Assembly (NCBI GenBank): GCA_964612685.1 | Contig: CAZTCF010000001.1 | Location: forward strand, 83,399-147,398 | From: Candidatus Woesearchaeota archaeon | GTDB taxonomy: Archaea; Nanobdellota; Nanobdellia; Pacearchaeales; GW2011-AR1 | Length of the DNA stretch: 64,000 bases | Direction: 5' to 3' | Part shown: one piece after another, positions 1-64,000 of the stretch | Layout of the letters: every line of letters starts with the position of its first letter | Position numbering within the stretch: the stretch's first letter is position 1 | Made by a program: the position numbers and the translations under genes | Notes under the pieces: generated by a model | The model's input: the letters and a program-made list of their open reading frames with translations, nothing else | Told to the model about the DNA's origin: nothing | Databases searched by the model: none

Positions 1-2
1 CT

Positions 3-152
3 CCTGTTTGTAGATTTTGTGTAACTTGTGGTGGTACTTGGCCAAATTATGCTGGGCAGGTTAGAGGAAATACTGGAGAAAGTTTAGCATTAGGAAGTCT
101 TTGTGCGGGTAGTGAAACTTGGGTTAGCAGAATGAACTTGTGTTGCAGATAA
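3..152 (+). CDS. C-terminal fragment of a cysteine-rich protein, truncated by the window edge
   Basis: Frame 3 is open from the window start to TAA at 150-152. The translation PVCRFCVTCGGTWPNYAGQ...SRMNLCCR has 6 Cys in 49 aa. It sits directly upstream of the Cys-rich paralog array. Confidence 0.35.
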   Translation, partial: PVCRFCVTCGGTWPNYAGQVRGNTGESLALGSLCAGSETWVSRMNLCCR

Positions 153-185
153 AATTCGAATTTTATATCTATTTTATTAAAAAAG

Positions 186-194
186 TATTTAAAA
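186..194 (+). promoter_or_regulatory. Putative archaeal TATA box for the first short/long Cys-rich gene cassette
   Basis: tatttaaaa is centred ~28 nt upstream of the ATG at 218, consistent with a leaderless transcript. A near-identical tatttaaa sits at the same distance from the paralog at 1807. Confidence 0.35.
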
Positions 195-217
195 TAAGTT
201 TGTTATTATATTTTAAG

Positions 218-505
218 ATGGTGAAGCTAATTATATATTCTAAAACGCTCTATACAATAATTGGAATTTTCATATCTTTATTGTTAATTGGCATTGGGGT
301 TTATGCTTATAATCAGCCCCCTCCAACGTATGTCGGGCATACTACTGGAGAATTAATGCCTTCCTCCTGCACAGGGTTTATTAGTGGTGTCGAGAATACT
401 GCTAATTCCTGGAGTTGTATTTCATCTTCAATACCTACTTGCACTGGTCCAGAACAGGGACTTACTTGGACAGGTTCTCTTTGGCAGTGTAAAACTTTAA
501 GTTAA
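218..505 (+). CDS. Small secreted cysteine-rich protein, short form (paralog A1)
   Basis: ORF track 140..505 starts at GTG; the ATG at 218 (MVKLIIYSK...) aligns with paralog A2. Hydrophobic signal ending GIGVYA|Y (SPase I-like). Shared core: GVYAY-x8-GHT-x2-E[LF]-x-P-x-C-x-G...NSW-x-C...C-x-G...W-[TS]-G-x2-W-x-C. 4 Cys. Confidence 0.7.
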   Translation: MVKLIIYSKTLYTIIGIFISLLLIGIGVYAYNQPPPTYVGHTTGELMPSSCTGFISGVENTANSWSCISSSIPTCTGPEQGLTWTGSLWQCKTLS

Positions 506-538
506 TTAAATAACAAAATATAACAAAAAATAATAAAG

Positions 539-1126
539 ATGAAAAACAAAAAGATCGAGATAAATATTCCGAATAAAATTTTCTATTCTTTTTTATTTTT
601 AATTTTTGTAATTGTTATGGGAGTTGAAGTTTATGCTTATAATCAGCCCCCTCCAACATATGTGGGTCATACTTTAAATGAACTTATGCCTTCATGCACT
701 GGATGGCTTAGGGGAACTGCTAATACTGCAAATTCTTGGGGTTGCACTTCTGTTCCTCCTGCTTGTGAAGGGGGGACAAAAGTTTTGCATTATAGTGGTG
801 GAGTGTGGAGTTGTTATACTGTTGATCAAGGATTTGAGTGTAATTGGGTTGGTTGGAATCCATCCATACCAGAGTATCCAAATCCGAGTGTGAGTCCTTG
901 TTATATTGAAGATACATATCAAAACGAAGCAGATTTTTCAGTAAATTTGTGTCCTTATTGGGATGGGGGAATGCAGATGATACCTCCTGGAGAATGGAGT
1001 GTATATACTGGAATGGTAGAACAAGAATATTGTAGTGGAGGTTCAATTACGGATGTTAGATATGCAGGAGTTTGCCCAGCTGAGGGAGATACAGTTTGCC
1101 ACTGGTCTACAATTTTACCTTATTAA
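539..1126 (+). CDS. Secreted cysteine-rich protein, long form (paralog B1)
   Basis: Same signal and core as A1 (VYAYNQPPPTYVGHTLNELMPSCTG...NSWGC). It adds a ~100-aa Cys-rich extension (ECNWVGWNPSIPEYPNPS..PCYIEDT...PPGEW...YCSGGSITD) and ends in ILPY. 10 Cys. Confidence 0.75.
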   Translation: MKNKKIEINIPNKIFYSFLFLIFVIVMGVEVYAYNQPPPTYVGHTLNELMPSCTGWLRGTANTANSWGCTSVPPACEGGTKVLHYSGGVWSCYTVDQGFECNWVGWNPSIPEYPNPSVSPCYIEDTYQNEADFSVNLCPYWDGGMQMIPPGEWSVYTGMVEQEYCSGGSITDVRYAGVCPAEGDTVCHWSTILPY

Positions 1127-1154
1127 TAAGTTTAAATAAATAAAATAAAAAACA

Positions 1155-1736
1155 ATGGAAAAAATAGAAATAAACCTATCGAATAAATTGTTTTATTCAG
1201 TAATTACTTTAATTGGGATAATTCTTGTGGGGGTCGGAGTTTATGCTTATAGTGGAACAGCTCCTGCAACGATGGGACATACTTTGAATGAATTGACGCC
1301 CCAATGTGATGGTATGATTAAAGGTACTTCCGGGGTTGCAAATTCTTGGAGTTGTACACCTAATCCTCCTACTTGTTCTGGTACTAATCAGGTTTTGCAA
1401 TGGACAGGGACTTCTTGGGCTTGTGTTGTTGTAGATATAGGTTATGAATGTAATTGGGTGGGTTGGAGTCCATCTTTTCCTTCATATCCTAATCCAAGTA
1501 CAAATCCTTGTTATATAGAAGACACTTGTGATGTTGAAAGTAGTTGTTATACTGGAGTTTGCCCTTGCTGGGATGAGGGTTATCAGATTACCCCTCCTGG
1601 AGAATGGCCTTATTATGCGGGAGTTGTACAACAACGTTATTGTAGTTCTGGTTCGATAACAGATGAAAGATATGTTTCTTTATGTGCTTCGGATATTGAT
1701 GAATATTGTTATTATAGTATAATTGAACCTTATTAA
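1155..1736 (+). CDS. Secreted cysteine-rich protein, long form (paralog B2)
   Basis: Collinear with B1 across the core and the extension (ECNWVGWSPSFPSYPNPS..PCYIEDT...PPGEW...YCSSGSITD). Ends in IEPY. Confidence 0.75.
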   Translation: MEKIEINLSNKLFYSVITLIGIILVGVGVYAYSGTAPATMGHTLNELTPQCDGMIKGTSGVANSWSCTPNPPTCSGTNQVLQWTGTSWACVVVDIGYECNWVGWSPSFPSYPNPSTNPCYIEDTCDVESSCYTGVCPCWDEGYQITPPGEWPYYAGVVQQRYCSSGSITDERYVSLCASDIDEYCYYSIIEPY

Positions 1737-1774
1737 ACAATTAATTAACCTAAGTTTTAAATTTTATCAAAAAT

Positions 1775-1782
1775 TATTTAAA
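1775..1782 (+). promoter_or_regulatory. Putative TATA box for the second short/long cassette
   Basis: tatttaaa lies ~28 nt upstream of the ATG at 1807. The surrounding sequence resembles that upstream of 218. Confidence 0.35.
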
Positions 1783-1806
1783 CAAGAATATCCTGTATTA
1801 TACAAG

Positions 1807-2091
1807 ATGGTGAAGATAATTTTGTATTCTAAGACACTCTATGCAATAATAGGGGTTTTCATATCCTTATTGTTAATTGGTATAGGAGTTTATGCTTATG
1901 GTGGGACTCTTCCTTCAACAATGGGCCATACCATTGGAGAATTCATGCCTTCATGTACTGGAATTGTAAGTGGTACTGCGAATACTGCAAATTCTTGGAC
2001 ATGTGCATCTGCAAATATTCCTGTTTGTACAGGTTCTACTCAGGGAATTAGTTGGACTGGATCTTTATGGTCGTGCAGATCTTTTTCATAA
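1807..2091 (+). CDS. Small secreted cysteine-rich protein, short form (paralog A2)
   Basis: The ORF track N-terminal extension (1723) overlaps B2. The ATG at 1807 gives MVKIILYSKTLYAIIGVFISLLLIGIGVYAY..., about 70% identical to A1 by eye. 4 Cys. Confidence 0.7.
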   Translation: MVKIILYSKTLYAIIGVFISLLLIGIGVYAYGGTLPSTMGHTIGEFMPSCTGIVSGTANTANSWTCASANIPVCTGSTQGISWTGSLWSCRSFS

Positions 2092-2126
2092 GTTAAGTTT
2101 AAATAATATAAAATACTAAAAATAGA

Positions 2127-2609
2127 ATGATGAATAAAAAGATAGAGGTGAATATTTCTAATAAATTACTTTATTCATTTTTAGCTCTTGTTATTGTTAT
2201 TATTTTGGGAATTGGAGTTTATGCTTACGGGGGAACTGCTCCAGCAACTATGGGGCATACTATGGGAGAATTAATGCCTTCATGCAATGGGTGGCTTAGG
2301 GGAACTTCTAACGATCCTAATTCTTGGAGTTGTACGCCTTCTCCTCCTTCATGTACTGGAACAAATCAAGCCTTACATTGGAGCGGAAGTGCTTGGAGTT
2401 GTGTAACTATTGATACTGGGACAGATTCATGTTCCTGGACCGGTTGGTATCCGGTTTGTCGTTGTTTTGGTACGGAAGATGCTCCTTGTTCATATAATGT
2501 TTATCCTATTCTTATGCATCAAGAATATTGTGTTGGAGGAACTATAACTCAAGAGAGGGATATTTATTGCTGCCCCACAGATGCAAATGGCCTTTGTATG
2601 GCTGTATAA
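2127..2609 (+). CDS. Secreted cysteine-rich protein, long form with divergent extension (paralog B3)
   Basis: Same signal and core (GIGVYAYGGTAPATMGHTMGELMPSCNG...NSWSC...WSGSAWSC). The C-terminal Cys-rich extension is shorter and different. Confidence 0.7.
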   Translation: MMNKKIEVNISNKLLYSFLALVIVIILGIGVYAYGGTAPATMGHTMGELMPSCNGWLRGTSNDPNSWSCTPSPPSCTGTNQALHWSGSAWSCVTIDTGTDSCSWTGWYPVCRCFGTEDAPCSYNVYPILMHQEYCVGGTITQERDIYCCPTDANGLCMAV

Positions 2610-2653
2610 ATTTTTATAATTAATTTTTTAAACTTGATATAATTAGATAAATT

Positions 2654-2998
2654 ATGGTTGAGGGAATAATAGAATTTGATGAATGGCAAAGGATTGATTT
2701 AAGAGTTGCACAAATTAAGGGAGTTGAAGATATTCCGGGAGCAGACAAATTATATAAATTAACTTTAGATGTTGGTTCTGAAGTAGGAGAGAGAGTAATT
2801 TGTGCAGGGATTAAAGAGTATTACTCTAAGGAGGAATTGAAAAATAAAAAAATTGTTGTTTTTATAAATTTAAAACCACGGATGATGAAGGGTATTGAAA
2901 GTCAGGGAATGTTGCTTGCTGCTGTTTCAGAAGACCATTCTGAAGTTGTTTTGGTTTGCCCCGAAAAGGATATTGCTAATGGGTGTAGAATAAGTTAG
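2654..2998 (+). CDS. tRNA-binding domain protein (Trbp111/CsaA/EMAP-like OB fold)
   Basis: Pattern DLRVAQI..VEDIPGADKLYKLTLDVG...RVICAGIKEYY..EEL..KKIVVFINLKPRMMKGIESQGMLLAA is typical of the MetRS C-terminal-type tRNA-binding domain. Confidence 0.75.
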   Translation: MVEGIIEFDEWQRIDLRVAQIKGVEDIPGADKLYKLTLDVGSEVGERVICAGIKEYYSKEELKNKKIVVFINLKPRMMKGIESQGMLLAAVSEDHSEVVLVCPEKDIANGCRIS

Positions 2999-3134
2999 AT
3001 TTATTTTTTATATTGTAATGGTTTTGTTATCAGGAAGGAACTATCTATTATTAAGGATAATTAAATAAATTGTTTGAGTAGATAATTTAATTTTTTTGTT
3101 TTATAAATCTCTTTTGTTGAGATAAAGAGTAATC

Positions 3135-3914
3135 TTACATATTGAATTTCATTATTCTTCTCCAAAAAGGATGTCTGTCCTTTTTAGAATTGTATTCAGC
3201 ATCAACAAGTCTTGCAGCAATTTCTTTGTAGGCTCTTGAAGCATCTGATTTTGGGTGTGTGTGAACTATGGCGTCTTTTTGATTTAGAGCTCTTTTGATA
3301 TTCATATCTTCAGGAATCATACCCAAAATAGGAGTCTCTAGCATGTCCTTTACTGCTTCAGGAGTCATTTCTATATTGTCTTTTCTTACTCTTGTAACAA
3401 TTACTCCTGTAACGGTTTTTTTCATTTGCTCAGCCATTTTTATTGTTTTAAGTGCATCAGTTATTGCAGGCATTTCAGCATTAGTTATAATTATCAATTC
3501 ATCTGCTAAATCCATAGCTGCCAAAGTTTCATCTCCTAATCCCGCTGAGCTATCAACAATAATATAATCGGATATTCCTTTGAAATCTCTTTTGAAATTG
3601 CTTATTTTTTCTGGCTTTACTTTTTTTAATTCTTTTATAGATAAAGATGAGGGCATAATTTTTAATCCGGATTTGTGTTCATATACTGCTTCTTTTGCAT
3701 CTGCTTTCCCCAAAAGAACGTGATTAAGATTTATGGGAACTTCTGGGGAATTAAGGTGTATTCCTACATTTGGAGTGGATAAATTTCCATCAATTATAAG
3801 TACATCTTTTCCAAGATAGTTCATAGCTGCACCTAAATTTATTGCAGTAGTTGTTTTTCCCACACCTCCCTTTCCTGATGTTATTACTATTATCCTGTTC
3901 ATTTTATAAGCCAA
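3135..3914 (-). CDS. minD: MinD/ParA-family P-loop ATPase
   Basis: Deviant Walker A SGKGGVGKTTTAINLG, a DSSAGLGD switch region, ~260 aa. Confidence 0.85.
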   Translation of the reverse strand: MAYKMNRIIVITSGKGGVGKTTTAINLGAAMNYLGKDVLIIDGNLSTPNVGIHLNSPEVPINLNHVLLGKADAKEAVYEHKSGLKIMPSSLSIKELKKVKPEKISNFKRDFKGISDYIIVDSSAGLGDETLAAMDLADELIIITNAEMPAITDALKTIKMAEQMKKTVTGVIVTRVRKDNIEMTPEAVKDMLETPILGMIPEDMNIKRALNQKDAIVHTHPKSDASRAYKEIAARLVDAEYNSKKDRHPFWRRIMKFNM

Positions 3915-3930
3915 AATAGGTTTTTAGTAC

Positions 3931-4377
3931 TTATTTTGACAGAAGAAATTGTTTTGTAGTGCTTATAAACTTTTCCAGCTTCTCAGCATATTCTTTTAAC
4001 TTCTCTAAATCTACATTTATCTCTTTTCCCTGATAAAAAATCCTAAGAGCCACATTTTTTCTGAATTCTCCTATTCTTTCTGTACGTAGTTCATCAATCT
4101 TTCTGAACATCTCATACATCTCGAGGACTTCAAGGAAATTCTTGTCTTTTTTAAATAATTTTTTCACTTCTTCTATTTTTCCGAGCGGATTAGAGGATAT
4201 TGAACTTATTTTTTTCTTTTTCTTAGCATGCTTTAAAATTTCTTCGATGCTTGTTTCAATCATTTTTCTCCATCTCAGAATAAGATTTTTGATTACATCA
4301 CAAGTTTTCGTATACTTTAAACTTACATACAAAAGATGATCTGCACTTATTTTTTCTTGAATGATATCTTCCATCAA
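3931..4377 (-). CDS. Hypothetical Lys/Glu-rich helical protein immediately upstream of minD
   Basis: Intact 148-aa ORF, 16 nt from the minD start on the same strand. No recognisable motif. Confidence 0.45.
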   Translation of the reverse strand: MMEDIIQEKISADHLLYVSLKYTKTCDVIKNLILRWRKMIETSIEEILKHAKKKKKISSISSNPLGKIEEVKKLFKKDKNFLEVLEMYEMFRKIDELRTERIGEFRKNVALRIFYQGKEINVDLEKLKEYAEKLEKFISTTKQFLLSK

Positions 4378-4466
4378 TATAGTTATCCTTTTCCCCTCCT
4401 GTTTACCTTACCCATTTAGAAGCGTAATTTAGGAAGGTGTACTTATTTATATATCTTTTGCTGTTT

Positions 4467-4733
4467 TCAAGGAGTGAAAGTTTTTTGGATATTTTCAGGA
4501 TAAATGCTAAGATTAGGTGTGATTTTCAAAAAATAATCATGTAAAGTAGGTGTCTTTTCTATTTCTATTCTTGACATTCCTTTCCTATAGTTTTCATTTA
4601 TTCTATAATCTTCCATGTCTTGTTCTACTTTATCCTATATCTCATTATATTCTGTATCATCTAATACTTCTATTACTCCTTTTTTGATTGCTTTTTTTAA
4701 CAACCTTTCTGCTTCACTTTCTAGAGTTTTCAT
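4467..4733 (-). pseudogene. 88-codon reading frame interrupted by one in-frame TAG (possible pseudogene or two micro-ORFs)
   Basis: The ATG at 4733-4731 gives MKTLESEAERLLKKAIKKGVIEVLDDTEYNEI, then TAG (4637-4635). The same frame continues DKVEQDMEDYRINENYRKGMSRIEIEKTPTLHDYFLKITPNLSIYPENIQKTFTP to TGA at 4469-4467. Confidence 0.3.
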
Positions 4734-4772
4734 GATTATTAATGGGGCTAGGATTATATAAAGATTTTTGAA

Positions 4773-4985
4773 TTATGCCCTATAAGAAGGGGGATCATCC
4801 GCTCTTGTCATCTTAAAATTTATTCCTTTTTCTCTTAGTTCTTGAACAAAATTATCTTTGGCTTTTTCTATTTGTTTAATATATTCATATCCAAATAATT
4901 TGGCGTATGTTACTTTACCCTCTGCTTCCATTCTTTTTATCGTTTTTTGAGCAATTCCTTCTAATTTCTCTGGCATTTTATTCAC
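4773..4985 (-). CDS. Hypothetical small protein downstream of NAC
   Basis: 70-aa ORF whose start overlaps the NAC stop by 8 nt. No motif recognised. Confidence 0.4.
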   Translation of the reverse strand: MNKMPEKLEGIAQKTIKRMEAEGKVTYAKLFGYEYIKQIEKAKDNFVQELREKGINFKMTRADDPPSYRA

Positions 4986-5313
4986 TCAACTCAAGAATCG
5001 TCTCGGCTAAATCTCCATTATTCTTTTCAAGAGTTTCACGTGCAATTTTTTCTGAAACTCCTGTTTTTTCAATCACAGTTTGCACATCTTCCTCACTTAA
5101 TTCTTCTTCTCCAGTTTCTTCAGAAATATCTCCTGCAATTTGGAAAGTTTCTTGTCCTTGCATTTTTATTTTCTGGACAGAAGGATTATCAATTATTATT
5201 CTTGAATTATCTGTTTTTTCAATTATAACTCTAGATGCATCTACATCTTCCTGTGAAATACCCATTTTTTTGAGCATTCCTTGCATTTGTCTTGGGTCAA
5301 CTCCGGGAAACAT
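4978..5313 (-). CDS. nac: Nascent polypeptide-associated complex protein (archaeal NAC)
   Basis: N-terminal PRQMQGMLKKMGI, a NAC beta-barrel (VIIEKTD...IIDNPSV.KI.MQGQETFQI) and a C-terminal UBA-like segment (VIEKTGVSEKIARETLEKNNGDLAETI). Confidence 0.85.
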   Translation of the reverse strand: MFPGVDPRQMQGMLKKMGISQEDVDASRVIIEKTDNSRIIIDNPSVQKIKMQGQETFQIAGDISEETGEEELSEEDVQTVIEKTGVSEKIARETLEKNNGDLAETILELSE

Positions 5314-5365
5314 ATTTGAGATAAAATAATAGGGTTTTTATAAATTGTGTTCTGAAAATAAATAA

Positions 5366-5545
5366 TTATCCCAATAATTCTCTATTATACCATTTAGGGA
5401 TTATGTCTTCTCTATAGCATCTTCTAATTTCCAGTATATACAAACCTGTTCTATACATAATCTTACCAAATTTATTCATTTTTTCGTATTTCTCTTTTTC
5501 TTCAGGTATTGTTTCAAATATTTCTTCCAATATTTTTTTTGCCAT
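5366..5545 (-). CDS. Hypothetical 59-aa protein (below the ORF-track cutoff)
   Basis: Hand translation: MAKKILEEIFETIPEEKEKYEKMNKFGKIMYRTGLYILEIRRCYREDIIPKWYNRELLG, ending in a stop. It fills an otherwise empty gap. Confidence 0.3.
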   Translation of the reverse strand: MAKKILEEIFETIPEEKEKYEKMNKFGKIMYRTGLYILEIRRCYREDIIPKWYNRELLG

Positions 5546-5603
5546 ATATTAAATTAACCATACTTATCTATAAAGTTATATAGACACAATTATACTTATG
5601 CGT

Positions 5604-5762
5604 TTAGAAAATAAAAGGCATTACTATTCTGAATGCTACGATTAAAATTACAAATAATACTACATGCGCGGGTTTTAAGTTGATGTAACTCGTATATTCT
5701 TCACTGTAACGCATTAACCCCCCAAATCCTCCTGGAAGGTTTATTTTGTTATCTGATGCCAT
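5604..5762 (-). CDS. secG: Preprotein translocase subunit Sec61beta (SecG), 52 aa, missed by the ORF track
   Basis: Hand translation: MASDNKINLPGGFGGLMRYSEEYTSYINLKPAHVVLFVILIVAFRIVMPFIF. The GGL-x-RY motif followed by a single C-terminal TM helix is the archaeal Sec61beta pattern. Confidence 0.65.
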   Translation of the reverse strand: MASDNKINLPGGFGGLMRYSEEYTSYINLKPAHVVLFVILIVAFRIVMPFIF

Positions 5763-5813
5763 GAATATTTTAAAGAGAGATAGTTTTTAAAAGTTTCTTG
5801 GATAAGATTATCT

Positions 5814-8183
5814 ATGGTAGAAGCAAATTCAAGTTCAAAGTTTGACTTTAAGCATATTGAAGATAAGTGGAAAGAATTTTGGGAAAAGGAAAAAATATAT
5901 GCTGCAGATTTAAAGAAAAAGAAGGTTTATTCTTTAGATACTCCTCCCCCCACAGTTTCGGGAGCAATGCATATTGGACATGTATTTAGTTATTCTCAGC
6001 AGGACTTTATTGCTAGATTTCAAAGGATGTATCTTGCAGATAGAAATGGATGTGTATTCTATCCTTTTGGAACTGATGACAATGGATTGCCTACAGAAAG
6101 ATTAGTTGAAAAGATGAATAATACCAAAAGTAAAGATATGTCAAGAGAGGATTTCATTAAGCTTTGTTTAAAAACACTTAAGAATATTCTTCCAGATTTT
6201 GTACGGGATTGGAAAAATCTGGGGATTTCTTGTGACTATACTGTTTCTTATTCTACAATTGATGATAATTCTAGAAAGGTTTCTCAAAAATCTTTTCTTG
6301 AATTGTACAAGAAAAAAGATATCTACAAAAAAGAATTCCCCACAATATGGTGTCCAGAATGTCAGACTTCCATTGCCCAAGCAGAACTTGAGGATAAAGA
6401 AGAAAAAAGTTTATTTTCAACTTTGAAATTTTCATGTGGAAGAAAAGATTTACTTATTGCAACAACCAGACCAGAACTTTTAGGTGCATGTGTTGCTGTT
6501 TTTGTTCATCCTGCTGATAAGAAGTATAAATCCTTTGTAGGTAAGAATGCTAAAGTTCCTTTATTTGATTATGAAGTACCAATTATCGCGGACACATCTG
6601 CAGATCCTGATAAAGGAACGGGTGCTTTGATGGTTTGCTCTTATGGAGACAAATATGATGTTGACGCAATAAACAGATATAAATTGATTCCTAGATTAAT
6701 TATTGATAAATCTGGAAAAATAAATTTTGGAGAATATAAAGGATTAAAAGTTAAGGAAGCCAGAAAAAAAATTCTTGAGAATTTAAAAAAAGAAAATTTA
6801 ATTGTTGAACAAAAAGAAATAACCCATGTAGTTAATTGTCATGATAAATGCGGGACTCCTATCGAATTTGTAACAACAGCACAATGGTTCATAAAAATTC
6901 TTGATAAAAAAGATAAATTCATTGAACAAGGAAATAAAGTTAAATGGTATCCTGAGTTTATGCATAAGAGATATGATAATTGGGTAAATGGTTTGGAATG
7001 GGATTGGAATATTTCTAGGGAGAGACATTTCGGGGTCCCTATTCCGGTTTGGGAATGTAAACAATGTGAAGAGATAATCTTAGCAGAGGAGAAGGAATTG
7101 CCTATTGATCCTTTACAGTCAAGGAAAAAATGTCCTAAGTGTAAATTAGAAGCTAAACCCGAAGAAAAAGTATTAGATACTTGGGCAACTTCCTCATTAA
7201 CCCCTCAACTTGCATCTTATTTAGTTAATGGGAAAGTTGTAGTTCCATATTCATTGAGACCACAAGCTCATGATATAATAAGGACTTGGGCATTTTATAC
7301 TATTGTTAAAAGTTATTTGCATGAAAATAAAATTCCTTGGGAAGATATTGTTATCTCAGGAAATGTTTCTTTAGGGGGAGAAAAAATGTCTAAAAGCAAA
7401 GGTAATGTTATTGATCCTAAATTGGTTTTAGAAAAATATGGGGCGGATGCTATGAGATTTTGGTCTGCAGGAAGTAAACTTGGAAATGATTTGGATTATC
7501 AGGAAAAAGATTTAATTACTGGAACAAAGATGATAAACAAATTGATTAATGCTTCAAAATTTGTTTTTATGAATCTTAAAGATTATAATCCTAAAAGTAA
7601 ACCTCACAATCTTGAGAAGCTTGATGAATTCTTTTTGGATAAGCTTAATGTTCTTGTTGAAACGTGTACGGAAAGTTTTAAGGAGTACGAATATTCTAAA
7701 GCTAAATTGGATGTTGAAAGATTTTTCTGGAGTGATTTTTGTGATAACTATCTTGAGATTGTAAAAAAGAGAGTTTATCAGGGAGAAGGAAATGCAAAAC
7801 TTTCTGCACAATACACTTTGTATCATTCCTTGCTTGTAATTTTAAAGTTGGTTGCCCCTATAATCCCATTTATAACTGAGGAAATTTATCAAGAATATTT
7901 CAGAAAAAATGAAAAAGAAAAATCAATACATATATGTTCTTGGCCAGAATCAGAAAAAGCTGAAGATAAAAATCATATAAAGATATTAGAGAGACTTTAC
8001 TTTATTATATCACAGGTTAGGCAGGAAAAATCTCTTAATAAAAAGGCAATGAATGCCGAAATTGTTTTGACCTTAACTAGAGAGGATTATGAAGAAATAA
8101 AATCTGTTCTTGGGGATTTAAAAAATGTTTCAAATGCTAAAGCAATAAGGGAAGGAAAGAAGTTTGAGGTTGAGTTTTTGTGA
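5814..8183 (+). CDS. valS: Valyl-tRNA synthetase
   Basis: Class I HIGH motif (PPPTVSGAMHIGH) and KMSKS motif (EKMSKSKGN). Archaeal ValRS-type blocks: TTRPELL, DPDKGTGALMVCSYGD, WNISRERHFGVPIP. Confidence 0.8.
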   Translation: MVEANSSSKFDFKHIEDKWKEFWEKEKIYAADLKKKKVYSLDTPPPTVSGAMHIGHVFSYSQQDFIARFQRMYLADRNGCVFYPFGTDDNGLPTERLVEKMNNTKSKDMSREDFIKLCLKTLKNILPDFVRDWKNLGISCDYTVSYSTIDDNSRKVSQKSFLELYKKKDIYKKEFPTIWCPECQTSIAQAELEDKEEKSLFSTLKFSCGRKDLLIATTRPELLGACVAVFVHPADKKYKSFVGKNAKVPLFDYEVPIIADTSADPDKGTGALMVCSYGDKYDVDAINRYKLIPRLIIDKSGKINFGEYKGLKVKEARKKILENLKKENLIVEQKEITHVVNCHDKCGTPIEFVTTAQWFIKILDKKDKFIEQGNKVKWYPEFMHKRYDNWVNGLEWDWNISRERHFGVPIPVWECKQCEEIILAEEKELPIDPLQSRKKCPKCKLEAKPEEKVLDTWATSSLTPQLASYLVNGKVVVPYSLRPQAHDIIRTWAFYTIVKSYLHENKIPWEDIVISGNVSLGGEKMSKSKGNVIDPKLVLEKYGADAMRFWSAGSKLGNDLDYQEKDLITGTKMINKLINASKFVFMNLKDYNPKSKPHNLEKLDEFFLDKLNVLVETCTESFKEYEYSKAKLDVERFFWSDFCDNYLEIVKKRVYQGEGNAKLSAQYTLYHSLLVILKLVAPIIPFITEEIYQEYFRKNEKEKSIHICSWPESEKAEDKNHIKILERLYFIISQVRQEKSLNKKAMNAEIVLTLTREDYEEIKSVLGDLKNVSNAKAIREGKKFEVEFL

Positions 8184-8231
8184 TCGAGTTAATTAACCAA
8201 ATTTTATAAACCCCCTTAGTTTTCTTTAAAT

Positions 8232-9320
8232 ATGGCAGCTATGAGTAAAGATGCGTTAGAATCGCTATTAGAAGAGCTTGAAAGTCACAAAGGTAGACAC
8301 ACAGAATTAATTACAGTATATATTTCAGCAGGATATGATATTGTTTCGGTTCAGAAGCAGCTGGAGGCAGAAAAATCTACAGCTAAAAATATAAAATCCA
8401 CTTCGACAAGAAAGAATGTTGTAGACGCTTTAGATAAGATTGTTAGGTACATAAAGGATTTTAAGGGAAATCCTGAAAATGGGCTTGCTATCTTTTGTGG
8501 AAATGTTTCAAAAGTAGAGGGACAGGATGATTTACAATTATGGAGTGTTGAACCTCCTTTGCCTTTAAAGATTAGACTTTATAGGTGTGATAAGGATTTT
8601 GTTTTGGAACCATTAAGAGAGCTTTTAGAAGTATCCGAGATTTTTGCTTTGTTGGTTATGGATAGAAAAGAAGCTACAATAGGTGTTCTTGAAGGGAAGA
8701 GAATAGAAATTCTCCAAAAAATGACATCTGGGATTCCCAGTAAAGTACGTGCAGGGGGACAATCAAGCCAGCGTTTTCATAGGATAACCGAGGGTTTAAC
8801 TAAAGATTTTTATAAAAGAATTTCAGATGAGATGAAAAATTTATTTTATGAGAATAAAAAGTTGAAAGGTATATTAATTGGAGGCCCAATTCCAACTAAA
8901 GACGAGTTTATTGATGACGAATATCTACCAACTATTTTAAGAAATAAGATTATAGGAAGGGTGGACATAGGTGGAAGTGATGAATCTGGACTTAAGGAGT
9001 TGGTTGAGAAATCACAGGATATTCTTGCGAGTCAAGAAATTGTTTATGAGAAGAAACTTATGGAGAAGTTTTTCAATACTCTTGGTTCAAAACCAGATTT
9101 TGTGGTGTATAAACAAGATTCTGTTAAAAAAGCACTCGAATATGGTGCAGTTGATACCTTACTTTTATCTAAAGAATATGATAAATCCCTCGCAAAGGAA
9201 TTGAAGAAAATTGCAGATGAGAATGGAACCAAGGTTGAGCTGGTTTCGACAGATACGGAAGAGGGCAAACAATTTTTTCAGTTGTCTGGAGTTGGAGCTT
9301 TATTAAGGTATAAACTTTAA
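8232..9320 (+). CDS. prf1: Peptide chain release factor aRF1
   Basis: NIKS stop-recognition motif (TAKNIKSTSTRKN) and GGQ motif (RAGGQSSQRF). Confidence 0.9.
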   Translation: MAAMSKDALESLLEELESHKGRHTELITVYISAGYDIVSVQKQLEAEKSTAKNIKSTSTRKNVVDALDKIVRYIKDFKGNPENGLAIFCGNVSKVEGQDDLQLWSVEPPLPLKIRLYRCDKDFVLEPLRELLEVSEIFALLVMDRKEATIGVLEGKRIEILQKMTSGIPSKVRAGGQSSQRFHRITEGLTKDFYKRISDEMKNLFYENKKLKGILIGGPIPTKDEFIDDEYLPTILRNKIIGRVDIGGSDESGLKELVEKSQDILASQEIVYEKKLMEKFFNTLGSKPDFVVYKQDSVKKALEYGAVDTLLLSKEYDKSLAKELKKIADENGTKVELVSTDTEEGKQFFQLSGVGALLRYKL

Positions 9321-9832
9321 AATATCTTTATTATTTTATTTGGTATTATAGAAGAATCTTCGCAATGATATACTTTATGGGTTAGCTGATTAAAGAAACC
9401 TTTTAATCTTAAATTATTTTTTTTTATTAAGCTTTTATTTTCTTTATTTATTTTTAACTGTGGAGGTTTGAATGTGGTGGGAGAGAAATCAAAACATTTT
9501 TCAAATTCATATATTCCAAAATCTAAATCTTCCTGAGTGATTTCTTTGTATAAGAATTCTCTATAAGTATGATTTATTCCATGCAGGTAAAGTTTTTTCT
9601 CTAGCGATAAGATAGATTCACACCATTCCTTATTTTCTGATATAAGATTATTGTTATAATTTGGGATTACATAAAGTATATCTGGATTATATTTTTCTAT
9701 TTCTGGACAGGATATTCCAGGAGTTATATCATCAATTTCTGTTGGATTAATCAACCTTATTAGAAATAATAATATTAAGAGAGTTAATATTGAAAAAAAT
9801 ATTGCTTTTCTTATATTTCCTCTTTTTTTCAT
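9317..9832 (-). CDS. Membrane-anchored hypothetical protein (possibly DUF2334/deacetylase-like)
   Basis: N-terminal TM helix. The LHGINHTYREF block loosely resembles DUF2334. It sits at the edge of the glycosylation cluster. Confidence 0.3.
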   Translation of the reverse strand: MKKRGNIRKAIFFSILTLLILLFLIRLINPTEIDDITPGISCPEIEKYNPDILYVIPNYNNNLISENKEWCESILSLEKKLYLHGINHTYREFLYKEITQEDLDFGIYEFEKCFDFSPTTFKPPQLKINKENKSLIKKNNLRLKGFFNQLTHKVYHCEDSSIIPNKIIKIF

Positions 9833-9904
9833 GTATCTGAAAGAAATTTTGTTATTAAATAATTATTGATAATGCTTTTAATGCCTTGAAATTTAATATG
9901 TTTA

Positions 9905-10618
9905 ATGAAATTATCAATTGTATTTCCAGCATATAATGAGGAATCTAGAATTTTGCCGGTATTAAATAGATATTATTCTTTCTTTATGGACAATTTGAGC
10001 AACTCATTTGAATTTATAATTGTGCCGAATAATTGTTCAGATAACACAGTTGAGGTTGTAAATAATTTTTTAAGGGGTAAGAAAAATGTTGCAATAAAAA
10101 CTATCCCAAATAATGTTGGCAAAGGGAGGGCTATTCTTGTTGGATTTAAATTGGCAAAAGGAGATCTAATCGGATTTGTTGATTCAGATGAGAGCACATC
10201 TCCAGAAGAATTTTATAAATTATATAAAAATATTGGGGATTTTAAAGGAATTATCGCTTCAAGAAGGATGAAAAGATCTTTAGTTTCTCCTAGGAGAGAT
10301 ATCTATAAACGATTTAGTAGTTTTTTGTTTAATATTTTTGTTAGACTATTTTTTGGATTAAATTTTAGAGATACTCAATGTGGGGCAAAGATATTCAGGA
10401 GAGAAGTAATAACAAAATTTGTTCCTATTTCTATGTTAAGTGATTGGGCATTTGATATTGATTTATTATATTTCTGTAAGAGAAATAAATATCCTATTTT
10501 AGAATTTCCCATTTTCTGGAAAGATAGTTCTCATTCTCATTTAACAACCTTTCAAGGTATCAAATCTGTTTTATTTTTAATAAAATATAGATTATTCTTT
10601 AAATACCCAAAATATTAA
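9905..10618 (+). CDS. Family 2 glycosyltransferase (dolichyl/polyprenyl-phosphate sugar synthase-like, GtrB/Dpm1-like)
   Basis: IVFPAYNEE start, DxD-type VDSDEST, RDTQCGAKIF block. No long membrane domain. Confidence 0.75.
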   Translation: MKLSIVFPAYNEESRILPVLNRYYSFFMDNLSNSFEFIIVPNNCSDNTVEVVNNFLRGKKNVAIKTIPNNVGKGRAILVGFKLAKGDLIGFVDSDESTSPEEFYKLYKNIGDFKGIIASRRMKRSLVSPRRDIYKRFSSFLFNIFVRLFFGLNFRDTQCGAKIFRREVITKFVPISMLSDWAFDIDLLYFCKRNKYPILEFPIFWKDSSHSHLTTFQGIKSVLFLIKYRLFFKYPKY

Positions 10619-10993
10619 TCCTAAGAAACTTATTGGTATTGAGACTATTAATCCAGAAATTGCAGCAATATTTGCTGAGAGTAATGAATCATTTAATAAA
10701 GATAATACTATCTTACCTGTTAGAACGTTTGCTCCCATTGAGACTGCATAAAGAATTAGGAATTTTGTTATTTGTTTATGTATCTTTCCTTTCCTTGCTT
10801 TAAAAGTTAGGTTTCTATTAGAAGTGAAGTTGAATAGAATCGATACAATTATTCCCCCTATTCTTGAGAGAACAAAGGCAGACGATAAGATGAAAAATAA
10901 GTTAAAAAATGCAAGATCTATTAAGGTTGCTATTCCCCCCGTAATTCCAAAAAAGAAAATTTTTCTGCTTAAATTTGATATTTTTTTGTTCAT
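10592..10993 (-). CDS. GtrA-family small membrane protein
   Basis: 133 aa with four hydrophobic helices. Typical GtrA blocks: FFGITGGIATLIDLAFFNL and SNRNLTFK. Confidence 0.7.
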   Translation of the reverse strand: MNKKISNLSRKIFFFGITGGIATLIDLAFFNLFFILSSAFVLSRIGGIIVSILFNFTSNRNLTFKARKGKIHKQITKFLILYAVSMGANVLTGKIVLSLLNDSLLSANIAAISGLIVSIPISFLGLIFWVFKE

Positions 10994-11038
10994 ATATTTG
11001 TGTACTCTCTTAACTTTTATAAATGAGTATGCTTTTTA

Positions 11039-12928
11039 ATGATTATGAAGAAAGGAGACAAGGAAAATTGGTATTTTATATTTGGAATTTTTCTTATATC
11101 TTTTTTATTATTTTATAAAGCGGCATTATCTAAAGATCCTCTTGGATTAGACACTCTTGGACATTTAAGTAAAGTTTCTTATATTTTTGAATATCCTTTT
11201 TCCAATTGGGATATGTCCTGGTATTCGGGTACTTTATTTTTGAAGTTATACCCTCCTTTATTTTATTATATCGCGGCATTTTCTTCATTAATTTTATCTG
11301 ATACTTTTTTTGCAGCGAATCTTCTTTCTTTTTTAAGTTTGGTATTAACTGTTTTTGGGATATATTTTCTTGTTGAATACTTAACAAAAAATAAAAAAGT
11401 TGCATTCTTTTCTTCTTTGGGTTTTTTGACCGTAATTAGCCTATCTTATTATTGGATATCTGCAGGTAATCTTCCTTATTTTTTTGCATTATTCACTATT
11501 CCCTTTTCTCTTTATTTCTTGGAACGTTCAATTAGAGAGAAGGAAAAGAAATTTTTTGTTTTGTACTCTTTGTTTTTCTTTGTAGGTATACTTACACATA
11601 TAGTTGTTGGTTTTATTATTGGTATTTCTATGGTTATTCGTATATTCTTGGGAGGGTTTAGTTTTTATAACTTTAAGAGAATTTTAATCTATGGAGGCAT
11701 ACCTGTTTTGCTGGCAGGATTTTGGTTTTTTCCATTTATTGTTAATCCCACTTCTTTAATCGAGTATGAAGGGTATATACCTAATCTTTTACAGCCGTTT
11801 GGTTTTAATGATTTTTTCGCTTGGGGTTTGCATGCTGGCGGAATAGGAATATTTTCATTTTTGTTTCTGTTCGCAGTTTTAATATTTGTGCTTTTTTTTG
11901 GAGGTTTTAAAAATAATAAAAATATTTTATTTTATTCTATCATCTCTGCTTTTTTATTGTTTATCTTTTTTGGAGGTTTAGGTAAACATTATCCCTATGG
12001 TGTTGATGCTGTGAGATTTGTACTTCCACTATCTGTATTTATTGTGGTTTTTGTTGGGTTAGTTATAAACTCATTTAAATTCAAGGGTAATAAGATATTT
12101 ATCTTTTCTTTGATTTTATTGTTAGTGTTTGGATTATTTTGGAATTATAAGATTGTTAATAAAAATTTTGAGGATTATTCTTATTATGATGAATGGAGTA
12201 GATATCAAATATTTAGTAATATAATTGATAAAGGGTTCCCTCTTGAGAATGAGTTTCAGAATTACAGGTTTGGTACATGTAAATTTGTTTTCTCTGAGAA
12301 TCTTAATTATTTTATGCCAAATGTTCCTCAGACTTTTGGGTATCAAGATGTAGGTATGTTGAATCCTTCTAGATATTATGATATGCGCTGGAATATTTTT
12401 ATCTCAGAAGACGTTGAAGATTCTATATATTGGCTTGACTGGTTTGGCATAAAATATTTTGAGATAGAAAACTCCGAAGTTAGTGACAAGTTTGTGAATG
12501 ATTCGCGTTTTAATCTTTTAATGGATTCCTCTGGAGGATATAATTTTAAAATGTATGAATATAAAGATTCTAAACCAATTATCTCAATAGCGGATAATTT
12601 ACAAGAGGGTGTTCCTGGAAATTTAAAAGAATTTGATTTTAATAGAGTAAGTCCAGATATTATTGAGATATCTTACAAACCTTCTGATGAAAACGATGTA
12701 ATCTTGTTTAAAGAATTTTATCATAAGAACTGGCAAGCAAAAGAATTGCCTTATGGAGATATACTGGAAGTTAAAGAAGTGGGTCCAGGTTTTATGGGGG
12801 TGTATCCACAAGCAGGGTCTGAAGGAGTTGTATTCTTTTATAAAAAAAGTTTCTTTGATTATATCTCAATTTTTTTAAGCTTCTTTGGTATATTCTTACT
12901 CTTGAAATTAGGTAAGAAAGCTTTGTGA
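11039..12928 (+). CDS. Polytopic membrane protein, probable GT-C-fold glycosyltransferase
   Basis: About 13 predicted TM helices in the N-terminal ~370 aa, then a ~230-aa soluble domain and a final TM helix. The context (GT2 plus GtrA) supports the call. No WWDYG oligosaccharyltransferase motif was seen. Confidence 0.4.
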   Translation: MIMKKGDKENWYFIFGIFLISFLLFYKAALSKDPLGLDTLGHLSKVSYIFEYPFSNWDMSWYSGTLFLKLYPPLFYYIAAFSSLILSDTFFAANLLSFLSLVLTVFGIYFLVEYLTKNKKVAFFSSLGFLTVISLSYYWISAGNLPYFFALFTIPFSLYFLERSIREKEKKFFVLYSLFFFVGILTHIVVGFIIGISMVIRIFLGGFSFYNFKRILIYGGIPVLLAGFWFFPFIVNPTSLIEYEGYIPNLLQPFGFNDFFAWGLHAGGIGIFSFLFLFAVLIFVLFFGGFKNNKNILFYSIISAFLLFIFFGGLGKHYPYGVDAVRFVLPLSVFIVVFVGLVINSFKFKGNKIFIFSLILLLVFGLFWNYKIVNKNFEDYSYYDEWSRYQIFSNIIDKGFPLENEFQNYRFGTCKFVFSENLNYFMPNVPQTFGYQDVGMLNPSRYYDMRWNIFISEDVEDSIYWLDWFGIKYFEIENSEVSDKFVNDSRFNLLMDSSGGYNFKMYEYKDSKPIISIADNLQEGVPGNLKEFDFNRVSPDIIEISYKPSDENDVILFKEFYHKNWQAKELPYGDILEVKEVGPGFMGVYPQAGSEGVVFFYKKSFFDYISIFLSFFGIFLLLKLGKKAL

Positions 12929-12967
12929 ATAAAGTAATTTTATAAACTCAAAGTTATTTTATCATTC

Positions 12968-13759
12968 ATGCCAGCTGGAAGTAAGACTATAAAGGAGATA
13001 GATGAAGCTAAGGAAAAGGAAGATTTGAAAATACTAGAGGCAGTTTTTTTCATATCTGGAAGATTCTTGAATATGCAAGAATTGATATCTTTGAGTGATT
13101 TAAATCCAATAATAATTGGGGATCTAATTGAGAGATTAAAAGATAAATACAATAAAGATGAATCTGCTTTGGAAATTGTTGAGAAAAATGGGCTTTGGAA
13201 AATGGACGTAAGACAAGAATATTCCCATATAATAAATAAGCTTGCAACGGGGAGCTCTGAATTTACTAAGGCCGAACAAGAGACTCTGGCAATAATTGCT
13301 TACAAACACCCAATTAAGCAATCTGTGATAATAAAAATAAGGGGAAATAAGGCATATGATCACATTAAAAAGTTTTCTGATTTAGGATTGATTAAAAAGA
13401 GAAAAATAGGACATACTCATGAGTTAAGTCTTAGTGAAGATTTTTATGATTATTTTAGTGTCTCTGAGAGTGATAGAACAAGTGTTCCTGGATTGAGTAA
13501 GCAAATTGATGAGGAGATTGAGAATGCCGAGAAAGAAGTTGAGGCCGAAGAGGCTGAGGGTAAATTTGATGAGGTAGAAAAATCTGATGAGGTAATTGAG
13601 GAGGGAAAGGATGTTGAAGATGAAGAGGGGGGAGAAGGAGAGGAAGAAGATGAAAGAAATGAAGGAGATGGAGAAGAATATACTAAAGGAGTTCTTGGGA
13701 AGGAAGAGGATTCAATAGAAGAGCTTAGGAAGATTGCAGGAGAGGAAAAAGAGGAATAA
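12968..13759 (+). CDS. scpB: Segregation and condensation protein B (ScpB)-like, with an acidic tail
   Basis: LEAVFFISGRFLNMQEL and LTKAEQETLAIIAYKHPIKQSVIIKIRG match the tandem winged-helix ScpB pattern. The C-terminal ~90 aa are Glu/Asp/Gly-rich. Confidence 0.6.
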   Translation: MPAGSKTIKEIDEAKEKEDLKILEAVFFISGRFLNMQELISLSDLNPIIIGDLIERLKDKYNKDESALEIVEKNGLWKMDVRQEYSHIINKLATGSSEFTKAEQETLAIIAYKHPIKQSVIIKIRGNKAYDHIKKFSDLGLIKKRKIGHTHELSLSEDFYDYFSVSESDRTSVPGLSKQIDEEIENAEKEVEAEEAEGKFDEVEKSDEVIEEGKDVEDEEGGEGEEEDERNEGDGEEYTKGVLGKEEDSIEELRKIAGEEKEE

Positions 13760-13804
13760 GTTTATTACAATAATCCTTAAAAGAGTAATTTTATTGATAA
13801 AATA

Positions 13805-15034
13805 ATGGACGGAATTACAGTTATTTATCTGGTTTATATGTTTATAGCATTTTATTTTTTATTTTTATTTATAATAATCTATATTCAAAATAGAAAGCAA
13901 TTCTTCTATTATCCAAAACCAAATAAAAATTATTCTTTGAGTATTGTAATCCCCTGTTATAATGAGGGTAACACAATTGAGGCAACTGTTAAATCTGTTT
14001 TAGATGCAGGATATAAAAATTTAAAGAAGGTCATTGTGGTTGACGATTGTTCAAAAGATAACTCTTATGAGATAATAAAGAATCTTGAAAAGAAATATTC
14101 TAAGGTAATGGCAGTACAAACACCAAAAAATACTGGGTGCGCTGCAGGTTCAAAGAATTATGGGGCTAAATTTGTTGATACAGAATTAATCGGCTTTAGT
14201 GATGGAGATTCATTCATAGAAAAAGGTTCGATAGACAAAGTTGTTGGTTTTTTTAATGATAAAAGCATAGGAAGCGTTACATGTTCCGTTCTTGTTGAGA
14301 ATAGAAACAAGTTTATTGAAAAGGTTCAGTCCATAGAGTATAAAGTCATAAAGTTCTCAAGGAAACTTCTTGAGTTTATCGATTCAATTTATGTAACTCC
14401 TGGGCCATTGGGGATATTTAGAAAGAGCGCATTTGATGAAATAGGAGGGTTTGATGAGAAAAATTTAACTGAGGATATCGAGATAACTTGGCATCTTCAA
14501 GCTGTGGGTTATAAAGTTAAGATGTCCGTTCCTGCAAGGGCATATACTATTGCTCCATCAAAGATAAAGGATTGGTTTAAACAGAGAAATAGGTGGAATA
14601 TCGGGGGTTTACAGACGATTGCAAAGTATAACAAAGATTGGTTTAAAAAAGGAATGCTTGGAAATTTTATTCTCCCCTTCTTTGTTTTTTCATGGCTTAT
14701 AGGATTATTTGGATTAGGAGTTCTTGTTTATAGGCTATTAAGGGTGTTAATACTTAGGACATTCTCCACTACATATTCTATTCAAACTCAAACAGCACTT
14801 ATAAGGTTTGAAGATATAAGCTTAATGCCAAATATACTTGTATTCTTTGGTTTAACGATATTTTTTCTTAGTTTATGGTTCACTTTTCTTGCGTTAGTGA
14901 ATATGAAGGAAGACAAGCATAAAAGAGAAAACTTCTTTGTGATAGGTTTTTATATGATTTTCTATGTTCTTATATATCCGATAATTTTAATAAGTTCAGC
15001 TTATAAATTTTTAAGAGGACATAGAAAATGGTAG
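13805..15034 (+). CDS. Membrane-integrated processive family 2 glycosyltransferase (cellulose/chitin/hyaluronan-synthase-like)
   Basis: N-terminal TM helix, GT2 core (IVIPCYNEG, VVDDCSKD, SDGDS, TEDIE), the QxxRW motif as QRNRW, and 4-5 C-terminal TM helices. Confidence 0.75.
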   Translation: MDGITVIYLVYMFIAFYFLFLFIIIYIQNRKQFFYYPKPNKNYSLSIVIPCYNEGNTIEATVKSVLDAGYKNLKKVIVVDDCSKDNSYEIIKNLEKKYSKVMAVQTPKNTGCAAGSKNYGAKFVDTELIGFSDGDSFIEKGSIDKVVGFFNDKSIGSVTCSVLVENRNKFIEKVQSIEYKVIKFSRKLLEFIDSIYVTPGPLGIFRKSAFDEIGGFDEKNLTEDIEITWHLQAVGYKVKMSVPARAYTIAPSKIKDWFKQRNRWNIGGLQTIAKYNKDWFKKGMLGNFILPFFVFSWLIGLFGLGVLVYRLLRVLILRTFSTTYSIQTQTALIRFEDISLMPNILVFFGLTIFFLSLWFTFLALVNMKEDKHKRENFFVIGFYMIFYVLIYPIILISSAYKFLRGHRKW

Positions 15035-15693
15035 ATATACTAACTAGCAAAAAAAGGGTATTTTGGGAAGCTTTGCTTTTGACTGTGGTCGTATTTTTAC
15101 TTGGTCTTTTAATAGGGATAGGATACGAGATGACAAAATCCTCTGAGATGAATGATTATTATATTACGTCTGAACTTTCATTGATGGATGTTTTTGCACT
15201 TAATTCCTTGATAAATTTAGGTTCAGAAAGCTGTGCTTCTTTGACTGATGCAAATTTAGCGTTTGCTGATAAAATATATAATGAGGCAGTTATTTTGGAG
15301 AAGTACGAATCTGTGGGAAAAGTTACGAAGGAGATGGAGATCGTTCATAAAAGGTATGATGTTTTGAGAACTTTCTTATGGATAAATACTATAAAAACTT
15401 CTGAAACTTGTGAAAAAGATTATTCTACCGTGGTTTATTTATATGAATATTTCTCTGAAGATTTAGCCCAGAAGGCAAGACAGAATGTCTGGTCAAAAAT
15501 TCTTTCTGATTTAAAGGAAAAGGAAGGGAGTAGTATTCTTTTAATACCAATTGCAGCAGATAGCAATCTTACATCTTTGGACTCTTTAACATCTAAATTC
15601 AATATAACTCAATATCCTGTTGTGATAATAGATGAAAAACATGTAATTCGTGACTTAAGCTCTGTGGAAGAACTTGAGAGATATTTAAATTAG
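15028..15693 (+). CDS. Membrane-anchored hypothetical protein translationally coupled to the processive GT2
   Basis: Its ATG overlaps the GT2 stop (a 7-nt overlap). One N-terminal TM helix, then a ~190-aa soluble domain. Confidence 0.5.
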   Translation: MVDILTSKKRVFWEALLLTVVVFLLGLLIGIGYEMTKSSEMNDYYITSELSLMDVFALNSLINLGSESCASLTDANLAFADKIYNEAVILEKYESVGKVTKEMEIVHKRYDVLRTFLWINTIKTSETCEKDYSTVVYLYEYFSEDLAQKARQNVWSKILSDLKEKEGSSILLIPIAADSNLTSLDSLTSKFNITQYPVVIIDEKHVIRDLSSVEELERYLN

Positions 15694-15776
15694 TTTAATT
15701 TCTTTAAATTTTAATAAGATTTTTATTATTTTTTTATAATACAAATATTAAAAAAGGGGGTATAACTAAATTTTTT

Positions 15777-16592
15777 ATGGCAGATTGTTATAGATGCGGG
15801 GTTTCGGATGAAAGAGAAATATTGTTCGACGCTATTTCAAATAAGGGGCTTATTAAAATATGTAGAAAGTGTTCTGAGGATGAAGGTTTGCCGCTTGTTC
15901 AACCTGTTGATTTAAATAAGCCTGAAAAAAGTAAAACTGTTTATGAAAGACTTTCTGCAATGGCTAATCTTGATCCTGAAAAACATAAAATGATGCTTTT
16001 GGAGATGTCAAGAGAGAATGCTCTTAAGAAATATAAGCAGGATAGGGAAAGAAGGGGACAAGAAGCTACCTTAAGGGGTATTGTTAACAATAGTTATGAT
16101 AAGAAAAAATCTCAATCTAGAACAGATTTAATTCCTAATTTTCATTGGGTAATTATGAGAGCCAGAAGGTCTAAAAAACTCACTCAGAAGCAGTTAGCAG
16201 AGAATATTGGAGAGCCTGAGGCTTCAATAGTTAGTGCTGAAAGCGGGGTTGTTTTAAACAATTCAGATAGTCTTGTGAGAAAACTAGAAAATTATCTTGG
16301 GATTAAGCTAAGAAATATAGAAAGCCCATATTCTTCAGAAGATTTAGCAAAAAGAGAAATAAGAGAGAAGTTGGAAAGAGAGGGTAAGTTGGATGGCAAA
16401 GTATCTGGAAATTTAACAATAGCAGATTTAAAGGAGATGAATGAGGAGAAAGAAAGCGAGGGTTCAAAAGGATTTTTTTCTTTTTTAAAAAGAAAGAAGA
16501 AAAAACAAGAGGTAAATTCTGAGGGAGAACTATCTAATGCGGAAGGAGATATTTCTAATGAGGAAGCAGATAACATACTTTTTGGCAAGTAA
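15777..16592 (+). CDS. Zinc-ribbon plus HTH (XRE/MBF1-like) protein with a charged C-terminal tail
   Basis: N-terminal CYRCG...CRKC ribbon. Central HTH: RARRSKKLTQKQLAENIGEPEASIVSAESG. It is longer than a typical aMBF1. Confidence 0.5.
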   Translation: MADCYRCGVSDEREILFDAISNKGLIKICRKCSEDEGLPLVQPVDLNKPEKSKTVYERLSAMANLDPEKHKMMLLEMSRENALKKYKQDRERRGQEATLRGIVNNSYDKKKSQSRTDLIPNFHWVIMRARRSKKLTQKQLAENIGEPEASIVSAESGVVLNNSDSLVRKLENYLGIKLRNIESPYSSEDLAKREIREKLEREGKLDGKVSGNLTIADLKEMNEEKESEGSKGFFSFLKRKKKKQEVNSEGELSNAEGDISNEEADNILFGK

Positions 16593-16636
16593 ACCCAATA
16601 GAAAACCTTTTTAAACTAATTTTATTGTAAACTATA

Positions 16637-16900
16637 ATGGAAATGAATATTCTTAAGGAGTCTAAGGAAGAAATTGAAGTTGAAATTGAAAGTTTGACAT
16701 TAGTTGAAATATTAAGAGTATATCTTAACAAGGATTCTTCAGTTACATTTGCTGCCTGGAAAAGAGAGCATCCTACAAAGAAACCTATTCTAGCAGTGAA
16801 GACTAAGGGTAAGACTCCTAAGAAAGCAATAAATGATGCAATTGCTCTAATAATCAAAGATTTGGATAAAATAGAATCTGATTTCAAGAAACTGAAGTAA
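16637..16900 (+). CDS. rpoL: DNA-directed RNA polymerase subunit L (Rpo11)
   Basis: 87 aa. The pattern EIEVEIES.T...L...L..D..V.FAAWKREHP....PILAVKTKG is typical of Rpo11/RpoL. Confidence 0.7.
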   Translation: MEMNILKESKEEIEVEIESLTLVEILRVYLNKDSSVTFAAWKREHPTKKPILAVKTKGKTPKKAINDAIALIIKDLDKIESDFKKLK

Positions 16901-16954
16901 ATTTAACTTATTCTTTACAATAATCCTTATTAATTCGTTCTATGCTATAGATTT

Positions 16955-17689
16955 ATGAAAACAGAGAAGATTTCAACGGGAAGTTATGATTTAAATACCT
17001 GGCTTTATGGAGGTTATGAAAAAGATATAATAACGATGATTGCAGGCCCCCCTGGTTGCGGAAAAACTAATTTTGTCCTCTTGTCTTCTTGCAGTCAGGC
17101 TAAGAAAGGAAATAAAGTTATTTTTGTGGATACTGAAGGGGGATTTAGTGTTGAAAGAGTTAAACAGATTGTTGGAGCAGAAAACTATGAGGGTGTTTTA
17201 AATAATATTTTACTTTTGAAACCGACTAGTTTTGAAGAACAAAAAAAAGATTTTTTGAAATTACTTAGCTTTGTTAAAAAAGGAGATGTTGGATTAATTG
17301 TTGTTGATGGGATGGCTATGCTTTACAGACTTGAGATAGGCGATGCACATAATTCAGGAGATGATGAGAGAGTAAAAGAAGTTAATAGGGAAATTGCCAA
17401 ACAAATGAGAATATTTGCAGAGATTTCAAGAAAGCAGAACATACCTATTTTGATAACAAATCAGGTTTATATGGAATTCCTTTCTGAAGAGGATTTCAAA
17501 AAAGGGGTTGAAAGAAATACAAACATTGTTGGAGGAGATTTGTTTAAATATTGGAGCAAGTGTATAATTGAGTTAAAGAATGATGGGGGGAGGAGGAAGG
17601 CAATTCTACTCAAGCATAGGAATTTACCTCAGAAAGAGATGGGATTTATGATAAAAAATGAAGGTATCTTTAAAAAGGGATGGATTTAA
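16955..17689 (+). CDS. radB: DNA repair and recombination protein RadB
   Basis: RecA-fold protein lacking the RadA N-terminal domain. Walker A GPPGCGKTNF, Walker B-like LIVVDG, ~240 aa. Confidence 0.75.
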   Translation: MKTEKISTGSYDLNTWLYGGYEKDIITMIAGPPGCGKTNFVLLSSCSQAKKGNKVIFVDTEGGFSVERVKQIVGAENYEGVLNNILLLKPTSFEEQKKDFLKLLSFVKKGDVGLIVVDGMAMLYRLEIGDAHNSGDDERVKEVNREIAKQMRIFAEISRKQNIPILITNQVYMEFLSEEDFKKGVERNTNIVGGDLFKYWSKCIIELKNDGGRRKAILLKHRNLPQKEMGFMIKNEGIFKKGWI

Positions 17690-17691
17690 AA

Positions 17692-18264
17692 TTATTTTTT
17701 AGATTTAATACTTTTTCTTTCGGAGTTTATAAATAACACAATAAGGCCTAGAACAAATAAGCCTATTCCAATTATACTCGATGTAGTGAATGATGAGTCT
17801 GATATTGCATTTCCAGTTATTCTTCCAGATAAGAATATAAACGAGAAGAAAAATGTTAAAAATGCGAGTATTAAATTAAGCATACCCTCTAAAGACATTC
17901 TTTTTTGTTTATCTATTGCTTGTTTTTCTTTTTCAGACTCGTTTGCTTTCTTGTAATGTACTCTTGCACTTACTGGTTCATTATAAGCCATTTCTACATC
18001 TCCCATACTTCTCCATAATGCATTTGCTTTGCTTTCTATTCCCGCTTTATGATAATATTCTGCAGCGTTTTCTAAATCTTCTTTTTTAAGATATAATCCT
18101 GCAAGGGTTTCGTAGTATGCCTTTTTTTCATTAAGTTTGAGCATACCTACTTTGGGTTCAATGGATTGTAAGTACTTTATCTTTTCAGAATCTGTTTTAA
18201 ATTTCTCTAATTTTTCTTTAATTTGCTCTTTTGTCATCTCTTTTTGAGCTTCTTTTTTTGTCAT
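17692..18264 (-). CDS. TPR-like protein with a C-terminal membrane anchor
   Basis: The ORF track extends to 18501 and overlaps the next gene. The ATG at 18264 (MTKKEAQKE...) removes the overlap. Helical repeat region (YYETLAGLYLKKEDLENAAEYYHKAG) and two C-terminal hydrophobic helices. Confidence 0.5.
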   Translation of the reverse strand: MTKKEAQKEMTKEQIKEKLEKFKTDSEKIKYLQSIEPKVGMLKLNEKKAYYETLAGLYLKKEDLENAAEYYHKAGIESKANALWRSMGDVEMAYNEPVSARVHYKKANESEKEKQAIDKQKRMSLEGMLNLILAFLTFFFSFIFLSGRITGNAISDSSFTTSSIIGIGLFVLGLIVLFINSERKSIKSKK

Positions 18265-18358
18265 TATACTATTATCCTTTTTTGGTTTAAATATATTATG
18301 TATTTTTAAGAGAATATTGTTGTAATTTATTAAGTAGTTACAAATCAATTTAAAGTGG

Positions 18359-19588
18359 ATGATTATTAAATCTATTATGGAAGGAAGTATAAAATTTGAA
18401 TCAATAAAAAAAGTTGCAGATGTTGGATTCAAAATAAAAGATTTTAGTAAGATATCTCGAGTTGATTCAATTTCTCCCCCCAGTGTTTTTATCGGTTCCA
18501 AGTTGAAATATCCCTTAGTTAATGTTGGTATTTTAAGCCCATTAAATAAAGATGAAAACTCTTGGCTATATGATGATGCAAAATATTGGGCAGATAATAA
18601 TCTTAATATAGAAGAGGTAATGAGTTTAAGAAATGGGCTTCTTAATTCTAGGTTTCAAGCAAAAGTTAGTGATATAAGACTCAACAAAAAATTTGTAGAA
18701 GTTGCTAAGGACGTTGCAATATCTTCTAGACAAGTTGACGTTGAGATTGAATTAAAGAACAGACTTATTGTAGGTCGTGAAAAAGATAAAATTCTAACTC
18801 CCCATGGTATGAGGGCAGGATTGAAAAATGTTGAGATAACCGGGAATGTAAAAATTGATAAGAAAGTTGATAAAGTCATTAATGATGAAATTAAAGCTTC
18901 AGATGCAATAGAGTATTTGTATAAAAATGAATTTAATGAATATACTTTGAGTAAGATATTGAGTGTGGGAGTTATGGGGCTTAAGAAGAATAAGAAATTG
19001 GTTCCCACAAGGTGGAGCATTACTGCTACTGATGACATGCTTGGTAAACAATTTTTGAAGAATGTTAGGAATTACCCCTGGATAGATGATTATCAATTGT
19101 TTTATGGGGAGTTTATGGGTAATCAATATATTTTACTTATGTTTCCAAGCGTATGGAGTTATGAGTTGTTCGAAATGTATTTACCTCATAGTTCTTGGAA
19201 TCCAGGACAGGAAATAAAAGCTTCAACAGATATTGAGGGATATCATGGGAGAAAGGAATATGCTTTTGATACTGCAGGAGGATATTATGCTTCACGTTTT
19301 GCTGTTCTTGAATACTTAAATTCTATAAAAAGGCAGGCCAGTGTAATTGCCTTAAGAGTTGAAACCCCGAGTTATTGGGCTGCTCTTGGGGTTTGGGTTG
19401 TAAGGGAATCTGTTAAAAAAGCATTAAGAAGATCGATGAGGTTTACATCTAGAGAGGAGCTTGTTGAGAGTGTAAAGAAAATTGGAAAGATAAAATATAA
19501 TTTTGATTTTTCAGAGATTCTTAATAAAAGTAAATTGTTGAGAGAAAAGAAAGAACAGAAATCTTTGAATGAGTTTGTGAAGATTTAA
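18359..19588 (+). CDS. Nre-family (DUF650/DUF651) putative DNA repair protein
   Basis: Blocks PPSVFIGSKLKYPLVNVGILSP and PTRWSITATDD match my recollection of archaeal Nre proteins. ~400 aa. Confidence 0.55.
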   Translation: MIIKSIMEGSIKFESIKKVADVGFKIKDFSKISRVDSISPPSVFIGSKLKYPLVNVGILSPLNKDENSWLYDDAKYWADNNLNIEEVMSLRNGLLNSRFQAKVSDIRLNKKFVEVAKDVAISSRQVDVEIELKNRLIVGREKDKILTPHGMRAGLKNVEITGNVKIDKKVDKVINDEIKASDAIEYLYKNEFNEYTLSKILSVGVMGLKKNKKLVPTRWSITATDDMLGKQFLKNVRNYPWIDDYQLFYGEFMGNQYILLMFPSVWSYELFEMYLPHSSWNPGQEIKASTDIEGYHGRKEYAFDTAGGYYASRFAVLEYLNSIKRQASVIALRVETPSYWAALGVWVVRESVKKALRRSMRFTSREELVESVKKIGKIKYNFDFSEILNKSKLLREKKEQKSLNEFVKI

Positions 19589-21994
19589 TTATTCTTCTTT
19601 TGTTTCTGAGCTTAATTCTTCTTTTTTTGAATTTGACTTTGCAACCCATGCCTTATTTGTTGGACATTGTGGGTTAAAACAGAAAGTCCAAGGTCTTTTC
19701 CCCTTAGTGAGTCTCATTAACATTGGCCAATTGCATTCTTCACAATTTTTGTCTGCTTTTTTTATCTGCCCATTTGGGGGAAGACTGTAAGTATTTTTAC
19801 AATCAGGATAAGCATTACAACTCACAAAAAATCTTCTTGTCTTTTTTGAATAATTTATTGATAAATCCCCCTTTCCACATTTTGGACATTTTATTATTGC
19901 ATTTTCTCTTTTTTGTTGTTCTCTATATTCTGTGTTTGCATCTACAAGTTCGATACCCACTTTATTTTGGTGTTTTTCAAAATCTTTGGAGATATTAGTT
20001 ATTGTTATCTTAGCTTTTTCAATTATCTCTTCTTCTTTTTTTTCTTGTTTTTTCTTGTCATGCATTCTTTGAATGTTATCCATTTCTAACTCGAAATCTC
20101 TGGTTAATTTTTCGTCGATTATTATTGGAGAATATTTATCCAATGTGTTTATTAAGGATATTCCTAAAGGAGTTGCTTGAATACTTTGTCCCTCAACATA
20201 TCCTCTATCATACAAGGTTTCTACAATTGACGATCTAGTTGCCTTTGTACCCAGATTTCTTTTTTCAAGTTCCGAGATAATTGAAGCAGGTGAAAATCTT
20301 TTTGGGGGCTGAGTTTCTTTTTGTTCTATTCTTGAATCGATTATTTCTCCCCTTCCTTCCATATCTGGGATTTCTTCTTCTTTTAGTTTGCTTGGATAAA
20401 TTTCCAACCAGGATTTTCTAGATATAGATTGCCCTTTCTTTGAGAATATCAAATCATTAAGTGTTGCCTTTACTGTTTTGTTATCAATAAGTGCATCTTC
20501 ACAAAATAGGCTTAGGAATCTTTTTACAATTAATTTGTAAATCTTATCTTCTTCTCCTGAAAGAATTTGGGTATTTCCTGTTGGATAAATTGAAGGGTGA
20601 GCAGGATCACTTTTACTTCCTTCTACGGGTTTATCTCTTGCTATTAGTTTTTCTGCCTTGAAATCTTTTGCAAGTTTTTTTAGTATCTCTTTATATCCAA
20701 TTGATTCTGGTAGTTTTTGTGATGAGGTTCTTGGGTAAGAAATTAATCCAGCTAAATAAAGAGATTGAGCTATTTGTAGAGTTTTTGACGGGGTTATTCC
20801 GTAAAATTTGTAAGCTTCTGTTTGAAGAGTTGTTAAATTAAATGGGGAGGGGGGAGGAAGTGATTCTTGTTTCTTTATTGTTTCAAGTGATACCTCTTTT
20901 CCTTTTAAATCCTCAAATCTGTTTAATTGCGCTTTATTGAAGATATCTTTTATGTATTTTAATTCTATTTTATTTTTTTTATTTGATACATTTATGAATA
21001 TTTGCCAATATGGTTTTGATTTAAATGCAAGTATTTCCTTTTCTTTTTTTACTATTAAATTTAGTGCGGGTCCCTGAACTCTTCCTATTGACATTATCTT
21101 GAATTTTCCAGTTGTTTTTATTGAATTCATTAATGCTCTTGATAAATTTATACCATAAAACCAATCTAAATAATGTCTTGTTTCTCCTGCAATTGCATGT
21201 CCCCAATTTATAGTATTGTGTTTATTATCATAAGCTTGCTCTAATTCCGTTTTTGTTAGGGTTGAGAACTTCATACGTGATGCATCCTGCTGATTACATA
21301 GATATCTTATAATGTTTAAACCAATTACTTCCCCCTCTATGTCATAATCTGTTGCTATGGTTATTGATGCAGATTCTTTTGCAAGCTTGAGTATTGAATC
21401 ATAATATCTTTTTGTAAAATCTCCCTTCTTTGCAAGAAAATTTGGAACCCACCCAATATCAAATACAGGTATTTGATATCCTCCATTTTTTTGTTTTAGT
21501 GTAAATAAATGTCCTACTGCGCATGCAACAAATATTTTCTTTTTATTTCTTTCAACTTCATAGTATGGAACTTTATTGAAATTTTTTTGAACAGAATTTC
21601 CCAATGCGCTTGCAATCTTAAGTGCTGCTTGTGGTTTCTCTGTTATTATTAATTCATAACCTTTTTCTTTCAATTTAAATTTTGGAGGAGAATATTCTTG
21701 AGCTTTCTTTGATTTTTTGTATTTCTTTTTTATTACGGTAAATTTCTCAATTTTCTCCAGTTGTCTTTTTGCAGGTTTCTTATGATTTTTATTAATTGTT
21801 CTTTTTCCTATACTTTCTATAACTTCTTTTGGTATTTCTTTAACTTTTTTCTCAGTTATATTTTTTAGAATGTCCTCTTTAGGTAGAGGATTTTTAACTT
21901 CTTTTTCTGTTGCATATTTTAAGTCGCTTTTATCTACTCTAAAATTCCCTTCTGCGGCTATTTCTTCCTTTGATTTTTCTTGCTTTCTTTTCAT
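19589..21994 (-). CDS. topA: DNA topoisomerase I (type IA)
   Basis: Toprim (LIITEKPQAALKIA, DYDIEGE), active-site Tyr context GLISYPRTSSQKL, and C-terminal Cys4 zinc ribbons (CPKCGKG...CNAYPDC; CEEC...CFNPQC). It has a ~110-aa Lys-rich N-terminal extension. Confidence 0.85.
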   Translation of the reverse strand: MKRKQEKSKEEIAAEGNFRVDKSDLKYATEKEVKNPLPKEDILKNITEKKVKEIPKEVIESIGKRTINKNHKKPAKRQLEKIEKFTVIKKKYKKSKKAQEYSPPKFKLKEKGYELIITEKPQAALKIASALGNSVQKNFNKVPYYEVERNKKKIFVACAVGHLFTLKQKNGGYQIPVFDIGWVPNFLAKKGDFTKRYYDSILKLAKESASITIATDYDIEGEVIGLNIIRYLCNQQDASRMKFSTLTKTELEQAYDNKHNTINWGHAIAGETRHYLDWFYGINLSRALMNSIKTTGKFKIMSIGRVQGPALNLIVKKEKEILAFKSKPYWQIFINVSNKKNKIELKYIKDIFNKAQLNRFEDLKGKEVSLETIKKQESLPPPSPFNLTTLQTEAYKFYGITPSKTLQIAQSLYLAGLISYPRTSSQKLPESIGYKEILKKLAKDFKAEKLIARDKPVEGSKSDPAHPSIYPTGNTQILSGEEDKIYKLIVKRFLSLFCEDALIDNKTVKATLNDLIFSKKGQSISRKSWLEIYPSKLKEEEIPDMEGRGEIIDSRIEQKETQPPKRFSPASIISELEKRNLGTKATRSSIVETLYDRGYVEGQSIQATPLGISLINTLDKYSPIIIDEKLTRDFELEMDNIQRMHDKKKQEKKEEEIIEKAKITITNISKDFEKHQNKVGIELVDANTEYREQQKRENAIIKCPKCGKGDLSINYSKKTRRFFVSCNAYPDCKNTYSLPPNGQIKKADKNCEECNWPMLMRLTKGKRPWTFCFNPQCPTNKAWVAKSNSKKEELSSETKEE

Positions 21995-22042
21995 TTTTAT
22001 TAGAATTAGTGTGTTTTTTGTGTTTTTATAAATTTTGTGTAC

Positions 22043-22675
22043 TTAGATTTCAAAGATTGTGGGCTTTCTTCCAACATGAAATACCTTTGTTTTACCTATT
22101 TTTTCTTGTAATCCCCCTGCTTCGTGAATGTGGGCAGATATCAAAATATCTGGTTTGAATTCTTCTACTGCTTTTTTTACTGCCTTTGAACCAGGGAAAC
22201 CAGAGAATTCTGCTATGCTCCCTTTAGGATGTGCATGTGTAACCATTATCTTTTTCTTTAGATCCTTTATCTTTTCATTTCCTTTTTTTAGAATTTTGAA
22301 TATCTCTTCATCTTCAATGAAAAATGGTCCTGTGGAGGATTCATATCCAGAACCGAATATTCCAATGTCTCCTTTTTTTATCGAGTATCCATGTACATGT
22401 CTTGTTCCAGGATAAATTTGTGTTAAGGTATTTATTGTGGACATTGTTTCATGATTTCCTGGTATTAAGATGACTTCTTTTTTCTCTTTAATAAATGGGC
22501 TGATTAAATTTTTTGTTGAACTTTCCAGGAAAGTTAAATCTCCTGCAATTATTACTAAATCCACTTTTTCATTTTTTGCTTTTTTTGCCATTTTCTCTGC
22601 AAATTTTGAATCTCCGTGTATATCTCCTACTGCTAAAATTCTTAATTTCTTGTTTTCTTTTTTTGGTTTGCTCAT
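22043..22675 (-). CDS. Calcineurin-like metallophosphoesterase
   Basis: Motifs ILAVGDIHGD, IIAGDL, PGNHE, VTHAHP, SAHIHE. Confidence 0.8.
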   Translation of the reverse strand: MSKPKKENKKLRILAVGDIHGDSKFAEKMAKKAKNEKVDLVIIAGDLTFLESSTKNLISPFIKEKKEVILIPGNHETMSTINTLTQIYPGTRHVHGYSIKKGDIGIFGSGYESSTGPFFIEDEEIFKILKKGNEKIKDLKKKIMVTHAHPKGSIAEFSGFPGSKAVKKAVEEFKPDILISAHIHEAGGLQEKIGKTKVFHVGRKPTIFEI

Positions 22676-22709
22676 TTTTAATAAAATAAGAATTAGTTAA
22701 TAAGGGTTT

Positions 22710-22934
22710 TTATTTTGGGGTTGTCTCTTCTTTATATTCTTTAGTGGGAGTGTATTTTATTTTTTTGTTGTTATGATCATATGTAAAATATCCTATAACC
22801 TTACTATTCTTTTCATTTAGCATAGGCGCTTGACGGGGTTGTCTTCCAATTTCCATTAGTTCCTCATGAGAATGTCCCATCATTCTTTCAAATTTCATAG
22901 AAATCCTTAATCTGTCTGATAATTCTTCACCCAT
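22710..22934 (-). CDS. Hypothetical small protein
   Basis: 74-aa intact ORF with no motif recognised. Confidence 0.35.
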   Translation of the reverse strand: MGEELSDRLRISMKFERMMGHSHEELMEIGRQPRQAPMLNEKNSKVIGYFTYDHNNKKIKYTPTKEYKEETTPK

Positions 22935-23087
22935 CTTAATAGTGTTAATTTTTTATTGTATTTATATTTTGTTGTAATTAAAAAATGTTGAAATTTTCAT
23001 CAAAACACTGTAGTGAATATATACATTGCAAAACATTTAAAAGGATGATATTGTCTGGATATATACTTTAAATAGGACACCTCAAAA

Positions 23088-23366
23088 ATGGAAACAGAAA
23101 TAAAAGATAACTTTGATATCTTTTTTCGAAGGAAACCCGCTTTAATGCTTGTTTCTTTGAAAAAGAATACTAGGATGAGGTACGGTAGTATTTTGGCTAA
23201 AGAAGTGGATTGCACTTACAGCCATGCAGTAAAGATTCTGCAGACTTTAGAAGAACTTAAGTTGGTTGATTTTGAAAAAAGAGGGCGAATAAAGGTAATA
23301 AAACTAACTAAGAAGGGAATTGAAGTTGCAGAGGCTATTGAAAATATTCAAAAGCTTATACGTTAA
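23088..23366 (+). CDS. Winged-helix DNA-binding protein (MarR/ArsR-like)
   Basis: 92 aa. The pattern RYGSILAKEVDCTYSHAVKILQTLEELKLVDFEKRGRIKVIKLTKKG fits HTH plus wing. Confidence 0.5.
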   Translation: METEIKDNFDIFFRRKPALMLVSLKKNTRMRYGSILAKEVDCTYSHAVKILQTLEELKLVDFEKRGRIKVIKLTKKGIEVAEAIENIQKLIR

Positions 23367-23466
23367 GGCATTAGTGAGGTGATTGCTAACCGCCCCAAGT
23401 TCAATGGAATGAAACGATTGTAATTTTAATAGTAATTTTTATTAACTCTTATTCTTTTTTTTATTT

Positions 23467-23817
23467 ATGGTTGGCGGTAATTATAAGGGGATAAAGTTTC
23501 CTCCTTTAACAGTTAAAGAGATAGACGAGAAGTATAAAGAAGCTCAGGAAGAGATGAATGAGGTGCTTAAATGGAAAAAGGAAGAGGAAGCTAGGCTTAA
23601 GGATAAAAAATCGAAGCCTCAGGCAATCAGTGCAGCAAAGAGAGCTCTTTTTAAGGTTGGTAGACGGATTGCTACTGTTAATGGAAATATACTTTATTGG
23701 AAGTTAAGAAAAGAAGGTAAAAGCCATTTCTATGCAAATCTTGAAAGAACAGAATATTGGGATAAGCTAAAGAATGGAGATTCTGATGAAGAAAGTGAAA
23801 ATGAAGAGAATGATTAG
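23467..23817 (+). CDS. Hypothetical charged protein
   Basis: 116-aa ORF, Lys/Glu-rich with an acidic tail. Confidence 0.4.
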   Translation: MVGGNYKGIKFPPLTVKEIDEKYKEAQEEMNEVLKWKKEEEARLKDKKSKPQAISAAKRALFKVGRRIATVNGNILYWKLRKEGKSHFYANLERTEYWDKLKNGDSDEESENEEND

Positions 23818-23869
23818 AATTATTATATATCACAATAATTTTTATTAATACTTTGAATTAGGGTTATCC

Positions 23870-24340
23870 ATGAGGAAATATGTTTATGAGATTCCTGTTA
23901 TCTCTCCAAGAGAAATTTCGTCCTCTGGAAGCAATTATAATTTTCATGCTATTCTTGATGGAAATCTTGGTTTGTTGGCAAGAAAAAAAGAGATTGGCGA
24001 ACATGCATATGCTGTATTTAAAGAAGAAGGAATTGAGATAGTGAGATCTTATTTATCTTATATGGATAAAAAATATAATCAGATGCCTTACCAGTTTGCA
24101 GAAGGAAGTTGGTTAGTTCATGCAATATGCGTTCCAGGAGATGCATGCGATTTAGCTTTAAGTGAAATGAGTATAAGAGATTTTTTGGATGAGGGGCTGA
24201 AGAAATTTGGCCATCAACGTACTCCAATTTGGGTAGATTATACTGGACATAATGTAGATAATATTGATCAAGCTAGATGTTTAAGAGAATTATTCATAAA
24301 TTGGGCTAATCGCACAAATATATGTTTAAATAGTGATTAA
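23870..24340 (+). CDS. Hypothetical protein
   Basis: 156-aa ORF with no motif recognised. Confidence 0.4.
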   Translation: MRKYVYEIPVISPREISSSGSNYNFHAILDGNLGLLARKKEIGEHAYAVFKEEGIEIVRSYLSYMDKKYNQMPYQFAEGSWLVHAICVPGDACDLALSEMSIRDFLDEGLKKFGHQRTPIWVDYTGHNVDNIDQARCLRELFINWANRTNICLNSD

Positions 24341-24393
24341 GAAGTTTTTTAAATAAAATTATTCTATGTTTTTTGTACCAGACTTATGATTAT

Positions 24394-24468
24394 GACTCCG
24401 TAGCTCAGCCTGGTTAGAGCACTAGACTCTTAATCTAGGTGTCGTGGGTTCAAATCCCATCGGGGTCA
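24394..24468 (+). tRNA. tRNA-Lys (anticodon CUU)
   Basis: Manual fold: acceptor GACTCCG/CGGGGTC, D arm GCTC/GAGC, anticodon stem CTAGA/TCTAG with loop CT-CTT-AA, T arm GTGGG-TTCAAAT-CCCAT, discriminator A. A T-rich tract follows. Confidence 0.9.
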
Positions 24469-24486
24469 TTTTTTTATTTTTTAAAT
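24469..24486 (+). terminator. Oligo-T tract after tRNA-Lys
   Basis: tttttttattttttaaat begins immediately 3' of the tRNA. This is the archaeal oligo-T termination signal type. Confidence 0.35.
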
Positions 24487-24606
24487 CCAAGCTTGCAACA
24501 TTTTCCAGTTTCTATTATCTCTTCTAAGATTATATGCTTTAGATTTGCTTATTTCTTTAACTAATAACTTATTTTTATTATTGTATAGAATTATCTATAT
24601 TTTCTT

Positions 24607-24912
24607 TTATCTGTATTCTCTCCAAGTGTGATCACACTTGGTACATTTGAAGAACTTGGTTTCTGCTTCATCTCCAGCACGCGTTTGAATTGTCCAGAAG
24701 TAAGCTTTATCATTATTACATTTTTTACATTTCTCAACTACAATTGGAAGGGTATTCATCTCTTTTTTAACAACAGCAACTTTATTTTTCTCTTCAATTT
24801 TTTCAGATGTTTTTATTTTTAACTTTTCTTTAGTAGAATAATCGCATCTTGCACATCCGTAGTTCTTTCTTTTTTGGATCAATACTGCTCCGCATTTTGG
24901 ACAGAATTCCAT
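24607..24912 (-). CDS. tfs: Transcription factor S (TFS; RpoM-like)
   Basis: N-terminal ribbon FCPKCGAVL...CARC. C-terminal TFIIS-type ribbon CKKC...QTRAGDEAET.FFKCTKC with an acidic hairpin. Confidence 0.85.
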   Translation of the reverse strand: MEFCPKCGAVLIQKRKNYGCARCDYSTKEKLKIKTSEKIEEKNKVAVVKKEMNTLPIVVEKCKKCNNDKAYFWTIQTRAGDEAETKFFKCTKCDHTWREYR

Positions 24913-25004
24913 TGTTTTTTTATTTTCTCCTTTGGCTTTATTTTTGTTTAAATTTAGTTTGTTTATAAAACTTCTTATTTAAGTATTATTTTTATCTTTT
25001 AGTT

Positions 25005-25652
25005 TTATTTTCCTGATTCATCACAAAATCCTTTTTCGTATTCTGGTCTTAAGTGTTCATAAAAAACAAGTTTTGCCCATCCAACTATGGGTAGAAGATT
25101 CAACACCGCCTTTCCAACTAGCTGTTCTTCTGTAATTCTTGTTTCAACACTTAATTGTCCTTCATTGTTATCTCCTATTGTTGAAAAGATATATTTTCCA
25201 TTTTCTTCATTGATTTCAATTACTCTATGTATTATTGGGTTTTTTTGATTTGAATTAAAAATTATTATGTCTCCAACATCTAATTTTTCAGGCCTTGCTC
25301 TTACTATGAATATGATATCTCCTTTGCTAAATCCTTTTTTTAAAGTAAAATCCTGAAATTCTGTTTTATCAATATCGAATGTTTGATATTTTGATTCATG
25401 TCTTTCCCACCAATTATCAAAATTTCCAACCATGTTTCCAGAGTGATACATACTACAAGATTCTACAATTGCTAGAGGGAGAGAGGTTCCAGTCACGAGA
25501 TTTAATAAAGGAAAAAATATGAACTTTATAACAATAAAAATAAAAACAAGAGAGATTAACCATCCTTTGAAACTATCATCTTTCCAGACTATTTCCCAGA
25601 ATCTTTTCAAAGATTTTTTTAATCTGCTTTTAGAGACACCTTCTTTTTTCAT
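25005..25652 (-). CDS. Signal peptidase I (S26, Sec11/archaeal type)
   Basis: N-terminal TM helix, Ser box VESCSMYHSG, GDIIIF, and His box PIIHRVIEI. Confidence 0.6.
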   Translation of the reverse strand: MKKEGVSKSRLKKSLKRFWEIVWKDDSFKGWLISLVFIFIVIKFIFFPLLNLVTGTSLPLAIVESCSMYHSGNMVGNFDNWWERHESKYQTFDIDKTEFQDFTLKKGFSKGDIIFIVRARPEKLDVGDIIIFNSNQKNPIIHRVIEINEENGKYIFSTIGDNNEGQLSVETRITEEQLVGKAVLNLLPIVGWAKLVFYEHLRPEYEKGFCDESGK

Positions 25653-25818
25653 TTATTTATAGAGACTGAAAGGGTTTTTAAAGTGTTAGTTTAATCACCG
25701 AAATATTTAAATATACATTTATATGTGTATACATAAGGTATATACAAAACCTCTTTTCAACCCTGCCACACTCGGGGAGAAAATCCCTGGTCGTGTGGCT
25801 TCATATTATTAATGAAAA

Positions 25819-26190
25819 ATGGTAAACGACATATTTGACAATACAATTTTATGTAGAAAATGTGGAAAAAAGATGCAGAGAGCACAAACTGTTAAAAATG
25901 GTTTTGTTCTTCGTTTGATGGTTTGTCCAAATTTAGAGTGTAATGAAAAGATAATTCATCCTGTTGATGAACAAGAATACAGCAGATTTATAAATCTAAA
26001 GAACAAGGAGTTTCACGTTAAGATGCGATTGGTTGGAAATAGCTATGCTGTCTCAATACCTAAAGAGATAGTCTCTTTCATGAATGAACAAAGAAAGATT
26101 ATGGATGAGATGGTTAAATTATGTTTTGAAGACTTTGGGAAGTTAAGTTTAAATTTTGAAGAATTAAAAGATAAGAAAATAATAAAATGA
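25819..26190 (+). CDS. Zinc-ribbon plus AbrB/SpoVT-domain protein
   Basis: N-terminal CRKCGKK...CPNLEC. C-terminal VKMRLVGNSYAVSIPKEIV is a swapped-hairpin motif. Its stop overlaps the cdc48 ATG (ATGA). Confidence 0.5.
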   Translation: MVNDIFDNTILCRKCGKKMQRAQTVKNGFVLRLMVCPNLECNEKIIHPVDEQEYSRFINLKNKEFHVKMRLVGNSYAVSIPKEIVSFMNEQRKIMDEMVKLCFEDFGKLSLNFEELKDKKIIK

Positions 26191-28517
26191 CAAGAAAAAT
26201 AATTCAGTTAAAAGTGGTTGAAGCATTACAGGATGATGCATACAAGGGAATAGCTAGAATTGATGCCGAGTTGATGAAAGAGTTAGATTTGAAGAGAGGA
26301 GATGTTATATCTATTAAAGGAAATAGAGAAACTGTTGCTATAGTTGACAGATCTTATCCTGCAGATGTTGGAGAAGGAATAATTAGGATAGATGGTATTT
26401 TAAGAAAAAATGCTAAGACTGGAATAGGAGAGGTTGTTTCAATTTCAAAAGGAGAGATAAAAGAAGCAAAAAAGATAATGATTGCTCCTGCTCAAAAAGG
26501 AATAATGGTTCAGGGAGATCCTCAGGGTTTAAGAAATGGTTTGCTTGGAAGAGTTGTTGTTAAAGGAGATATTGTTGTTTTGGGAGGGGTTCAAAGAAGA
26601 AAAGATTTAATGTCGGAGGAATTTGGAGATTTAGAAGATGTTTTTGGAAATTTAAATGAATTATTTGGGGGAATGGGATTTGGAAATTTGGGAGGAAGAA
26701 TTTCACAGATTAAGTTTTTGGTTGTAAATGTAAATCCTAATCAACCAGTAAGAATAACAGAAAATACTGAAGTTGCATTAAACTCTAAGGCGGTTGAAAT
26801 TACGGAAGATAATATTCCCGAGATAAATTATGAAGATATAGGGGGATTGAGTGATGAGATAAAGAAGATTAGAGAGATGGTTGAGATTCCAATGAAGCAC
26901 CCAGAGATATTCGAAAGGTTGGGTATTGTTCCTCCGAAGGGGGTTTTATTGCATGGTCCTCCTGGAACAGGTAAAACCTTGCTTGCTAAAGCAGTTGCTA
27001 ATGAGTCGGAAGCTAATTTTATACTTTTAAATGGTCCTGAAATAATGTCAAAGTTTTATGGAGAATCTGAAAAGAAAATAAGAGACATTTTTGAAGAAGC
27101 TGAAAAAACTGCTCCTACAATAATATTCATAGATGAATTGGATGCTATTGCTCCTAAAAGGGAGGAAGTTTCTGGAGAGGTTGAAAGAAGAGTTGTTTCT
27201 CAGATTTTAACCATGATGGACGGTTTGAAGGGAAGGGGGAAAGTGATAGTTATTGGAGCTACAAATAGGGTTAATGCAATTGACCCTGCTTTAAGAAGAC
27301 CAGGAAGATTTGATAGAGAGATTGAAGTTGGAGTTCCAGGCAAGGATGGAAGACTGCAAATTTTGAAGATTCACACAAGAGGGATGCCATTAACAAAGAC
27401 TGTTAAGTTAGAAGAACTTGCTTCTTTGACTCATGGATTTGTTGGGGCAGATTTAGAATCTTTAGCTAAAGAGGCTGCTATGAATGTTCTTAGAAAATAT
27501 CTTCCCCAGATGAAGCTAGATGGAGAAGAACAAATTCCTAAGGATGTCTTAGAAAAATTGGTGATAAGCCAAGAGGATTTTACAGATGCTCTTAAAGTTG
27601 TAAGACCAAGCGCAATGAGAGAAGTTTTGGTTGAAACCCCAAATGTTAATTGGGAAGATGTTGGAGGTCTTGAGGAGGTTAAGCAAGAATTGAAGGAGGC
27701 TGTTGAGTGGCCTATGAAGTATCCCGATAGTTTCAAGAGAATGGGTATAAGGCCTTCAAGAGGTATTTTATTGTATGGTCCTCCAGGTACTGGAAAGACT
27801 TTATTAGCTAAGGCTGTTGCAAAGGAATCTGAAGCTAATTTTATTCAAGTTAAGGGCCCTTCATTACTAAGCATGTGGGTTGGAAAATCTGAAGAGGGTA
27901 TGAGAAAAATATTTGAGAGAGCAAGACAGGTTGCTCCTTGTGTAATCTTTTTCGATGAAATTGATTCTCTTGCTGGAAAGAGGGGAGTAGAAATGGGAAC
28001 TAAAGTTACTGAAAGAGTATTAAATCAAATGCTTGCTGAAATGGATGGATTAGAAGATTTAAAGGATATTTTAGTTGTTGGTGCAACAAATAGGCCCGAT
28101 ATGTTAGATCCTGCTCTGTTAAGACCTGGAAGATTTGATAAAATACTTTTAGTAAATGCGCCAGATTCTAAGGGAAGATTGAATATTCTTAAGATACATA
28201 CAGAAAAAATGCCTCTTGGAGAGGGAGATAAACCTCTTAGTGAGAAAGCTAGAGAAAGTTTCCTTAAAGAATTATCAGAGAAAACAGATGGATATACAGG
28301 CGCAGATTTAGAATCCCTTACAAGAGAAGCAGCTTTGCTTTCACTTAGAGAATCCATTGATGCTAAATTTGTGAAAGAAAAGCATTTTGAAGGAGCAATT
28401 AAAAAAGTGAAACCAAGTATAACCAAATCAACAATTGATGCTTATAGGAAAATAGAAGATGCTTTCTTCAAATCTGCAAAGGCTGCCGTTCCAGAAGGGA
28501 ATAGTTATTTAGGATAA
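26187..28517 (+). CDS. cdc48: Cdc48/VCP-like AAA+ ATPase
   Basis: N-terminal double-psi barrel region. Two AAA modules, each with [15 protein letters not shown], with Walker B motifs IIFIDELD and VIFFDEID and second region of homology [10 protein letters not shown] / [10 protein letters not shown]. Confidence 0.9.
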
Positions 28518-28582
28518 ATTGTTATTTCTATACAGTTACAACATATAGCAAGTTTTAAATATCTTATTTTCTCCATATTTTT

Positions 28583-29404
28583 ATGGAAAATATATGTGTT
28601 TCAGTTGGAACGGGTATTGGAGGTCAAAAAGAAATAATTAATTCTTTAGCGAGAGCAGGATACAAAGTTGAGTCTGCAGTTGAACAATGGCCAAGAGATA
28701 CTTGGGTTCATTTTAATGGAAAATATATAGAAAGGGGAAGTATTGGGACTGATGGAAATGTCTTTGGAGATGGGGGAAATGTTCATGTTGGGAAAGATTT
28801 TGTGATGGTTTCGGATAATGCAGTTTATTATCAAGATATAACAAGAAAATTAAAGGAAACTTTTTCCGGAGTTAATTTTGATAATCTTCTTGAGAAACAT
28901 AATTTTGTGGGTAAAAATTATGACCTTTTTTCAGATTTAATTTCTGAATATGGTAAACAATTTTTTGGATCAAGAGTTCATCTTGCTCCTACAGGATATT
29001 ATCAAGGCAAAATGGGTAATACACATATTGATTTATTTACTCTTTTACTTCCTAAATCAAAAATATTAATTTTTGATAAATTCTTTGGAAATGATGCTAA
29101 CTCAAAAAACCATTATAATCTAATTTCAGAAAAAGAAAATTTAGAATTTATCGAATATGATGGAGAACAGGACGGGGTTTGGTTTCCCCTGAATTCACTT
29201 GTTGTTCCTAAAAATGGAAACGATGTTGCTGTAATTGACAATGCTTCAGTTTCATTGAAGAAACTTTTAAATAAAAAAGGTATAGAAACTATTTGTGTTG
29301 ATATGCCTCAGATAAAATATCCTGCTGGGAAAATTAATTGTCAGACTAATACCTATGACCTGAATGATAAAAAAGTTATAAGAAAGATAGAGAATTCTTT
29401 GTGA
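28583..29404 (+). CDS. Hypothetical protein, possibly of the guanidino-group-modifying (amidinotransferase/agmatine deiminase-like) fold
   Basis: Weak cues only: QWPRDTW near the N-terminus and a C-terminal GKINCQTN that could hold the catalytic Cys. Confidence 0.25.
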   Translation: MENICVSVGTGIGGQKEIINSLARAGYKVESAVEQWPRDTWVHFNGKYIERGSIGTDGNVFGDGGNVHVGKDFVMVSDNAVYYQDITRKLKETFSGVNFDNLLEKHNFVGKNYDLFSDLISEYGKQFFGSRVHLAPTGYYQGKMGNTHIDLFTLLLPKSKILIFDKFFGNDANSKNHYNLISEKENLEFIEYDGEQDGVWFPLNSLVVPKNGNDVAVIDNASVSLKKLLNKKGIETICVDMPQIKYPAGKINCQTNTYDLNDKKVIRKIENSL

Positions 29405-29422
29405 TCAACTTAATATCAAAGA

Positions 29423-30310
29423 TTAATCTCTACTTGTTGTTATTGTTTTTTTTCCGTTTTCTTCTATAAGTATTGTATCTTCTGCTTGCGAAACAATTCC
29501 TTTTTCAACTTCAATTAGCTGAGGATACTGATGGAGGTTTCCATTTTGTTCTAATTGATTAAGTGAGACTAATACCTTTGTACCAAACTTTTTTACAAGC
29601 CAACGGGAACAAAAGGGCAATTCTACATATTCTTCTGCAATATATTCCAGTATCTCTCTCGCATTTGGGTTTCTTATATTTTTGTAATCAATTAAAGAAT
29701 AGATTCCTGATGGCTTACCATCTTTGACTTTTCCTGCACCGTTTGTTGCAAAAGGTTCAATTGCATATAATCCTGGGGTTATTTCTGTTTCTCTTTTATC
29801 ATTAATATTCGGGATACTTATTCCTGCATGAAGGTTATATTGTTCTATTTGGTGTCCTGAAAGATTTATTATAGGAGAAAAACCATATGATTCGATTGTT
29901 TCTTGAATAGTTTTACCTATTTTATTTGTTTGAATTTCTTTTTCAATTATCTTTTTTGCATTTTCAAGGGCTTTTTTTGAAGCCTCAATTAATTTTTTGT
30001 TTTGCTCAGAGTTTTCTAAATCTAATGAGAAGGAAGTGTCTGAGATGTATCCATCTACTTGTACTCCCAAATCAACTTTAATTAATCCATGTGCAAGAGT
30101 CTCGTCATTATAAGAGGGGGTTGAGTGAGCTGCAATTTCATTTATAGATAAATTTGTTGGGAAAGCAGGTTTTCCCCCTAATTCTATTATTTTAGATTCA
30201 ATTTTTTCTGCAATTTCCAATAATGAAACTCCTTTTTTTACAAAGGGTGCGATATATTCTTTTACTTCTTGTGCTATCTTTCCCGCTAGAATTATTTCCT
30301 TGTTTCCCAT
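29423..30310 (-). CDS. map: Methionine aminopeptidase, type 2
   Basis: Blocks AAHSTPSYND, DLGVQVDGYISDTSFS, GHQIEQYNLHAG, AIEPFATNGAG and QAEDTILI. Confidence 0.85.
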   Translation of the reverse strand: MGNKEIILAGKIAQEVKEYIAPFVKKGVSLLEIAEKIESKIIELGGKPAFPTNLSINEIAAHSTPSYNDETLAHGLIKVDLGVQVDGYISDTSFSLDLENSEQNKKLIEASKKALENAKKIIEKEIQTNKIGKTIQETIESYGFSPIINLSGHQIEQYNLHAGISIPNINDKRETEITPGLYAIEPFATNGAGKVKDGKPSGIYSLIDYKNIRNPNAREILEYIAEEYVELPFCSRWLVKKFGTKVLVSLNQLEQNGNLHQYPQLIEVEKGIVSQAEDTILIEENGKKTITTSRD

Positions 30311-30531
30311 TTTTTTCTTAATCTTTTAGTCTTTTTCTTATATAACCACCTATTTATCCAATAAGCAATACCTACTATTATGTATAAAGCTAATAAATAA
30401 ATTCCAATTGTGTATTTTATAACATTCCCCACAATTCCCGGTTCTTCTAATAATTTTATAAACCAGAAGGCAGACCAAAGAAAAACAAGTATTCCAGAAG
30501 TTACCCAAAGTATTTTTACAGTTTTGTTCAT
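30292..30531 (-). CDS. Small two-TM membrane protein
   Basis: 79 aa with two hydrophobic helices and a basic tail. Its stop overlaps the map start region. Confidence 0.4.
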   Translation of the reverse strand: MNKTVKILWVTSGILVFLWSAFWFIKLLEEPGIVGNVIKYTIGIYLLALYIIVGIAYWINRWLYKKKTKRLRKKWETRK

Positions 30532-30584
30532 AAATGTATTACAGAAGAGTTAGTTTAATTAATTTTCTTTTGAGAGGTTTAGTT

Positions 30585-33059
30585 TTAGAAATCGCTTAGT
30601 TTCTTTTGATTCTTTTTATTTATTAAATCTTTTATATTTATATTAAATACTTGAAATATATTTTCAACAGCAGGTAGAATTTGTCTTTCAAGATAATATT
30701 CAATATTATATTCTCCCTCCTCATTTGGAAGCTTAACCTTTTCTCTTACTAGCTTGGATTTTTTATTGGGTATTTCTGCTATGTAATACTCAATAAGGTT
30801 TCCTTCATTAACTACAATTGAAAGTTCTTTCATTTTCTTTGCAGCTATGACGTGTGGGGAAATAGATTTATATTCTGAGATTGATTTTTTTAATTGGGTT
30901 CTTATTATTAAATCTTTTTTTGGTATTTTTCTTTCTTTTAATTTTTTTATTATTTCTTTAATGTAGATTATTGCTTGTTTTTCGTTACCCTCTTTCAAAA
31001 CCATTCTTATTATCTTATCTTGTACTTCTCTGGCAAGATCGCACCAATCTCTTCTTACTGTCTCAAATCCTCTTATTTTTATTTTCCCTTGTTCATCCAT
31101 TAAAGCATATTTCTTTTTTGCCCCGAAGTCTCCCGTTCTTTTTGTAACCCATAAACCTCTCTCGAAAAATCCTTCTAAATCTAATTCCATTATCCCTGGA
31201 AGTTCTTTGTTTATTTTATCTAGAAGTTCAAGTGCTTGTTTTTTCGTTTTATTTTTAAGGGTTACCGCTATCGAATCTGTATCTGAATAAACGGGTTTGA
31301 ATCCATTGTCTTGGAATATTTTAATTGCCTTTTGTATATTCTCTCTTGCAAAGTAAGCTGTTGAAGATGCTGCTTCTATTGAATAATATCTTGCACCAAA
31401 AAATCCTTGGTATCCATATGCAGCATTTGCAATCAATTTGAAAGCATTACTTCTTGCTTTTAATATCGGAGTAGGATTTTTGTTGTATTCTTCTTTTAAC
31501 TTTCTTCTTCTCATAATTATTTCTTTTAATAATTCTGGTACGAATCCTGTTTCCTTTGAAAAATAAACTTTTTCTTTTTGATATTCTCCTGCGTAGGAAT
31601 TCTTTTCTTCTTCTGTTCTAGTTGATTTAGATAGGTTGTAGGTAACAATGATGCTCCCATACATGCTTGAGAAATCAAAAAATCCTATTTTTTCATACAA
31701 ACCGGGTTCTGGTTGGAAAACGAATGCCCCCTGGTACTTTTCTCTATCTCTTCTTTGAGAAATTTCTGGATTGTAAGGTTTTTTTTCGGGTATTTCATTG
31801 AATTTATCTAGATTATGAAGGATATAATCCTCGAAGTTGCTTGCCATTGTGCTTCTTGAAACATTAAATAGGGGTTCTTTTGTTATCTTGGTTATCTCAT
31901 CTAAATCTGTCCAGGCTTTTTCTAATAATCTATATGTTAATTCAGAATCTTTTAGGTTATACTCATAAAATTTTTCCCAGTCTACTTTATTTTTTTTTGA
32001 TTCTTCTATTGGGCTTAGTTCTATTTTACCTTCTCCAAGAAGTTCATTGGATACCTCATTCAAAGAGAGAGTTTCAGATTGAAGGTATTGAGAGTAAGCA
32101 TTTTTTATAAAACGAAGCAAGTCTATATGTACAATTCCTTTTATTTTTCCCGTTAAAAATGTTCCTCTAGAAAATGTGGGTTGGGAGTTGTCTATCCCAA
32201 GATTTAATTTTAATTTTAGTTTTTCTGCACGAGATTTTATATAAGGTAAATCAAATCCATCTGAGAAATATCCTGTTAATATATCCGGAGAGTATTCTTT
32301 TATGTATCTTACAAATCCCTCTAACATTTCTTTTTCATCTTTAAATTTATCAATAATATCTTTCTTTGAGATATTTTTGTCTTCTCCTTTCCAAGTTAAA
32401 ACTTTCTTAAAATCTTTACCATATAAAGAGATCATCAATATCTCTCCCTTTCCAATTTCTAATTCGTTAGCCTCAATATCATAAGCAAGTGTCTTTGGTA
32501 TGAAATTCTTATTGCCTTTTTCTTGTATTTTTTTAATTGATTTTAACTCTATACAAAAATCTACATCAAGATTTGAATCAATTCCTCCAAATTTATTGGA
32601 GTTGTGAAGCATTTCTCCTTCAAGTTCATACCACTCTAAAGGATTTATCTTCTTTTCAATGATATAGTGTGTTATAAATCCTAGATCATATCCCCTTCTT
32701 TTATCAATTTCTTTGAAATCTAGTTTGTCTGCCAAATCATGTAAATCTTTGTAATTTGTTGAGAATATTTTTAAGGCTTCTACTTTTTTTCCAAGAAAGT
32801 TCTTTTCGTGTATTTCAACCTTCTCAACCTTGGTTTTCCTCCCATTCTCATCTAATTTTATTTTATTTATCTTTTCTATTAATTCTGTTGTCTCTTTCTT
32901 GCTCAATTTTTCTTTGAGTATTGCCCAGAGGTATATTGGACAGGTGTCAATTATGCATATCTTCTTCCCTTTTTCATCTCTTCCGAAAATCTGAATGTAA
33001 TTTCTTTCATTGTAATCAAAAGTTTGATAATCTAATGGAATTATGGTTGCTTTCATCAA
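30585..33059 (-). CDS. polB: Family B DNA polymerase
   Basis: Exo I AYDIEA, Pol motif A DFSSMYGSII, motif B KLIANAAYGY, motif C VYSDTDS. Confidence 0.9.
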   Translation of the reverse strand: MMKATIIPLDYQTFDYNERNYIQIFGRDEKGKKICIIDTCPIYLWAILKEKLSKKETTELIEKINKIKLDENGRKTKVEKVEIHEKNFLGKKVEALKIFSTNYKDLHDLADKLDFKEIDKRRGYDLGFITHYIIEKKINPLEWYELEGEMLHNSNKFGGIDSNLDVDFCIELKSIKKIQEKGNKNFIPKTLAYDIEANELEIGKGEILMISLYGKDFKKVLTWKGEDKNISKKDIIDKFKDEKEMLEGFVRYIKEYSPDILTGYFSDGFDLPYIKSRAEKLKLKLNLGIDNSQPTFSRGTFLTGKIKGIVHIDLLRFIKNAYSQYLQSETLSLNEVSNELLGEGKIELSPIEESKKNKVDWEKFYEYNLKDSELTYRLLEKAWTDLDEITKITKEPLFNVSRSTMASNFEDYILHNLDKFNEIPEKKPYNPEISQRRDREKYQGAFVFQPEPGLYEKIGFFDFSSMYGSIIVTYNLSKSTRTEEEKNSYAGEYQKEKVYFSKETGFVPELLKEIIMRRRKLKEEYNKNPTPILKARSNAFKLIANAAYGYQGFFGARYYSIEAASSTAYFARENIQKAIKIFQDNGFKPVYSDTDSIAVTLKNKTKKQALELLDKINKELPGIMELDLEGFFERGLWVTKRTGDFGAKKKYALMDEQGKIKIRGFETVRRDWCDLAREVQDKIIRMVLKEGNEKQAIIYIKEIIKKLKERKIPKKDLIIRTQLKKSISEYKSISPHVIAAKKMKELSIVVNEGNLIEYYIAEIPNKKSKLVREKVKLPNEEGEYNIEYYLERQILPAVENIFQVFNINIKDLINKKNQKKLSDF

Positions 33060-33097
33060 ACTAATATATTATTTTAACTATAAAAAACTTCTTTAAA

Positions 33098-33532
33098 CTA
33101 TAACTTCATAAAAAATTCAAAATATTTATGTCCTTCATATTCTCCTAATTTATCTCTTTTTTTGAATCCACATTTGGTGTAAAATGTATCGAGGTTGTAA
33201 TCTATAAATGAACCTACAGTTAATAGCTCTGCCTTTGTGTTAATTGCATTTTCTTTTGCAAATTCTATTAATTTTTTTCCTAAGCTTTTTCCATGCACTT
33301 CTTTATTAATTGCTATTGTGAGGATGTGATGTTCTTTTTTATATTTTTTAATATTGATTGCTCCCAAAGTTGAGTCTTCATCTATTAGGATGTAATAGTT
33401 CCCTTTTTTTATCTCTGAAGATATCCATTTTTCACTATCCCAATAAAAATTAGGAATAGCCAAATTAAATTGCTTATTTAGCAGGATTATTTCTTGTAAA
33501 TCTTTCATTTTTGCTTTGATAATTTTTTTCAT
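33098..33532 (-). CDS. GNAT-family N-acetyltransferase
   Basis: 144 aa. Acetyl-CoA binding block HGKSLGKKLIEFAKENA and the FYTKCGF tail. Confidence 0.7.
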   Translation of the reverse strand: MKKIIKAKMKDLQEIILLNKQFNLAIPNFYWDSEKWISSEIKKGNYYILIDEDSTLGAINIKKYKKEHHILTIAINKEVHGKSLGKKLIEFAKENAINTKAELLTVGSFIDYNLDTFYTKCGFKKRDKLGEYEGHKYFEFFMKL

Positions 33533-33634
33533 ACTTTTGAAGATATGTAATAGTATTTAAATTATTCTATATGTTACTACTTATAAGATACAATATATAG
33601 AAAGATTTATAAATAAAAAGGGCTTTAATAAATA

Positions 33635-34072
33635 ATGAAAAATAAGAGCATGTTAGAGCGAGAAATTGAACATCTTAATCCTGATGGTAGTCGTAAGAAA
33701 CCTCTTCCGGGGTGGCCTTCTCGGGAGAATATTGATAAGGCATACGAGACTTTTGAAAAATTTAATAAAAAGTTATCTAATGACAATTCAGTAATTTATT
33801 TTTCACATTTAGTTCCATACATTAAAGAACATCTTAAAAAAATTGGGAGTTTGTCGGGAGTTATTAAGTATGGCTCTCCAAGACACTATCATGAGGGAGA
33901 ATATCTTGTTGAAAATTCCTATAATTTTCTAGGAAAAGATGTTAAAGGTAGCATAAAATTAGGTAAAGAGGATTTTTCAAATTTAAAATCTTTAGTTTTT
34001 GAGGATTTTGTTTCTTATTTCCCAAATAATACTGTTCAGGATCTTGGAGATGGAAACGTAATCCTTAGATAA
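33635..34072 (+). CDS. Hypothetical protein
   Basis: 145-aa intact ORF with no motif recognised. Confidence 0.4.
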   Translation: MKNKSMLEREIEHLNPDGSRKKPLPGWPSRENIDKAYETFEKFNKKLSNDNSVIYFSHLVPYIKEHLKKIGSLSGVIKYGSPRHYHEGEYLVENSYNFLGKDVKGSIKLGKEDFSNLKSLVFEDFVSYFPNNTVQDLGDGNVILR

Positions 34073-34108
34073 ATATTTATATTTCTTGTACATCTCATCT
34101 TGAATAAA

Positions 34109-35149
34109 ATGGGATTAAATATCCGTGATATAATACCAAGAAGAGAACTTGAACCTGGAGAACTCCAGGATAAAACTCTTTGTGTGGATGCATTTAATGC
34201 ACTTTATCAATTTTTGTCTTCCATTAGGCAGCCAGATGGAACCCCCCTAATGGATAATAAAAAAAGAATTACTAGTCATCTTTCTGGAATTTTTTATAGA
34301 AATATTAATCTTTTAGAGGAAGGTATGAAGCTTGTTTATGTTTTTGATGGGAGAGCTCCAGATTTAAAGGAGAAAATATACAAAAAAAGAAGCGAGGCGA
34401 GAGATACTGCCAGAGAAAGATATGAAGTTGCAAAAGACGAATCGGATTTAGAGGGTATGAAAAGATATAGCTCTCAATTGTTGAGGCTTGATGATCAGAT
34501 GATTAGTGAGAGCAAAGAGTTGCTTATTGCCATGGGAATTCCAGTTATTCAGGCTCCCTCAGAGGGAGAAGCACAGGCTGCTCAGATGGCAAGAACAAAC
34601 ACCAAAATCTATGCTTCAGTGAGTCAGGATTATGATAGTCTTCTTTTTGGGGCTTCTAGATTAATAAGGAATTTAACTGTTTCAAGAAAGAGAAAAACAT
34701 ACAATGGATATGTTGAAATAAAGCCAGAGATTATTGAACTTGAAAGAGTATTCAATTTATTGGAGATAAATCTTGAACAATTAATTTGCTTAGGTATTCT
34801 TGTTGGAACAGATTACAATCCAAAAGGTATTCCGAGAATAGGGCAAAAGAAAGCTTTAGACATTGTTAAAAAATACAAGGTTCCTTATGAAATCTTTAAA
34901 AGTGTTGAGGAGCAGATATTGGGTTTGCCTGAAGAAGATAGATTTAATTGGCAAGAGATATTCGCTTTATTTTATAAACCAAACGTTCTGAATCAGGATT
35001 TTGAGTTTAATCCTTTTGATGAAGATAAAATAAAAGAAATTCTTGTGGATAGGCATGATTTTTCTCAAGAAAGGGTACAAAGACAGATAGACAGATTAAA
35101 GGAATTAAAAAGAAAAAATCAACAGAAAAGCTTAGGTAGGTGGTTTTGA
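34109..35149 (+). CDS. fen: Flap endonuclease 1
   Basis: The ATG at 34109 gives MGLNIRDIIP...CVDAFNALYQFL. XPG-N and XPG-I blocks (VFDG, PSEGEAQAA, SQDYDSLLFG). C-terminal basic PIP-like tail QKSLGRWF. Confidence 0.9.
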   Translation: MGLNIRDIIPRRELEPGELQDKTLCVDAFNALYQFLSSIRQPDGTPLMDNKKRITSHLSGIFYRNINLLEEGMKLVYVFDGRAPDLKEKIYKKRSEARDTARERYEVAKDESDLEGMKRYSSQLLRLDDQMISESKELLIAMGIPVIQAPSEGEAQAAQMARTNTKIYASVSQDYDSLLFGASRLIRNLTVSRKRKTYNGYVEIKPEIIELERVFNLLEINLEQLICLGILVGTDYNPKGIPRIGQKKALDIVKKYKVPYEIFKSVEEQILGLPEEDRFNWQEIFALFYKPNVLNQDFEFNPFDEDKIKEILVDRHDFSQERVQRQIDRLKELKRKNQQKSLGRWF

Positions 35150-35230
35150 TTAATTATGTTTAGATATTGTTACTTTTAACAAATGGTAACAAATAGAAAG
35201 ATTTATAAATAAAGAGTTCTCTAGAAAAGT

Positions 35231-35656
35231 ATGTCAGAAAAATCAGATTTAGATAATAAATTGCTAAGAAAATCTTTAGTTTATGGAGCAAACTATCTAT
35301 CCAGAATAGTTGGAAATTTATGTCAATATGGTCTTGAAAAAGTTCCAGATGAAGGAGGGTTGAATCTTGGGTATCCTGGTGCTGCATTAGGATTTGCTGC
35401 CTTGGATGTAATTGCAGAAAACTTGGATCCAGTTAAACAGAGCGGATACTATAAGTTGGCTAAGATTGGGGGGGCTGCTACATTTTCAGCTTTGGCATTA
35501 TCTAATCTTGTTGGTGCAATTAAAGGAGATTATGAAGGAATAAAAAATCTTCCATTTAATTTATCTATGGCAGCAAGTTTAGGATATGATTTGAAAGAAC
35601 CTGGAAAAGATTTCCTGAAAAAGTGGGACTGGACTTTTGGGTTGAATAAAAAATAG
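35231..35656 (+). CDS. Hypothetical protein with Gly/Ala-rich hydrophobic segments
   Basis: 141-aa ORF with no motif recognised. Confidence 0.35.
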   Translation: MSEKSDLDNKLLRKSLVYGANYLSRIVGNLCQYGLEKVPDEGGLNLGYPGAALGFAALDVIAENLDPVKQSGYYKLAKIGGAATFSALALSNLVGAIKGDYEGIKNLPFNLSMAASLGYDLKEPGKDFLKKWDWTFGLNKK

Positions 35657-35668
35657 AAATTCTAGAAT

Positions 35669-36346
35669 TTATACTATTCCATATCTATTGAAAATATTTG
35701 TCATATCTCCCTGACTCACACCTAATGTTTGGCATATTGCAGCTTCACTATTTCCCCAATTCCTATTATTTTTGAGGTAATTTATAAAATATGTATATCC
35801 TCCAACAAACTTTGGATTTGATTGTCTTTTTGCCCATCTTCTAAACTTCTTTGCAGCTCTTATCAGTTCGTTTCTTCTATCTGGAGGATTTACGTTCCCC
35901 CCTTGACCCATACTTCCTTTTTTTTTACGTCTAATCCAAAGGATGAATCCTAATATTACAAGAGCTATTCCCAATATAAGCACAACTGCTTTTTCATAAA
36001 CGAAGAAACTTGCTATTATTAGTAGTCCTCCAACAATCATAAGTGCTCTTGATATTCCCAGTTTCCAAGTTATCCAAATTAAACCTATGAGAATGATAAA
36101 TGGAATTACCCCATATATAATTCCGTCTCCTATCCCTATATTATAAAAAATTCCACTTATATCAAAATTTGTTCTGTTAAGACCGTAAACAGCAAGAAGA
36201 GCAACACAGAATGCTATTATATTTGAAGACATTTTATCTCTTAAACTTCTTCCAAGTAAGAGTTGTATAAGTACAAAGAAGATTATAAACAATAATCCTA
36301 AAATCATAGTATTAGGATCTATATTATAAAGCACCTCTCTCAACAT
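35669..36346 (-). CDS. Polytopic membrane protein with a basic cytoplasmic tail
   Basis: About 5 TM helices, then a ~85-aa soluble C-terminus. Confidence 0.45.
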   Translation of the reverse strand: MLREVLYNIDPNTMILGLLFIIFFVLIQLLLGRSLRDKMSSNIIAFCVALLAVYGLNRTNFDISGIFYNIGIGDGIIYGVIPFIILIGLIWITWKLGISRALMIVGGLLIIASFFVYEKAVVLILGIALVILGFILWIRRKKKGSMGQGGNVNPPDRRNELIRAAKKFRRWAKRQSNPKFVGGYTYFINYLKNNRNWGNSEAAICQTLGVSQGDMTNIFNRYGIV

Positions 36347-36429
36347 GTTTTTTGGGAAGTATTTCTAGTTTATAAATTTATTTTTTTAATTTTAGGAAGA
36401 TTTAAAATGTTTTTTTGATTTTGTTGTTT

Positions 36430-37218
36430 ATGAAAATTCATCGTTCTTTTAATGTGCTTGGTAATGTTGCAGTGGTTAACTTTTCTGATGGAACAAAAAC
36501 ATCGGATAAGAAAAAATTTGCTGAAGAAATTATGAAAAATAATAACAATATTAAGACTGTTTTAGAAAAATCTGGAAGGTTTTCTGGAAGATTAAGGAAA
36601 ATGGAAACAAAACATCTTGCAGGAGAGAAAAACAAGGAAGTTTTGTACAAAGAAAATAATTGTTCTTTTAGATTTAATATTGATACAACTTATTTCTCAC
36701 CAAGATTAAGTAATGAAAGAAAAGAAGTTGCTTCTTTTATAAAAAAAGATTCAAGTGTTTTAGTTATGTTTGCAGGAGTTGCTCCATTTTCTATTGTTGT
36801 TGCAAAGAATTCTAATCCAAAGGAAGTTTATTCAAATGAAATAAATAGGGAGGCAAACACATATGCTCAATTAAATGCGGAATTAAATGGGGTCAAGAAT
36901 AAGATAAAATTTGTTAATGGAGATATAAAAAGAATTGCACTTAAATTAAAAGAGCAAAGTAAAAGATTTGATTTTATTTTAATGCCTAGACCTAATTTAA
37001 AGGAGAGCTTTTTGGAACAGGCATTTATGTTGAGTAAGAAAGGAACTAAAATTTATTATTATGATTTTTGCAAGGTTGATGAAACAAATTTAATTGTTGA
37101 TAAAATAAAAGAACAGGCTGTTAAGTTCAAGAAGAAAATAAAGATATTAAACGTTAAACCTGCAGGAGAGACTGCTCCATATAAAATACGTGTTAGAGTT
37201 GATTTTGAGGTGTTATAA
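36430..37218 (+). CDS. trm5: tRNA (guanine37-N1)-methyltransferase Trm5/Taw-like (Met-10 family)
   Basis: LGNVAVVNF, FSPRLSNER, and the SAM-binding VLVMFAGVAPFSI. The ATG at 36430 is preferred over the TTG at 36415. Confidence 0.7.
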   Translation: MKIHRSFNVLGNVAVVNFSDGTKTSDKKKFAEEIMKNNNNIKTVLEKSGRFSGRLRKMETKHLAGEKNKEVLYKENNCSFRFNIDTTYFSPRLSNERKEVASFIKKDSSVLVMFAGVAPFSIVVAKNSNPKEVYSNEINREANTYAQLNAELNGVKNKIKFVNGDIKRIALKLKEQSKRFDFILMPRPNLKESFLEQAFMLSKKGTKIYYYDFCKVDETNLIVDKIKEQAVKFKKKIKILNVKPAGETAPYKIRVRVDFEVL

Positions 37219-37837
37219 CGATTTTGAAACCTTTTCCGTTTCTTTTTTTATACTCCTCAAAATTTTGTATATCGTTATCGTTATTTAATCTACTAATATT
37301 TTTTTCTAAAGAAAATCCATTAAATTTTTCTTTTATTAACTCCTGCAAACTTCTATATCCAAAAGTTTCATATAAGGGTTTGTCTGGGTCTATGTGTTTT
37401 CCATTTATTTTTGTTATAGATGACCTCGGGATATCTCCTCTTCCAGTGTATCCTCCTTTTAAGATATAAACTTCATTTTCTTTTTTATAATCAATTCCCC
37501 ATTTTTCTTTGTTATATAAGAAGTCAATTCCAAAATGTAATCTATAATCAAAATCTTTAATTACTTTTTTTGATTTATCAAAGTTAAAATCTTTTGAGGG
37601 AGAATGTTCTTCAATAATCAAATCATGTTCAATTCCTTTTAAGTTCATTAGGTGTGAGGATACCAGAGTTAAATCTAGACAAGGGTTCATAAATCCAGTT
37701 TCTCCACTTGATAATATTTGGTTTACTGAACGCCTTCCAAAATATCTATTTATTTCTTCGTTCGTCCAATATACTCGTTTTACTTTTTTGTTTACTTCTG
37801 AGATTATTGCTTCTGCCGTGTTAATTGCATTATCCAT
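37193..37837 (-). CDS. Hypothetical protein, possible transglutaminase-like Cys-His-Asp fold
   Basis: GFMNPCLDLTLVSSHLMNLKGI resembles the TGase-core Cys helix. A later LHFGIDF...KWGIDY could supply the His and Asp. It converges on and overlaps trm5 by 26 nt. Confidence 0.3.
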   Translation of the reverse strand: MDNAINTAEAIISEVNKKVKRVYWTNEEINRYFGRRSVNQILSSGETGFMNPCLDLTLVSSHLMNLKGIEHDLIIEEHSPSKDFNFDKSKKVIKDFDYRLHFGIDFLYNKEKWGIDYKKENEVYILKGGYTGRGDIPRSSITKINGKHIDPDKPLYETFGYRSLQELIKEKFNGFSLEKNISRLNNDNDIQNFEEYKKRNGKGFKIVITPQNQL

Positions 37838-37871
37838 TAAAAAATAGTATTATTTAGGTTTAAAAGAATTA

Positions 37872-39182
37872 CTATAGCTTCTTTTCAGCTTTTATTGCGG
37901 TTGGGGCTTCTCCCCCATGCCAGGTAAATCTTGGGCGCACACGCATTGAGTAGATTCTTTCTGAATTGTCATCAAGAACAATTGCAGAACCATTTAATGA
38001 GGGGAGGTCATCCATATATTGTTTTATACTTTCTAGAAGATAACTTTGCATTATTCTGTTTAGTGCTTCTAAATCTGTTGCAGAGGTTACTCTATGCGAT
38101 ATTACAATATCTGATTGAGTCATTACATCTTTGTGGATTTGTCCAGGTTGTTGTGTTGCGAGTACCAAAGATATTCCAGGTTGTCTACCCTCCCTTAATA
38201 ATTGGGTTAGGGCATCTGTTGCTATTGTTTTTCCTTCAAGAGGTAAAAATTCGTGTGCTTCATCTATAAATAACCATATTAGAGGAGTTTCTTTTTTTTC
38301 AGAATAAGAGGAGTATTCAAGTCCCTTTGAAACAGCCTTGATCTCTTCTTTTTTTCTTGCATCCATTCTTTGATTGAATAGTTTTCTTGAGATTAAACTA
38401 ATAACTAACGCTCTCACATTAAAGCTTCCGACTGAATTATATATGCTTAAATCAAGCACAGTCGTTACTCCTGCATTTACTAAATTAGTCACTTTTGTTG
38501 GGGTTATACCTTTTTTTGAAAATATTCCCCATGTATTTACAGCTTCGAATAAACCTGTAGCAGCGTTTTTTATTTCTCTATCTGTTTTTTCATCTTTCTC
38601 AATTTCTTTTATAATATCTTCTATATCAAAACTTTTTTTACTTCTTATTTTGCTTATTGTTCTTTCAATAAGGACTGCAACGGGGTTTATTATGTCCAAT
38701 CCAAAAGTTAGAATCCAATCTTCAGCATTCATTTCGCAGACATCTAATGCAAATTTTTCATCTGCAGGAATTCCTCTTCTTACATATTCGTCATAGAATC
38801 CATAGGGTATGAATACTTTTACTTTTAGGCTTCTTGGTTTCAAATCCCATTCATGAAGTAGTTCTTTATCTTTTTCATTTGGATATTTCATTGTCCAATA
38901 AATTCCCATTGTATCAAATATTAGTGATGCTATATTTTGGGAGACTTCTTTTGGCAAATTAGACAATTCTTCTGCAAGAACCCCTAAGGTGTAAGATTTT
39001 CCAGAACCCCGTTTTCCAGCAACCAATACAACATGGCTTCTTATAACATCCATAAACATCTTATTGCTTAGAGATGTATATTGTCCCATTTTTACATATC
39101 CTTTACCTATGTATGCTAATCCTTTGTTTGCAAAACCTTTTTTGTCTGAAGAATTTCTTCCAGTTATTATATCGTAGGGCAT
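37872..39182 (-). CDS. HerA/DUF87-like P-loop ATPase
   Basis: Walker A HVVLVAGKRGSGKSYTLG, Walker B LIWLFIDEAHEF, Arg-rich LLREGRQPGISLVLATQQP. Confidence 0.6.
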   Translation of the reverse strand: MPYDIITGRNSSDKKGFANKGLAYIGKGYVKMGQYTSLSNKMFMDVIRSHVVLVAGKRGSGKSYTLGVLAEELSNLPKEVSQNIASLIFDTMGIYWTMKYPNEKDKELLHEWDLKPRSLKVKVFIPYGFYDEYVRRGIPADEKFALDVCEMNAEDWILTFGLDIINPVAVLIERTISKIRSKKSFDIEDIIKEIEKDEKTDREIKNAATGLFEAVNTWGIFSKKGITPTKVTNLVNAGVTTVLDLSIYNSVGSFNVRALVISLISRKLFNQRMDARKKEEIKAVSKGLEYSSYSEKKETPLIWLFIDEAHEFLPLEGKTIATDALTQLLREGRQPGISLVLATQQPGQIHKDVMTQSDIVISHRVTSATDLEALNRIMQSYLLESIKQYMDDLPSLNGSAIVLDDNSERIYSMRVRPRFTWHGGEAPTAIKAEKKL

Positions 39183-39296
39183 TTAATCTTTAATTCCCTT
39201 TAATTTTTAATTGTTTGTTTTTTTGAAATTCCTTAATTATCTTTTAATGGATTAAAGAACCACAATCTTTTTAAATGTCTTTTTCATGTTTTCAAA

Positions 39297-40340
39297 ATGG
39301 ATAATGAACATCATGAACACGCAGAGCATGTTCACAAGGTACATATAGCTAGGAAAAGACATTCATTGAGAGATAAGCCTTGGGTTGTTTCAACTTTTGT
39401 TTTATTGCTCTTGGTTGTTTTACTTCTTCTTGGTAATGTTTTTAATGTTTTTGGCAAATGTGTTGTAACAGGTAAGTCTGTTTCAGCAGATAAGGCTGGA
39501 GAGAATCTTCTTAACTTTGCATTGGATCAGGGATTGGATGCAGAAGTATCTAGTGTTGAAGAGGAAGGGAGTTTTTATTTAGTTACTCTTTCGATAGATG
39601 GACAGGGTGTACCTATTTATGTTACTAGAGACGGGAAGTATTTTGCGAATTCTCTCATTCCTTTAGAAGCTGAAGAAGAGACGAACACAAATACGGATAC
39701 AAATACTCAAACAGAAATTCCTAAAACAACTAAACCTACAGTTGATTTATTTGTAATGAGTCATTGCCCATATGGTACTCAGGCTGAAAAAGGGATTATC
39801 CCAGCTTTAGAGTTATTGGGAGATAATATCGATTTCAATCTTAGATTTGTGTATTATGCTATGCATCCTTCTGCAGGAGAAGTTGAGGAACAGGTAGCGC
39901 AGTATTGTATACAGAAAGAACAGGGAGATAAATTGATTCCTTACTTGAAATGTTTCTTGGAAGAAGGGGATGGTGAATCTTGTTTAACCGAAGTTAAGAT
40001 AGATAAGACAAAGTTAAATAAGTGTATCTCTGCAACAGATAAGGAGTTCCAGATTTCAGAGAATAAAGATGATAAAACAAAGTGGTTAAGTGGAAATTAT
40101 CCTCTTTTCAATATTGATAAGCAGTTGAATGAGATGTACAATATTGGAGGAAGCCCAACCTTGGTTATAAATGGAGTTCAGGTTAGTAGTGCTAGATCTC
40201 CTGCTGCATATTTAGATTCAATTTGTCAGGCATTTTCAGATGGAAGTGTTCCTGAAGAATGTGGAGAACCGCTTTCTACAGCTTCATATAGTGCTGGATT
40301 TGGATATACGGCTGGAACATCAACAACTGCCCAATGTTAA
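39297..40340 (+). CDS. Membrane-anchored extracytoplasmic thioredoxin-fold (DsbA-like) protein
   Basis: His-rich N-terminus, one TM helix, a Thr/Asn linker, then DLFVMSHCPYGTQAE (monothiol CPYG in a CxxC position) and IGGSPTLVINGV (the cis-Pro loop type of DsbA/Trx folds). Several further Cys residues. Confidence 0.4.
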   Translation: MDNEHHEHAEHVHKVHIARKRHSLRDKPWVVSTFVLLLLVVLLLLGNVFNVFGKCVVTGKSVSADKAGENLLNFALDQGLDAEVSSVEEEGSFYLVTLSIDGQGVPIYVTRDGKYFANSLIPLEAEEETNTNTDTNTQTEIPKTTKPTVDLFVMSHCPYGTQAEKGIIPALELLGDNIDFNLRFVYYAMHPSAGEVEEQVAQYCIQKEQGDKLIPYLKCFLEEGDGESCLTEVKIDKTKLNKCISATDKEFQISENKDDKTKWLSGNYPLFNIDKQLNEMYNIGGSPTLVINGVQVSSARSPAAYLDSICQAFSDGSVPEECGEPLSTASYSAGFGYTAGTSTTAQC

Positions 40341-40345
40341 TTTTA

Positions 40346-40891
40346 TTAATTTAATTCTTTAAGTTTCTTTTTAATTTCAGATATTATTGATTTATGGGTT
40401 TTAGAAAGTTGCCTATTTTTTTCAAGATTAATTATTATTTCTTCTGTTTCTTTTTTATATCTCTCTACAAAACTTTTGTCTTGTAGCATATTTAGATCAG
40501 AAATATTATCTAACCTATCTGCTAACTTTATCATAAGTCCCCAATTGCTAATCTTTTTTGATGATCCCATTTTTTCAGATAAGTAGTTTGCTTTTCCTAA
40601 ACAATTTGATTTAAATTTGTCTGAAGTAAGTTCAACAACTAACAATGTAATTAATTCCCCGAAATTTTCTCTCAATTCTGAAATTCCCGTATCTGTATCT
40701 TCTAGAGTATCATGTAAAATAGCTGCCGCAATTAATTCTTTAATTTTATGACTTTTCTTGAAGTTATTTACAATCCCAGAAACTCTTAAGGGATGCGTTA
40801 TATATGGGCTCCCGTCTCTTCTTAATTGTCCGTTATGTTTCTCTTGTGCAAAGATTATTGCTCTCTCAATTAACTTTTCTTTATTCTTCAT
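40346..40891 (-). CDS. HD-domain hydrolase of the RelA/SpoT (HD_4, small alarmone hydrolase-like) type
   Basis: FAQEKHNGQLRRDGSPYITHPLRV plus AAILHDTLEDT match the (p)ppGpp hydrolase domain signature. No synthetase domain is present. Confidence 0.65.
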   Translation of the reverse strand: MKNKEKLIERAIIFAQEKHNGQLRRDGSPYITHPLRVSGIVNNFKKSHKIKELIAAAILHDTLEDTDTGISELRENFGELITLLVVELTSDKFKSNCLGKANYLSEKMGSSKKISNWGLMIKLADRLDNISDLNMLQDKSFVERYKKETEEIIINLEKNRQLSKTHKSIISEIKKKLKELN

Positions 40892-40957
40892 ATACTTTAA
40901 ATTATTATTTCTTTTTAAATATTTTTAACCTATTTTTATATATAAGATATATTAAAT

Positions 40958-41659
40958 TTAGAATGCAAAACTCGCATATCCTACAACAAATACTGTATCT
41001 CCTGTAATATCTCCTGAATTTTTGTACTCGATTAATTGGGGTTTCCATCCCTTAAGTTCGCACATTTTAAAGAGTATTAAAAGAGGATATAGCCCGCATG
41101 CATCTATGTTTTTTAACTGGTGTCCCTTTAGATTAGATATGATATCTATTGTGGTTTTGTCTTTCTTTATTGCTTCAATATACTCTAGAGCATGGCTTAA
41201 ATCTGTTGAGAATATAAATATTGCCTCCTCATCCATAAATTGTTTTGCAATTTCTTCTGCCTCTTTTACATTTATAAGCCCTACAGCTAAAGGTAGAATT
41301 TCGTTAATCCCTAATTTTTGTAAAAAGGGTATTTGATTCTCAATGGAATGTTCACGAGGTATTTTGTTGAAATTATTTTTTGGGATGATTATCTTTCCTA
41401 AAGGGTTCTCGAAGCTATTCAGAGAACTTATTCCCTTGAAAGCTTGATAATGTGAGGGACCAAAGATTATCGCCTTTTTTATGTTTCTTTTTTTTAGTAA
41501 GGAAAAGGCTTTTCCTGCTATTTTTCCAGAATAAGCATATCCTGCATGAGGTACAATTAAACCATGAAGTTCATTTATTTTTATTTCTGGTTTTTCTGAA
41601 AGGAGAAAATCTAATGTACTTTCTAATTTCTCTTTTTCTAAAGGGAACCATTCTTTCAT
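40958..41659 (-). CDS. amrB: AmmeMemoRadiSam system protein B (Memo-like)
   Basis: VPHAGYAYSG motif, FGPSH, TDLSH. It is divergent from the radical SAM partner. Confidence 0.75.
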   Translation of the reverse strand: MKEWFPLEKEKLESTLDFLLSEKPEIKINELHGLIVPHAGYAYSGKIAGKAFSLLKKRNIKKAIIFGPSHYQAFKGISSLNSFENPLGKIIIPKNNFNKIPREHSIENQIPFLQKLGINEILPLAVGLINVKEAEEIAKQFMDEEAIFIFSTDLSHALEYIEAIKKDKTTIDIISNLKGHQLKNIDACGLYPLLILFKMCELKGWKPQLIEYKNSGDITGDTVFVVGYASFAF

Positions 41660-41693
41660 AAGATATTTAACTTATAAAAGCTTATTAAATTTT

Positions 41694-42551
41694 ATGCGTG
41701 AATGTATTCTATATAAAAAGCTTCCCGATAAAGAGGTTCAATGTACTTCTTGTAGTCATAGGTGTTTAATTGATGAGGGTAAAAGGGGAATATGTGGAGT
41801 TAGGGAGAACATAAAAGGTAAATTATTTCTTTTGGTGTATGGATTAATTGTTTCTGAAAATATTGATCCAATTGAGAAAAAACCTCTGTATAAGTTTATG
41901 CCAAATACAAAAACTTATTCAATTGGAACTGTGGGATGTAATCTTAAGTGCTATTTTTGTCAAAACCATCGAACATCACAATTAAAAGAAATTGTGGGAA
42001 GTAAGACTACTCCAGAAGAGATTGTTGAGAGGGCTTTGATTTCTGGATGTAAAAGCATTTCTTATACTTATAATGAACCTACAATTTTTGCAGAGTTTGT
42101 GAAAGATACGGCCGTTCTTGCTAGAAAGAAAGGACTTAAGAATATTTTAGTTACAAATGGTTATATGACAAAAGAATGTTTAGAGTTCCTTGGAAAGGAT
42201 ATAGATGCTATGAATATTGATTTGAAATCTTTTAAAGATAAGTTTTATAATAAAATATGCGGAGCTAAATTAAAACCCGTTTTGGATACAATAAAACTTG
42301 CTTATGAAAAAGGATTTCATATCGAAATAACCACCTTGATAGTTCCCGGTGAAAATAACTCTATTGAAGAATTTGAGAGTATTGCTAGATTTATTTCAGG
42401 GTTGAATAAGAATATTCCTTGGCATATTTCTAGGTTTTTTCCTATGTATAAGATGAGGGAGAAGGAAGTAACTTCTTTGGATATCTTGAAAAAAGCAGAG
42501 AGTATTGGCAAAAAGTATTTGAACTATGTTTATGTTGGTAATGTCTGGTAA
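41694..42551 (+). CDS. amrS: AmmeMemoRadiSam system radical SAM enzyme
   Basis: N-terminal Cys cluster (CTSCSHRC...CGV) and the radical SAM CxxxCxxC motif as CNLKCYFCQN. Confidence 0.8.
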   Translation: MRECILYKKLPDKEVQCTSCSHRCLIDEGKRGICGVRENIKGKLFLLVYGLIVSENIDPIEKKPLYKFMPNTKTYSIGTVGCNLKCYFCQNHRTSQLKEIVGSKTTPEEIVERALISGCKSISYTYNEPTIFAEFVKDTAVLARKKGLKNILVTNGYMTKECLEFLGKDIDAMNIDLKSFKDKFYNKICGAKLKPVLDTIKLAYEKGFHIEITTLIVPGENNSIEEFESIARFISGLNKNIPWHISRFFPMYKMREKEVTSLDILKKAESIGKKYLNYVYVGNVW

Positions 42552-42552
42552 A

Positions 42553-43086
42553 ATGGCTTTGAAATTAACCGAATTGGCGAGAAACACACTTGAATCCTAC
42601 TTTAAGGGAAAAGAATTTGTTCCTGATAAACATACAAAAGATGTTTATGATCAGAAACAAGCTTGTTTTGTGACACTTACTTTGGGAGGAAAACTTAGAG
42701 GGTGCATTGGCTCATTGGTTCCTCAAAGGGAATTGTGGAGGGATGTTCAGGAGAATGCAATTAATGCAGCAATTCATGATTTTCGGTTTTCAAAATTGAA
42801 AGGAGATGAAGTATCTAAGATTAAAATTGAGGTTTCAGTTTTATCCCTTCCTAAAAAAATAAATTCTGTTAATGAAAAAGACTTGCTCATGAGAGTTAGT
42901 CCGGGTAAAGGATTTATTTTAAAAAAGGGAACTTCTTCTGCAACTTTTTTACCCCAAGTTTGGGAACAAATACCAGATAAGATTGAATTTCTGGAACAAT
43001 TATCCTTAAAGGGGGGATTAAACAGGAATGCATGGAAAACAGGAGAACTTTGGTCTTATACTGTAAACAGTGAGAAAGAAGAATAG
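42553..43086 (+). CDS. amrA: AmmeMemoRadiSam system protein A (AMMECR1 domain)
   Basis: The ATG at 42553 sits 1 nt after the amrS stop. CFVTL..GGKLRGCIGS signature. Confidence 0.8.
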   Translation: MALKLTELARNTLESYFKGKEFVPDKHTKDVYDQKQACFVTLTLGGKLRGCIGSLVPQRELWRDVQENAINAAIHDFRFSKLKGDEVSKIKIEVSVLSLPKKINSVNEKDLLMRVSPGKGFILKKGTSSATFLPQVWEQIPDKIEFLEQLSLKGGLNRNAWKTGELWSYTVNSEKEE

Positions 43087-43195
43087 GAAATTTATCTGTA
43101 ATAGTTTTTAATTATACTAGTAAACCCATATTGGTTATAATAAGTATATAAAATTTAATCAAATGAATTAAACTTAAATGAGCATTATGGATAAT

Positions 43196-44374
43196 TTAAT
43201 TCTTCAAGTATTCCAATTCCTCTTCATCTAGTTTAAGCTCCTTTGATATTGCGGGGTTTGAATTTATTATTTGTTTTATTATTGGAAATTCCCTCATTGC
43301 TCTTTTTTGTCCAAGGTGCGAATATTGTGCATATTTTCCCGCTATTGATTTTTTTTTGGCGGTTCTTTGATTATTCATCCACATTTTTAATATTCTTGTG
43401 GGTTTTTTATAGGTGGTAAATCCAGGTTTTGCTTGTTTTTTTGAAGAAGAAATTCCGTAGCTAAGAAAGATATTTTCATAAACTAAAAATCTCCAGTATT
43501 GTTGTTTGTAGATTCTACCCCTAAATACATCTGTTTTACTTAATAAATCATATGCTCTTGCGAGTTCTTTTCCTTTGTACTCATTAGGTATATTTTCTTC
43601 AACCCAAAGTATTATTTCATCAATGGGGGTCTTTACTGAATCAAATATTCTTAATGTTTCATCGCTTGCAGGTTCTTTAAATATATATTTTAATGCGTTA
43701 AAAATATCCACTTCTTTGTTTCTTTCATCAAAATCTATCCCCGTTAAATCCTTTAGTTTAGATATTGTTTGTAAATCATTTATTGCCGCTCTCAAATCTC
43801 CTCTAGATTTTACAGCTATTCTTGTAAGAACTTCGTCTTCTATGAAGCTTTTTTCTTTTTTTAAGATATCTGCAAGCACTTCTTTTATTATTCTATAATC
43901 TATGTTCCTTAATTGTATTAGTTCTGCTTGTTTTCTTAGGGAACTTAAGGATTTATCCCATATATCGTTTGCGGTTACTATTACTGGATATTTTGATACT
44001 TCTAGTAATTCAACAAATTCTCCCAACCCCCCTCTGTCAACAGTTGAAATTCCATCAACTTCGTCTACTAAAATTATTTTTCCCTTATTAATAAGGGATT
44101 TCTGTTCCATTGCGGGCCTTAAAACTTCTTCTAATCTTTTTTTATCGCGCAAATCAGAAGCATTAAGTTCAAATATCTCTGAATTTGTTTCTTTTCCAAT
44201 AACATGGGCTATTGTTGTTTTTCCCGTTCCAGGAGGTCCGTGGAGAACTATTGCTTTTTTTGAACCCTTTTTATGAAAATCTTCAAGAAATTTTCTTACT
44301 TTATCAATTACTTCATTTTGTCCCTTTATATCCCTAAAGTTCTTTGGCCTGTATTTTTCAACCCAAGGAGACAT
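43196..44374 (-). CDS. rfcL: Replication factor C large subunit
   Basis: WVEKYRP, Walker [10 protein letters not shown], Walker B ILVDEVD. The C-terminal tail ends in a PIP-like acidic/hydrophobic segment. Confidence 0.85.
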   Translation of the reverse strand: MSPWVEKYRPKNFRDIKGQNEVIDKVRKFLEDFHKKGSKKAIVLHGPPGTGKTTIAHVIGKETNSEIFELNASDLRDKKRLEEVLRPAMEQKSLINKGKIILVDEVDGISTVDRGGLGEFVELLEVSKYPVIVTANDIWDKSLSSLRKQAELIQLRNIDYRIIKEVLADILKKEKSFIEDEVLTRIAVKSRGDLRAAINDLQTISKLKDLTGIDFDERNKEVDIFNALKYIFKEPASDETLRIFDSVKTPIDEIILWVEENIPNEYKGKELARAYDLLSKTDVFRGRIYKQQYWRFLVYENIFLSYGISSSKKQAKPGFTTYKKPTRILKMWMNNQRTAKKKSIAGKYAQYSHLGQKRAMREFPIIKQIINSNPAISKELKLDEEELEYLKN

Positions 44375-44375
44375 T

Positions 44376-44606
44376 TTAATCTATTTTTATTCCTCTTTTT
44401 AGTTGTCTTATATTATCTAACAAGTCTGAGATTTCTCTTTTAGCTTTTGTGGGAGAAATTTTTTCATTTAAAGCATATCTTGCAGTATTTCTTATTTGAG
44501 AAGCAACGTGGTTTATATCTTGTATATTTTCAGAAGGTGTTAAATTGTTTATTCTAGGTTTATAATTTGTTACTTTATTGAAATATATTTTTTCTTTTAT
44601 TTCCAT
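44376..44606 (-). CDS. Hypothetical 76-aa protein wedged between rfcS and rfcL
   Basis: Intact ORF, 2 nt after the rfcS stop and 1 nt before the rfcL start. No motif recognised. Confidence 0.45.
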   Translation of the reverse strand: MEIKEKIYFNKVTNYKPRINNLTPSENIQDINHVASQIRNTARYALNEKISPTKAKREISDLLDNIRQLKRGIKID

Positions 44607-44608
44607 TT

Positions 44609-45574
44609 TTACTCCTTGCCTAAACCTGCAAGCACAAAACTTGCAAGAAGAGCCTGAAGTTGTATAAATGGATCTGAACCTTCGACAATTCTGAATTCTG
44701 ATTCTCCTGTTTTTTCTGTAAGTCTTACTTTTAATTCTGGTTCAACAGGCAAGTTCCAGATTTCTTTTTGTATTGCTTTTATTACATCTTGTCCAGAAAT
44801 TGATTCTTTAAGCATTACATCGAGAAGTTTTTCTCTCGCTCTTTGAAAATCTCCTGCAAGAGCATAATCAAGAACAACTTTGATATCCTTTGGTTTAGCA
44901 TTTGAGATTATTGTTGAAACCAATTCCGGAGTTATATTTGGAGAAATAGAGGCTGTTGCTTGGAGAAGGTTTGTTGCACGTCTACAATCTCCTTCACTCC
45001 CTTCATATAATATTTCTATTGCTTCAGGTTTTATCGTAAGGTTTTCTCTTTTTCCTATGTCTAAAATATATTTTTCAATATTTTTTTTTTCAAGGAGCTT
45101 AAATCTAAATATACTACAACGTGATTGTATTGGATCAATAACTTTGCTGGAATAATTACAGGAAAGTATGAATCTACATGTTGCAGAGTAATTTTCCATT
45201 GTTCTTCTAAGTGCTTGCTGGGCTTCGGGTGTTAAAGCATCTGCTTCATCAAGAAAGATTATTTTGAAAGGGACATTTCCAATGGATTTGGTTCTTGCAA
45301 AATTTTTGACTTTCTCACGGACTATATTTATTCCTCTTTCATCAGAAGCGTTTAATTCTAGGTAATTTTCACGCCAGGATGTTCCATAAAGTTCTTTTAC
45401 TATTATTAATGCTAGGCTTGATTTTCCAGTTCCTGCAGGTCCTGCGAATAGTAAATGTGGGATATTCATAGAGTTTGTTAGCCCCTCAATTCTTTTTACT
45501 ATCTCATCTTGTCCAACAAGTTCATAGAATCTAGAAGGTCTGTATTTTTCTGTCCAAATAGAGCTCACCATCAT
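44609..45574 (-). CDS. rfcS: Replication factor C small subunit
   Basis: WTEKYRP, GPAGTGKS, DEADALT, and the SRC motif IQSRCSIFRF. Confidence 0.9.
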   Translation of the reverse strand: MMVSSIWTEKYRPSRFYELVGQDEIVKRIEGLTNSMNIPHLLFAGPAGTGKSSLALIIVKELYGTSWRENYLELNASDERGINIVREKVKNFARTKSIGNVPFKIIFLDEADALTPEAQQALRRTMENYSATCRFILSCNYSSKVIDPIQSRCSIFRFKLLEKKNIEKYILDIGKRENLTIKPEAIEILYEGSEGDCRRATNLLQATASISPNITPELVSTIISNAKPKDIKVVLDYALAGDFQRAREKLLDVMLKESISGQDVIKAIQKEIWNLPVEPELKVRLTEKTGESEFRIVEGSDPFIQLQALLASFVLAGLGKE

Positions 45575-45676
45575 TTGGAAAAATCATATTGGTTAATAAA
45601 GGTTATTGTGATAAAGAATTCATTTGTTTAATTTGTTTTTAATTAACTTTAATAATGCATTTTCATAGTATTAATT

Positions 45677-46456
45677 ATGGCGGTGATGTCCTATTTTGTG
45701 TTTCTTTTAGCAGGATTTATAACTGGGATTATAACCGGATTAGTTGGAGCTTCTTCTATTGTAGCTTTTATTCCAATAGTTCTTTTATTTGTAAATTACA
45801 GCATCTTTGCACTAATTGGAGTTGGTTTAGCGGTTGATGTGTTTATAACTTTATTTGCCGTTTTTATATACAGGAAATTTCATAATGTTGATTTTAAGAC
45901 AGGTATTTATCTTTCAATTCCTGCTGTAGCAGGGGCAATTCTTGGGAGTTTTGTTTCTAGTTTATTTCAAAATACAAACCTTTTATGGATTAGCTCTTTG
46001 CTTACAATTGGTACTGGAATTTTAATCTATAGAAGAAAAGTTAGTTCCAAAGAAGTTATTAGCAGGAAAGATTATTCTAAAAATAAATTTATTCTAGCAT
46101 TAATTCTTGCTTTTTTTGTGGGCTTATTAGGGGGGGCATTTGGAGGTGCGGGAGGTGTTGCTATCTTCTTATTGCTTGTTTTCTTTTTGAATTTTGAGAC
46201 CCATCATGCTATTGGAACTTCTATATTTGTTATGTTCTTTATCGCTCTTTCTGGAGCAATATCTCATGTTGGGCATATAAATGAAATGGGTTTCCCTCTA
46301 AAATTTATTTTATTTGCAATACTTGGAGGGGTTTTAGGAGTAATGTTTTCTTCAAGATTGGCTAATTTAGCAAGTGAAAAGAAGCTTAATAAAGTGGTCG
46401 GAGTAATTTTATTCTTTTTAGGGGTATTAACTCTTGTGCATAGAATATTTATGTAA
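45677..46456 (+). CDS. TauE/SafE (TSUP) family anion exporter
   Basis: About 8 TM helices with an internal duplication and Gly-rich helices (GLLGGAFGGAGG). Confidence 0.65.
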   Translation: MAVMSYFVFLLAGFITGIITGLVGASSIVAFIPIVLLFVNYSIFALIGVGLAVDVFITLFAVFIYRKFHNVDFKTGIYLSIPAVAGAILGSFVSSLFQNTNLLWISSLLTIGTGILIYRRKVSSKEVISRKDYSKNKFILALILAFFVGLLGGAFGGAGGVAIFLLLVFFLNFETHHAIGTSIFVMFFIALSGAISHVGHINEMGFPLKFILFAILGGVLGVMFSSRLANLASEKKLNKVVGVILFFLGVLTLVHRIFM

Positions 46457-46470
46457 GAGGTTATTATTTT

Positions 46471-46812
46471 TTAATCTTTAATTATCCCTTTTATCTTATC
46501 TATGAATGGGCCTTCTTTTTCTTGTACTAACTTTTTTAGCTCTATTTTTAGATTTTGATAATCTTCTCTTTCTTCTAAGAATGCTTTTCTTTGTGTTTTA
46601 AATATCTTTTCTAATTTTTCACATCTTTTTTCTAAGGATTCAGTATCTTCAAAAGTGATATTAGCATAATCTATTGCTTCTATAAGTTCTTCACCGGTTA
46701 TTATTTTATTGCTTAATTCAGATTTTGCATATCCATTATCTTCATTAGCATATGCTTTGAGTAAATATCCTAGTTTTATTGCATCATATCTTGATGAGCC
46801 TTCATTTACCAT
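46471..46812 (-). CDS. Hypothetical helical protein
   Basis: 113-aa intact ORF, coiled-coil-like. Confidence 0.4.
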   Translation of the reverse strand: MVNEGSSRYDAIKLGYLLKAYANEDNGYAKSELSNKIITGEELIEAIDYANITFEDTESLEKRCEKLEKIFKTQRKAFLEEREDYQNLKIELKKLVQEKEGPFIDKIKGIIKD

Positions 46813-46876
46813 AAAAAAGGATTAACCTTTTAGTTTTTAAGAATAAGTATAGTTTAAGATATATTAATTAGTATGA

Positions 46877-46984
46877 TCATCCACGTTTAAGCTTACGTTT
46901 ACGTTTTTCCTTCTTAAGCCTTTTACGTTGCCATTTCCAACGCATTTGGCCATCCTTTTTCCATCTTCTACTTGATCTTTTCAT
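46877..46984 (-). CDS. rpl41e: Ribosomal protein L41e (eL41), 35 aa, missed by the ORF track
   Basis: Hand translation: MKRSSRRWKKDGQMRWKWQRKRLKKEKRKRKLKRG. The extreme Arg/Lys content and the RWKKxGxMRWKW block match archaeal L41e. Confidence 0.7.
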   Translation of the reverse strand: MKRSSRRWKKDGQMRWKWQRKRLKKEKRKRKLKRG

Positions 46985-47036
46985 AATTTGAGATAGATAA
47001 AATTGATTTATAAAAGTTTGGTTTGTAATTTTTGGG

Positions 47037-47690
47037 TTATCTACTTCTTTCAACACCTATTCTTTTACAGTATTTGTTTATTGGGCAAGTTGAACACTTG
47101 GGTGAAACAGGTTGGCAGATGTCCCTTCCGAATTGGACGAATATCGCATTTACGTCTGCCCAGTAAACTTTTGGGAGTATTTTTTCAAGTTCTTTTTCTG
47201 TTTCTTCTGGTTTTTTTGTTTTTACCCATCCAAGTCTATTTGGTATTCTGTGTACATGAGTATCTACAGGTATTACCTGCTGATTGAATGCAAATGCCAA
47301 AACTATATTTGCCGTTTTTGGTCCAATACCTTTTATACTTAGTAACTCCTCCTTCTTTTTAGGGACTTTTGAATCAAATCTCTCAATTAAATCTTTTGAA
47401 ACAGACTGAAGAACTCTAGTTTTCTTTTTGTAATGTCCTGATGAAAAAATTAATTTTTCTAATTCTTCTGTTGGAATTTTTATAATTTCTTCAGGCGTTT
47501 CTGCAACATCAAATAATTGTTTTGAAACTTTTTCAGTATTTTCATCTCTTGCTCTTAAGGAGAGTAAACAGGATATTAATACTTTGAATGGGTCTGGTTT
47601 TTTTCTCATCCTATTCAGAGTAGTCTTTTCCGTTGATGGATAAATATCTTTCAGCGTTTCCATAATTATTTTAAAATTAATTTCTTGCAT
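47037..47690 (-). CDS. nth: Endonuclease III (Nth)
   Basis: HhH-GPD block (LLSIKGIGPKTANIVL, VDTHVHRI) and a C-terminal 4Fe-4S cluster loop, CQPVSPKCSTCPINKYC. Confidence 0.85.
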   Translation of the reverse strand: MQEINFKIIMETLKDIYPSTEKTTLNRMRKKPDPFKVLISCLLSLRARDENTEKVSKQLFDVAETPEEIIKIPTEELEKLIFSSGHYKKKTRVLQSVSKDLIERFDSKVPKKKEELLSIKGIGPKTANIVLAFAFNQQVIPVDTHVHRIPNRLGWVKTKKPEETEKELEKILPKVYWADVNAIFVQFGRDICQPVSPKCSTCPINKYCKRIGVERSR

Positions 47691-47716
47691 TTTCTTTCTT
47701 TGATATTTTATTGTAT

Positions 47717-48292
47717 TTACTTAACAATTTCTCCAAATGTTTCTTCAGAAATTCCTGCTGAGTTCGCTTCATCTGTATCTATATGTAATGCCAATTCGTA
47801 CTTTTTTGATATTCTTGGAATTATGTTATGGAAGGTTATTTTTCTTTGTCCAGATGTTTTTATTGATATTATTTGGTGCGGTTTTAATTTTAATTTTTTT
47901 GCTTGTTCTTCTGAGCAGTGCAAATGTCTTTGGGCAATTATCACAGGTATTTTTGTTTTTCCTTTTGGTCCTTTAACAGATGCGATAGTTGTTCCGTGTG
48001 TGTCTCCAGACATTCTTATTTTGGGCAGGGGGTTTAAATTTAAATTATGGGCATCAGTTAGAGACATTTCTATTTGAGAGGATTCTCTTAATGGCCCCAA
48101 TACTCTTACATTAACTTTTTCTTTTCCGTTTATTATCTCTATTTTCTGTTTAGAAGCAAATTCTCCTGGTTGGGATAATTTTTTTATTGGTTCCAATTTT
48201 TTATTTTTTCCAAATAATTTTTCAAAATCTTCCTTATTTAGATGCACATGCCTTGCTGAAACTTCAACAGGTATCTTTATTTTACTTTTCAT
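47717..48292 (-). CDS. pduL: PduL-type phosphate acyltransferase (phosphotransacetylase)
   Basis: Two PduL repeats, VSARHVHL...LFG and IAQRHLHC, plus LSQPGEFA, VLGPLR..SQIE.SLTDA and HIDTDEANSAGI. Confidence 0.8.
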   Translation of the reverse strand: MKSKIKIPVEVSARHVHLNKEDFEKLFGKNKKLEPIKKLSQPGEFASKQKIEIINGKEKVNVRVLGPLRESSQIEMSLTDAHNLNLNPLPKIRMSGDTHGTTIASVKGPKGKTKIPVIIAQRHLHCSEEQAKKLKLKPHQIISIKTSGQRKITFHNIIPRISKKYELALHIDTDEANSAGISEETFGEIVK

Positions 48293-49365
48293 TCTAAAAT
48301 TTTTAAAACCTCTTCTGCAGCCATACTTTCCTCATCAGATTTTATTACATAAACTTTTATTTTTGAGAATATTGAAGATATTTTTTCATCGTTCCCATTG
48401 TTTTTATTTTTATTTAATTTTAATCCCAAGAATTTTAATTTAGCGCATATATCTTTACGTAATTTTGGAACATTTTCTCCAATTGCTGCTGTGAAAACTA
48501 AATTATCTAATCCATTTAATACTGTGATGTATGAACCAATTACTTTAGTTATTCGATATACAAATAGATCATAAGCGAGTTTGCATTCTTTATGTTCTTC
48601 CATTCCTTTTAGGACATCTCTGAAATCATTATAACCAGATATTCCTTTCAATCCAGATTGGTTGGTTAAGATTTCTTCTACATCATATTTCTTCTTTTGT
48701 AAATAAAGGATTATTCCCGGGTCTATGCTTCCTGAGCGAGTTCCCATCATGATTCCTTCTAATGGAGTCAATCCCATACTTGTATCTAAAGGTTTCCCGT
48801 CTTTTATTGCAGATATGCTTGAACCAGAACCAAGATGACAGACAATTGTTCTTCCTTTTAATTTTTTTGAAGAGTATTCATGAGATAATCCATGAAAGCC
48901 ATATCTTCTTATATTATATTTCTCGGTTATTTCTTTTGGTATAGCATACGTTTTTGCAACTTCTGGGATATTTGCAAAAAACATTGTATCAAATACAGCA
49001 TACTGTGGTTTTTGGAATTTTTCACATAATTCAATTACCATCAATTGTTTTGGGTTATGTAATGGTGCGAATTCAGAGAATGTTTTTATCTTCTCTTTGA
49101 CTTCTGAGGTTATCATTGAAGTTTCTTTAAGCTCTCCTCCATGTACTACCCTGTGTGCTAGAACATCTATATTTCTATCTATAAATTGTTGGAATATTTC
49201 TTGTACTGCGTTTTCGTAATCTTTTTTTGATTTTAATTTTTCTTTATTTCCATACTCCAATAATTTTAAATCTTCAAATAAACTATACTTTATACTTGAA
49301 CTTCCAACGTTAAACACTAATATTTTTTTTTGCATAGAATTTTTCCCCACATTATTTTTTTCCAT
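48289..49365 (-). CDS. ackA: Acetate kinase
   Basis: ILVFNVGSSSIKYSLF, HRVVHGG, YGFHGLSHEY and the ASKHA fold. Its stop overlaps the pduL start by 4 nt. Confidence 0.85.
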   Translation of the reverse strand: MEKNNVGKNSMQKKILVFNVGSSSIKYSLFEDLKLLEYGNKEKLKSKKDYENAVQEIFQQFIDRNIDVLAHRVVHGGELKETSMITSEVKEKIKTFSEFAPLHNPKQLMVIELCEKFQKPQYAVFDTMFFANIPEVAKTYAIPKEITEKYNIRRYGFHGLSHEYSSKKLKGRTIVCHLGSGSSISAIKDGKPLDTSMGLTPLEGIMMGTRSGSIDPGIILYLQKKKYDVEEILTNQSGLKGISGYNDFRDVLKGMEEHKECKLAYDLFVYRITKVIGSYITVLNGLDNLVFTAAIGENVPKLRKDICAKLKFLGLKLNKNKNNGNDEKISSIFSKIKVYVIKSDEESMAAEEVLKILE

Positions 49366-49562
49366 ATTCTTTCATGGAAATATAAAAATATAACTTTTAT
49401 AATCGCAAGGATTAATGTAAACATCAAAGACATTTTGATATCTCCATAAACTAAATAAACTGCAGATAATGTTATCAAGAAAGCGATTATCTCCCAGCTT
49501 AATGCTTTAAGAAGACTTCTTTCTGTTGTTGATGTAATATACTCCATCCTCTTTTTGTTCAT
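49317..49562 (-). CDS. DUF2061-like small membrane protein
   Basis: ERSLLKALSWEIIAF...YFHERIWKKI matches the DUF2061 two-helix pattern. It overlaps the ackA start region. Confidence 0.5.
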   Translation of the reverse strand: MNKKRMEYITSTTERSLLKALSWEIIAFLITLSAVYLVYGDIKMSLMFTLILAIIKVIFLYFHERIWKKIMWGKILCKKKY

Positions 49563-49620
49563 GATATTTATAATAAGATAATGTTTTTAAGCTTTAATAA
49601 TTATCTAATTTTAGGTAAAA

Positions 49621-49637
49621 TATGCCCCGATAGTTCA
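49621..49637 (+). repeat. 17-nt direct repeat: an upstream duplicate of the tRNA-Glu 5' end (partner at 49672-49688)
   Basis: tatgccccgatagttca occurs twice, 51 nt apart. The upstream copy continues as ...GAAC.TCTCGG but has no anticodon arm or 3' half. Confidence 0.8.
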
Positions 49638-49642
49638 AAAGA

Positions 49643-49651
49643 TATAAATAT
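49643..49651 (+). promoter_or_regulatory. Putative TATA box of tRNA-Glu
   Basis: atataaata is centred ~28 nt upstream of tRNA position 1 (49675). Confidence 0.4.
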
Positions 49652-49674
49652 CTAGAACTCTCGGAATAACTTAT

Positions 49675-49846
49675 GCCCCGATAGTTCAGAGGCCAAGAAC
49701 GCCACCCTCTCAAATCATGCCGGAGTTCAATCGATGAGATAATAATTCCAGCCTTCTCTAAGGCAGGCTAGTTAGTTTTATCGCCTTATATTTTCTTAGG
49801 GCGATGGAGTACGGTGGTAACCCGAGTTCGAATCTCGGCCGGGGCG
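49675..49846 (+). tRNA. tRNA-Glu (anticodon CUC) interrupted by a ~99-nt intron at the canonical 37/38 position
   Basis: Exon 1 is 49675-49712: acceptor GCCCCGA, D arm GTTC/GAAC, anticodon stem CCACC, loop CTCTCA. Exon 2 is 49812-49846: C, GGTGG, TAAC, T arm CCGAG-TTCGAAT-CTCGG, acceptor CCGGGGC, discriminator G. A bulge-helix-bulge is present: CTCT (49707-10) pairs with GGAG (49806-09), flanked by the 3-nt bulges CAA (49711-13) and TAC (49810-12), and ATC (49714-16) pairs with GAT (49803-05). There is one A:C mismatch at 7:66. Confidence 0.75.
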
Positions 49847-49854
49847 TTTATCCT
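49836..49854 (+). repeat. Left copy of a perfect 19-nt direct repeat (att-like), covering the last 11 nt of tRNA-Glu plus 8 nt
   Basis: cggccggggcgtttatcct is identical at 57136-57154, exactly 7,300 bp away. Confidence 0.9.
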
Positions 49855-49990
49855 TAGGTTTAACATAGCTATATAAAACGAATAATTCTGCGTAGAAATG
49901 ATGCAGTTTTTGAACAGAGAGGTGAAATAAATGGTTTGGTGCTTAGAAAGGGAGGTGAACTAGTTAAATTCTTAAAAGCTAAACAAAATA

Positions 49991-50000
49991 TTTATAAATT
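49991..50000 (+). promoter_or_regulatory. Putative TATA box for the island operon
   Basis: tttataaatt lies ~25 nt upstream of the ATG at 50020. Confidence 0.35.
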
Positions 50001-50019
50001 ACATATATATCTAATATAT

Positions 50020-50172
50020 ATGCCTAAAAAGCAGATAATTGTAAAATTTGAGGGGTCTGAGATTCTTGAGAGAAAAGCTTCTAAGTTTGGAACTGGTGCT
50101 CATGTAATTATTCCTAAAGAATACATAAACAAAAAAGTAAAAATTATTATGGAGGATGAAGATGACAAGTAA
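50020..50172 (+). CDS. DUF2080-like / AbrB-type small protein
   Basis: The ATG at 50020 gives MPKKQIIVKFEGSEILERKASKFGTGAHVIIPKEYINKKVKIIMEDEDDK. The pattern (V.F.G.E..E....K.G....V.IPKEWIGKKVKII) matches my recollection of archaeal DUF2080, described as a putative transposon-encoded protein. It overlaps the giant ORF start by 17 nt. Confidence 0.5.
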   Translation: MPKKQIIVKFEGSEILERKASKFGTGAHVIIPKEYINKKVKIIMEDEDDK

Positions 50173-53100
50173 AAAGTATTTTTTTGCTTTAATCAGCATA
50201 ATTTTGATAACACTCTTATCCTATGAGGTTTTAGCAGGGACTAATGTTCCAGATTGTGGAATAACAATCAATATCTCAGGACAATATGAATTAAACGCGG
50301 GAATTTCTGGGACAGCAACTTGTCTAACAATTAATACAAGTAATATAGAACTAGATTGCAAAGGAAATACTATTTCTTATGGTTCAGATGGAGTTAATGG
50401 AAGAATTGGAATATCTGTTGCCCTTGGAACAGTTTATCTTGAAAATATCACAATAAAAAATTGCATAATTCAAGACACAAATCCTGCTGGAACCACGGGG
50501 TATGGAATATATGCATTAAGAACATCTAATTCATATATAATTAACAATACAATTAATACAAGCGGAACTGCTACAAATCACGGGATTTATTTATCTACTG
50601 CAAGTCAAAATAATCTTCTTGAAAATAATACCATAAATGCTTATGGAAGCACTACAGGAAACTATGGGATTTATTTAATTTATCAATCAAATAATAACAC
50701 AATTAGAAACAATGAAGTAAAGGCAACAGGAACAACAACAAGCTATGCACTCATGCTTTATAGCTCAGAATATAATTTAATAGAAAACAACAATTTTTCA
50801 AGTTACACTCTTTTAACAACAGGAAATTCAGATATGAATGTAGTTTATTTATACTATGGTTCAAGATATAATATTTTAAGAAATAATTACATTTATTCAG
50901 ATGCTGAAGCAAGAAATTACCATATTTATCTAAATTTAAATAATAATTATAATATCATTGCAAATAATACTATAATTCCAAATGATGATGAAGGAACAAA
51001 CCCTGGAATTTATATTCTTGGTTCTGATTACAATCTTGTAGAGAATAATACCATTAGAACAAATGGAACAACAGCCAATTATGGGGTTTGGTTAGGAGCA
51101 TCTTCAACAGGAAATATGATTAATAAAAATAATATTATCACAAATGGAACTACAACCAACAATTACGGAATTTATTTGGTAAGTGCACTTTACAATAATA
51201 TAACAGAAAATCAGATCTCCTCAAATGGATTAACAACAGGTAATGCAGGAATAACTTTATCAAGTGCCCAAAGAAATTACCTTGCAAGAAATAATATTTC
51301 TACAAGTGGGACAACAACAGGATATGGAATTTATTTGACTGGTTCTGATTATGACACAGTAGAAGATAATGATATTTCTACATTTGGAACAAGCACTGCA
51401 AATGATGGAATCTATTTAATCTCTTCTACAAACAATAACATAATAAACAACAGAATAACTGCAAATAGCACCTCTTCTGGAAATATTGGTATTGCTTTAT
51501 ATACCTCAACAGGAAATTCTTATGTTTATAATAATACTATAAAAACTGATGGAACAACTACAAATTATGGTATTTTATTACAGACTGCAAATAATAATTC
51601 GATAGTAAATAATCAAATATCAACCAGTGGAACAACTACAACAAATCATGGAATTTATCTTTATATAAGTGCAAATGCAAACAAAATCTACTATAATAAT
51701 ATCTCTACATATGGCACAACAACAAATCATGGGATTTCACTTAGCACAACTTCAGATGGAAATGAAATTGTTGGAAATTATATAATAGCTAATGGCTCAA
51801 CAACAGCCTCCGCAACAACAACAAATAATTTTGGAATTGCTGCTGCTACAAGTTGTTATAATAATCTTATGGAAAATAATACAATACTAAATTCCGGAGG
51901 AAGGTATAACTATGGTATATATATTTCAGTAGAATCTGGATATTCTACAATTAGAGGAAATAATATTACTACTGGAGGAAGTGGGGCCACAAATGCAGGA
52001 ATTTATCTTTCAGAAAGCAGAAACAACCTTCTAGAAGAAAATATAATCTCTACTTCAGGTTCTGCTACAGATTACGGTATTTATCTGTATTCTAATGCAA
52101 AATATAATTTTGTTAAGAAAAATAATATTACAACCTCAGGAAGTACTAATTCTTATGGAATTCTTCTTGATGCAGTAATTCCAAACTTCCCCCACAATAA
52201 TTCTTTTCAAGAAAATAATTTTATTAGTATTGCTGGAACAGAATTTAGATTTGCTGATGCAGAAATAGATGAAAATTATTTAATTAGCCAGATTATTGAC
52301 AGTTACTTATTTACTGGAATTGGAAGCAAAATGATTGTTAGAAATGACTCTGCAGGAGAAATAAAATTCTTAGATAGATTAACTGGTTCTGGAACAGGAT
52401 TTAGTGATGATGTATACATTTTAGAGAATTATGCTTTTATTGATTCGAGTATCCCAGGATTAAACAAGTCAGCAGAGATAACCATTTATAATTTACCAAC
52501 AACTTCAAATGAATTACAAATTTACAGGAATGGTATAATCTGCAGTGATTGTTTTAATTTAACTTCAATGCAAGCAGGAAATGTAACATTTAATGTAACA
52601 CAAGGAGGAGGATACTCAATTAATTCCTCAAGTTCATCTCCTTTAATAGAATTAGATTTCCCTGAAAATGATTATTTAACAAATCAGCAAAATATTAATT
52701 TTAATTTTACAGCTAGAGATGATTCTGTAGGAGATTTAAATTGTAGCATTTATATTGATTCTATTTTAAATCAAACCAATTCAACAACTCAAAATAATAC
52801 TCTAACTAATTTTGCTGCTAGTGGATTAACTGAAGGAAATCATAACTGGAATATTGAATGTTTTGATTCAGCAGGAAATAGAAATATTTCTGAAACAATA
52901 AATTTTACAATAACAATTTCACAATCATCCTCATTATTTAATTATCCAGAGAATAAATCTTATTTTAATAATTTAGACTTTATATTGTTAAATTATACTG
53001 TTTTAGATTTAGATTTAAAGATAATGACTGCTTGGATTTATGGGGATGAAATTCTTCTAAATACAACTTCAGGATTAACTAATGGTTCATCTTTAGTTTA

Positions 53101-56100
53101 CAATTGGACAAGTTTAGATTTAGGACAATATAACTGGTCTATAATAATCTGGAATGGAATAAAGAACTCTTCTATTGAATATTCTTACTTTAATAATATT
53201 AATTTAACAATAAATTGTGAAGCAGGAGGAGATTATCTTGAAGATCCAACTGTTTTAATTCAAGGAAGAATAAATGACAGTAGCGGGATAGTTTCATTAA
53301 GTTCACAAATAATTAATATTTCTATTTACAATGATTCCACAGAGGAAATAATCACTTCTTCAAATATAACCACAGAATCAAATGGTGTATTTAATAGTAT
53401 ATTTCCTGGATTGGAAATAGGAAATTACACTGTTTATACAAAAGTTAATTATCAAGGAATTGAAATAAATAGTTCAGACTCATTTAAAATTTCTCTTGGA
53501 TATGAAGCAGGTTACAATGCAGGATTTATTGCTGGAAATGAATCAGGATATATTTCTGGATTTGATTATGGTAATATCACAGGATTTAATTTAGGAAATA
53601 TCACAGGATTTATACTTGGAAACAATACTGGTTTCACATTAGGAAATACAACTGGATTTGTATACGGTAACCTCACAGGATTTGTTTTAGGAAATTCAAC
53701 TGGTTACATTTTAGGTAATGCAACTGGATTTACATTAGGAAATTATACTGGGTTTATATTAGGAAATCAAACAGGATTTATAATAGGAAATATTTCAGGT
53801 TTCAATCTTGGTAATTCAACCGGTTTTACACTTGGAAATTATACTGGATTCATATTAGGAAACATTTCAGGATTCTACTTTGGAAACCAGACAGGTTATA
53901 CTACAGGTTACAATGCAGGATTTATTGCTGGAAATGAATCAGGATATATTTCTGGATTTGATTATGGTAATATCACAGGATTTAATTTAGGAAATATCAC
54001 AGGATTTATACTTGGAAACAATACTGGTTTCACATTGGGCAACTCAACTGGTTATACCTTGGGATTTAACACAGGTAATATAACCGGATTTACTCTAGGT
54101 AATACTACCGGCTTTGTATACGGAAATAATACTGGTTATATTTTAGGATTTAATACAGGCAACTTAACAGGCTTCACATTAGGAAACACAACTGGCTTCG
54201 TTCTTGGCAACTCTACAGGTTATATTTTAGGTAATGCAACTGGCTTTGTATATGGTAACACAACAGGATTCATATTAGGAAACACAACGGGATTTGTATA
54301 TGGAAATATCACTGGATTTGCTTTGGGTAATTCAACAGGATTTACACTTGGAAATTTAACAGGTTATATTCTTGGAAATCAAACAGGTTATAACGCAGGA
54401 TTCAGCACAGGAAACACAACTGGATTTAATCTAGGAAATACTACAGGTTTCACATACGGAAATCTTTCAGGATTTGATCTAGGTAATGCCACGGGTTATA
54501 CCTTGGGTTATAATGCTGGTGTTAATGTTAGCAATCGCACTTCAGCATCCCTAGTCTTGGATAAGATTGCAAGTTTGCAAAATATAACAAATGGAACTAT
54601 TTCATATAATGTAACTTTAAGATTAACAAACAAAGGAGGAAGCAATTCAACAAATGTTAACATAACAGATTTAGATTATGGTTCTAACTTTACAATTGGA
54701 AATTTAACAGCAGGAGAATCAATTACAAGAAGCTATCTTATTAATTTCACAAGAAATATGACAACATATTCAAATGCAACATCAATTGCTCATGCATATG
54801 GTATTGATTCTTATTCATCTGGACAAATTTTGGCAAACTCTAGCTCAATGAATTTACCTGTCCCATCAAATGAATCTGGGCAGCAATTAACTTTGATTAA
54901 GAATGTATTTTATATTAATCAAACATTCACAGATGTAAATTATACTGTTAGTTTTGAAGTTATTAATTCCGGAGGATCAGATTTAACAGGGATTACAATA
55001 ATTGATGACGATTTGGGTATTTCTGATGTAATAAGCTTGAGTAAAACACAAAGTTATACCTACTCGGGATCATTAATAATATCTAAGAATCAGGATAATA
55101 AAGAGCAAATATTTTCAATAGCAAGAGGAACTGTAAATGCTGTTATTTATTCTTCAAATCAAATAAAAGTTTTAATTCCAGGATATGGTGGAGGTCCAAA
55201 TGATGTAAGCATTAATGCTCCTACATCTGTTTTTAATAACACCAATTTCAATGTGGATATAACTGTGAAGAATAAAAATAAAGACATAGGCCAGGACTTT
55301 GTTGTAACTTATTGGCTCTTGAGCAATGACGAGATTTCAATATATTCAACTGGAGCTCAAACTCTTTATGTTGGAGGAAATGATAATACCAATGCAACTA
55401 CAATTGTATTCTTATCTCCTGCAATTAATGGAACATATAAAATAAGGGCAAATGTGAGCGGAACAGGAGTAAGTGTTCAAGCTACTGCTTTTTCAACAAT
55501 TCTTGTTACGTATCCTTCAAATGAAACTGCAAATGAAACTCCAGTAAATCCTCCGCACGGAGGAGGTGGAGGTAGCAGAATAAGCTGTGTATATATCTGG
55601 GAGTGTGGTTCTTGGAGCCTATGTGCAGATGATGGAACTCAATCAAGAACATGTACTAATACAGGAACCTGTACAGGAATAGAAGGAAAACCAGCAGAAA
55701 AAATGAATTGCTTAGAGGTTTCTTCTGATATTGTATTAAAATTAAGTCAATTAAATTTAACTGAAAATCAAAGTTTAGAATTTAATATTGATTTGATTGA
55801 GAAGAAATCCTATGAAAACAAAGATATACAGATAACATATTCTATCTTTAATAAAACAAATATAGAGGTATTCACTAAAACAGAGACTCGTTCACTTGAG
55901 ACAAATATAAGTTATAAGGAGATTTTGGATGAATTAATGCTTACTCCAGGAGAATATACATTAAAAGTACATATATTCTATGGCAACTCTCAAAGTTCAG
56001 AAGAGGTACAATCATTTATTATAAAAGAAGAAGGTAAAAATAATATTGGAAGTAAATTACTTCTTGAGTTAACACCCGAAACAAATTTTTTAACTTACTT

Positions 56101-56365
56101 GGCAATATTTGTAATCCTTATCTTATTAATATCGCTGTTTGTGATTATGAAAAAGAAGAGAGATGTTGATGAAGTTGACTTATTGATAAAAGAAGGAAAA
56201 AGGAATATTGACAATGAAAATTTTGATGAAGCATTAGATGTCTATCCTGTTCTTAAGAGCTTATATAAACACAAATATAAAGGGGACCCATCTGCTTATG
56301 AAAAGATTACTTCTTACTCTCAATTTATTTTAAAAAGTATTAAGGATAAATTAAAAAAAGACTAG
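50156..56365 (+). CDS. Giant (2,069 aa) membrane-anchored surface protein: parallel beta-helix repeats, beta-sandwich modules, GNxTGFxL sequon array, Cys-rich module and C-terminal TM anchor
   Basis: Signal-like N-terminus (KKYFFALISIILITLLSYEVLAG; alternative ATG at 50162 after GGAGG). Roughly two dozen ~22-aa PbH1-type repeats (NNTI.T.GT.T.NYGIYL) lie at ~50340-52260. The GNxTGFxL array is at 53498-54520. CARDB/DUF11-like segments lie at ~54540-55500. The Cys module is at 55586-55711. The TM helix FLTYLAIFVILILLISLFVIM (56087-56149) is followed by KKKR and a ~70-aa tail. Confidence 0.85.
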   Translation: MKMTSKKYFFALISIILITLLSYEVLAGTNVPDCGITINISGQYELNAGISGTATCLTINTSNIELDCKGNTISYGSDGVNGRIGISVALGTVYLENITIKNCIIQDTNPAGTTGYGIYALRTSNSYIINNTINTSGTATNHGIYLSTASQNNLLENNTINAYGSTTGNYGIYLIYQSNNNTIRNNEVKATGTTTSYALMLYSSEYNLIENNNFSSYTLLTTGNSDMNVVYLYYGSRYNILRNNYIYSDAEARNYHIYLNLNNNYNIIANNTIIPNDDEGTNPGIYILGSDYNLVENNTIRTNGTTANYGVWLGASSTGNMINKNNIITNGTTTNNYGIYLVSALYNNITENQISSNGLTTGNAGITLSSAQRNYLARNNISTSGTTTGYGIYLTGSDYDTVEDNDISTFGTSTANDGIYLISSTNNNIINNRITANSTSSGNIGIALYTSTGNSYVYNNTIKTDGTTTNYGILLQTANNNSIVNNQISTSGTTTTNHGIYLYISANANKIYYNNISTYGTTTNHGISLSTTSDGNEIVGNYIIANGSTTASATTTNNFGIAAATSCYNNLMENNTILNSGGRYNYGIYISVESGYSTIRGNNITTGGSGATNAGIYLSESRNNLLEENIISTSGSATDYGIYLYSNAKYNFVKKNNITTSGSTNSYGILLDAVIPNFPHNNSFQENNFISIAGTEFRFADAEIDENYLISQIIDSYLFTGIGSKMIVRNDSAGEIKFLDRLTGSGTGFSDDVYILENYAFIDSSIPGLNKSAEITIYNLPTTSNELQIYRNGIICSDCFNLTSMQAGNVTFNVTQGGGYSINSSSSSPLIELDFPENDYLTNQQNINFNFTARDDSVGDLNCSIYIDSILNQTNSTTQNNTLTNFAASGLTEGNHNWNIECFDSAGNRNISETINFTITISQSSSLFNYPENKSYFNNLDFILLNYTVLDLDLKIMTAWIYGDEILLNTTSGLTNGSSLVYNWTSLDLGQYNWSIIIWNGIKNSSIEYSYFNNINLTINCEAGGDYLEDPTVLIQGRINDSSGIVSLSSQIINISIYNDSTEEIITSSNITTESNGVFNSIFPGLEIGNYTVYTKVNYQGIEINSSDSFKISLGYEAGYNAGFIAGNESGYISGFDYGNITGFNLGNITGFILGNNTGFTLGNTTGFVYGNLTGFVLGNSTGYILGNATGFTLGNYTGFILGNQTGFIIGNISGFNLGNSTGFTLGNYTGFILGNISGFYFGNQTGYTTGYNAGFIAGNESGYISGFDYGNITGFNLGNITGFILGNNTGFTLGNSTGYTLGFNTGNITGFTLGNTTGFVYGNNTGYILGFNTGNLTGFTLGNTTGFVLGNSTGYILGNATGFVYGNTTGFILGNTTGFVYGNITGFALGNSTGFTLGNLTGYILGNQTGYNAGFSTGNTTGFNLGNTTGFTYGNLSGFDLGNATGYTLGYNAGVNVSNRTSASLVLDKIASLQNITNGTISYNVTLRLTNKGGSNSTNVNITDLDYGSNFTIGNLTAGESITRSYLINFTRNMTTYSNATSIAHAYGIDSYSSGQILANSSSMNLPVPSNESGQQLTLIKNVFYINQTFTDVNYTVSFEVINSGGSDLTGITIIDDDLGISDVISLSKTQSYTYSGSLIISKNQDNKEQIFSIARGTVNAVIYSSNQIKVLIPGYGGGPNDVSINAPTSVFNNTNFNVDITVKNKNKDIGQDFVVTYWLLSNDEISIYSTGAQTLYVGGNDNTNATTIVFLSPAINGTYKIRANVSGTGVSVQATAFSTILVTYPSNETANETPVNPPHGGGGGSRISCVYIWECGSWSLCADDGTQSRTCTNTGTCTGIEGKPAEKMNCLEVSSDIVLKLSQLNLTENQSLEFNIDLIEKKSYENKDIQITYSIFNKTNIEVFTKTETRSLETNISYKEILDELMLTPGEYTLKVHIFYGNSQSSEEVQSFIIKEEGKNNIGSKLLLELTPETNFLTYLAIFVILILLISLFVIMKKKRDVDEVDLLIKEGKRNIDNENFDEALDVYPVLKSLYKHKYKGDPSAYEKITSYSQFILKSIKDKLKKD
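53498..54520 (+). repeat. In-frame 24-nt (octapeptide GNxTGFxL) tandem repeat array inside the giant ORF
   Basis: About 40 consecutive units. By my count, about 37 carry an N-x-S/T sequon (NIT, NTT, NST, NAT, NLT, NYT, NQT, NIS, NES). Confidence 0.9.
53508..53640 (+). repeat. Perfect 133-nt internal duplication (partner at 53904-54036)
   Basis: Base-by-base comparison shows identity from caggttacaatgc... to ...ggtttcacatt. The offset is 396 nt (132 codons). The flanking bases differ on both sides. Confidence 0.9.
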
Positions 56366-56383
56366 TTTTCATAGATAAATATC

Positions 56384-56411
56384 ACTAAGTTAAACCTTAA
56401 GTTGGATTTAC
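56384..56411 (+). repeat. Left copy of a 28-nt direct repeat flanking the RelE-like cassette
   Basis: actaagttaaaccttaagttggatttac compared with actaagttaaaccttaggttgaatttac at 57109-57136: 26 of 28 identical. Confidence 0.8.
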
Positions 56412-56474
56412 AATTGATAAAAAGAAACATTTAAATAGTAATATCATTTGATATTATAGTAATTTCGTGTTAAA

Positions 56475-56786
56475 ATGGAAACTCAAATAGTAAAAAAGAA
56501 TAAAAGTTACATTGAAACAAATGATATAGCTAGAAGCCCAACACTTCAAACAGTCCTTATGGTTGAAAAATTCATAAAGGATAATTCAGGAGAATACAAA
56601 AAAACAGATTTATTCAAAAATCTCCCAAAAAAAGTAATGTGGCAAACTTTTCAGGTTATAATGGAGTATTTAGAAGAGAATTTGAGGGTAGCTTATGATA
56701 ATGAAGGATACATTGTTTATATCTGGAATCCAGAGTTTGTGGAGAGATTCAGAAATAAACCAGAATTAGAATGGAATGCAAAGTAA
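56475..56786 (+). CDS. Hypothetical protein, putative antitoxin/partner of the RelE-like gene
   Basis: 103-aa ORF that overlaps the downstream toxin-like gene by 16 nt. It has no classical RHH/AbrB motif and may be a winged helix. Confidence 0.35.
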   Translation: METQIVKKNKSYIETNDIARSPTLQTVLMVEKFIKDNSGEYKKTDLFKNLPKKVMWQTFQVIMEYLEENLRVAYDNEGYIVYIWNPEFVERFRNKPELEWNAK

Positions 56787-57091
56787 ATTTTATTGATTTG
56801 GAATTGAAGAATGCCTTTGAATATTTAGAAAAATCAGATCCAAGACTCTTCAAAGAGGTAAATAAAGCAATACAAGAAATATGCCAAAATTCTTTTTGTG
56901 GAAGAAATGTAAAGAAAAAATTAATTCCTAAAGAGCTTGTTCAAAAGCATAAAATAGACAATCTTTGGATTTATAACTTGAGGAAAGACTGGAGACTTTT
57001 ATATTCTGTTGGTAGAGACGAAATTGAACTTATAGCAGTTATTCTTGATTGGATGGATCATAAAGATTATGAAAAATTATTCAAATTCTAA
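56771..57091 (+). CDS. RelE/ParE-superfamily toxin-like protein
   Basis: The C-terminal pattern NLWIYNLRKDWRLLYSVGRDEIELIAVILDWMDHKDYEKLF parallels archaeal RelE (LYR.R.GDYR.IY.V....I.IL.I..R..AY). Confidence 0.55.
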   Translation: MECKVNFIDLELKNAFEYLEKSDPRLFKEVNKAIQEICQNSFCGRNVKKKLIPKELVQKHKIDNLWIYNLRKDWRLLYSVGRDEIELIAVILDWMDHKDYEKLFKF

Positions 57092-57108
57092 ATTTTAACC
57101 AATCTGTT

Positions 57109-57136
57109 ACTAAGTTAAACCTTAGGTTGAATTTAC
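57109..57136 (+). repeat. Right copy of the 28-nt repeat, abutting the right 19-nt att-like repeat
   Basis: See 56384-56411. Its last base (57136) is the first base of the 19-nt repeat. Confidence 0.8.
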
Positions 57137-57154
57137 GGCCGGGGCGTTTATCCT
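57136..57154 (+). repeat. Right copy of the perfect 19-nt direct repeat (tRNA-Glu 3' fragment)
   Basis: cggccggggcgtttatcct is identical to 49836-49854. No tRNA body lies upstream of it. Confidence 0.9.
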
Positions 57155-57199
57155 CCTTTTATAGGATAAATATAAAAGTTTAATTTGTGTAAAATTCTA

Positions 57200-57805
57200 A
57201 TGAAAAAAATAGCAATTGATGTGGTTTTGTTACCCTCAGAAGAGATGGTGGATAAAGCAATTGAGATTAACAAGGAGTTGCTTAAAGATTATGAAAACAA
57301 AATTGTTTTAGACAAACAGAAGTGTTTACCCCACATTTCTTTATGCATGGGGTGTGTAAATGAAGAGGATATTCCTGAAATAGAAAATGTTTTAAGAGAT
57401 ATTTCTCTGGATTTTTCAAAGATAAATCTTTCTGTAGATAAATTAGAAAAAGAGACAATACCTACTGGTAAGATTGTCTCTGGAATGAGTATTGTAAAGA
57501 CAGATATGATACAATCCCTTCATGAAGATATAATGAAAAAGCTGTGGAAGTTTTTATCTTATGAACCCGAAATATCTATGCTATTTAATCCTCCTGAAGT
57601 TGAAGAAGTAACTCTTTATTGGATAAAAAATTATAAGGACAAATATAATAATTCTTCTCTGTTTAGTCCACATATAACTGTTGGTTTTGGAGAAACAGAT
57701 AAGTTTCAATTCCCGATATCATTTACTGCTTCAAAATTAGCTATGTGTCAACTTGGGAATTATTGTACATGTAGAAAAGTTTTATTTTCTCATAACCTTA
57801 AATAA
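57200..57805 (+). CDS. 2H phosphoesterase superfamily protein (LigT / 2'-5' RNA ligase-like)
   Basis: Two H-x-T/S motifs in the expected spacing: PHISLCMG and PHITVGFG. The ATG at 57200 is preferred over the TTG at 57185. Confidence 0.55.
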   Translation: MKKIAIDVVLLPSEEMVDKAIEINKELLKDYENKIVLDKQKCLPHISLCMGCVNEEDIPEIENVLRDISLDFSKINLSVDKLEKETIPTGKIVSGMSIVKTDMIQSLHEDIMKKLWKFLSYEPEISMLFNPPEVEEVTLYWIKNYKDKYNNSSLFSPHITVGFGETDKFQFPISFTASKLAMCQLGNYCTCRKVLFSHNLK

Positions 57806-57832
57806 TAAACTTGTGGATATTTTGGAATATGA

Positions 57833-58438
57833 TTACTTTCCAAGTTTCTTTTTTATTTCTTTTCCTAAATAGTATGCAGAACCAAAGAATATAACTCCTG
57901 GAAGGAATGCAATTCCGAGAGTAGGAATCAGCAAGCTTGTTCCTATTGTTCCTATTGTTCCTGCTCCAACTGTTTCTAGTATCTTAACTGCATGTGATAC
58001 ATTTTGTTCAACATTTCTTTGAAGAGCATCAATTTGCATTATCATCTTTCCTTTTCTTAATATTCTTACTTTTTTATCCTCTTCTGATATTATAACAACT
58101 AAATTATCTCCTGTTGCTGCACTTATTGCTGCGGAGTGTCTTGTTCCAAAATTTTTGAATACTTTTGTGGATTTTATTCTCACCCCGTATGCTGAAACAA
58201 ATCCTTTTTTATTTATTATAACTGCACCATCCATTAAGGCTAACGATTCTAATAGTTTTGGATTCTCTACTGCTTTAAATGGAGGAATTGATTGATTAAC
58301 AAGTGGGCTGTACTTTGTTTCTCCCACAACGAAAAGTGCTCCTTCTCCTCTTTTTGCAATTCTTAATCCCACTTGTATGAGTGTTTCTTCAAGTTTTTTA
58401 GAATCTTTGTCTTTTTTAGTAGTATTTTTTTCTTTCAT
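57833..58438 (-). CDS. Diadenylate cyclase (DisA_N/DAC domain) with a C-terminal membrane anchor
   Basis: GALFVVGE, DGAVIINKKG (DGA motif), GTRHSAAISA (RHR-type motif), then the hydrophobic tail TIGTSLLIPTLGIAFLPGVIFFGSAYYLG. Confidence 0.7.
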   Translation of the reverse strand: MKEKNTTKKDKDSKKLEETLIQVGLRIAKRGEGALFVVGETKYSPLVNQSIPPFKAVENPKLLESLALMDGAVIINKKGFVSAYGVRIKSTKVFKNFGTRHSAAISAATGDNLVVIISEEDKKVRILRKGKMIMQIDALQRNVEQNVSHAVKILETVGAGTIGTIGTSLLIPTLGIAFLPGVIFFGSAYYLGKEIKKKLGK

Positions 58439-58522
58439 AAATTTGGAGTGTTCATAAGGATATATAAATTTTTCTTATCGTTAGGTTTTAATAGTGTTTT
58501 TTATTTGATTTTTGGGTAGGGA

Positions 58523-58595
58523 AGCCCCGTAGTACAGTGGTCAAGTATACAAGCCTCTGAAGTTTGTGACCCAGGTTCGAATCCTGGCGGGGCTA
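58523..58595 (+). tRNA. tRNA-Gln (anticodon CUG)
   Basis: Manual fold: acceptor AGCCCCG/CGGGGCT (A1:U72), D arm GTAC/GTAT, anticodon stem CAAGC/GTTTG with loop CT-CTG-AA, T arm CCAGG-TTCGAAT-CCTGG, discriminator A. Confidence 0.85.
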
Positions 58596-58641
58596 TATTA
58601 ATTATAGAAATATTTTTATACTAACTTACGTTTAACTTTTT

Positions 58642-58974
58642 ATGGTGAACGCAACTCTTATTTTACTTTTGGTGTTTGTTGTTGCTATTTGGTTATTTAT
58701 TGAATTCAAGAGATTTAGACATAAAATTGTTGCTGTTTTTCTTATTCTCCTAATTGTTTTCACTTATTTTAGTTTTGTTTCTGTGGTAAAGGGAAAAGAT
58801 TTGGATTTAATGAGCATTGATGGAGCTAAGGAAGCAGGAAGGTTATATTTGGTTTGGATTGGACATGCTTTCAAGAATGTTAAAGTAGTTACATCTAATG
58901 TGATTAGTATGGATTGGAGAGGGAACGAGACATTATATGAAATTCCGGAAGAAAATAATTCCGTTCAAGAGTAG
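58642..58974 (+). CDS. Small membrane protein
   Basis: 110 aa with two N-terminal TM helices. Confidence 0.4.
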   Translation: MVNATLILLLVFVVAIWLFIEFKRFRHKIVAVFLILLIVFTYFSFVSVVKGKDLDLMSIDGAKEAGRLYLVWIGHAFKNVKVVTSNVISMDWRGNETLYEIPEENNSVQE

Positions 58975-59035
58975 CTTATAATTTTTAAAAATGCTTTAGA
59001 GTAATATTTATAAATAGTGTTTTATTATACATAAT

Positions 59036-59353
59036 ATGGCTAAGAAAAAGAGGGTTGTTAAGAAAAGGCCTGCTGTTAAGTCTAAATCTGTGAGCAAGTC
59101 TAAGTCTTCAGTAAAACCTCAGTCAAGAATTGAAAGAATATTCTCAAGGTATAAACTTAGTTTAGTTATAAAGAATTTAGTTGTTTTTGTTTTATTGTTC
59201 CTTATTTCTTGGATATTGTATGCTGTAGTTATCTCTAAAGAAAGTGTTCTCTCAAGTTTTTTTGGTTTTCTTTGGGTTGTTTTTGCTTTTGTTTCTTTGG
59301 CATTTTTTATAGCTATGCTTGTCTTGCTGTTATTGAAGTGGATGAGAAAATAA
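59036..59353 (+). CDS. Small membrane protein with a basic N-terminus
   Basis: 105 aa. Lys/Ser-rich N-terminus followed by two TM helices. Confidence 0.4.
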   Translation: MAKKKRVVKKRPAVKSKSVSKSKSSVKPQSRIERIFSRYKLSLVIKNLVVFVLLFLISWILYAVVISKESVLSSFFGFLWVVFAFVSLAFFIAMLVLLLLKWMRK

Positions 59354-59397
59354 TTTTGTAATTGTTTCTTTTTTTTGGGGTTGTATATATTTTTAAA

Positions 59398-59470
59398 AGC
59401 CACAGCCGAGGATTGAACTCGGGACCTTTACCTTACCAAGGTAACGCTCTACCAACTGAGCTACTGCGGC
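59398..59470 (-). tRNA. tRNA-Thr (anticodon GGU)
   Basis: The reverse complement folds as acceptor GCCGCAG/CTGTGGC, D arm GCTC/GAGC, anticodon stem TTACC/GGTAA with loop TT-GGT-AA, T arm CCGAG-TTCAATC-CTCGG. Confidence 0.85.
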
Positions 59471-59533
59471 AGCTGTTCTTTATTTTAATTCCAATCCCAA
59501 CAGATTTATAAAACCTTTTTATTAATAACACTT

Positions 59534-60022
59534 ATGGCTAAAGATGAATCAAAACTTAAGGAATTTAAGGAAAATTATGAGAAAATACAAAAAAAATATA
59601 ATCTTCCAGAGTTTGAAAAACTCAACATAGATTTTTCAATAGAGAAAGTTGCAGATGTTGAGACAGACTTTTTGATAAGAGAAATAGGTAAAATAATGGC
59701 TGAAAAGTTTTCTAGTTATTTGAGATTTGTTGAACTTATGCTTAATCCGGTTAATTCTCCTATGTTCATATTTTCTATGATAAAGACTTTGGGAGAAACC
59801 GAGAAAAAGAAACTTTCTGATTTTTATAAGGAGCTTACCAAAATAGAATTAAGTTTAATTGAGCTTGATATAGATTTCTCTGAGGAAAAAGAAGCAGATT
59901 TTATAAATACCTCTTATAAAACATGGATGGAAATGAAAAAGGATTTTTTGAAGATAATTGACAGAATAAAATCTAATTGGGATAGTAAGTCAGAGAGTAA
60001 CGGCAAAGGTTATTTTGGATAA
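59534..60022 (+). CDS. Hypothetical helical protein
   Basis: 162-aa intact ORF with no motif recognised. Confidence 0.4.
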   Translation: MAKDESKLKEFKENYEKIQKKYNLPEFEKLNIDFSIEKVADVETDFLIREIGKIMAEKFSSYLRFVELMLNPVNSPMFIFSMIKTLGETEKKKLSDFYKELTKIELSLIELDIDFSEEKEADFINTSYKTWMEMKKDFLKIIDRIKSNWDSKSESNGKGYFG

Positions 60023-60043
60023 GGATATTTTGATAATTTAATT

Positions 60044-61696
60044 TTAATTTGTTAACTTTTTGAAAACATCCCTTAATTCTAATTCTAAAATGGAAACGGG
60101 CATTTTTATTTTCCAGTTTTTCAGGATTTTTGGATGTATTTCTCCTAAAATACCAATTTCTTTTTCTTCAAAGATTATGTTTGCTGTTCTTCCTTCAATT
60201 AAATGTGGAGGGGAGTTTTCTACTTCTTTTAGTTCTACTTTTAAGTCTAGAGATTTGAATAGGTAATTTAATATCTGCTTTATCTCTGTGAAGTTTCCAG
60301 GAGTTATTGCTACGGCTAGTTTTTCTCTTTCGTTTATCTTGTTTTTAATATCAAATGTAGTTCCAATTTCAAAGATCTTCTGGGGATATTCTGAATCTAT
60401 ATTTTCGGAGAAGTTCTTTAGAAGGAAAGAAGAAATATCTTTTCTTAATATATTATATTCTGTTTTTGAGTTTTCAAGTTCAACAAATTCATTTTCTTGT
60501 TTTTCTTGGATACCCATCTTTCTAAATTGGTATTCTTTATTTGTTAGATGGTAATTTGATACTTCAAGGAGGTTCAATCCGGTTAAGATTTCTGATATTT
60601 TTCTTTTCATTATCTCTTCAGTGTTTTCCTGTCCTATCGTGGATATACTTGGAATTTCCGGGATAAAATTCTCATACCCATAGGCTATTGCAACATCTTC
60701 TATAATATCTATTTCATGGATTATATCTATTCTCCAAGGGCCTATTTCAACTTCCTTTGTCTTTTGATTATAGTTATGTCCCATGTTTTCTATAAGTTGT
60801 TTTAAATTTTTTTCATCCAAATTTATACCAAGAGTTTTGTTTGTATTCTCTAAAGAGACTTTTATCTTCTCGGATTCAAGAGAAGGGGATATTTTTTCAG
60901 GTGCCCCTTTAATCTCCATTTGGTATATTTTACCCCCCATGTCTGCAAATACCAAAACAAGTATATTCAGACATTTTTTCAGAGTCTTAAAATCAAACCC
61001 AGAACACTCAATAAAGATATCTTTCGTTTCTTGGGTCACTTTTCCAGTTAATTGAGAATTTATTATCGGAGGCATACTTAGAACTTTGTCTTCAGCATCT
61101 AAAAATACTGGGAACTTAGATTTTCCTGCTAATAAATGTGAATATTCTTTTCCAGTGGGGTGTTTTTGCAAAATCTGTAATCCAGACATTTCTCTGTCGT
61201 ATTCTAGCGGAGTGAATTTTATGTAATCCGGTTCAAGTGCTTTAAGAGTTATAGGGAGTTTTATTTTTTCAAGAGGATAGATTCCTATTGCAACTTTTTT
61301 TCTTTTTCTTCCTAAAGTTACATGCAATTTTTCTTGTATCTCTATTATTTCTTTTATTTTATCATCATCTAGTTTTAAATCCTTGATTATTGCACATGCA
61401 GTGTAAGGACGCACATCTTTTGAAGAAGAATCAATTGTTACTCTGTAATTCTTTTCTGGTTTGTTCACTTCGTATTGTCTCATTCCTGGCTTTCTTCCAA
61501 GAAATGCAAGGAAGCTTCTTTTGAATCCCTGATAAGAAAGTAAATCTGGACGATTAGGGAATACTTCTATTTCAATTTCTTCTTCATTAAACTTTTCTAG
61601 GGGAGTCCCAAACATGGATATCTTTTCTTGCATTTTTTCATCTAGCTTCCCTATTTCCTTTTCAAATATTTTTCTGTTAAGGGTTATATTTGCCAT
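60044..61696 (-). CDS. pheT: Phenylalanyl-tRNA synthetase beta subunit (archaeal type)
   Basis: 550 aa with B3/4 and B5 domain patterns (FPNRPDLLSYQGF, WRIDIIHEIDIIEDVAIAYGY). It is in an operon with pheS. Confidence 0.85.
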   Translation of the reverse strand: MANITLNRKIFEKEIGKLDEKMQEKISMFGTPLEKFNEEEIEIEVFPNRPDLLSYQGFKRSFLAFLGRKPGMRQYEVNKPEKNYRVTIDSSSKDVRPYTACAIIKDLKLDDDKIKEIIEIQEKLHVTLGRKRKKVAIGIYPLEKIKLPITLKALEPDYIKFTPLEYDREMSGLQILQKHPTGKEYSHLLAGKSKFPVFLDAEDKVLSMPPIINSQLTGKVTQETKDIFIECSGFDFKTLKKCLNILVLVFADMGGKIYQMEIKGAPEKISPSLESEKIKVSLENTNKTLGINLDEKNLKQLIENMGHNYNQKTKEVEIGPWRIDIIHEIDIIEDVAIAYGYENFIPEIPSISTIGQENTEEIMKRKISEILTGLNLLEVSNYHLTNKEYQFRKMGIQEKQENEFVELENSKTEYNILRKDISSFLLKNFSENIDSEYPQKIFEIGTTFDIKNKINEREKLAVAITPGNFTEIKQILNYLFKSLDLKVELKEVENSPPHLIEGRTANIIFEEKEIGILGEIHPKILKNWKIKMPVSILELELRDVFKKLTN

Positions 61697-61698
61697 TT

Positions 61699-62112
61699 TT
61701 ATTGTTTAATTTTTTTAATTATTTCTTCAAAATTTAATTCATTGTAATCACTTTTAGGCCAGGTATCCAATTTATCATTCTTATATCTTGGAACTATATG
61801 AATATGAAAATGAAAAACAGATTGTTGTGCTTCTTTTCCGCTGGCATGTAAAATATTTATTCCATCTGCATTGAGTTTATTTTTTAATAATATAGATATT
61901 TTTTTACTTGTATCTATTATCTCTTTTAATTCTGATTCGGGTATATCAAATATATTTTCGAAATGATTTTTTGGGATAACTAAGGTATGTCCTTTTGATA
62001 TTGGATTAATGTCCAAAAATGCAATTACGTTTTTATCTTCATATATGCTTTTTGAAGGGATTTCTCCTTTTGCTATTTTGCAGAATATACAATCTTCGTT
62101 TTTGTTTGTCAT
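61699..62112 (-). CDS. HIT-family nucleotide hydrolase/transferase
   Basis: CIFCKI start and the histidine triad HFHIHIVP. Confidence 0.9.
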   Translation of the reverse strand: MTNKNEDCIFCKIAKGEIPSKSIYEDKNVIAFLDINPISKGHTLVIPKNHFENIFDIPESELKEIIDTSKKISILLKNKLNADGINILHASGKEAQQSVFHFHIHIVPRYKNDKLDTWPKSDYNELNFEEIIKKIKQ

Positions 62113-62113
62113 T

Positions 62114-63628
62114 TTATTGTTTCATCCAAAATTTAATTTTTCTTAATTGAGTTAGATTATTCTTATACAGCTCTCTTAAATCCTTTATTTCATAATAATC
62201 CATAATTATTCTATCAAATCCTTGGCCCCACGCTAATACGGGTATATGTTCTCCTAATAATGGTACTGTTATCTCTGGTCTGAACATTCCTGCCCCCCCT
62301 AGTTCAATCCACTTCTTTTTTTCTGGATGAAATACCTCTACTTCAACAGAAGGTTCAGTGTATGGGAAGTAACTTGGTCTGAACCTTATATTATCAAATC
62401 CCATCTTTTTGTAGAATTGTTTTAAATATCCTAAAAGATGTCTGAAGTTCGCATTTCTATCTATAACTATTCCTTCTGTTTGGTAGAATTCAAATCCATG
62501 AGACCAATCAACTGTTTCATTTCTGAAGCACTTTCCTATCGCAAAGAATTTTGCAGGTATTTCTTCTTTTTTTAGATTTGAAAGAGTTTTTGAAGATAAG
62601 CAGGTTGTATGTGTTCTCAAGACAGCTTTCTTTGCTTCTTCTTCATCCCATGAGTATTGCCATCCTTTACTTCCAGAAATCCCCTTTTCATGGGTTTCCT
62701 TTACTTTAGAGATAATTTTTTTGTCAGGTAAATCTATTTTTTTATTTATAAAAAAAGTATCCTGCATTTCTCTTACGGGATGATCTTGTGCAGTAAACAA
62801 TGAATCAAAAACCCAGAATGAACTTTGGGCTATTTCTCCTTTCATCTCTTGGAATCCCATTTCAGTCCATATCTTTCTGGCATAATCTATGGATTGATTT
62901 ACAAAGTGTCTTTTTCCACCATCTATTTCTGGTACTGGGGAAGTAATATCATATCTTCGAAATTTTTTCCCTTTCCAGTTTGATTCTTTCTTTAAAATTT
63001 CTGGACTTATTTGTTCTATCAATTCTTGTGTGTTCAATTTTGATTTTACTATTTCTTTTCCTAATTCTGTTATTTCAATGCTTATTTTTTTATCTTCTTT
63101 TATTTCTATAATTTGTTTTCTACTTTGAAGAGTTTTTAGGGCTAATTGGTGTTCTGGAGCAAGAGAATCGTAATCTGTAGGTAAGAGTTCTAAAAATTGC
63201 TCTTCAAGTGTCTTTTTAGATATTTCTGCTTTACTTGCATTTAGTATTATCTTTCCGTTTTTTAGGTCTATTAATGCTTTCTTTTTCAAAGCTCCAATTG
63301 ATGCCTTGAATTCATCATCAGATAATCCGCTTTCTTTTTGCGCATCTTGTAATGGGATAATGTGTTTTTCGTTTAATATATGTAGGAGTCTTCTTTCTGG
63401 CAATCCTTTTTTAAGGTAAAGTGCTCCATTCACGTCCAGTTCAACTATTTTGCTTTTTATGTATGAGAGTTTTACTATTCCTTTGTTCTGAAGATATTCC
63501 AAAGAACGAATTACTGATGTATTATCTAAATTTGATTTTTTACATATATCTGAGAGTTTATCTCCTAAATGAGGTAAAATTTTCTTTTCATTTGGACTTA
63601 AAGATTCAATTATTTTTTGATTGTTCAT
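62114..63628 (-). CDS. pheS: Phenylalanyl-tRNA synthetase alpha subunit
   Basis: N-terminal winged-helix repeats and a class II core (HPVREMQDTFF, LRTHTT, FRNE, GAGMFRPE). Confidence 0.85.
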   Translation of the reverse strand: MNNQKIIESLSPNEKKILPHLGDKLSDICKKSNLDNTSVIRSLEYLQNKGIVKLSYIKSKIVELDVNGALYLKKGLPERRLLHILNEKHIIPLQDAQKESGLSDDEFKASIGALKKKALIDLKNGKIILNASKAEISKKTLEEQFLELLPTDYDSLAPEHQLALKTLQSRKQIIEIKEDKKISIEITELGKEIVKSKLNTQELIEQISPEILKKESNWKGKKFRRYDITSPVPEIDGGKRHFVNQSIDYARKIWTEMGFQEMKGEIAQSSFWVFDSLFTAQDHPVREMQDTFFINKKIDLPDKKIISKVKETHEKGISGSKGWQYSWDEEEAKKAVLRTHTTCLSSKTLSNLKKEEIPAKFFAIGKCFRNETVDWSHGFEFYQTEGIVIDRNANFRHLLGYLKQFYKKMGFDNIRFRPSYFPYTEPSVEVEVFHPEKKKWIELGGAGMFRPEITVPLLGEHIPVLAWGQGFDRIIMDYYEIKDLRELYKNNLTQLRKIKFWMKQ

Positions 63629-63660
63629 TTTAAAGTATTTTAGTATGAGATAAGAAGTGT

Positions 63661-64000
63661 TTAAAATTCTTTTGTCATCCAGGTTGGCATTCCAAGAATT
63701 AATCCTAAGGACTTCAAATCATAAGTATTTCTAGTGTTTTTCTCTTTTTGGGCAAGAAATCTCATTTTTACTTTATTTTTATTACATAAATTTATATTTT
63801 GCTTAATTCTGGCTAAGATTTCTGCTTTCTTTTTCAAATTTCTTTCTTCAATAATCTCATCAAGGTTTATACCTAATTGAATATTGTTTTTTTTCATTAC
63901 TTTTGCTAAAACCTGATTAAATCCGGAATTCCTTTGCTTTTGGAAGTCTTTTCTGTAATTTAGGTTTATTAAAAGAAGGTCTATTTGTAGTTTTTCAGCA
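63661..64000 (-). CDS. Probable RNase P protein component 3 (Rpp30-like), N-terminus beyond the window edge
   Basis: The frame of ORF 63661..63897 stays open upstream to the window end (AEKLQIDLLLINLNYRKDFQKQRNSGFNQVLAKVMKKNNIQLGINL...). The C-terminal pattern loosely resembles Rpp30. Confidence 0.4.
   Translation of the reverse strand, partial: AEKLQIDLLLINLNYRKDFQKQRNSGFNQVLAKVMKKNNIQLGINLDEIIEERNLKKKAEILARIKQNINLCNKNKVKMRFLAQKEKNTRNTYDLKSLGLILGMPTWMTKEF

Follow-up and report, generated by a model that had tools for sequence, protein, structure and literature searches.

Paired short and long genes of a large, undescribed DPANN family in a Woesearchaeota chromosome: candidate exported, disulfide-stapled surface proteins

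Organization and putative promoters of the gene array

The window, i.e. the whole stretch of 64,000 nucleotides analysed here, belongs to the chromosome of a Candidatus Woesearchaeota archaeon (DPANN) and harbours, between the genes for MetRS and for its split C-terminal tRNA-binding domain, an array of five plus-strand genes (A1, B1, B2, A2 and B3) and the 3′ end of a sixth. The latter (3..152, +) comprises 49 codons and a stop codon, and its translation is that of a further family member. Following the contig upstream, as the sequence-only reading of this DNA had proposed, shows that this edge fragment is the C-terminus of a complete protein of 194 aa (L001 9351-9935, same contig), in which the same N-terminal module is followed by the fibre-like motif GNVGIGTTSPSYKLHV and a Cys-rich C-terminus.

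A1 (218..505, +; 95 aa) and A2 (1807..2091, +; 94 aa) are short genes. The predicted signal of A1 covers codons 1-30 (218-307) and ends in GIGVYA, and that of A2 likewise covers codons 1-30 (1807-1896). Their mature parts, about 65 aa with 4 Cys each, are the core-only proteins expected earlier and consist of the stem alone, where "stem" denotes the mature portion of the module: linker, GH[ST]xxE motif and first hairpin. In A1 these 65 residues hold the linker, GHTTGE and two Cys hairpins. The long genes add a Cys-rich head to the stem. B1 (539..1126, +; 195 aa; signal codons 1-33, 539-637) has an NQPPPTYVGHT linker identical to that of A1 and 10 Cys in its mature part, while B2 (1155..1736, +; 193 aa; signal codons 1-31, 1155-1247) carries a B1-type long head and 13 Cys in its mature part; the two end in LPY and EPY, as first read. 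B3 (2127..2609, +; 160 aa; signal codons 1-33, 2127-2225) has a minimal head, CxWxGW...QxYCxxGxITxxRxVxCC, with 12 Cys in the mature part. Longer GTG (140) and TTG (1723) starts were considered for the two short genes and are unsupported; the ATG codons at 218 (A1) and 1807 (A2) are preferred because both the orthologues and the promoter agree with them.

All open reading frames of the proposed paralogues and of the edge fragment hold up. When the five proteins are aligned, 27 columns are invariant, among them VYAY, GHT, E, P, NSW and the four Cys, and an HMM of the N-terminal module retrieves the five ORFs at E-values of 1e-23 to 1e-30 and nothing below 0.2 in the rest of the window; their similarity is far above chance. 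Furthermore, the array genes are real and under purifying selection, with dN/dS values against L006 of 0.17 for A2 (orthologue P0014, 90% identity), 0.19 for the sixth gene and 0.25 for B3, compared to 0.04-0.10 for neighbouring genes.

Both short genes are preceded by a BRE/TATA-like element, AAAAAGTATTTAAA for A1 (180..193, +) and AAAAATTATTTAAA for A2 (1769..1782, +), which have the TATA-like sequence CAAAAAnTATTTAAA, with TTTAAA, in common. The distance from the end of the element to the ATG is 25 nt for A1 and A2 alike, and the A1 mRNA would therefore be leaderless. In three aligned loci, A1, A2 and the orthologous short genes of L006 and L009 are all preceded by the element, with its sequence and spacing conserved, and the established geometry of archaeal promoters is the ground for calling it a promoter. 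The intergenic gaps within the two groups measure only 33, 28 and 35 nt. Runs of five and six T directly 3′ of B3 (2611..2629, +), which have no counterpart in the other intergenic regions of the array, may represent an archaeal terminator. The earlier proposal of two operons is thus borne out as far as the conserved BRE/TATA elements allow it to be judged: they support two transcription units, each opening with a short gene.

The N-terminal module and evidence for export

The module starts with a basic n-region containing [ST]N[KR]xxY, followed by a 14-residue hydrophobic core, a GxGVYA c-region, a linker of fixed length (10 residues, rich in Pro, Ser and Thr), the GH[ST]xxE motif and a beta-hairpin closed by a disulfide, its Cys separated by 14-16 residues. 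B1, B2 and B3 possess every element; A1 and A2 lack only the SN[KR] motif and have SKTLY in its place, as do short members elsewhere. The signal ending G[IV]GVYA noted before is valid for the array in general, with B1 (GVEVYA) as the exception.

Among 174 family members, the uncharged stretch is exactly 20 aa long in 152; Ala occupies position -1 in 173 and Val position -3 in 160, with Gly at -4 and -6. The n-region has a net charge of +4.2, compared to 0.47 Lys plus Arg in the first 30 mature residues. The members thus display the tripartite layout of a Sec/signal-peptidase I signal, i.e. a positive n-region, an h-region (14 residues) and small residues at -3 and -1, and the c-region agrees with the (-3, -1) rule.

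Export of the array proteins is supported by their cysteine content and by sequon depletion. Of 173 members, 162 have an even number of Cys in their mature part (p = 1e-35), B2 with its 13 Cys being the exception in the window. The five window proteins contain no N-x-S/T sequon where 5.4 are expected (P = 0.0014), and the family as a whole is five-fold depleted (52 versus 260 ± 13), whereas no bias is seen in the housekeeping proteins of the window (46 versus 43) and its 2,069-aa surface protein is enriched (113 versus 58). Paired Cys, a positive-inside charge bias and a sequon avoidance that cytoplasmic controls do not share together form the pattern of extracytoplasmic, disulfide-bonded proteins.

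Signals of other kinds were looked for as well. The sequence-only reading had reported neither a class III (pilin) signal nor PGF-CTERM, and both absences are upheld (for the former, see below); the C-termini (...KTLS, ...TILPY, ...IIEPY, ...RSFS and ...LCMAV) have no hydrophobic tail. A lipobox is likewise absent: the five window signals have no Cys, the first Cys lying about 20 residues past VYA, and the Cys found upstream of VYA in 6 of 173 family members is never at the boundary. The conserved [ST]-N-[KR]-x-x-Y motif has a single basic residue, and no twin-arginine (Tat) motif is present.

Hairpins and heads

The four-Cys core of about 55 aa described initially is present in the array. It is made up of a disulfide hairpin that occurs twice in tandem; both copies have 15 residues between the Cys, and hhalign recognises them as homologous (90% probability). 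The unit found family-wide is instead the signal plus GH[ST]xxE and one hairpin. AF2 models show a single helix of transmembrane length, two confident hairpins and a beta head. For B1 (mean pLDDT 74) the helix spans residues 12-30 and the hairpins residues 56-70 and 81-94, at pLDDT 84-90, while the mature part of B3 is modelled at a mean pLDDT of 81.7 and its head at about 90. Foldseek searches of the models against PDB and BFVD return no match, and the window proteins contain no recognisable adhesin domain.

Short and long genes as conserved pairs

The idea that short and long proteins are partners gains weight from other genomes. A short gene followed by a long one recurs in at least seven other loci. 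In L006, L009, L015 and L016 the pair lies directly upstream of the tRNA_bind gene, and its identity to the window proteins can be as low as 31-35%; L089 and L091 have this order as well. Ten pairs (two from the window, six more placed on contigs and two inferred from a shared contig) show a mature N-terminal stem that is homogenised between the partners: stem identity is 0.80 between partners versus 0.45-0.49 when proteins of the same class are compared across genomes (p about 1e-6). The signals, in contrast, are class-specific (0.40 between partners versus 0.51-0.53 within a class). At the DNA level, the stems of the two partners are 96-100% identical in each of L009, L089 and L091, compared to 58-67% for the last 15 signal codons. 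The homogenised tract begins exactly at VYA. Since concerted evolution starts right after VYA while the hydrophobic segment remains class-specific, VYA is therefore likely a functional boundary. The near-identical stems of the conserved pairs suggest a joint assembly of short and long proteins at the cell surface, which may serve contact with other cells. Homogenisation could also be plain gene conversion between neighbouring paralogues and irrelevant to assembly.

Cleavage at VYA is the interpretation of this boundary that we prefer. The main alternative, which we consider somewhat unlikely, is an uncleaved signal-anchor: the A and B proteins would then have a type II membrane topology, with the N-terminus inside and the C-terminus outside, and be tethered by a conserved transmembrane helix. 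Close to the membrane, GH[ST]xxE and the hairpins would make up a stalk that carries the head and is possibly oligomeric, as in trimeric fibres. The invariant uncharged stretch of 20 residues has the length of a transmembrane helix, AF2 gives one helix of 19 residues and aromatic residues flank VYA; with Tyr, Leu, Phe or Trp at +1 the stretch could equally be a membrane anchor. Disposable signal peptides are not usually as conserved as this hydrophobic segment (Y16, G28, G30 and VYA at 90% or more), the membrane-anchor model SoxE_N gives weak matches, and members with a C-terminal Peptidase_S74 or Hint domain have no other possible anchor. Indeed, a cleaved signal would leave the proteins without any identified element for retention on the cell. 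Against an anchor speaks the textbook c-region GxGVYA, with helix breakers at -6 and -4 and Val and Ala at -3 and -1, which leaves an h-region of 14 residues, within the cleavable range. Moreover, both the gene-conversion tracts and the fixed spacing to His at +11 (133 of 174 members) begin at VYA, with the hydrophobic segment staying class-specific between partners.

A large family at a housekeeping locus

The absence of a recognised family, as initially stated, holds for curated resources: nothing in Pfam, NCBIfam, PHROGs (A1, B1, B2 and B3), PDB sequences or, as seen above, BFVD matches the array proteins. Yet the proteins are not isolated. The HMM search proposed earlier leads to a large uncurated family and to no well-characterised one: besides 65 close homologues, an exhaustive search finds 2,568 clusters at 50% identity (E <= 1e-3), or 1,045 at E <= 1e-10, nearly all of 90-300 aa and with the same N-terminus. 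Judging from the N-terminal module that defines it, the array is a local expansion of a very large, undescribed DPANN family. The heads of the relatives are of adhesin or fibre types and include, in larger relatives, the chaperone Peptidase_S74 with GNVGIGTT motifs (1.3e-17), Hint and Shufflon_N, the PilV constant region (one relative, 9e-17), as well as TSP1 (one member matching TSP1_ADAMTS at 3e-12). The initial hunch of a link to tail fibres therefore finds an echo in the GNVGIGTT motifs and Peptidase_S74 domains of relatives and in a weak match (7e-5) of the sixth gene to tail-fibre PHROGs through its GNVGIGTT segment, but not in the GHT..EL region on which it was based, which matches neither PF03406 (tail fibre repeat) nor PF07484 (tail collar) in Pfam at E <= 10.

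In every genome the locus is flanked by the genes for MetRS, its split C-terminal domain, MinD, NAC, Sec61-beta and ValRS, while its copy number differs between related genomes. Assembly or secretion machinery is not encoded nearby, the neighbours being housekeeping genes. Such a conserved location would suit an adhesin and a core envelope component equally well.

Small, Cys-rich, acidic proteins with a Sec-type signal, a variable copy number and, in some relatives, pretoxin-Hint domains typical of polymorphic toxins would suit soluble effectors, i.e. disulfide-rich toxins, archaeocin-like antimicrobial peptides or released competition factors, with the short forms as antagonists or co-factors. 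We regard this as distinctly improbable: the array contains no immunity-like gene or toxin domain, it is under purifying selection and it keeps its fixed housekeeping position across genomes even where the pair proteins are just 31-35% identical to those of the window. Furthermore, a conserved stem common to fibre- and adhesin-type relatives fits an anchoring or docking role better than a diffusible toxin.

Type IV pilin-like subunits, the short proteins being major and the long ones minor pilins built by an archaeal type IV pilus machinery, are largely refuted and very improbable. A conserved hydrophobic N-terminus ahead of a variable C-terminal domain, tandem arrays of short and long forms and the Shufflon_N match of one relative recall such proteins. 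However, no pilin model matches even at E <= 10, neither Pilin_N (PF07790) nor arch_flag_Nterm (TIGR02537) in Pfam/NCBIfam searches with the five proteins. The N-termini MVKLIIYSK, MKNKKIEINIPNK and MEKIEINLSNK have no class III [KR][GAS] site right before the helix, and family-wide, with many members beginning MVKI.. or MEKIEI.., no [KR][GA] site is conserved before the hydrophobic stretch; a polar or charged SNR/K separates any candidate site from the helix. The helix spans about 19 residues compared to about 50, and no pilus ATPase, platform or prepilin peptidase gene lies near roughly 90 loci examined. A viral or proviral origin of the genes, as remnant or cargo and e.g. as tail-fibre-like receptor-binding genes rather than cellular ones, is barely credible in spite of the fibre motifs, the Peptidase_S74 domains, the weak PHROG match of the sixth gene and the varying gene content, as two scans of IMG/VR viral contigs reveal no relatives, PHROGs leave A1, B1, B2 and B3 unmatched, no hallmark viral gene is close by and the housekeeping flanks are present in every genome.

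A model for the paired proteins

Taken together, we tentatively favour, at somewhat less than even confidence, co-expressed stem-only and stem-plus-head subunits that are exported, disulfide-stapled and located at the surface of this Woesearchaeota archaeon. A short gene and the long gene or genes after it would be transcribed together from a leaderless BRE/TATA promoter, with recurrent gene conversion, starting exactly at the VYA boundary, keeping the stems of the partners alike. Once the proteins have been exported by Sec and cleaved at VYA, the stems, identical in short and long proteins, could bind one another or a common site. The result would be a surface assembly, kept free of N-glycans, that mixes stem-only with head-bearing subunits and whose heads may contact a host cell or substrate. 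The family combines its stem with variable heads, those of B1, B2 and B3 being family-specific, Cys-rich and beta. Cleavage at VYA, co-assembly, surface retention and an adhesive role are the parts of this model that we infer.

A bolder version, which we hold to be unlikely, is that Woesearchaeota and related DPANN archaea possess a surface fibre or filament system that has so far escaped recognition, is Sec-exported and disulfide-stapled and is built without pilus machinery, the pairs supplying its subunits, stem-only and head-bearing. Assembly would then proceed via the conserved mature N-terminus (arm of fixed length, 10 residues, GH[ST]xxE and hairpin), e.g. by strand donation or a metal-bridged collar. 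If true, recognition of host or substrate would be set by interchangeable heads drawn from over 2,500 clusters, namely fibre heads with S74, Hint, PilV-like and Cys-rich ones.

Comparison with known systems

Phage tail fibres and tailspikes, as well as cellular fibres that end in S74 as an intramolecular chaperone, resemble the family in combining a conserved N-terminal docking part with an exchangeable C-terminal binding part, and module-bearing relatives have GNVGIGTT-type motifs and Peptidase_S74. In contrast to them, the family is chromosomal, archaeal, absent from IMG/VR and starts with a Sec-type signal or anchor, and the five window proteins are tiny, Cys-rich and devoid of fibre repeats, S74 or a Pfam fibre or collar match. 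Type IV pilins are also small extracytoplasmic proteins with a conserved hydrophobic N-terminus and a variable, sometimes disulfide-bonded, C-terminal domain, encoded by tandem short and long genes. Apart from the short helix and the missing class III signal, pilin-model match and nearby pilus machinery, the array proteins differ from them in that their signal-peptidase I-like site follows the helix, whereas the pilin cleavage site precedes it.

YSIRK-G/S, KxYKxGKxW and ESPR are conserved-motif signal peptides of bacterial surface proteins. As in the family, an n-region motif of the Sec signal ([ST]N[KR]xxY here) is common to hundreds of otherwise unrelated surface proteins, which suggests a dedicated role in targeting or timing. 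The family differs from them in its motif and in its domain of life and is matched by no NCBIfam or Pfam model, and its conservation runs through the c-region into the first ~35 mature residues (GH[ST]xxE and hairpin).

Five giant adhesin-like proteins (P0070, P0090, P0128, P0145 and P0185) contain 12-15 tandem copies each of a CxxGQxLxWxGxxWxC hairpin for which no Pfam model exists. This repeat is the same hairpin as that of the family, matching profile positions ~51-110, and adjoins YadA_head repeats or a proprotein-convertase P-domain. Unlike the array proteins, the giants (1,200-2,700 aa) have neither the N-terminal module nor GH[ST]xxE and look bacterial by composition.

The heads of the long proteins are reminiscent of the thrombospondin type 1 repeat (TSR), as they open with CxWxGW, followed by a conserved Arg-containing strand and several disulfides. 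The spacing between the Trp and Arg segments is different, however, Foldseek finds no TSR structure, and B1, B2 and B3 do not match TSP_1 (PF00090 or PF19030) at E <= 10, compared to one match among 118 relatives. At another locus, L060, a neighbouring gene encodes a 552-aa protein with a canonical WxxWxxCSxTCGGG motif.

Gene content and genomic setting of the array

The array consists of five consecutive genes on the + strand, in the order short, long, long, short, long: A1 (218-505, 95 aa), B1 (539-1126, 195 aa), B2 (1155-1736, 193 aa), A2 (1807-2091, 94 aa) and B3 (2127-2609, 160 aa). The sequence-only reading had described them as same-strand paralogues next to a Cys-rich edge fragment, which is borne out: an alignment of the ~95 N-terminal residues of the ORFs at 218-2609 has 27 invariant columns, among them Y, G, VYAY, P, GHT, E, P, C, G, NSW, C, P, C, G, G, W and C, and the frame at 3-152 (+), the 3' end of a sixth gene, closes in a Cys-rich peptide. 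The upstream extension of the contig that had been proposed as a check was run on L001 (JGI 3300010355 Ga0116242_10000290), which is the same contig as the window, and yields the whole sixth gene, encoding a 194-aa protein with an N-terminus of the same kind (MKKKVKRLDISNRLFYSLIVFAVFIGLAVGVFAA...PGH) followed by a fibre-like motif, GNVGIGTTSPSYKLHV. Since the window fragment is the end of this family protein, the array comprises six genes. In the 64-kb window, an HMM of the N-terminal module (signal, linker, GH[ST]xxE and one hairpin) retrieves the five ORFs alone, with E-values of 1e-23 to 1e-30 and a next best match of 0.24.

The array is flanked by a MetRS gene on one side and by a 114-aa tRNA_bind gene (2654-2998, +) on the other, and the remaining window is ordinary AT-rich archaeal chromosome (31% GC) with genes for, among others, ValRS, eRF1, topoisomerase, PolB, Cdc48, PheRS, MinD, NAC and Sec61-beta. 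A functional link to the array through the secretion chaperone CsaA, as which the tRNA_bind gene might be read, was dropped, as in NCBIfam its product scores far higher for the MetRS C-terminal/beta-subunit domain (112.4 bits, cut-off 116.65) than for CsaA (66.8 bits, cut-off 119.65). The array thus simply sits between MetRS, the core gene of which lies at L001 7880-9301, and its split C-terminal domain, and in several Woesearchaeota genomes a surface-protein array is found at this position.

A scan of a genome collection with the five paralogues identified three Woesearchaeota MAG loci. The gene order MetRS, short, long, tRNA_bind, followed by MinD on the opposite strand, is found in L006 (a related Candidatus Woesearchaeota MAG) and in the loci L009 and L016; L015 has a short gene, two long genes and tRNA_bind, L007 and L010 contain one long gene only, and further short-then-long pairs are present in L089 and L091. 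In the syntenic Woesearchaeota contigs, the identity of the pair proteins to those of the window goes down to 31-35%. L006 has the minimal set, consisting of a fibre gene, a short gene and a long gene, which the window genome has expanded through the insertion of A1-B1-B2. Both classes have a signal of their own, which is a conserved MVK[IL][IV].S.[KR]T.Y in the short and a K-rich ..IE[IV]N[IL]SNK..Y in the long proteins. Gene content between MetRS and tRNA_bind differs among genomes: next to its single long gene, L007 carries a 243-aa ORF (4237-4968) there, and L010 a 111-aa Cys-rich ORF without the N-terminal module (8976-9311), on a contig where many neighbouring genes appear fragmented.

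Tandem same-strand family genes are common in 79 metagenome loci, often with 2-4 per locus, and 122 family genes were found over all loci scanned. Clustering of the neighbours of the 79 loci gave housekeeping genes alone (ValRS, TBP, MCM, DNA ligase, L15e, MinD) and no recurrent secretion, pilus or sortase-like machinery, and dedicated machinery beside the family genes was rejected on this basis.

Comparison with the L006 orthologues gives a dN/dS of 0.17 for A2 (90% identity), 0.25 for B3 (82% identity) and 0.19 for the sixth gene, which indicates that the array is under purifying selection. The neighbouring tRNA_bind, MinD and NAC genes show values of 0.04-0.10 in the same comparison, and the array evolves 2-4x faster than these housekeeping neighbours.

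Transcription signals

The TATA-like element that had been noticed before each short gene is indeed present: A1, A2 and the short genes in L006 and L009 are all preceded by CAAAAAnTATTTAAA, with 25 nt between the end of its TTTAAA and the ATG. The archaeal TATA box is centred near -27. This geometry places the start of transcription on the ATG or immediately beside it, so that mRNAs from the A1 and A2 promoters would be leaderless, and it speaks for ATG as the start codon (at 218 and 1807) and against GTG at 140 or TTG at 1723. B3 is also preceded by TTTAAA, at 24 nt, and may have a transcription start of its own in addition, while B1 and B2 have no well-spaced TTTAAA. The only intergenic oligo-T runs of the array follow B3 (2611-2615 and 2624-2629). 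Taken together, the promoter elements and these runs make two transcription units, A1-B1-B2 and A2-B3, plausible. Within the last codons of A2, just before the stop, there is a TTTTT run (2082-2086) that in an archaeal context could attenuate read-through into B3 and set the short:long ratio. A sigma-70 promoter scan returned fewer matches than in shuffled sequence and is uninformative for an archaeon.

A common N-terminal module in a large family

The proteins had been taken to belong to no recognised family, and the database searches agree with this for the window proteins. In Pfam and NCBIfam, the five gave no match above noise; the SoxE_N membrane-anchor model alone was matched, weakly, by their hydrophobic segment. 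PHROGs returned no match for A1, B1, B2 or B3, and a weak one to tail-fibre families for the sixth gene (7e-5). A Pfam scan of 118 relatives gave single stray matches only. Among PDB sequences, neither the whole-family profile nor that of the head domain had a match, and Foldseek at E <= 0.001 found none for AF2 models of B1 and mature B3 in the PDB or for the B1 model in BFVD. No description of the family was found in the full text of the searchable literature. Furthermore, the 65 homologues from a word-indexed search are all unnamed or "hypothetical", with one labelled Nanoarchaeota, and cluster look-ups for family names and taxonomy gave only "hypothetical protein".

An exhaustive HMM search retrieved 2,568 representatives of clusters at 50% identity (E <= 1e-3), of which 1,045 reach E <= 1e-10. 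Nearly all are 90-300 aa long and share one N-terminal pattern, MKKKRG..I.I[NH][LF][ST]N[RK]WLYTLIAIGILAIIGVGVYA[YL]G(T)xxPSxFGHSxGE[IL]APPxxCxxGQxLxWxGxxWxC, beyond which they diverge. This is a very large family, undescribed in curated libraries, with a sharply defined N-terminal export-and-stem module.

The AF2 model of B1 (mean pLDDT 74, 84-90 in the hairpins) comprises one helix (12-30), low-confidence coil to residue 50 and two beta-hairpins (56-70 and 81-94), and the model of mature B3 has a mean pLDDT of 81.7, with ~90 in the head, the variable C-terminal part. In each hairpin of the window proteins, the closing Cys pair encloses 15 residues, and an hhalign comparison of the profiles of hairpins 1 and 2 gives a match with 90% probability (E 1.7e-6). 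The four-Cys region of ~55 aa that had been proposed as a core is common to the five genes and consists of two copies of one disulfide hairpin. A first loop with 14-16 residues between the Cys is found in 146 of ~173 family members, and the family-wide unit is accordingly the signal, the linker, GH[ST]xxE and one hairpin. The heads of B1, B2 and B3 follow the pattern CxWxGW...C...QxYCxxGxITxxRxVxCC...C, with a ~35-residue insertion in B1 and B2, and a search with the head profile gave no occurrence outside the family.

The same hairpin, without the N-terminal module, is found in 12-15 tandem copies in giant secreted proteins of 1,200-2,700 aa (P0070, P0090, P0128, P0145 and P0185, with CxxGQxLxWNGxxWxC hairpins), from organisms that look bacterial. 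These proteins also bear YadA_head repeats or a proprotein-convertase P-domain, and Pfam has no model for the tandem Cys hairpin repeat.

Concerted evolution of the stem

The stem (mature linker, GH[ST]xxE and first hairpin) and the signal of the array proteins show different patterns of identity. A1 and B1 have the linker YNQPPPTYVGHT in common, and A2, B2 and B3 have Y[GS]GT[AL]P[AS]TMGHT. Nucleotide identity of the linker is highest between operon partners (0.79 for both A1/B1 and A2/B3), and that of the signal goes by class (A1/A2 0.86, B1/B3 0.76). The comparison covered ten short/long pairs, of which the window supplies two and other contigs six, the last two being deduced from proteins on a shared contig; the stem was taken from the linker through the end of hairpin 1. 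Stem identity is 0.80 between partners of the same genome versus 0.45-0.49 within a class across genomes (Mann-Whitney p ~1e-6), whereas signal identity is 0.40 between partners versus 0.51-0.53 within a class. At the DNA level, partner stems are 96-100% identical in L009, L089 and L091, and identity falls to 58-67% over the last 15 signal codons; in the window pairs and L016, partner stems have accumulated 8-14 synonymous differences.

Partner-specific stems combined with class-specific signals indicate repeated, independent gene conversion that has homogenised the mature N-terminus, with a tract starting at VYA, the end of the predicted signal. This start marks VYA as a functional boundary and favours cleavage there. 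Matching stems are shown to be at least tolerated, and are probably favoured.

Export, predicted cleavage and sequon avoidance

The signal anatomy was measured on 174 family members. In 152 of them, the uncharged stretch measures exactly 20 aa; -1 is Ala in 173, -3 Val in 160, -4 Gly in 154 and -6 Gly in 137; the +1 residue is Tyr, Leu, Phe or Trp, and His is found at +11 in 133. The n-region has a net charge of +4.2, and the first 30 residues past the boundary contain on average 0.47 K+R and 1.9 D+E. As predicted from these features, the N-terminus is a Sec signal peptide in its anatomy, in which 14 residues make up the h-region, 6 the c-region and VYA provides the (-3, -1) site, and the proteins are oriented with the N-terminus in and the C-terminus out.

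The rival explanation is that the hydrophobic segment is retained as an uncleaved anchor, for which the invariant 20-residue length of the uncharged stretch, the strong conservation of the segment and the lack of any other anchor in the proteins speak. The c-region, the gene-conversion boundary and the fixed spacing to His +11 speak for cleavage. In a single genomic context (L011/L012 7447-9644), a gene for a presenilin-family PSH/SPP intramembrane protease, a class that cuts type II-oriented TM segments, lies directly behind two successive family genes, which encode proteins of 168 aa and 221 aa (the latter P0048).

Of 173 members, 162 have an even number of Cys past the boundary (binomial p = 1e-35), which is evidence for export and oxidation; in the window the number is 4 in A1, 10 in B1, 4 in A2 and 12 in B3. 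The mature part of B2 has an odd number (13), while its paralogues are all even and the family is 94% even, and one B2 Cys may be free or engaged in an intermolecular bond.

N-glycosylation sequons (N-x-S/T, x not Pro) were counted against an expectation from shuffling. The five mature window proteins have 0 versus 5.4 expected (P = 0.0014) and 172 family members have 52 versus 260 +/- 13, whereas 18 housekeeping proteins of the window are neutral (46 versus 43 +/- 6). Depletion rather than neutrality implies exposure of the family to the oligosaccharyltransferase and selection for remaining unglycosylated, which fits tight packing or binding surfaces. Conversely, a 2,069-aa protein of the window (50156-56365, +) with right-handed beta-helix/NosD and Big_13 domains is enriched ~2x (113 versus 58 +/- 7). 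This contrast with the small family points to a giant surface protein with heavy glycosylation.

Relatives and possible role

Several larger relatives combine the N-terminal module with heads of adhesin or fibre type. Members of 370-450 aa with the module and GNVGIGTT motifs (L070 2389-3711, L071 4262-5617, L084 1570-2718 and L068 4-1131) carry a Peptidase_S74 chaperone or, alternatively, a C-terminal Hint/pretoxin-Hint domain that ends in ...VHN. The former is C-terminal in L070 (1.3e-17) and the latter domains occur in L071 and L084. Peptidase_S74 is an intramolecular chaperone characteristic of trimeric tail fibres and tailspikes. One relative contains the PilV constant region (Shufflon_N, 9e-17), and TSP1 also occurs among relatives.

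The prevailing view is that DPANN archaea live attached to other cells; the majority of their genes count as "hypothetical" and, to our knowledge, hardly any molecules of DPANN cell-cell contact have been described. An episymbiotic lifestyle has been proposed for DPANN (PMC8204110). The best-supported reading of the array is that of exported, disulfide-stapled, unglycosylated surface proteins on a common stem, with the short proteins being stem and the long ones stem plus head, and with co-expressed partners of which the stems are kept matched. Because the heads of the relatives are of adhesin or fibre type and DPANN are proposed to be episymbiotic, the short and long proteins would act jointly at the cell surface through their stems, which might dock to one site or bind each other, and the heads would mediate contact. 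Less likely are that the array is a viral remnant, an origin rejected since two scans of IMG/VR viral contigs found no family members, and that the window proteins are soluble toxins or type IV pilins.

Tail fibres, pilins and bacterial motif-signal surface proteins likewise have a conserved N-terminal targeting or docking part, variable C-terminal heads and tandem paralogues. Three features appear to be new, namely the N-terminal module, the pair of stem-only and stem-plus-head genes that is fixed amid housekeeping genes, and the conversion tract bounded by a predicted signal-peptidase site together with sequon avoidance. The family ranges from larger members with adhesin- or fibre-type heads to its smallest, the conserved short/long pairs in the Woesearchaeota housekeeping core. 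It is unusual that the conversion matching partner stems stops exactly at the predicted signal-peptidase site, and that sequons are strongly avoided while the giant surface protein of the same genome is rich in them. If the stems mediate assembly, this would be a new archaeal surface-display or filament system, and an HMM and peptide targets would be at hand to search metagenomes and metaproteomes for host-contact proteins; otherwise it is still a well-delimited new domain family worth curating.

Beside family genes, L060 (2748-4406) encodes a 552-aa protein that is extremely rich in Cys, begins with a signal or anchor and recurs next to such genes, with homologues in 8 loci; it gives no Pfam match at E <= 0.001, yet contains a canonical thrombospondin-type WxxWxxCSKTCGGG motif.

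Follow-up and report, generated by a model that had tools for sequence, protein, structure and literature searches.

A probable non-autonomous, CIME-like integrative island at the tRNA-Glu(CUC) gene of a Woesearchaeota-type DPANN archaeon

Described systems and their relation to the locus

Mobile elements without a recombinase of their own include the IMEX (e.g., CTX phage), which use the chromosomal dif site and the XerCD recombinase of the host. In cis-mobilizable elements (CIMEs; defined in PMC5704250), such as those related to the ICESt1/ICESt3 family of Streptococcus thermophilus, attL and attR are kept while the genes for integration and transfer are missing, and the att sites match those of an autonomous element with the same target. 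Among the ssrA-specific islands of Dehalococcoides, 16 out of 31 carry an integration module of their own (PMC3146451), and tandem integration at a single locus has been described for integrative plasmids and proviruses of archaea whose tyrosine integrases are of the non-partitioning type (PMC8371274, PMC6563490). The words DPANN, Woesearchaeota and Nanoarchaeota are absent from a 2021 review of archaeal tyrosine recombinases (PMC8371274).

Analysis of a 64-kb stretch of DNA from a Woesearchaeota-type DPANN archaeon (hereafter, the window) indicated that positions 49847-57146 are probably a non-autonomous, CIME-like integrative island at the 3' end of tRNA-Glu(CUC), with the XerA-like integrase of a 16-kb element as its likely mover. 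Like the CIMEs of the ICESt1/ICESt3 family, the island retains attL and attR, has no integrase or transfer genes, and its att arms resemble those of an element that uses the same site and bears an integrase (same core, ~86% identity over the 116 nt of the left arm and 24/24 in the right arm); tandem arrays through re-use of the site are a further likeness. No contig showed a tandem of the integrase element and the island. The differences from CIMEs are the archaeal (DPANN) host, a partner element without recognisable conjugation genes, an XerA-like integrase with a zinc ribbon, a right arm that mimics the T-arm of a tRNA, and arrays that hold many very small cassettes (0.5-2.3 kb).

The Dehalococcoides islands (PMC3146451) are similar in that diverse islands share a single small RNA gene as their target and sit at its 3' end, that strain-level diversity is driven by islands and that a near-identical cargo island was recently gained by different strains; their target, however, is a bacterial tmRNA, whereas the archaeal island has no integration module at all. 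Integration into a tRNA, a direct repeat of the tRNA end and, within the helper element, an intact integrase gene are shared with archaeal integrative plasmids and proviruses (PMC8371274, PMC6563490), from which the island differs by lacking an integrase. Integron arrays likewise combine small integrase-less cassettes, each with a terminal recombination site, with a Xer-related tyrosine recombinase and with cassettes of the toxin-antitoxin kind (here putative) in the array. In contrast to integrons, no fixed platform (integrase, attI, promoter) stands beside the array described here. A tRNA gene serves as its anchor, and the integrase travels within a mobile 16-kb unit, one of the members of the array; the sites appear to consist of a tRNA-derived core plus arm instead of attC hairpins, and the cassettes appear to have promoter-like regions of their own. 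As in the IMEX, an own recombinase is lacking and a Xer-type tyrosine recombinase would be supplied from elsewhere, but the site is the 3' end of tRNA-Glu and not dif, and it is a different mobile element that carries the best candidate for the enzyme.

Boundaries and composition of the island

The features of the locus, in window coordinates, are the following:

49675..49846, forward strand: tRNA-Glu(CUC), integration target (attB side); exon 1 49675-49712, intron 49713-49811, exon 2 49812-49846
49836..49854, forward strand: attL, left 19-nt copy; core 49836-49846(47), CGGCCGGGGCG(T); 49847-49854 are the first bases of the left arm
49847..49962, forward strand: conserved left arm (LE-A), with the near-palindrome TTTATCCTTAGGTTTAAC, the block ATAGCTAYATAAAACGAATAA and the motif GGTGAA(M)T(A) twice
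50020..50172, forward strand: DUF2080 small protein, 50 aa (Pfam PF09853, E 6.7e-6; NCBIfam NF033496)
50156..56365, forward strand: surface protein (adhesin), 2,069 aa (Pfam; repeat analysis)
56387..56410, forward strand: internal relic of a type-1 right arm, without core; AAGTTAAACCTTAAGTTGGATTTA, 22/24
56475..56786, forward strand: putative antitoxin, 103 aa; 16-nt overlap with the toxin gene
56771..57091, forward strand: RelE/YoeB-like putative toxin, 106 aa (weak matches)
57098..57135, forward strand: type-1 right arm (RE1), abutting the core; ACCAATCTGTTACTAAGTTAAACCTTAGGTTGAATTTA, which mimics a T-arm in degenerate form
57136..57154, forward strand: attR, right 19-nt copy; core 57136-57146(47); 57147-57154 (TTTATCCT) are host flank in the source species

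The perfect 19-nt repeat CGGCCGGGGCGTTTATCCT was present in exactly two copies, at 49836-49854 and 57136-57154, with a spacing of 7,300 bp, as the first-pass annotation had reported. No third copy was found in the window even when 2 mismatches were allowed, and 100 shuffles gave 0 matches, so that none is expected by chance. The left copy had been described as the last 11 nt of tRNA-Glu plus 8 nt of flank, and this was confirmed by the spliced tRNA at 49675-49846: an unspliced tRNA was called at this position by neither ARAGORN nor Rfam, while in-silico removal of a 99-nt intron (49713-49811) at the canonical position 37/38 yielded a 73-nt tRNA-Glu(CTC) in ARAGORN. The precursor folds into a cloverleaf (z = -3.15), and the gene is conserved in relatives. 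The right copy indeed has no tRNA body; just before it stands a sequence that resembles a T-arm in degenerate form (...CCTTAGGTTGAATTTA). The tRNA 3' end is thus repeated in direct orientation at the two limits of the island, with the tRNA itself left intact.

Comparison with loci from other hosts (designated L and a number) revealed that identity on the right-hand side ends at CGGCCGGGGCGT, beyond which stand four unrelated host sequences or another cassette. The host sequences are TTTATCCTcc, followed by a 2'-5' ligase-like gene; TGATACAT, followed by DAC; TGAAACCC; and TTGAACTT, followed by a 137-aa protein. Since identity stops at this point and different sequences lie beyond it, the functional recombination core is 11-12 nt, CGGCCGGGGCG(T), rather than 19, and the extra 7-8 nt are host flank. 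The segment TTTATCCT is also the native flank of the source host, and in L077 it stands behind a different cassette. The proposed attL/attR signature of site-specific integration into a tRNA 3' end was thus upheld, with a shorter core than the 19 nt first assigned to it. The GC content was ~0.30 both inside and outside the island, so that the suggested comparison of composition was uninformative.

The left arm LE-A is 100% identical across host species and is conserved in 10 cassettes and integrase elements, some of them with a different core (alignment A1); the sequence of L091 begins within it. The palindrome, the block and the GGTGAA(M)T(A) motifs of this arm are candidate binding sites for the recombinase or accessory factors. 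At the other end, the last 24 nt of RE1 recur unchanged as the right terminus of the L084 integrase element and of cassette B of L058, and variants of RE1 occur in L077, L085, L043 and L052.

The stop of the DUF2080 gene overlaps the start of the adhesin gene, and the pairing of DUF2080 with a large beta-helix protein recurs in L038 and L085-L090. The two genes are translationally coupled, in L038, a relative without the att arm, as well. DUF2080, earlier described as a transposon-associated family, does not point to transposition machinery; the name “transposase-associated” is an annotation legacy, and a study of toxin-antitoxin networks (PMC10440598) has validated a DUF2080 domain as an antitoxin. 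The adhesin has an N-terminal signal/TM segment, beta-helix/NosD repeats, an Ig-like domain, a C-terminal TM anchor and a GNxTGFxL repeat region with a 24-nt period, and its length is 1935, 2069 or 2207 aa among otherwise identical copies of the island.

The 103-aa protein has no family match in Pfam or NCBIfam and is indexed in 56 blocks of the sequence collection. The 106-aa ORF matched YoeB (2.1e-5) and ParE (1.5e-4) in Pfam, the PDB entry of YoeB (2a6q, E 0.0019) and TIGR02116 (4e-4), with scores below the curated cut-offs (24.9 vs 27 bits in Pfam; 20.4 vs 51.8 bits for TIGR02116). In L043, the 103-aa protein and the toxin (96 and 95% amino-acid identity) form a separate cassette behind a different ORF, and L043 and L085/L086 share the core-less junction and the sequence upstream of the toxin-antitoxin pair. 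The relic at 56387..56410 is a fusion scar that joins the adhesin cassette to the toxin-antitoxin cassette. With this core-less relic inside it, the island, previously treated as a single unit, is better described as a fusion of two cassettes, one of DUF2080 plus adhesin and the other of the toxin-antitoxin pair. As regards the composition of the island as a whole, no remnant of an integrase or replication gene was seen.

Pfam analysis of all the cargo detected no recombinase, and an HMM of 80 members of the helper integrase family found no homologue at E <= 10 among the six-frame ORFs of the 64-kb window, which confirms the earlier statement that no recognisable integrase lies inside the island. 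There is no integrase of its own beside either att site. In addition, no ORF of at least 50 aa crosses either repeat and no split integrase of the SSV type (class I) was found, the end-proximal ORFs being those of DUF2080 and the YoeB-like toxin.

Spread between species, alternative occupants and tandem arrays

Outside the adhesin repeat region, the island of the window was 100% identical to that of L021 (GCA_964482915.1) and L025 and 99.9-100% identical to that of L022 (GCA_964412025.1), and the portion present in L028 was 99.6-100% identical. Samples that contain the island include JGI 3300010355, 3300025871 and SRR8925812. The chromosomal flanks of L021, L022 and L028, on the other hand, were only 76-85% identical to those of the window, while L025 has no chromosomal flank. 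The tRNA intron of L021 has retained differences specific to its host (93.6% identity), and 100% identity begins at the tRNA 3' end; in L022, the block of 100% identity takes in the entire tRNA and its intron. A nearly identical island within diverged flanks, sharply delimited within the 3' end of the tRNA, supports the attL/attR reading and shows a recent spread between species.

The island is a discrete occupant of its site. In one species, three alternative occupants of tRNA-Glu were found, and their limits coincide with the repeat. They are the island, an integrase element of 15,978 bp (L002/L084) whose left flank is 99.46% identical over 10.6 kb (conspecific strain), and an 846-nt single-gene cassette (L077) with flanks 95-98% identical. 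An occupied/empty pair is provided by L085 and L086, which have 99% identical flanks and differ by a sibling cassette of 2,287 bp, integrase-less and with the same right arm as the island, whose insertion point is precisely the core, of which 11 nt are perfectly duplicated. The proposed search for empty sites thus gave a clean pair for this sibling, while for the 7.3-kb island itself neither a truly empty tRNA-Glu site in the source species nor a circular junction was found.

Tandem arrays of integrase-less cassettes with a core at each boundary were present in L025, L058 (3 cores), L081 (3 cores), L052 and L043, and a tandem arrangement was also observed in L085. The neighbours of the arrays are a tRNA and housekeeping genes, and the right arms are of two kinds, the T-arm mimic and a hairpin-like type found in L058 and L081. 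The L084 contig ends within the core, and L007 ends at the last base common to both left arms. The cassettes of L077 and L085 have other left ends, yet sit at the same core, which suggests that a T-arm-like arm and the core alone are needed and that the left arm may not be required for recombination.

Candidate helper integrase and competing explanations

The 15,978-bp candidate helper element, a 16-kb plasmid-like mobile unit that is itself a member of an array, encodes a primase and a resolvase besides its XerA-like tyrosine integrase, and no capsid or conjugation genes were recognisable in it. The integrase (P0001, on a single contig) has 442 aa, a C-terminal zinc ribbon and a Pfam Phage_integrase match of 6.5e-18; its best matches were archaeal XerA (NCBIfam) and the XerA of P. 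abyssi (PDB 4a8e), whereas integron-integrase models scored far below the cut-off. The left arm of this element differs from that of the island at ~14% of 116 positions. L079, L081 and L091 have homologous integrases, 68-72% identical, that likewise adjoin this left arm, and the 116-nt arm stands next to an integrase gene in four integrase-bearing elements. Among the options offered by the first-pass annotation, mobilisation in trans is favoured, both by the near-identity of the island between genomes with diverged flanks and by the integrase element that occupies this site in a conspecific strain and has the left and right arms of the island.

Which enzyme acts, that a circular form occurs and how the DNA passes from cell to cell are matters of inference, and the following course is proposed. 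The island, in the order left arm, DUF2080, adhesin, right arm, then toxin-antitoxin pair, right arm and core, would move as one unit via site-specific recombination. The partners would be the core with which the tRNA acceptor stem ends, CGGCCGGGGCG(T), and the identical core on the circularised element, where it would lie between the T-arm-mimicking right arm and the conserved 116-nt left arm. Integration would keep the tRNA intact and duplicate the core, and recombination of core with core would release a 7,300-bp circle, with a junction reading GGTTGAATTTACGGCCGGGGCGTTTATCCTTAGGTTTAAC, and restore an empty site reading GAATCTCGGCCGGGGCGTTTATCCTCCTTTTATAGG. The most likely recombinase is the XerA-like tyrosine integrase of the 16-kb element, acting in trans; alternatively, following tandem accretion, the 16-kb element would carry the island along in cis. 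The toxin-antitoxin pair would plausibly stabilise the island, and the adhesin would be its selectable cargo. The homology of the arms is also compatible with descent of the island from a decayed ICE or IME.

An enzyme encoded by the host, either the XerA of the chromosome or a domesticated member of the same integrase family, could move the island in the way that IMEX exploit XerCD, and this is considered unlikely. The candidate integrase is Xer-like, archaeal chromosomes encode such simple-site recombinases, the helper element is rare relative to the island, and the use of one core by cassettes with different left ends would be consistent with such an enzyme; however, the target is a tRNA 3' end and not a dif site, the helper-family recombinase is absent from the window, and the occurrence of the island's 116-nt arm beside the integrase in four elements points to a shared, element-specific system.

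The possibility that the island is a decayed and now immobile remnant left after integrase loss, with the repeat merely a scar, had also been raised and is contradicted by the very recent cross-species spread, which leaves it a small probability. Such decay would accord with the missing integrase, the internal core-less fusion scar, the diverged decayed versions elsewhere (the degenerate right core CGGCTTGGATG of L085/L086; L038 without a left arm) and the post-integration loss of the integrase gene described for archaeal integrated plasmids (PMC8371274), but not with a 100% identical island in at least 3 host species whose flanks are 76-84% identical, at least 4 different right-hand flanks, and two intact cores and arms.

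Spread by exchange of a variable region, with foreign DNA taken up and homologous recombination in the conserved flanks but without any site-specific step, is very improbable. The tRNA gene would offer a conserved left anchor, as the L022 block spanning tRNA and intron might suggest, but in L021 full identity starts only at the tRNA 3' end, the downstream genes differ among hosts, and the insertion in the L085/L086 pair is precise, with the core duplicated. At the right junction, different hosts have only 12 nt in common, which rules out recombination of this kind there; de Bruijn mis-assembly was rejected on the same ground. Mobilisation by the integrase element remains the preferred reading, and autonomous movement, with DUF2080 or the 103-aa protein as, or recruiting, a new tRNA-targeting recombination machinery, is scarcely credible: the “transposase-associated” annotation of the one and the missing family match of the other would fit it, but both proteins are far below the size of known recombinases, sibling cassettes with the same ends (L058, L085) have neither of them, DUF2080 of L038 is still coupled to the adhesin gene though the att arm is gone, and the 103-aa gene and that of the YoeB-like toxin overlap as is standard in such pairs.

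The repeat, the target tRNA and the island cargo

The 19-nt repeat CGGCCGGGGCGTTTATCCT was present in two exact copies in the window, at 49836-49854 and 57136-57154, and a search allowing up to two mismatches found no third copy in the window and none in 100 shuffles, confirming the perfect repeat reported in the first-pass annotation. Neither ARAGORN nor Rfam reported a tRNA at the left copy in the unspliced sequence. The 5' half of the tRNA begins at 49675, and excision of 99 nt (49713-49811, the canonical 37/38 position) yields a 73-nt tRNA-Glu(CTC) with G49846 as its last base; the precursor is predicted to fold into a cloverleaf with a structured intron. Since the tRNA ends at G49846, the left copy consists of 11 nt of tRNA and 8 nt of flank, as originally described and as borne out by the in-silico splicing. 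The 99-nt intron makes this tRNA invisible to standard tRNA finders, and islands at such intron-bearing tRNAs will escape tRNA-based island predictors.

Features of the insertion (forward-strand positions)
49847-57146: island of 7.3 kb
49847-49962: left arm
57098-57135: right arm

Cargo of the island
DUF2080 protein, 50 aa (Pfam)
Adhesin, a beta-helix/NosD/Ig-like protein of 2,069 aa with membrane segments at its termini (Pfam)
ORF of 103 aa, without family match
ORF of 106 aa, with a weak YoeB/ParE-like match

The Pfam analysis agreed with the cargo listed earlier, namely DUF2080, a 2,069-aa surface protein and a RelE-like cassette. DUF2080 was rejected as a mobility gene, as was an SSV-type split integrase at the island ends, no ORF spanning the att sites. 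The island and its surroundings both have a GC content of about 0.30, so that composition, which the first-pass annotation had proposed as a check, speaks for neither side; donor and recipients are all low-GC DPANN. The adhesin is 1,935, 2,069 or 2,207 aa long in island copies that are otherwise identical, owing to length differences in its GNxTGFxL repeat region (24-nt period, 53500-54500); expansion and contraction of these repeats therefore outpace the accumulation of point mutations.

Several minor features surround the tRNA. The intron is strongly conserved in sequence in relatives whose acetate kinase is merely 73-80% identical, shows one compensatory pair (ATCGCC/GGCGAT to ATCACC/GGTGAT) and contains a CGAUGA stretch; with relaxed thresholds, Rfam returned for the tRNA and left-arm region CRISPR-repeat matches at chance level and nothing else. 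At its 5' end the tRNA is preceded by a 51-nt insertion (49621-49671), with the 17-nt repeat TATGCCCCGATAGTTCA at 49621 and 49672 on either side of a relic that retains the D-stem and a T-arm-like end. Among the retrieved loci of relatives (L-numbers), the insertion is present in L002-L004 and L022, as in the window, and missing from the close strain L077 and from L021, L038 and L043; another event at that tRNA may have left it as a scar. In other species, a LAGLIDADG-type ORF of 221-321 aa (L058, 39-704; L085-L090, about 6536-7501 or 8823-9788) is located between the DUF2061 gene and tRNA-Glu, and its open frame extends into the tRNA 5' exon.

Recent spread between species

The locus was gathered from many assemblies by exact-protein look-ups with four flank and cargo proteins, and the window was compared with the species-level relatives L021 (GCA_964482915.1) and L022 (GCA_964412025.1). 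With the adhesin internal repeat region left out, the island was 99.9-100% identical between the window and these two relatives, and their chromosomal flanks were just 76-84% identical to it. Identical islands are also present in the bins GCA_029560575.1 and GCA_964450075.1. A 7.3-kb unit with a 2,000-aa surface protein, identical across species whose chromosomal DNA is about 20% apart, is a concrete case of very recent interspecies gene flow. At the right junction, identity stops at CGGCCGGGGCGT, and the sequence beyond is unrelated from host to host.

Sequence following the right core in the different hosts
Window and L020: TTTATCCTcc..., then a 2'-5' RNA-ligase-like gene
L021: TGATACAT..., then the DAC gene directly
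L022: TGAAACCC..., then a ligase homologue
L028 and L029: TTGAACTT..., then a 137-aa membrane protein
L025: a second cassette

On the left side, all these hosts share an identical stretch of 150 nt directly past the tRNA. The tRNA intron of L021 retains host-specific differences (93.6% identity). The junctions were seen repeatedly in independent JGI, ENA, Logan and NCBI assemblies. Homologous recombination and k-mer assembly error were both ruled out as the source of the joins, as the hosts have just 12 nt in common at the right junction. Because identity ends there at the core, the crossover region is the 11-12-nt core and not the full 19-mer. The earlier reading of the repeats as att sites thus holds for the direct repeat at the tRNA end and for a discrete moved unit, but the functional core is shorter than the 19 nt proposed. 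One apparently different junction (L018, 1640-1928) was rejected, the contig being a metagenome chimera with high-GC bacterial DNA joined within the 2'-5' ligase-like gene.

In the other hosts the repeat measures 12-13 nt only. A 2-kb contig of a close relative (L077; flanks 95-98% identical) carries a single-gene cassette of 846 nt behind tRNA-Glu and core. The left end of this cassette is a different one, and its right end is a variant of the island right arm followed by the core and by the flank TTTATCCTCCTTTTATAGG..., as in the window. Since the window's flank stands here behind another cassette, TTTATCCT is the host's own sequence behind the site; it coincides with the first 8 nt of the element left arm. 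A metagenome search with the pattern core + TTWATCCT gave 19 loci, 17 of them chance matches in high-GC bacterial DNA, leaving L067 and L077 as relevant, and a pattern made from a left-arm variant had no match in the metagenomes. The host flank directly after the right core (57147-57170) forms a perfect 8-bp hairpin, TTTATCCT-ccttttat-AGGATAAA, which may act as a terminator or be left over from an older cassette arm.

Cassette arrays and the composite origin of the island

A scan of species-representative genomes for tRNA T-arm plus core revealed 24 loci in Woese-, Pace- and Nanoarchaeota bins. Downstream of the tRNA these show related left arms (in L052 and L058), further cores (a second or a third) and T-arm-like relics in a degenerate state. 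The tRNA-Glu locus is a general hot spot holding arrays of small integrase-less cassettes. In L058, three cores bound two such cassettes; the second terminates in the right arm of the island, and behind the array comes the 137-aa gene that also follows the island in L028 and L029. Three cores in series, with an integrase element last, occur in L081, and decaying arrays in L043 and L052. In the clearest case, the contigs L085 and L086, with flanks 99% identical, differ by the presence or absence, precisely at the core, of a 2,287-bp cassette (peptidase S51, AdoMet-synthase-like gene, 177-aa ORF) with a perfect 11-nt duplication at both sides and the same right arm at its end; for a sibling of the island they supply one occupied and one empty site. 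A second type of cassette end, ...ACTTTTTGTTATA...GTGTAACAC.../cataaaaagtRtRAYAC, precedes the core in L058 (3120-3151) and L081 (7560-7607, 9770-9815) but comes after it in L077 (about 1570-1530, reverse strand).

A second right arm, lacking a core, directly follows the stop codon of the adhesin gene (56387-56410, 22/24 match), and L085 and L086 have the same core-less junction. In L043, the putative toxin-antitoxin pair (the 103-aa and 106-aa ORFs) and the sequence upstream of it stand behind another ORF as a cassette of their own (96% and 95% amino acid identity). The island is a composite of an adhesin part and a toxin-antitoxin part. Diverged DUF2080-adhesin-toxin-antitoxin units (70-79% nucleotide identity) with a degenerate right core occupy the same tRNA in another widespread species, and in L038, where the left arm is missing, the tRNA is succeeded by a DUF2080 gene (72% amino acid identity) and a large beta-helix protein (38%). 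These diverged and decayed relatives indicate that the unit is old, and the window copy is its intact, currently spreading version.

Candidate integrase and proposed mechanism

In a conspecific strain (L002/L084, Logan SRR8925812_2502), which matches the window at 99.46% identity across 10.6 kb of left chromosomal flank, the same tRNA-Glu holds a different element of 15,978 bp, core to core.

Genes of the 15,978-bp element
Tyrosine integrase, 442 aa (P0001)
HTH protein
AEP-type primase
Protein of 595 aa
Resolvase
Two DNA methyltransferases
HEPN proteins

PHROGs and Pfam detected no viral hallmark genes in this candidate helper, the matches of the other genes being HEPN, zinc-ribbon, methyltransferase, resolvase and primase only. 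Its first 116 nt past the core are about 86% identical to the island left arm, and its terminal 24 nt at the other end, AAGTTAAACCTTAGGTTGAATTTA, match the island right arm exactly. The L084 contig ends inside the core and L007 breaks at the final base common to the two left arms, a slight hint of assembly-graph behaviour with both variants in one sample. The best NCBIfam match of the integrase was archaeal XerA (107 bits, under the 220-bit cut-off), and the best solved structure was XerA of P. abyssi (4a8e). Its family comprised 1,430 relatives found, many annotated with a ribosomal-L40E-like zinc ribbon, and integrases 68-72% identical to it adjoin the same left arm in L079, L081 and L091. 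The viral collection contained neither the 19-mer nor a relative of this integrase. A profile of 80 family members had no match among six-frame ORFs of the whole window, which, together with Pfam analysis of the cargo, upholds within the window the first-pass statement that the island contains no recognisable integrase.

The right arm and core (CCTTAGGTTGAATTTA followed by CGGCCGGGGCG) resemble the T-arm and acceptor strand of the tRNA (CCCGAGTTCGAATCT followed by CGGCCGGGGCG). Both partners probably present the recombinase with similar half-sites, which fits an enzyme of the Xer-like type that works on simple sites. Beside the core, the left arm contains a near-palindrome, and it also has the motif GGTGAAMT in two copies; a few cassettes lack this arm (L077, L085). 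An inverted repeat of CCTTAGG motifs at the two ends was dropped in favour of a direct repeat or T-arm mimic once more members were aligned. Our inference is that the island is recombined by the integrase that the 16-kb element encodes, or by a close relative, which could work in trans or following tandem accretion. In this proposed movement the island would resemble bacterial CIMEs, described as moved via tandem accretion with an integrase element (PMC5704250), and repeated tandem use of a single site is on record for archaeal elements (PMC6563490, PMC8371274). Excision would leave the circle junction ...CCTTAGGTTGAATTTACGGCCGGGGCGTTTATCCTTAGGTTTAACATAGC and the empty site ...GTTCGAATCTCGGCCGGGGCGTTTATCCTCCTTTTATAGGATAAA; no circular junction was found in the retrieved assemblies, no empty tRNA-Glu site for the island in this species by look-ups with the four flank and cargo proteins, no tandem of helper and island among the retrieved contigs, and no evidence on the route between cells. 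With an 11-nt tRNA-Glu core, two defined arms and a named candidate integrase, the mechanism is testable.

DPANN archaea, whose genomes are tiny, are regarded as living attached to other cells; little has been described of their gene exchange and surface-protein diversification. Integrase-less, att-bounded islands stacked by accretion are known from bacteria, and tandem integration from archaea. We raise as a tentative reading, somewhat under an even chance, that Woesearchaeota and DPANN archaea related to them possess an integron-like system of gene-cassette exchange anchored in tRNA genes, with small integrase-less cassettes that end in a T-arm-mimicking arm and the last 11 nt of the tRNA. 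A zinc-ribbon XerA-like integrase, itself travelling as an array cassette, would stack and shuffle them and transfer them from species to species. If so, the traded cassettes would include surface adhesins, which probably make the contact with the host cell. No description of such arrays in DPANN archaea was found in the literature searched, and the words DPANN, Woesearchaeota and Nanoarchaeota are absent from a 2021 review of archaeal tyrosine recombinases (PMC8371274).

The elements of L079 and L081 use a different core, TCGTGGGGGCG, near which ARAGORN found no tRNA. In this subfamily, an 18-nt palindromic block, TTAATCCTTAGGATTAAG, stands on both sides of the core as a direct repeat (L079, 9796-9845; L081, 7075-7124).

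Follow-up and report, generated by a model that had tools for sequence, protein, structure and literature searches.

A giant membrane-anchored beta-helix protein is a probable N-glycosylated fibre on the surface of a DPANN archaeon

Introduction

DPANN lineages of the Woesearchaeota, Pacearchaeota or Nanoarchaeota kind are thought to live attached to host cells. Sequence relatives carrying one or other of these labels indicate that the 64,000-nucleotide stretch of DNA analysed here (the window) also derives from a tiny, symbiotic DPANN archaeon, and a giant open reading frame within it raises the question of whether its product could be a fibre by which such a cell touches its partner. A first-pass annotation had described this frame as a tail-anchored beta-helix surface protein, dense in sequons throughout and suggestive of a heavily N-glycosylated fibre, that might be an adhesin or a cell-cell contact organelle. 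The evidence presented below makes a membrane-anchored, N-glycosylated surface fibre the probable answer.

Results

The giant frame occupies positions 50156..56365 on the plus strand, as do all features given below, and its 6.2 kb are unbroken. Counted from the ATG at 50156 it encodes 2,069 amino acids, as had been annotated. The true start is probably the ATG at 50162, giving 2,067 amino acids, because a GGAGG lies 6 nt upstream of it and the database copies begin with MTSKK; indeed, the copy P0001 is 2,067 amino acids long. The frame, this database copy and a dN/dS of ~0.2 in the segment that has diverged from the relative L090 show that this is a real, intact and conserved gene under purifying selection. 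Housekeeping genes form its chromosomal context.

Directly upstream lies a small frame for 50 amino acids (50020..50172), which runs 11-17 nt into the giant gene and belongs to the DUF2080 family (Pfam, 6.7e-6, 26.2 bits vs a cutoff of 21.5). A small frame of DNA-binding type was found in this position in 9 of the 9 loci read by gene calls, as well as in further loci scanned by script. The slot is filled by at least five families in the relatives (DUF2080, RHH, GerE-HTH, ArsR-HTH, wHTH or DUF7557), and the wider neighbourhoods of these loci are unrelated to one another. The small frame probably encodes a co-transcribed DNA-binding regulator, a role assigned to these upstream frames from family membership only.

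HMM searches and two AlphaFold2 (AF2) models predict a membrane protein of type I whose beta-helix lies distally. Moving outward from the membrane, the first part is a beta-sandwich, followed by a 6-Cys module and a Gly5 hinge; next come three beta-sandwich stalk modules, a (Gxxx)n array and three Ig-like modules, and a beta-helix of ~24 rungs forms the tip. The transmembrane helix and a 69-residue tail lie at the opposite end. The order of parts from a signal-like N-terminus to the membrane helix and tail is thus largely the one first described, and structure prediction recovered both the beta-helix and the type I membrane layout; the rung period, the spread of the sequons and some domain labels had to be amended.

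The N-terminus (residues 1-27, 50156..50236) is K-rich and continues into a hydrophobic stretch (residues 8-28 by hydropathy) that ends in EVLA followed by G. AF2 places a helix at residues 7-19 and then a linker of low pLDDT, in agreement with the signal-peptide-like character that had been ascribed to this segment. The right-handed parallel beta-helix follows at 50243..52255 (residues ~30 to 700). Pfam Beta_helix (PF13229, 2.7e-27) and NosD (PF05048, 2.3e-24) match it, TIGR03804 scores above its own cutoff, and AF2 modelled the N-terminal 1,100 residues with a mean pLDDT of 87.3 and values of ~85-98 in the beta-helix itself, so that the fold proposed from the repeats alone is borne out. The count of roughly two dozen repeats also stands, but their period is 27-28 residues, with three strands per rung, instead of the ~22 first given. 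The helix has an N-terminal cap with conserved Cys residues, and across 42 homologues the only invariant columns are N, G and C; Asp, Glu, His and Lys are neither invariant nor nearly so at any position. Foldseek likens the helix to viral beta-helix and tailspike proteins with low TM-scores (0.2-0.5), and these matches reflect the generic beta-helix fold.

The anticipated beta-sandwich-like modules behind the helix were found at 52256..53497, where AF2, Big_13 (Pfam, 5.3e-7) and Foldseek together delineate a beta-rich domain (residues ~705-830) and three Ig-like sandwiches; the Foldseek matches of the Ig region are to strings of FN3, Ig and macroglobulin domains. Beyond the array, three stalk modules (54542..55525; residues ~1466-1561, 1578-1674 and 1681-1785) were modelled as beta-sandwiches with pLDDT 75-90, and Foldseek matched them to the MG domains of complement and alpha-2-macroglobulin. 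The CARDB/DUF11-like labels of the first-pass annotation fared less well, as every Pfam match in the stalk was under its cutoff (CARDB E 0.029, BatD E 0.021, DUF7507 0.023), and the resemblance of the modules to CARDB or macroglobulin domains is one of fold, not of sequence.

The Pro/Gly linker (PPHGGGGG) and the Cys-rich module that had been noted can be read directly in the sequence (55526..55819), AF2 confidence being low in this segment. The module holds 6 Cys in 42 residues (C-x5-C-x5-C-x9-C-x5-C-x12-C, containing W..C..W..C...G.Q.R.C), and it is kept in the homologue P0004. Its suspected kinship with TSP1 domains stayed under the sequence threshold, the sole PDB match being a non-significant one to a TSP1 domain of THSD7A (E 0.32). 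Next to the membrane lies a further beta-sandwich (55820..56080), for which AF2 places strands at residues 850-931 of its model (pLDDT ~55-75). It is followed by the expected single transmembrane helix (residues 1978-2000, 56087..56155), which has a hydropathy peak of 3.07 and is also helical in AF2, and then by KKKR and the predicted cytoplasmic tail of 69 residues (56156..56362), modelled as two helices with pLDDT ~76-85. This tail, too, is kept in P0004, and a search with the tail alone gave no match; in most relatives a PRC barrel (PF05239, recorded in P0005-P0022) replaces it. No PGF-CTERM or S-layer model matched the giant protein, in line with the earlier reading of its terminus.

The most unusual part of the protein is its perfectly regular glycine repeat (residues 1115-1462, 53498..54541), which we propose to be a stalk or spacer. 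Its length of 348 residues agrees with the ~340-residue GNxTGFxL array first reported, but the true period is 4 and not 8: all 86 successive Gly-to-Gly distances across its 87 tetrads are exactly 4 residues. Among these are 37 GNx[ST] and 48 G[FY]xx tetrads, and N-tetrads are never adjacent. Yae1_N of Pfam matches the array at 1.3e-20 (73 bits vs a cutoff of 27.5) and FliH models score far under their cutoffs. The C-terminal beta-helix of T4 gp5 is matched weakly, with E-values of 2e-4 by sequence and 6e-5 by profile. AF2 yields a pLDDT of just 25-50, no helix and a period-4 'EE--' pattern.

Any assignment of the array fold is tentative, and three structures are considered here. In one possible reading, the array is a triple-stranded beta-helix formed by a homotrimer, as in the T4 gp5 needle: the significant and specific PDB matches are to gp5 and another phage baseplate spike, with a gapless, in-register alignment over ~10 octads (~85 residues) that share G-N-x-T within an octad G-N/D-x-T-x-x-[V/I]-x, and the baseplate hub family phrog_430 scores 0.0076. 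The beta- and turn-prone composition (G, N, T, F/Y, I/V), the lack of helix in AF2 and the related (G[ND][VIL]T)n arrays of Mtd_N-type, phage-tail-fibre-like proteins point the same way, and the needle is likewise a fibrous, length-variable repeat. However, the gp5 register would turn the conserved residues (F, L, N and T) outward and the variable positions inward, such E-values are modest where the repeats are of low complexity, the best profile match is a low-complexity insert in pyridoxal kinase, and Pfam Gp5_C does not match the giant protein. Moreover, gp5 lacks the second Gly at position 5 and the aromatic residue at position 6, is polar at position 8 and is unglycosylated. Slightly more doubtful is an alpha-helical coiled coil with a glycine interface, as in Yae1-Lto1 or FliH. 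This reading draws on the Yae1_N score, on uninterrupted Gly-x3 repeats like those of the deca-GX3 (Yae1-Lto1) and FliH/YscL proteins, on array cap motifs such as GYEAGYNAGFIAG that resemble classical Yae1/FliH tetrads, on a strict period of 4 that tolerates half-octad slips and on an order of conservation (G > x1 and x3 > x2) that fits a Gly-stripe interface. The Yae1 domain is predicted to form a coiled coil of helices that meet at a continuous Gly interface (PMC12810181), and the aromatic residues at x1 recall FliH GxxxG repeats, where Tyr and Phe make up more than 45% of this position (PMC2674601). Yet Yae1/FliH proteins are short (~10 tetrads), cytoplasmic and predicted helical, with many charged residues and much Ala, whereas the ~86 tetrads of the array are predicted to be extracellular and glycosylated, alternate with N-x-S/T tetrads and contain 25% Gly besides N and T, with A, E, Q, K and R nearly absent outside the cap motifs; AF2 readily yields helices for Yae1 and none here. 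Finally, and about as probable as the needle-like fold, the array might adopt neither structure and be an extended, glycan-stiffened chain or another novel tetrad fold. The low AF2 confidence and the 'EE--' pattern are in keeping with this possibility, against which a perfect periodicity across 348 residues that is kept in all homologues argues for order.

The whole protein contains 113 N-x-S/T sequons, vs 58±6 in shuffled sequences. These are not dense throughout, as had been claimed: they are enriched in the Ig region (27 vs 10.7 expected, z 5.9), the array (39 vs 10.3, z 10.6) and the stalk sandwiches (18 vs 8.8, z 3.8), but the 23 in the beta-helix (27.3 expected, z -1.1) are a product of its N-rich composition, and the view that the rungs themselves are heavily glycosylated is not upheld. 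The cytoplasmic tail contains none. The topology argument holds because the enriched segments all lie in the predicted ectodomain. In the array, the N-tetrads always have N and never D, with S or T at +2 in 37 of 37 cases, while N and D occur at ~1:1 in the related arrays of phage-fibre-like proteins without signal peptides, where S or T follows on 58% of N-tetrads. The archaeal pattern thus fits selection for glycosylation. Nevertheless, array sequons may be partly structural, because the needle repeats of T4 gp5, which are not glycosylated, also contain GNxT and because of the relatedness to Yae1/FliH.

Among copies with an otherwise identical protein sequence, the array comprises 53, 86 or 121 tetrads, a result of the comparison of repeat numbers among relatives that the first-pass annotation had suggested. 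The breakpoints are a 133-nt exact repeat and a 420-nt tandem duplication. The two copies of the former (53508..53640 and 53904..54036) are spaced by 396 nt, which is the size of the deletion in L001. The length differences coincide exactly with long exact repeats (133 and 377 nt), and they could be due to collapse or expansion during short-read assembly rather than biology. Homologues of 45-55% identity have 37-41 tetrads, and P0020 and many other relatives lack the array, which makes it a dispensable spacer of variable length. A second kind of variation is seen in L090, which is nearly identical over residues 1-1462 (dS 0.001) and again ~99.9% identical in the tail and downstream flank, but diverged over residues 1463-1975 (dS 0.17-0.21, dN/dS ~0.2). 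This mosaic indicates that L090 carries a recombined 1.5-kb stalk cassette.

Discussion

The giant protein belongs to a widespread DPANN family that is already annotated, and its type is known. Members occur in Woese-, Pace-, Nano-, Micr-, Aenigm- and Nanohalo-archaeal MAGs, and direct homologues in Pace-, Woese- and Nanoarchaeota MAGs are named "right-handed parallel beta-helix repeat-containing" at NCBI. Several copies may be present per MAG (at least three loci in isolate SURF_65, two close together in CAYGVI010000003), and the architecture varies strongly within single MAGs. Compared with other DPANN beta-helix relatives, the subclade of the window protein has the array between Ig and stalk modules, and the protein itself has the 6-Cys module and, unlike most close relatives, a short helical tail. 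Pectin-lyase-like, glycosylated surface proteins of Nanobdella aerobiophila (MJ1_0451, MJ1_0701, MJ1_0776) have been proposed as host-interaction factors (bioRxiv 10.1101/2023.10.27.564410); they share the signal peptide, parallel beta-helix, Ig-like folds, tens of sequons and suggested role at the symbiont-host interface, but are smaller (908-1,320 amino acids).

Three other explanations deserve consideration. A structural, S-layer-type envelope protein, with an anchored stalk and the beta-rich head as a canopy, would have the C-terminal membrane anchor, long spacer, dense N-glycosylation sites and distal beta-rich domain seen here. An anchored stalk of this kind is known from SlaB-like anchors and from stalked archaeal surface glycoproteins such as the tetrabrachion of Staphylothermus marinus. 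Tetrabrachion shares the membrane anchor, long rod-like spacer, distal beta-rich domain and heavy N-glycosylation, but its stalk is a four-helix coiled coil of 11-residue repeats in place of beta-sandwiches and Gly tetrads; we know of no sequence relationship between it and the giant protein. In addition, few S-layer proteins have been assigned in DPANN archaea (bioRxiv 10.1101/2023.10.27.564410). This explanation is nonetheless unlikely given the lack of an S-layer model match, a multi-copy family of very variable architecture, an array that close relatives can dispense with, and a putative dedicated small regulator upstream, which suggests regulated rather than constitutive bulk expression. 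Even less probable is a surface-tethered polysaccharide depolymerase whose beta-helix, as an enzyme of pectate-lyase or tailspike-like kind, would cut host envelope glycans and open a contact site. Such a role was proposed for the Nanobdella proteins (bioRxiv 10.1101/2023.10.27.564410), tailspikes and EPS depolymerases share the head fold, and Foldseek matched the Dettilon tailspike (6f7k) and tailspike and depolymerase models of BFVD. The TM-scores of 0.2-0.5 speak against it, as do the absence of glycoside-hydrolase or lyase family matches in Pfam and NCBIfam and that of conserved Asp, Glu, His or Lys across the 42 homologues, although the latter test is blind to lineage-specific catalytic residues. 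Unlike tailspikes, the head has no conserved acidic residues, has the size of a monomer and is part of a cellular protein anchored in the membrane, with housekeeping genes around its gene.

Close to refuted is the notion of a decaying pseudogene or repeat-driven assembly artefact. Long exact array repeats can mislead assemblers, but the frame is uninterrupted and under constraint where diverged, and the independent samples L001 and L012 have the same protein outside the array (L012 with 1 substitution). Moreover, 150 homologues were found at E ≤ 1e-5 (best 120 of 150 listed), of which the closest keep the domain order, and AF2 models the first 1,100 residues with high confidence.

An adhesin role for the surface fibre is plausible because of its architecture and the lifestyle of such archaea, although one gene is too little to justify the term "cell-cell contact organelle", and no lectin or ligand-binding module is recognisable in the giant protein. 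As an attachment fibre, it would contact the partner surface, possibly envelope glycans or proteins of the host, with its beta-helix tip. The beta-sandwiches and the Gly-tetrad array would form a glycan-shielded spacer that sets the reach, estimated roughly at tens of nm from ~4.8 Å per rung and ~4 nm per sandwich. Recombination between the long exact repeats may shift this reach in steps of ~132-140 residues, and homologous recombination may swap stalk modules. Expression would be under the small DNA-binding-type protein encoded directly upstream, and the cytoplasmic tail, or the PRC barrel in most relatives, could couple the fibre to something inside the cell. What is new for this known type of protein are the array-length differences, the recombined 1.5-kb stalk cassette in one relative and the small upstream gene of varying family.

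Position, topology and domain architecture of the giant protein

The gene for the giant surface protein spans positions 50156..56365 of the forward strand and encodes 2,069 amino acids, precisely as the first-pass annotation had placed it. Its true start is likely the ATG at 50162; the motif GGAGG lies 6 nt on the 5' side of this ATG, and MTSKK is the N-terminus of the database copies. Within the window, which has a G+C content of ~30%, archaeal housekeeping genes were found (RFC subunits, family B DNA polymerase, Cdc48, Nre, topoisomerase and aminoacyl-tRNA synthetases), and the giant gene is therefore chromosomal. The hydropathy profile displays two hydrophobic segments, at residues 8-28 and 1978-2000, the second of which is followed by KKKR. 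This fits a predicted cleavable signal peptide and a type I membrane anchor with a cytoplasmic tail. The protein is thus a long, modular type I membrane protein that carries a beta-helix at the end opposite its anchor.

The right-handed parallel beta-helix that had been read from the sequence was borne out both by profile scores above the curated cutoffs and by structure prediction. The Pfam families Beta_helix (PF13229; 95.8 bits against a cutoff of 25.9, E 2.7e-27) and NosD (PF05048; 86.4 bits against a cutoff of 23.6, E 2.3e-24) were matched, as was the NCBIfam parallel-beta-helix repeat TIGR03804 in 8 stretches (22.1 bits against a cutoff of 19.45). An AlphaFold2 model of residues 3-1102, based on an alignment of 42 homologues and with a mean pLDDT of 87.3, starts with the signal helix and continues into a right-handed beta-helix at residues ~30-700 with three strands per rung. 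About 24 rungs can be counted in the model, recurring every 27-28 residues, so that the two dozen repeats previously proposed are indeed present while their supposed period of ~22 residues is not. The helix is followed by a beta-rich domain at about residues 705-830 and by three Ig-like sandwiches that extend to about residue 1095 (Pfam Big_13, E 5e-7). Assignment to the NosD copper-ABC maturation proteins (TIGR04247) was rejected, with a score of 74.4 bits against a cutoff of 300 and no nos genes nearby. From the PDB, Foldseek searches with the head model retrieved generic strings of Ig, FN3 and MG domains and a single tailspike, and from BFVD generic beta-helix proteins, with viral beta-helix or phage tailspike proteins among the structural matches.

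A second AlphaFold2 model covered residues 1041-2069. It contains three beta-sandwiches at about residues 1466-1785 (pLDDT 75-90), a stretch of low confidence at residues 1788-1888 that includes a PPHGGGGG linker and a six-cysteine module, a further sandwich at residues 1890-1971, the transmembrane helix, and a tail of 69 residues that forms two cytoplasmic helices. Foldseek matched this model to generic tandem Ig, FN3 and macroglobulin-domain proteins, and the searches of the PDB with the two models gave no functional lead. The CARDB and DUF11 labels that the first-pass annotation had attached to the stalk modules could not be upheld: CARDB (PF07705) reached 15.0 bits against a cutoff of 22.7 (E 0.029), DUF11 (PF01345) had no match, and BatD, described as 'DUF11-like', reached 15.9 bits against a cutoff of 24.1. 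AlphaFold2 and Foldseek back only a generic beta-sandwich or MG-like fold for these sandwiches. The six-cysteine module contains the motif W..C..W..C...G.Q.R.C, and its sole PDB match was the TSP1 domain of THSD7A at a non-significant E of 0.32; Pfam gave no TSP1 match in the giant protein at E <= 10.

A Gly-tetrad array between the head and the stalk

The first-pass annotation had described residues 1115-1462 as a GNxTGFxL array. The array is present, but it is more precisely a (Gxxx)n repeat with glycine at every fourth residue. It comprises 87 tetrads, with 86 uninterrupted Gly-to-Gly distances of exactly 4. There are 37 GNx[ST] and 48 G[FY]xx tetrads, two N-type tetrads are never adjacent, and nine half-octad slips occur. 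Apart from one exact duplicate of 133 nt, most units are only about 60-67% identical as DNA; the repeat is therefore an old one, kept up at the protein level.

Several known repeat families were matched by this array. The deca-GX3 family Yae1_N (PF09811) scored 73.2 bits against a cutoff of 27.5 in 11 stretches. For the Yae1 domain, a helical coiled coil has been predicted in which the glycine interface is continuous (PMC12810181). Membership of the functional Yae1_N family, a cytosolic adaptor that forms a heterodimer through a helical Gly interface, was rejected: the array is extracellular, as it is placed between the signal peptide and the membrane anchor, AlphaFold2 predicts no helix for it, and there is no Lto1-like partner. 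The likeness is at the level of the repeat only. Membership of FliH/YscL was likewise rejected (best score 64.5 bits, cutoff 293), the match being confined to the GxxxG region; in FliH, GxxxG repeats carry Tyr or Phe at x1 in >45% of cases and are presumed to make helix-helix contacts (PMC2674601). The triple-stranded beta-helix at the C-terminus of T4 gp5 matched the array in register (phmmer E 1.9e-4, profile E 5.6e-5), and the baseplate hub family phrog_430 gave a weak match; Pfam Gp5_C found no match on the giant protein. The top PDB match of the array profile, a low-complexity insert in pyridoxal kinase, was treated as compositional noise. Since the array is poor in helix formers and was modelled without helix at a pLDDT of 25-50, its fold may be a trimeric beta-helix as in gp5, a Gly-zipper coiled coil as in Yae1, or another structure.

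Among 1.84 billion representative proteins, similar arrays were found in 1,377 at E <= 1e-3, 136 of which reached E <= 1e-10. A non-aromatic type, G[ND][VIL][TS], occurs in proteins that lack a signal peptide, many of them phage-fibre-like. The aromatic type includes archaeal proteins in which a signal peptide is followed by the array and a transmembrane anchor, one of them with 92 tetrads. Four unrelated archaeal proteins that share only the array with the giant protein (P0122, P0123, P0125 and P0152; 550-1,250 residues) have one common layout: a signal peptide and an N-terminal beta domain precede a GNxTG[WY]xx array with 41-92 tetrads, which is followed by a linker rich in Gly, a small beta domain and, at the C-terminus, a transmembrane helix. 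As unrelated proteins share this layout, the tetrad array appears to be a portable stalk module. In the searchable literature we found no description of extracellular Yae1_N-type arrays in archaea, an absence that is weak evidence given the limited coverage.

Distribution of N-glycosylation sequons

The whole giant protein contains 113 N-x-S/T sequons, compared to 58+-6 in shuffled sequences. The high overall density noted in the first pass is thereby substantiated, but neither its spread throughout the protein nor its attribution to the beta-helix rungs, because the excess is confined to other segments. Indeed, the beta-helix holds 23 sequons where 27.3 are expected (z -1.1), and it is simply Asn-rich, as Asn ladders would give. 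Excesses were found in the Ig region (27 observed, 10.7 expected; z 5.9), the array (39 observed, 10.3 expected; z 10.6) and the stalk sandwiches (18 observed, 8.8 expected; z 3.8), and there are no sequons in the cytoplasmic tail (0.4 expected; z -0.6). This segmental pattern supports the predicted topology and a putative glycosylation of the stalk. No N position of the window's array is taken by D, and S or T is always present at +2, whereas N and D are about equally frequent in non-aromatic arrays, with S/T in only 58% of their N-tetrads. The strictness of the archaeal arrays, as opposed to the N/D mixture of phage-type arrays, is the best indirect evidence that the former may be selected for glycosylation and not for structure alone.

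Elsewhere in the window, positions 11039-12928 (+) encode a 629-residue membrane protein in which PTPS_related and PMT_2 (GT-C-like) domains were recognised, and positions 13805-15034 (+) a glycosyltransferase of the GT2 family. The two are candidates for a protein-glycosylation pathway that would act on the surface protein with its many sequons. Among the scanned ORFs, none was identified as STT3/AglB.

Relatives, array length and a mosaic allele

Among the scored candidates, 150 whole-protein homologues reached E <= 1e-5, of which 120 were listed, and genome contigs were additionally searched for relatives with a profile built from a 6-sequence alignment. The homologues derive from Pace-, Woese-, Nano-, Micr-, Aenigmat- and Nanohalo-archaeal MAGs; in the databases their usual name is 'right-handed parallel beta-helix repeat-containing protein'. 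The domain order is kept in homologues at 44-57% identity. Only 8 of the best 120 of the 150 homologues carry the array, typically with 37-41 tetrads, and one homologue (P0020) is entirely without it, which makes the array a subclade-specific and dispensable spacer. At the C-terminus, most relatives, including P0005-P0022, have a cytoplasmic PRC-barrel in place of the helical tail; a helical tail of about 69 residues is conserved between the window protein and the homologue P0004. The transmembrane helix and tail, when used alone as a query, had no match in a set of 5.8 billion proteins. Free-standing PRC-barrel proteins of archaea have a role in FtsZ/SepF cell division (bioRxiv 10.1101/2023.03.28.534520). 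At locus L002, which carries a relative of the giant gene, SepF and FtsZ genes (2684-3088 and 12218-13366) lie 3-7 kb from that gene, possibly by coincidence.

The first-pass annotation had proposed to compare length and repeat number among related genomes. This comparison revealed copies that are otherwise identical at the protein level and vary solely in the length of their array, with 53, 86 or 121 tetrads. The copy at locus L001 (sample JGI 3300010355) lacks 132 residues (396 nt) of the array, which is the exact spacing of the 133-nt repeats at 53508 and 53904, and the copy at L012, the GTDB representative, labelled Woesearchaeota, has 140 extra residues from a 420-nt tandem duplication. 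Such differences may represent either rapid recombinational variation or errors of short-read assembly. The L012 gene was encountered again on contig L020 (CAYVFA010000098.1), with the same length of 2,209 residues, an identical N-terminus and equal match statistics. This contig belongs to a bin named 'uncultured Smithella sp.' and is probably mis-binned; its binning might reflect co-occurrence with syntrophic or methanogenic communities.

A different kind of variation was observed when the copy at locus L090 (positions 13-6243) was compared with window positions 50162-56362. Over residues 1-1462 the dS was 0.001, with 1 synonymous and 3 non-synonymous differences that make dN/dS not meaningful. 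Over residues 1463-1975 the dS rose to 0.17-0.21 with a dN/dS of about 0.2, and in the tail it was 0.019, where a single synonymous and a single non-synonymous difference again leave dN/dS without meaning. Beyond the stop codon, the 700 nt on its 3' side are 99.9% identical. As the divergence is confined to residues 1463-1975 and the flanks are near-identical, a 1.5-kb stalk cassette has been replaced by homologous recombination. The dN/dS of about 0.2 in the diverged segment indicates purifying selection on the giant gene, which rules out a pseudogene.

Genomic surroundings and a conserved upstream slot

The gap on the 5' side of the giant gene contains a DUF2061 ORF on the minus strand and, at 49674-49847 (+), a tRNA-Glu(CTC) gene interrupted by a 99-nt intron, which was overlooked by default ARAGORN and Rfam scans and detected by ARAGORN with introns allowed. 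Directly upstream, a 50-residue DUF2080 ORF at 50020-50172 (+) overlaps the start of the giant gene, and a TATA-like box is located near 49985. A small same-strand ORF was present at the equivalent position in 9 of 9 relatives' loci according to gene calls, and also in several loci scanned by script (altogether L001, L002, L004, L006-L011, L015, L017, L034, L045 and L078). These ORFs encode 43-109 residues and usually overlap the giant gene by 4-14 nt. Depending on the locus they belong to the DUF2080, ribbon-helix-helix, GerE/LuxR HTH, ArsR HTH, winged HTH or DUF7557 families, and the wider neighbourhoods of the loci are unrelated. Because these families are of the DNA-binding type, we infer that the upstream position may be a conserved regulator slot occupied by non-orthologous small proteins.

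Directly downstream of the giant gene are genes for an unassigned 103-residue protein, the presumed antitoxin (56475-56786, +), and a 106-residue YoeB/ParE-like toxin (56771-57091, +), the ends of which overlap; this pair is kept in L001, L011 and L090. The upstream tRNA, the 'transposon-encoded' DUF2080 ORF and the downstream toxin-antitoxin pair would be reminiscent of a mobile island. This was rejected, as the neighbours are housekeeping genes and the 14-nt exact copy of the tRNA-Glu 5' end at 49624-49637 is only partial and lies merely 50 nt upstream of the tRNA; no further copy was found within the window.

Two neighbouring features touch on the physiology of the organism. At 47717-49365 (-), a gene for a PduL-type phosphotransacylase (PTAC) adjoins an acetate kinase gene, and together these are predicted to form an acetate-forming module for substrate-level phosphorylation in a reduced genome. 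A diadenylate cyclase (DAC domain) gene close downstream of the giant gene, at 57833-58438 (-), points to putative c-di-AMP signalling in this DPANN genome.

Function and significance of the giant protein

To our knowledge, host attachment and host exploitation in DPANN archaea are largely obscure, and among the genomic candidates giant surface proteins stand foremost. From the architecture of the protein and the DPANN lifestyle we infer that it may be an adhesin. The beta-helix tip would then bind the surface of a partner. The sandwiches, together with the Gly-tetrad array, would serve as a glycan-covered spacer of changeable length, and the stalk modules would recombine. Expression of the gene would be under a local regulator, and the tail, or the PRC-barrel in relatives, would tie the fibre to cytoplasmic partners. 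Alternatively, the beta-helix could act enzymatically, as a surface-tethered depolymerase. We rank this below adhesion, because across the 42 homologues the helix has no invariant acidic, His or Lys residue, which argues against a conserved depolymerase site. The main remaining rival to adhesion would be an S-layer-type structural role; in NCBIfam and Pfam, no PGF-CTERM, archaeosortase-type or S-layer model matched the protein, in agreement with the first-pass annotation.

The closest known kind are the glycosylated pectin-lyase-like surface proteins of Nanobdella aerobiophila, a DPANN archaeon in culture, which are annotated across DPANN MAGs, and the window protein belongs to this kind. A more far-reaching reading, which we consider rather doubtful as a whole, would make the array an undescribed extracellular N-glycosylated fibrous stalk and a length-switching spacer within a variable host-attachment system. 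Several archaeal lineages would use the alternating GNx[ST]/G[FYW]xx stalk in proteins that run from signal peptide to membrane anchor. Recombination between long exact repeats would yield 53, 86 or 121 tetrads and thereby alter the reach of the beta-helix tip, and the system would be completed by stalk cassettes that can be exchanged and by a small regulator gene dedicated to it. Its analogues would be the adhesins of bacterial and fungal pathogens that vary in their repeats. In the searchable literature we found no account of an extracellular Gly-tetrad array that bears sequons, of length polymorphism in it, of the cassette mosaic or of the regulator slot.

The gene class is already annotated in many genomes and treated in the literature, and the locus is therefore useful rather than surprising. 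The array bridges three hitherto separate repeat classes, namely the Yae1/FliH GxxxG repeats, the phage gp5 needle and fibre repeats, and the archaeal surface arrays, and its structure would be well worth determining. For this DPANN lineage, the locus yields a full domain map of one giant surface protein and shows that this protein is under selection, and it offers three testable properties: a stalk length that varies between otherwise identical copies, a recombining stalk cassette and a conserved upstream position that may serve as a regulator slot.
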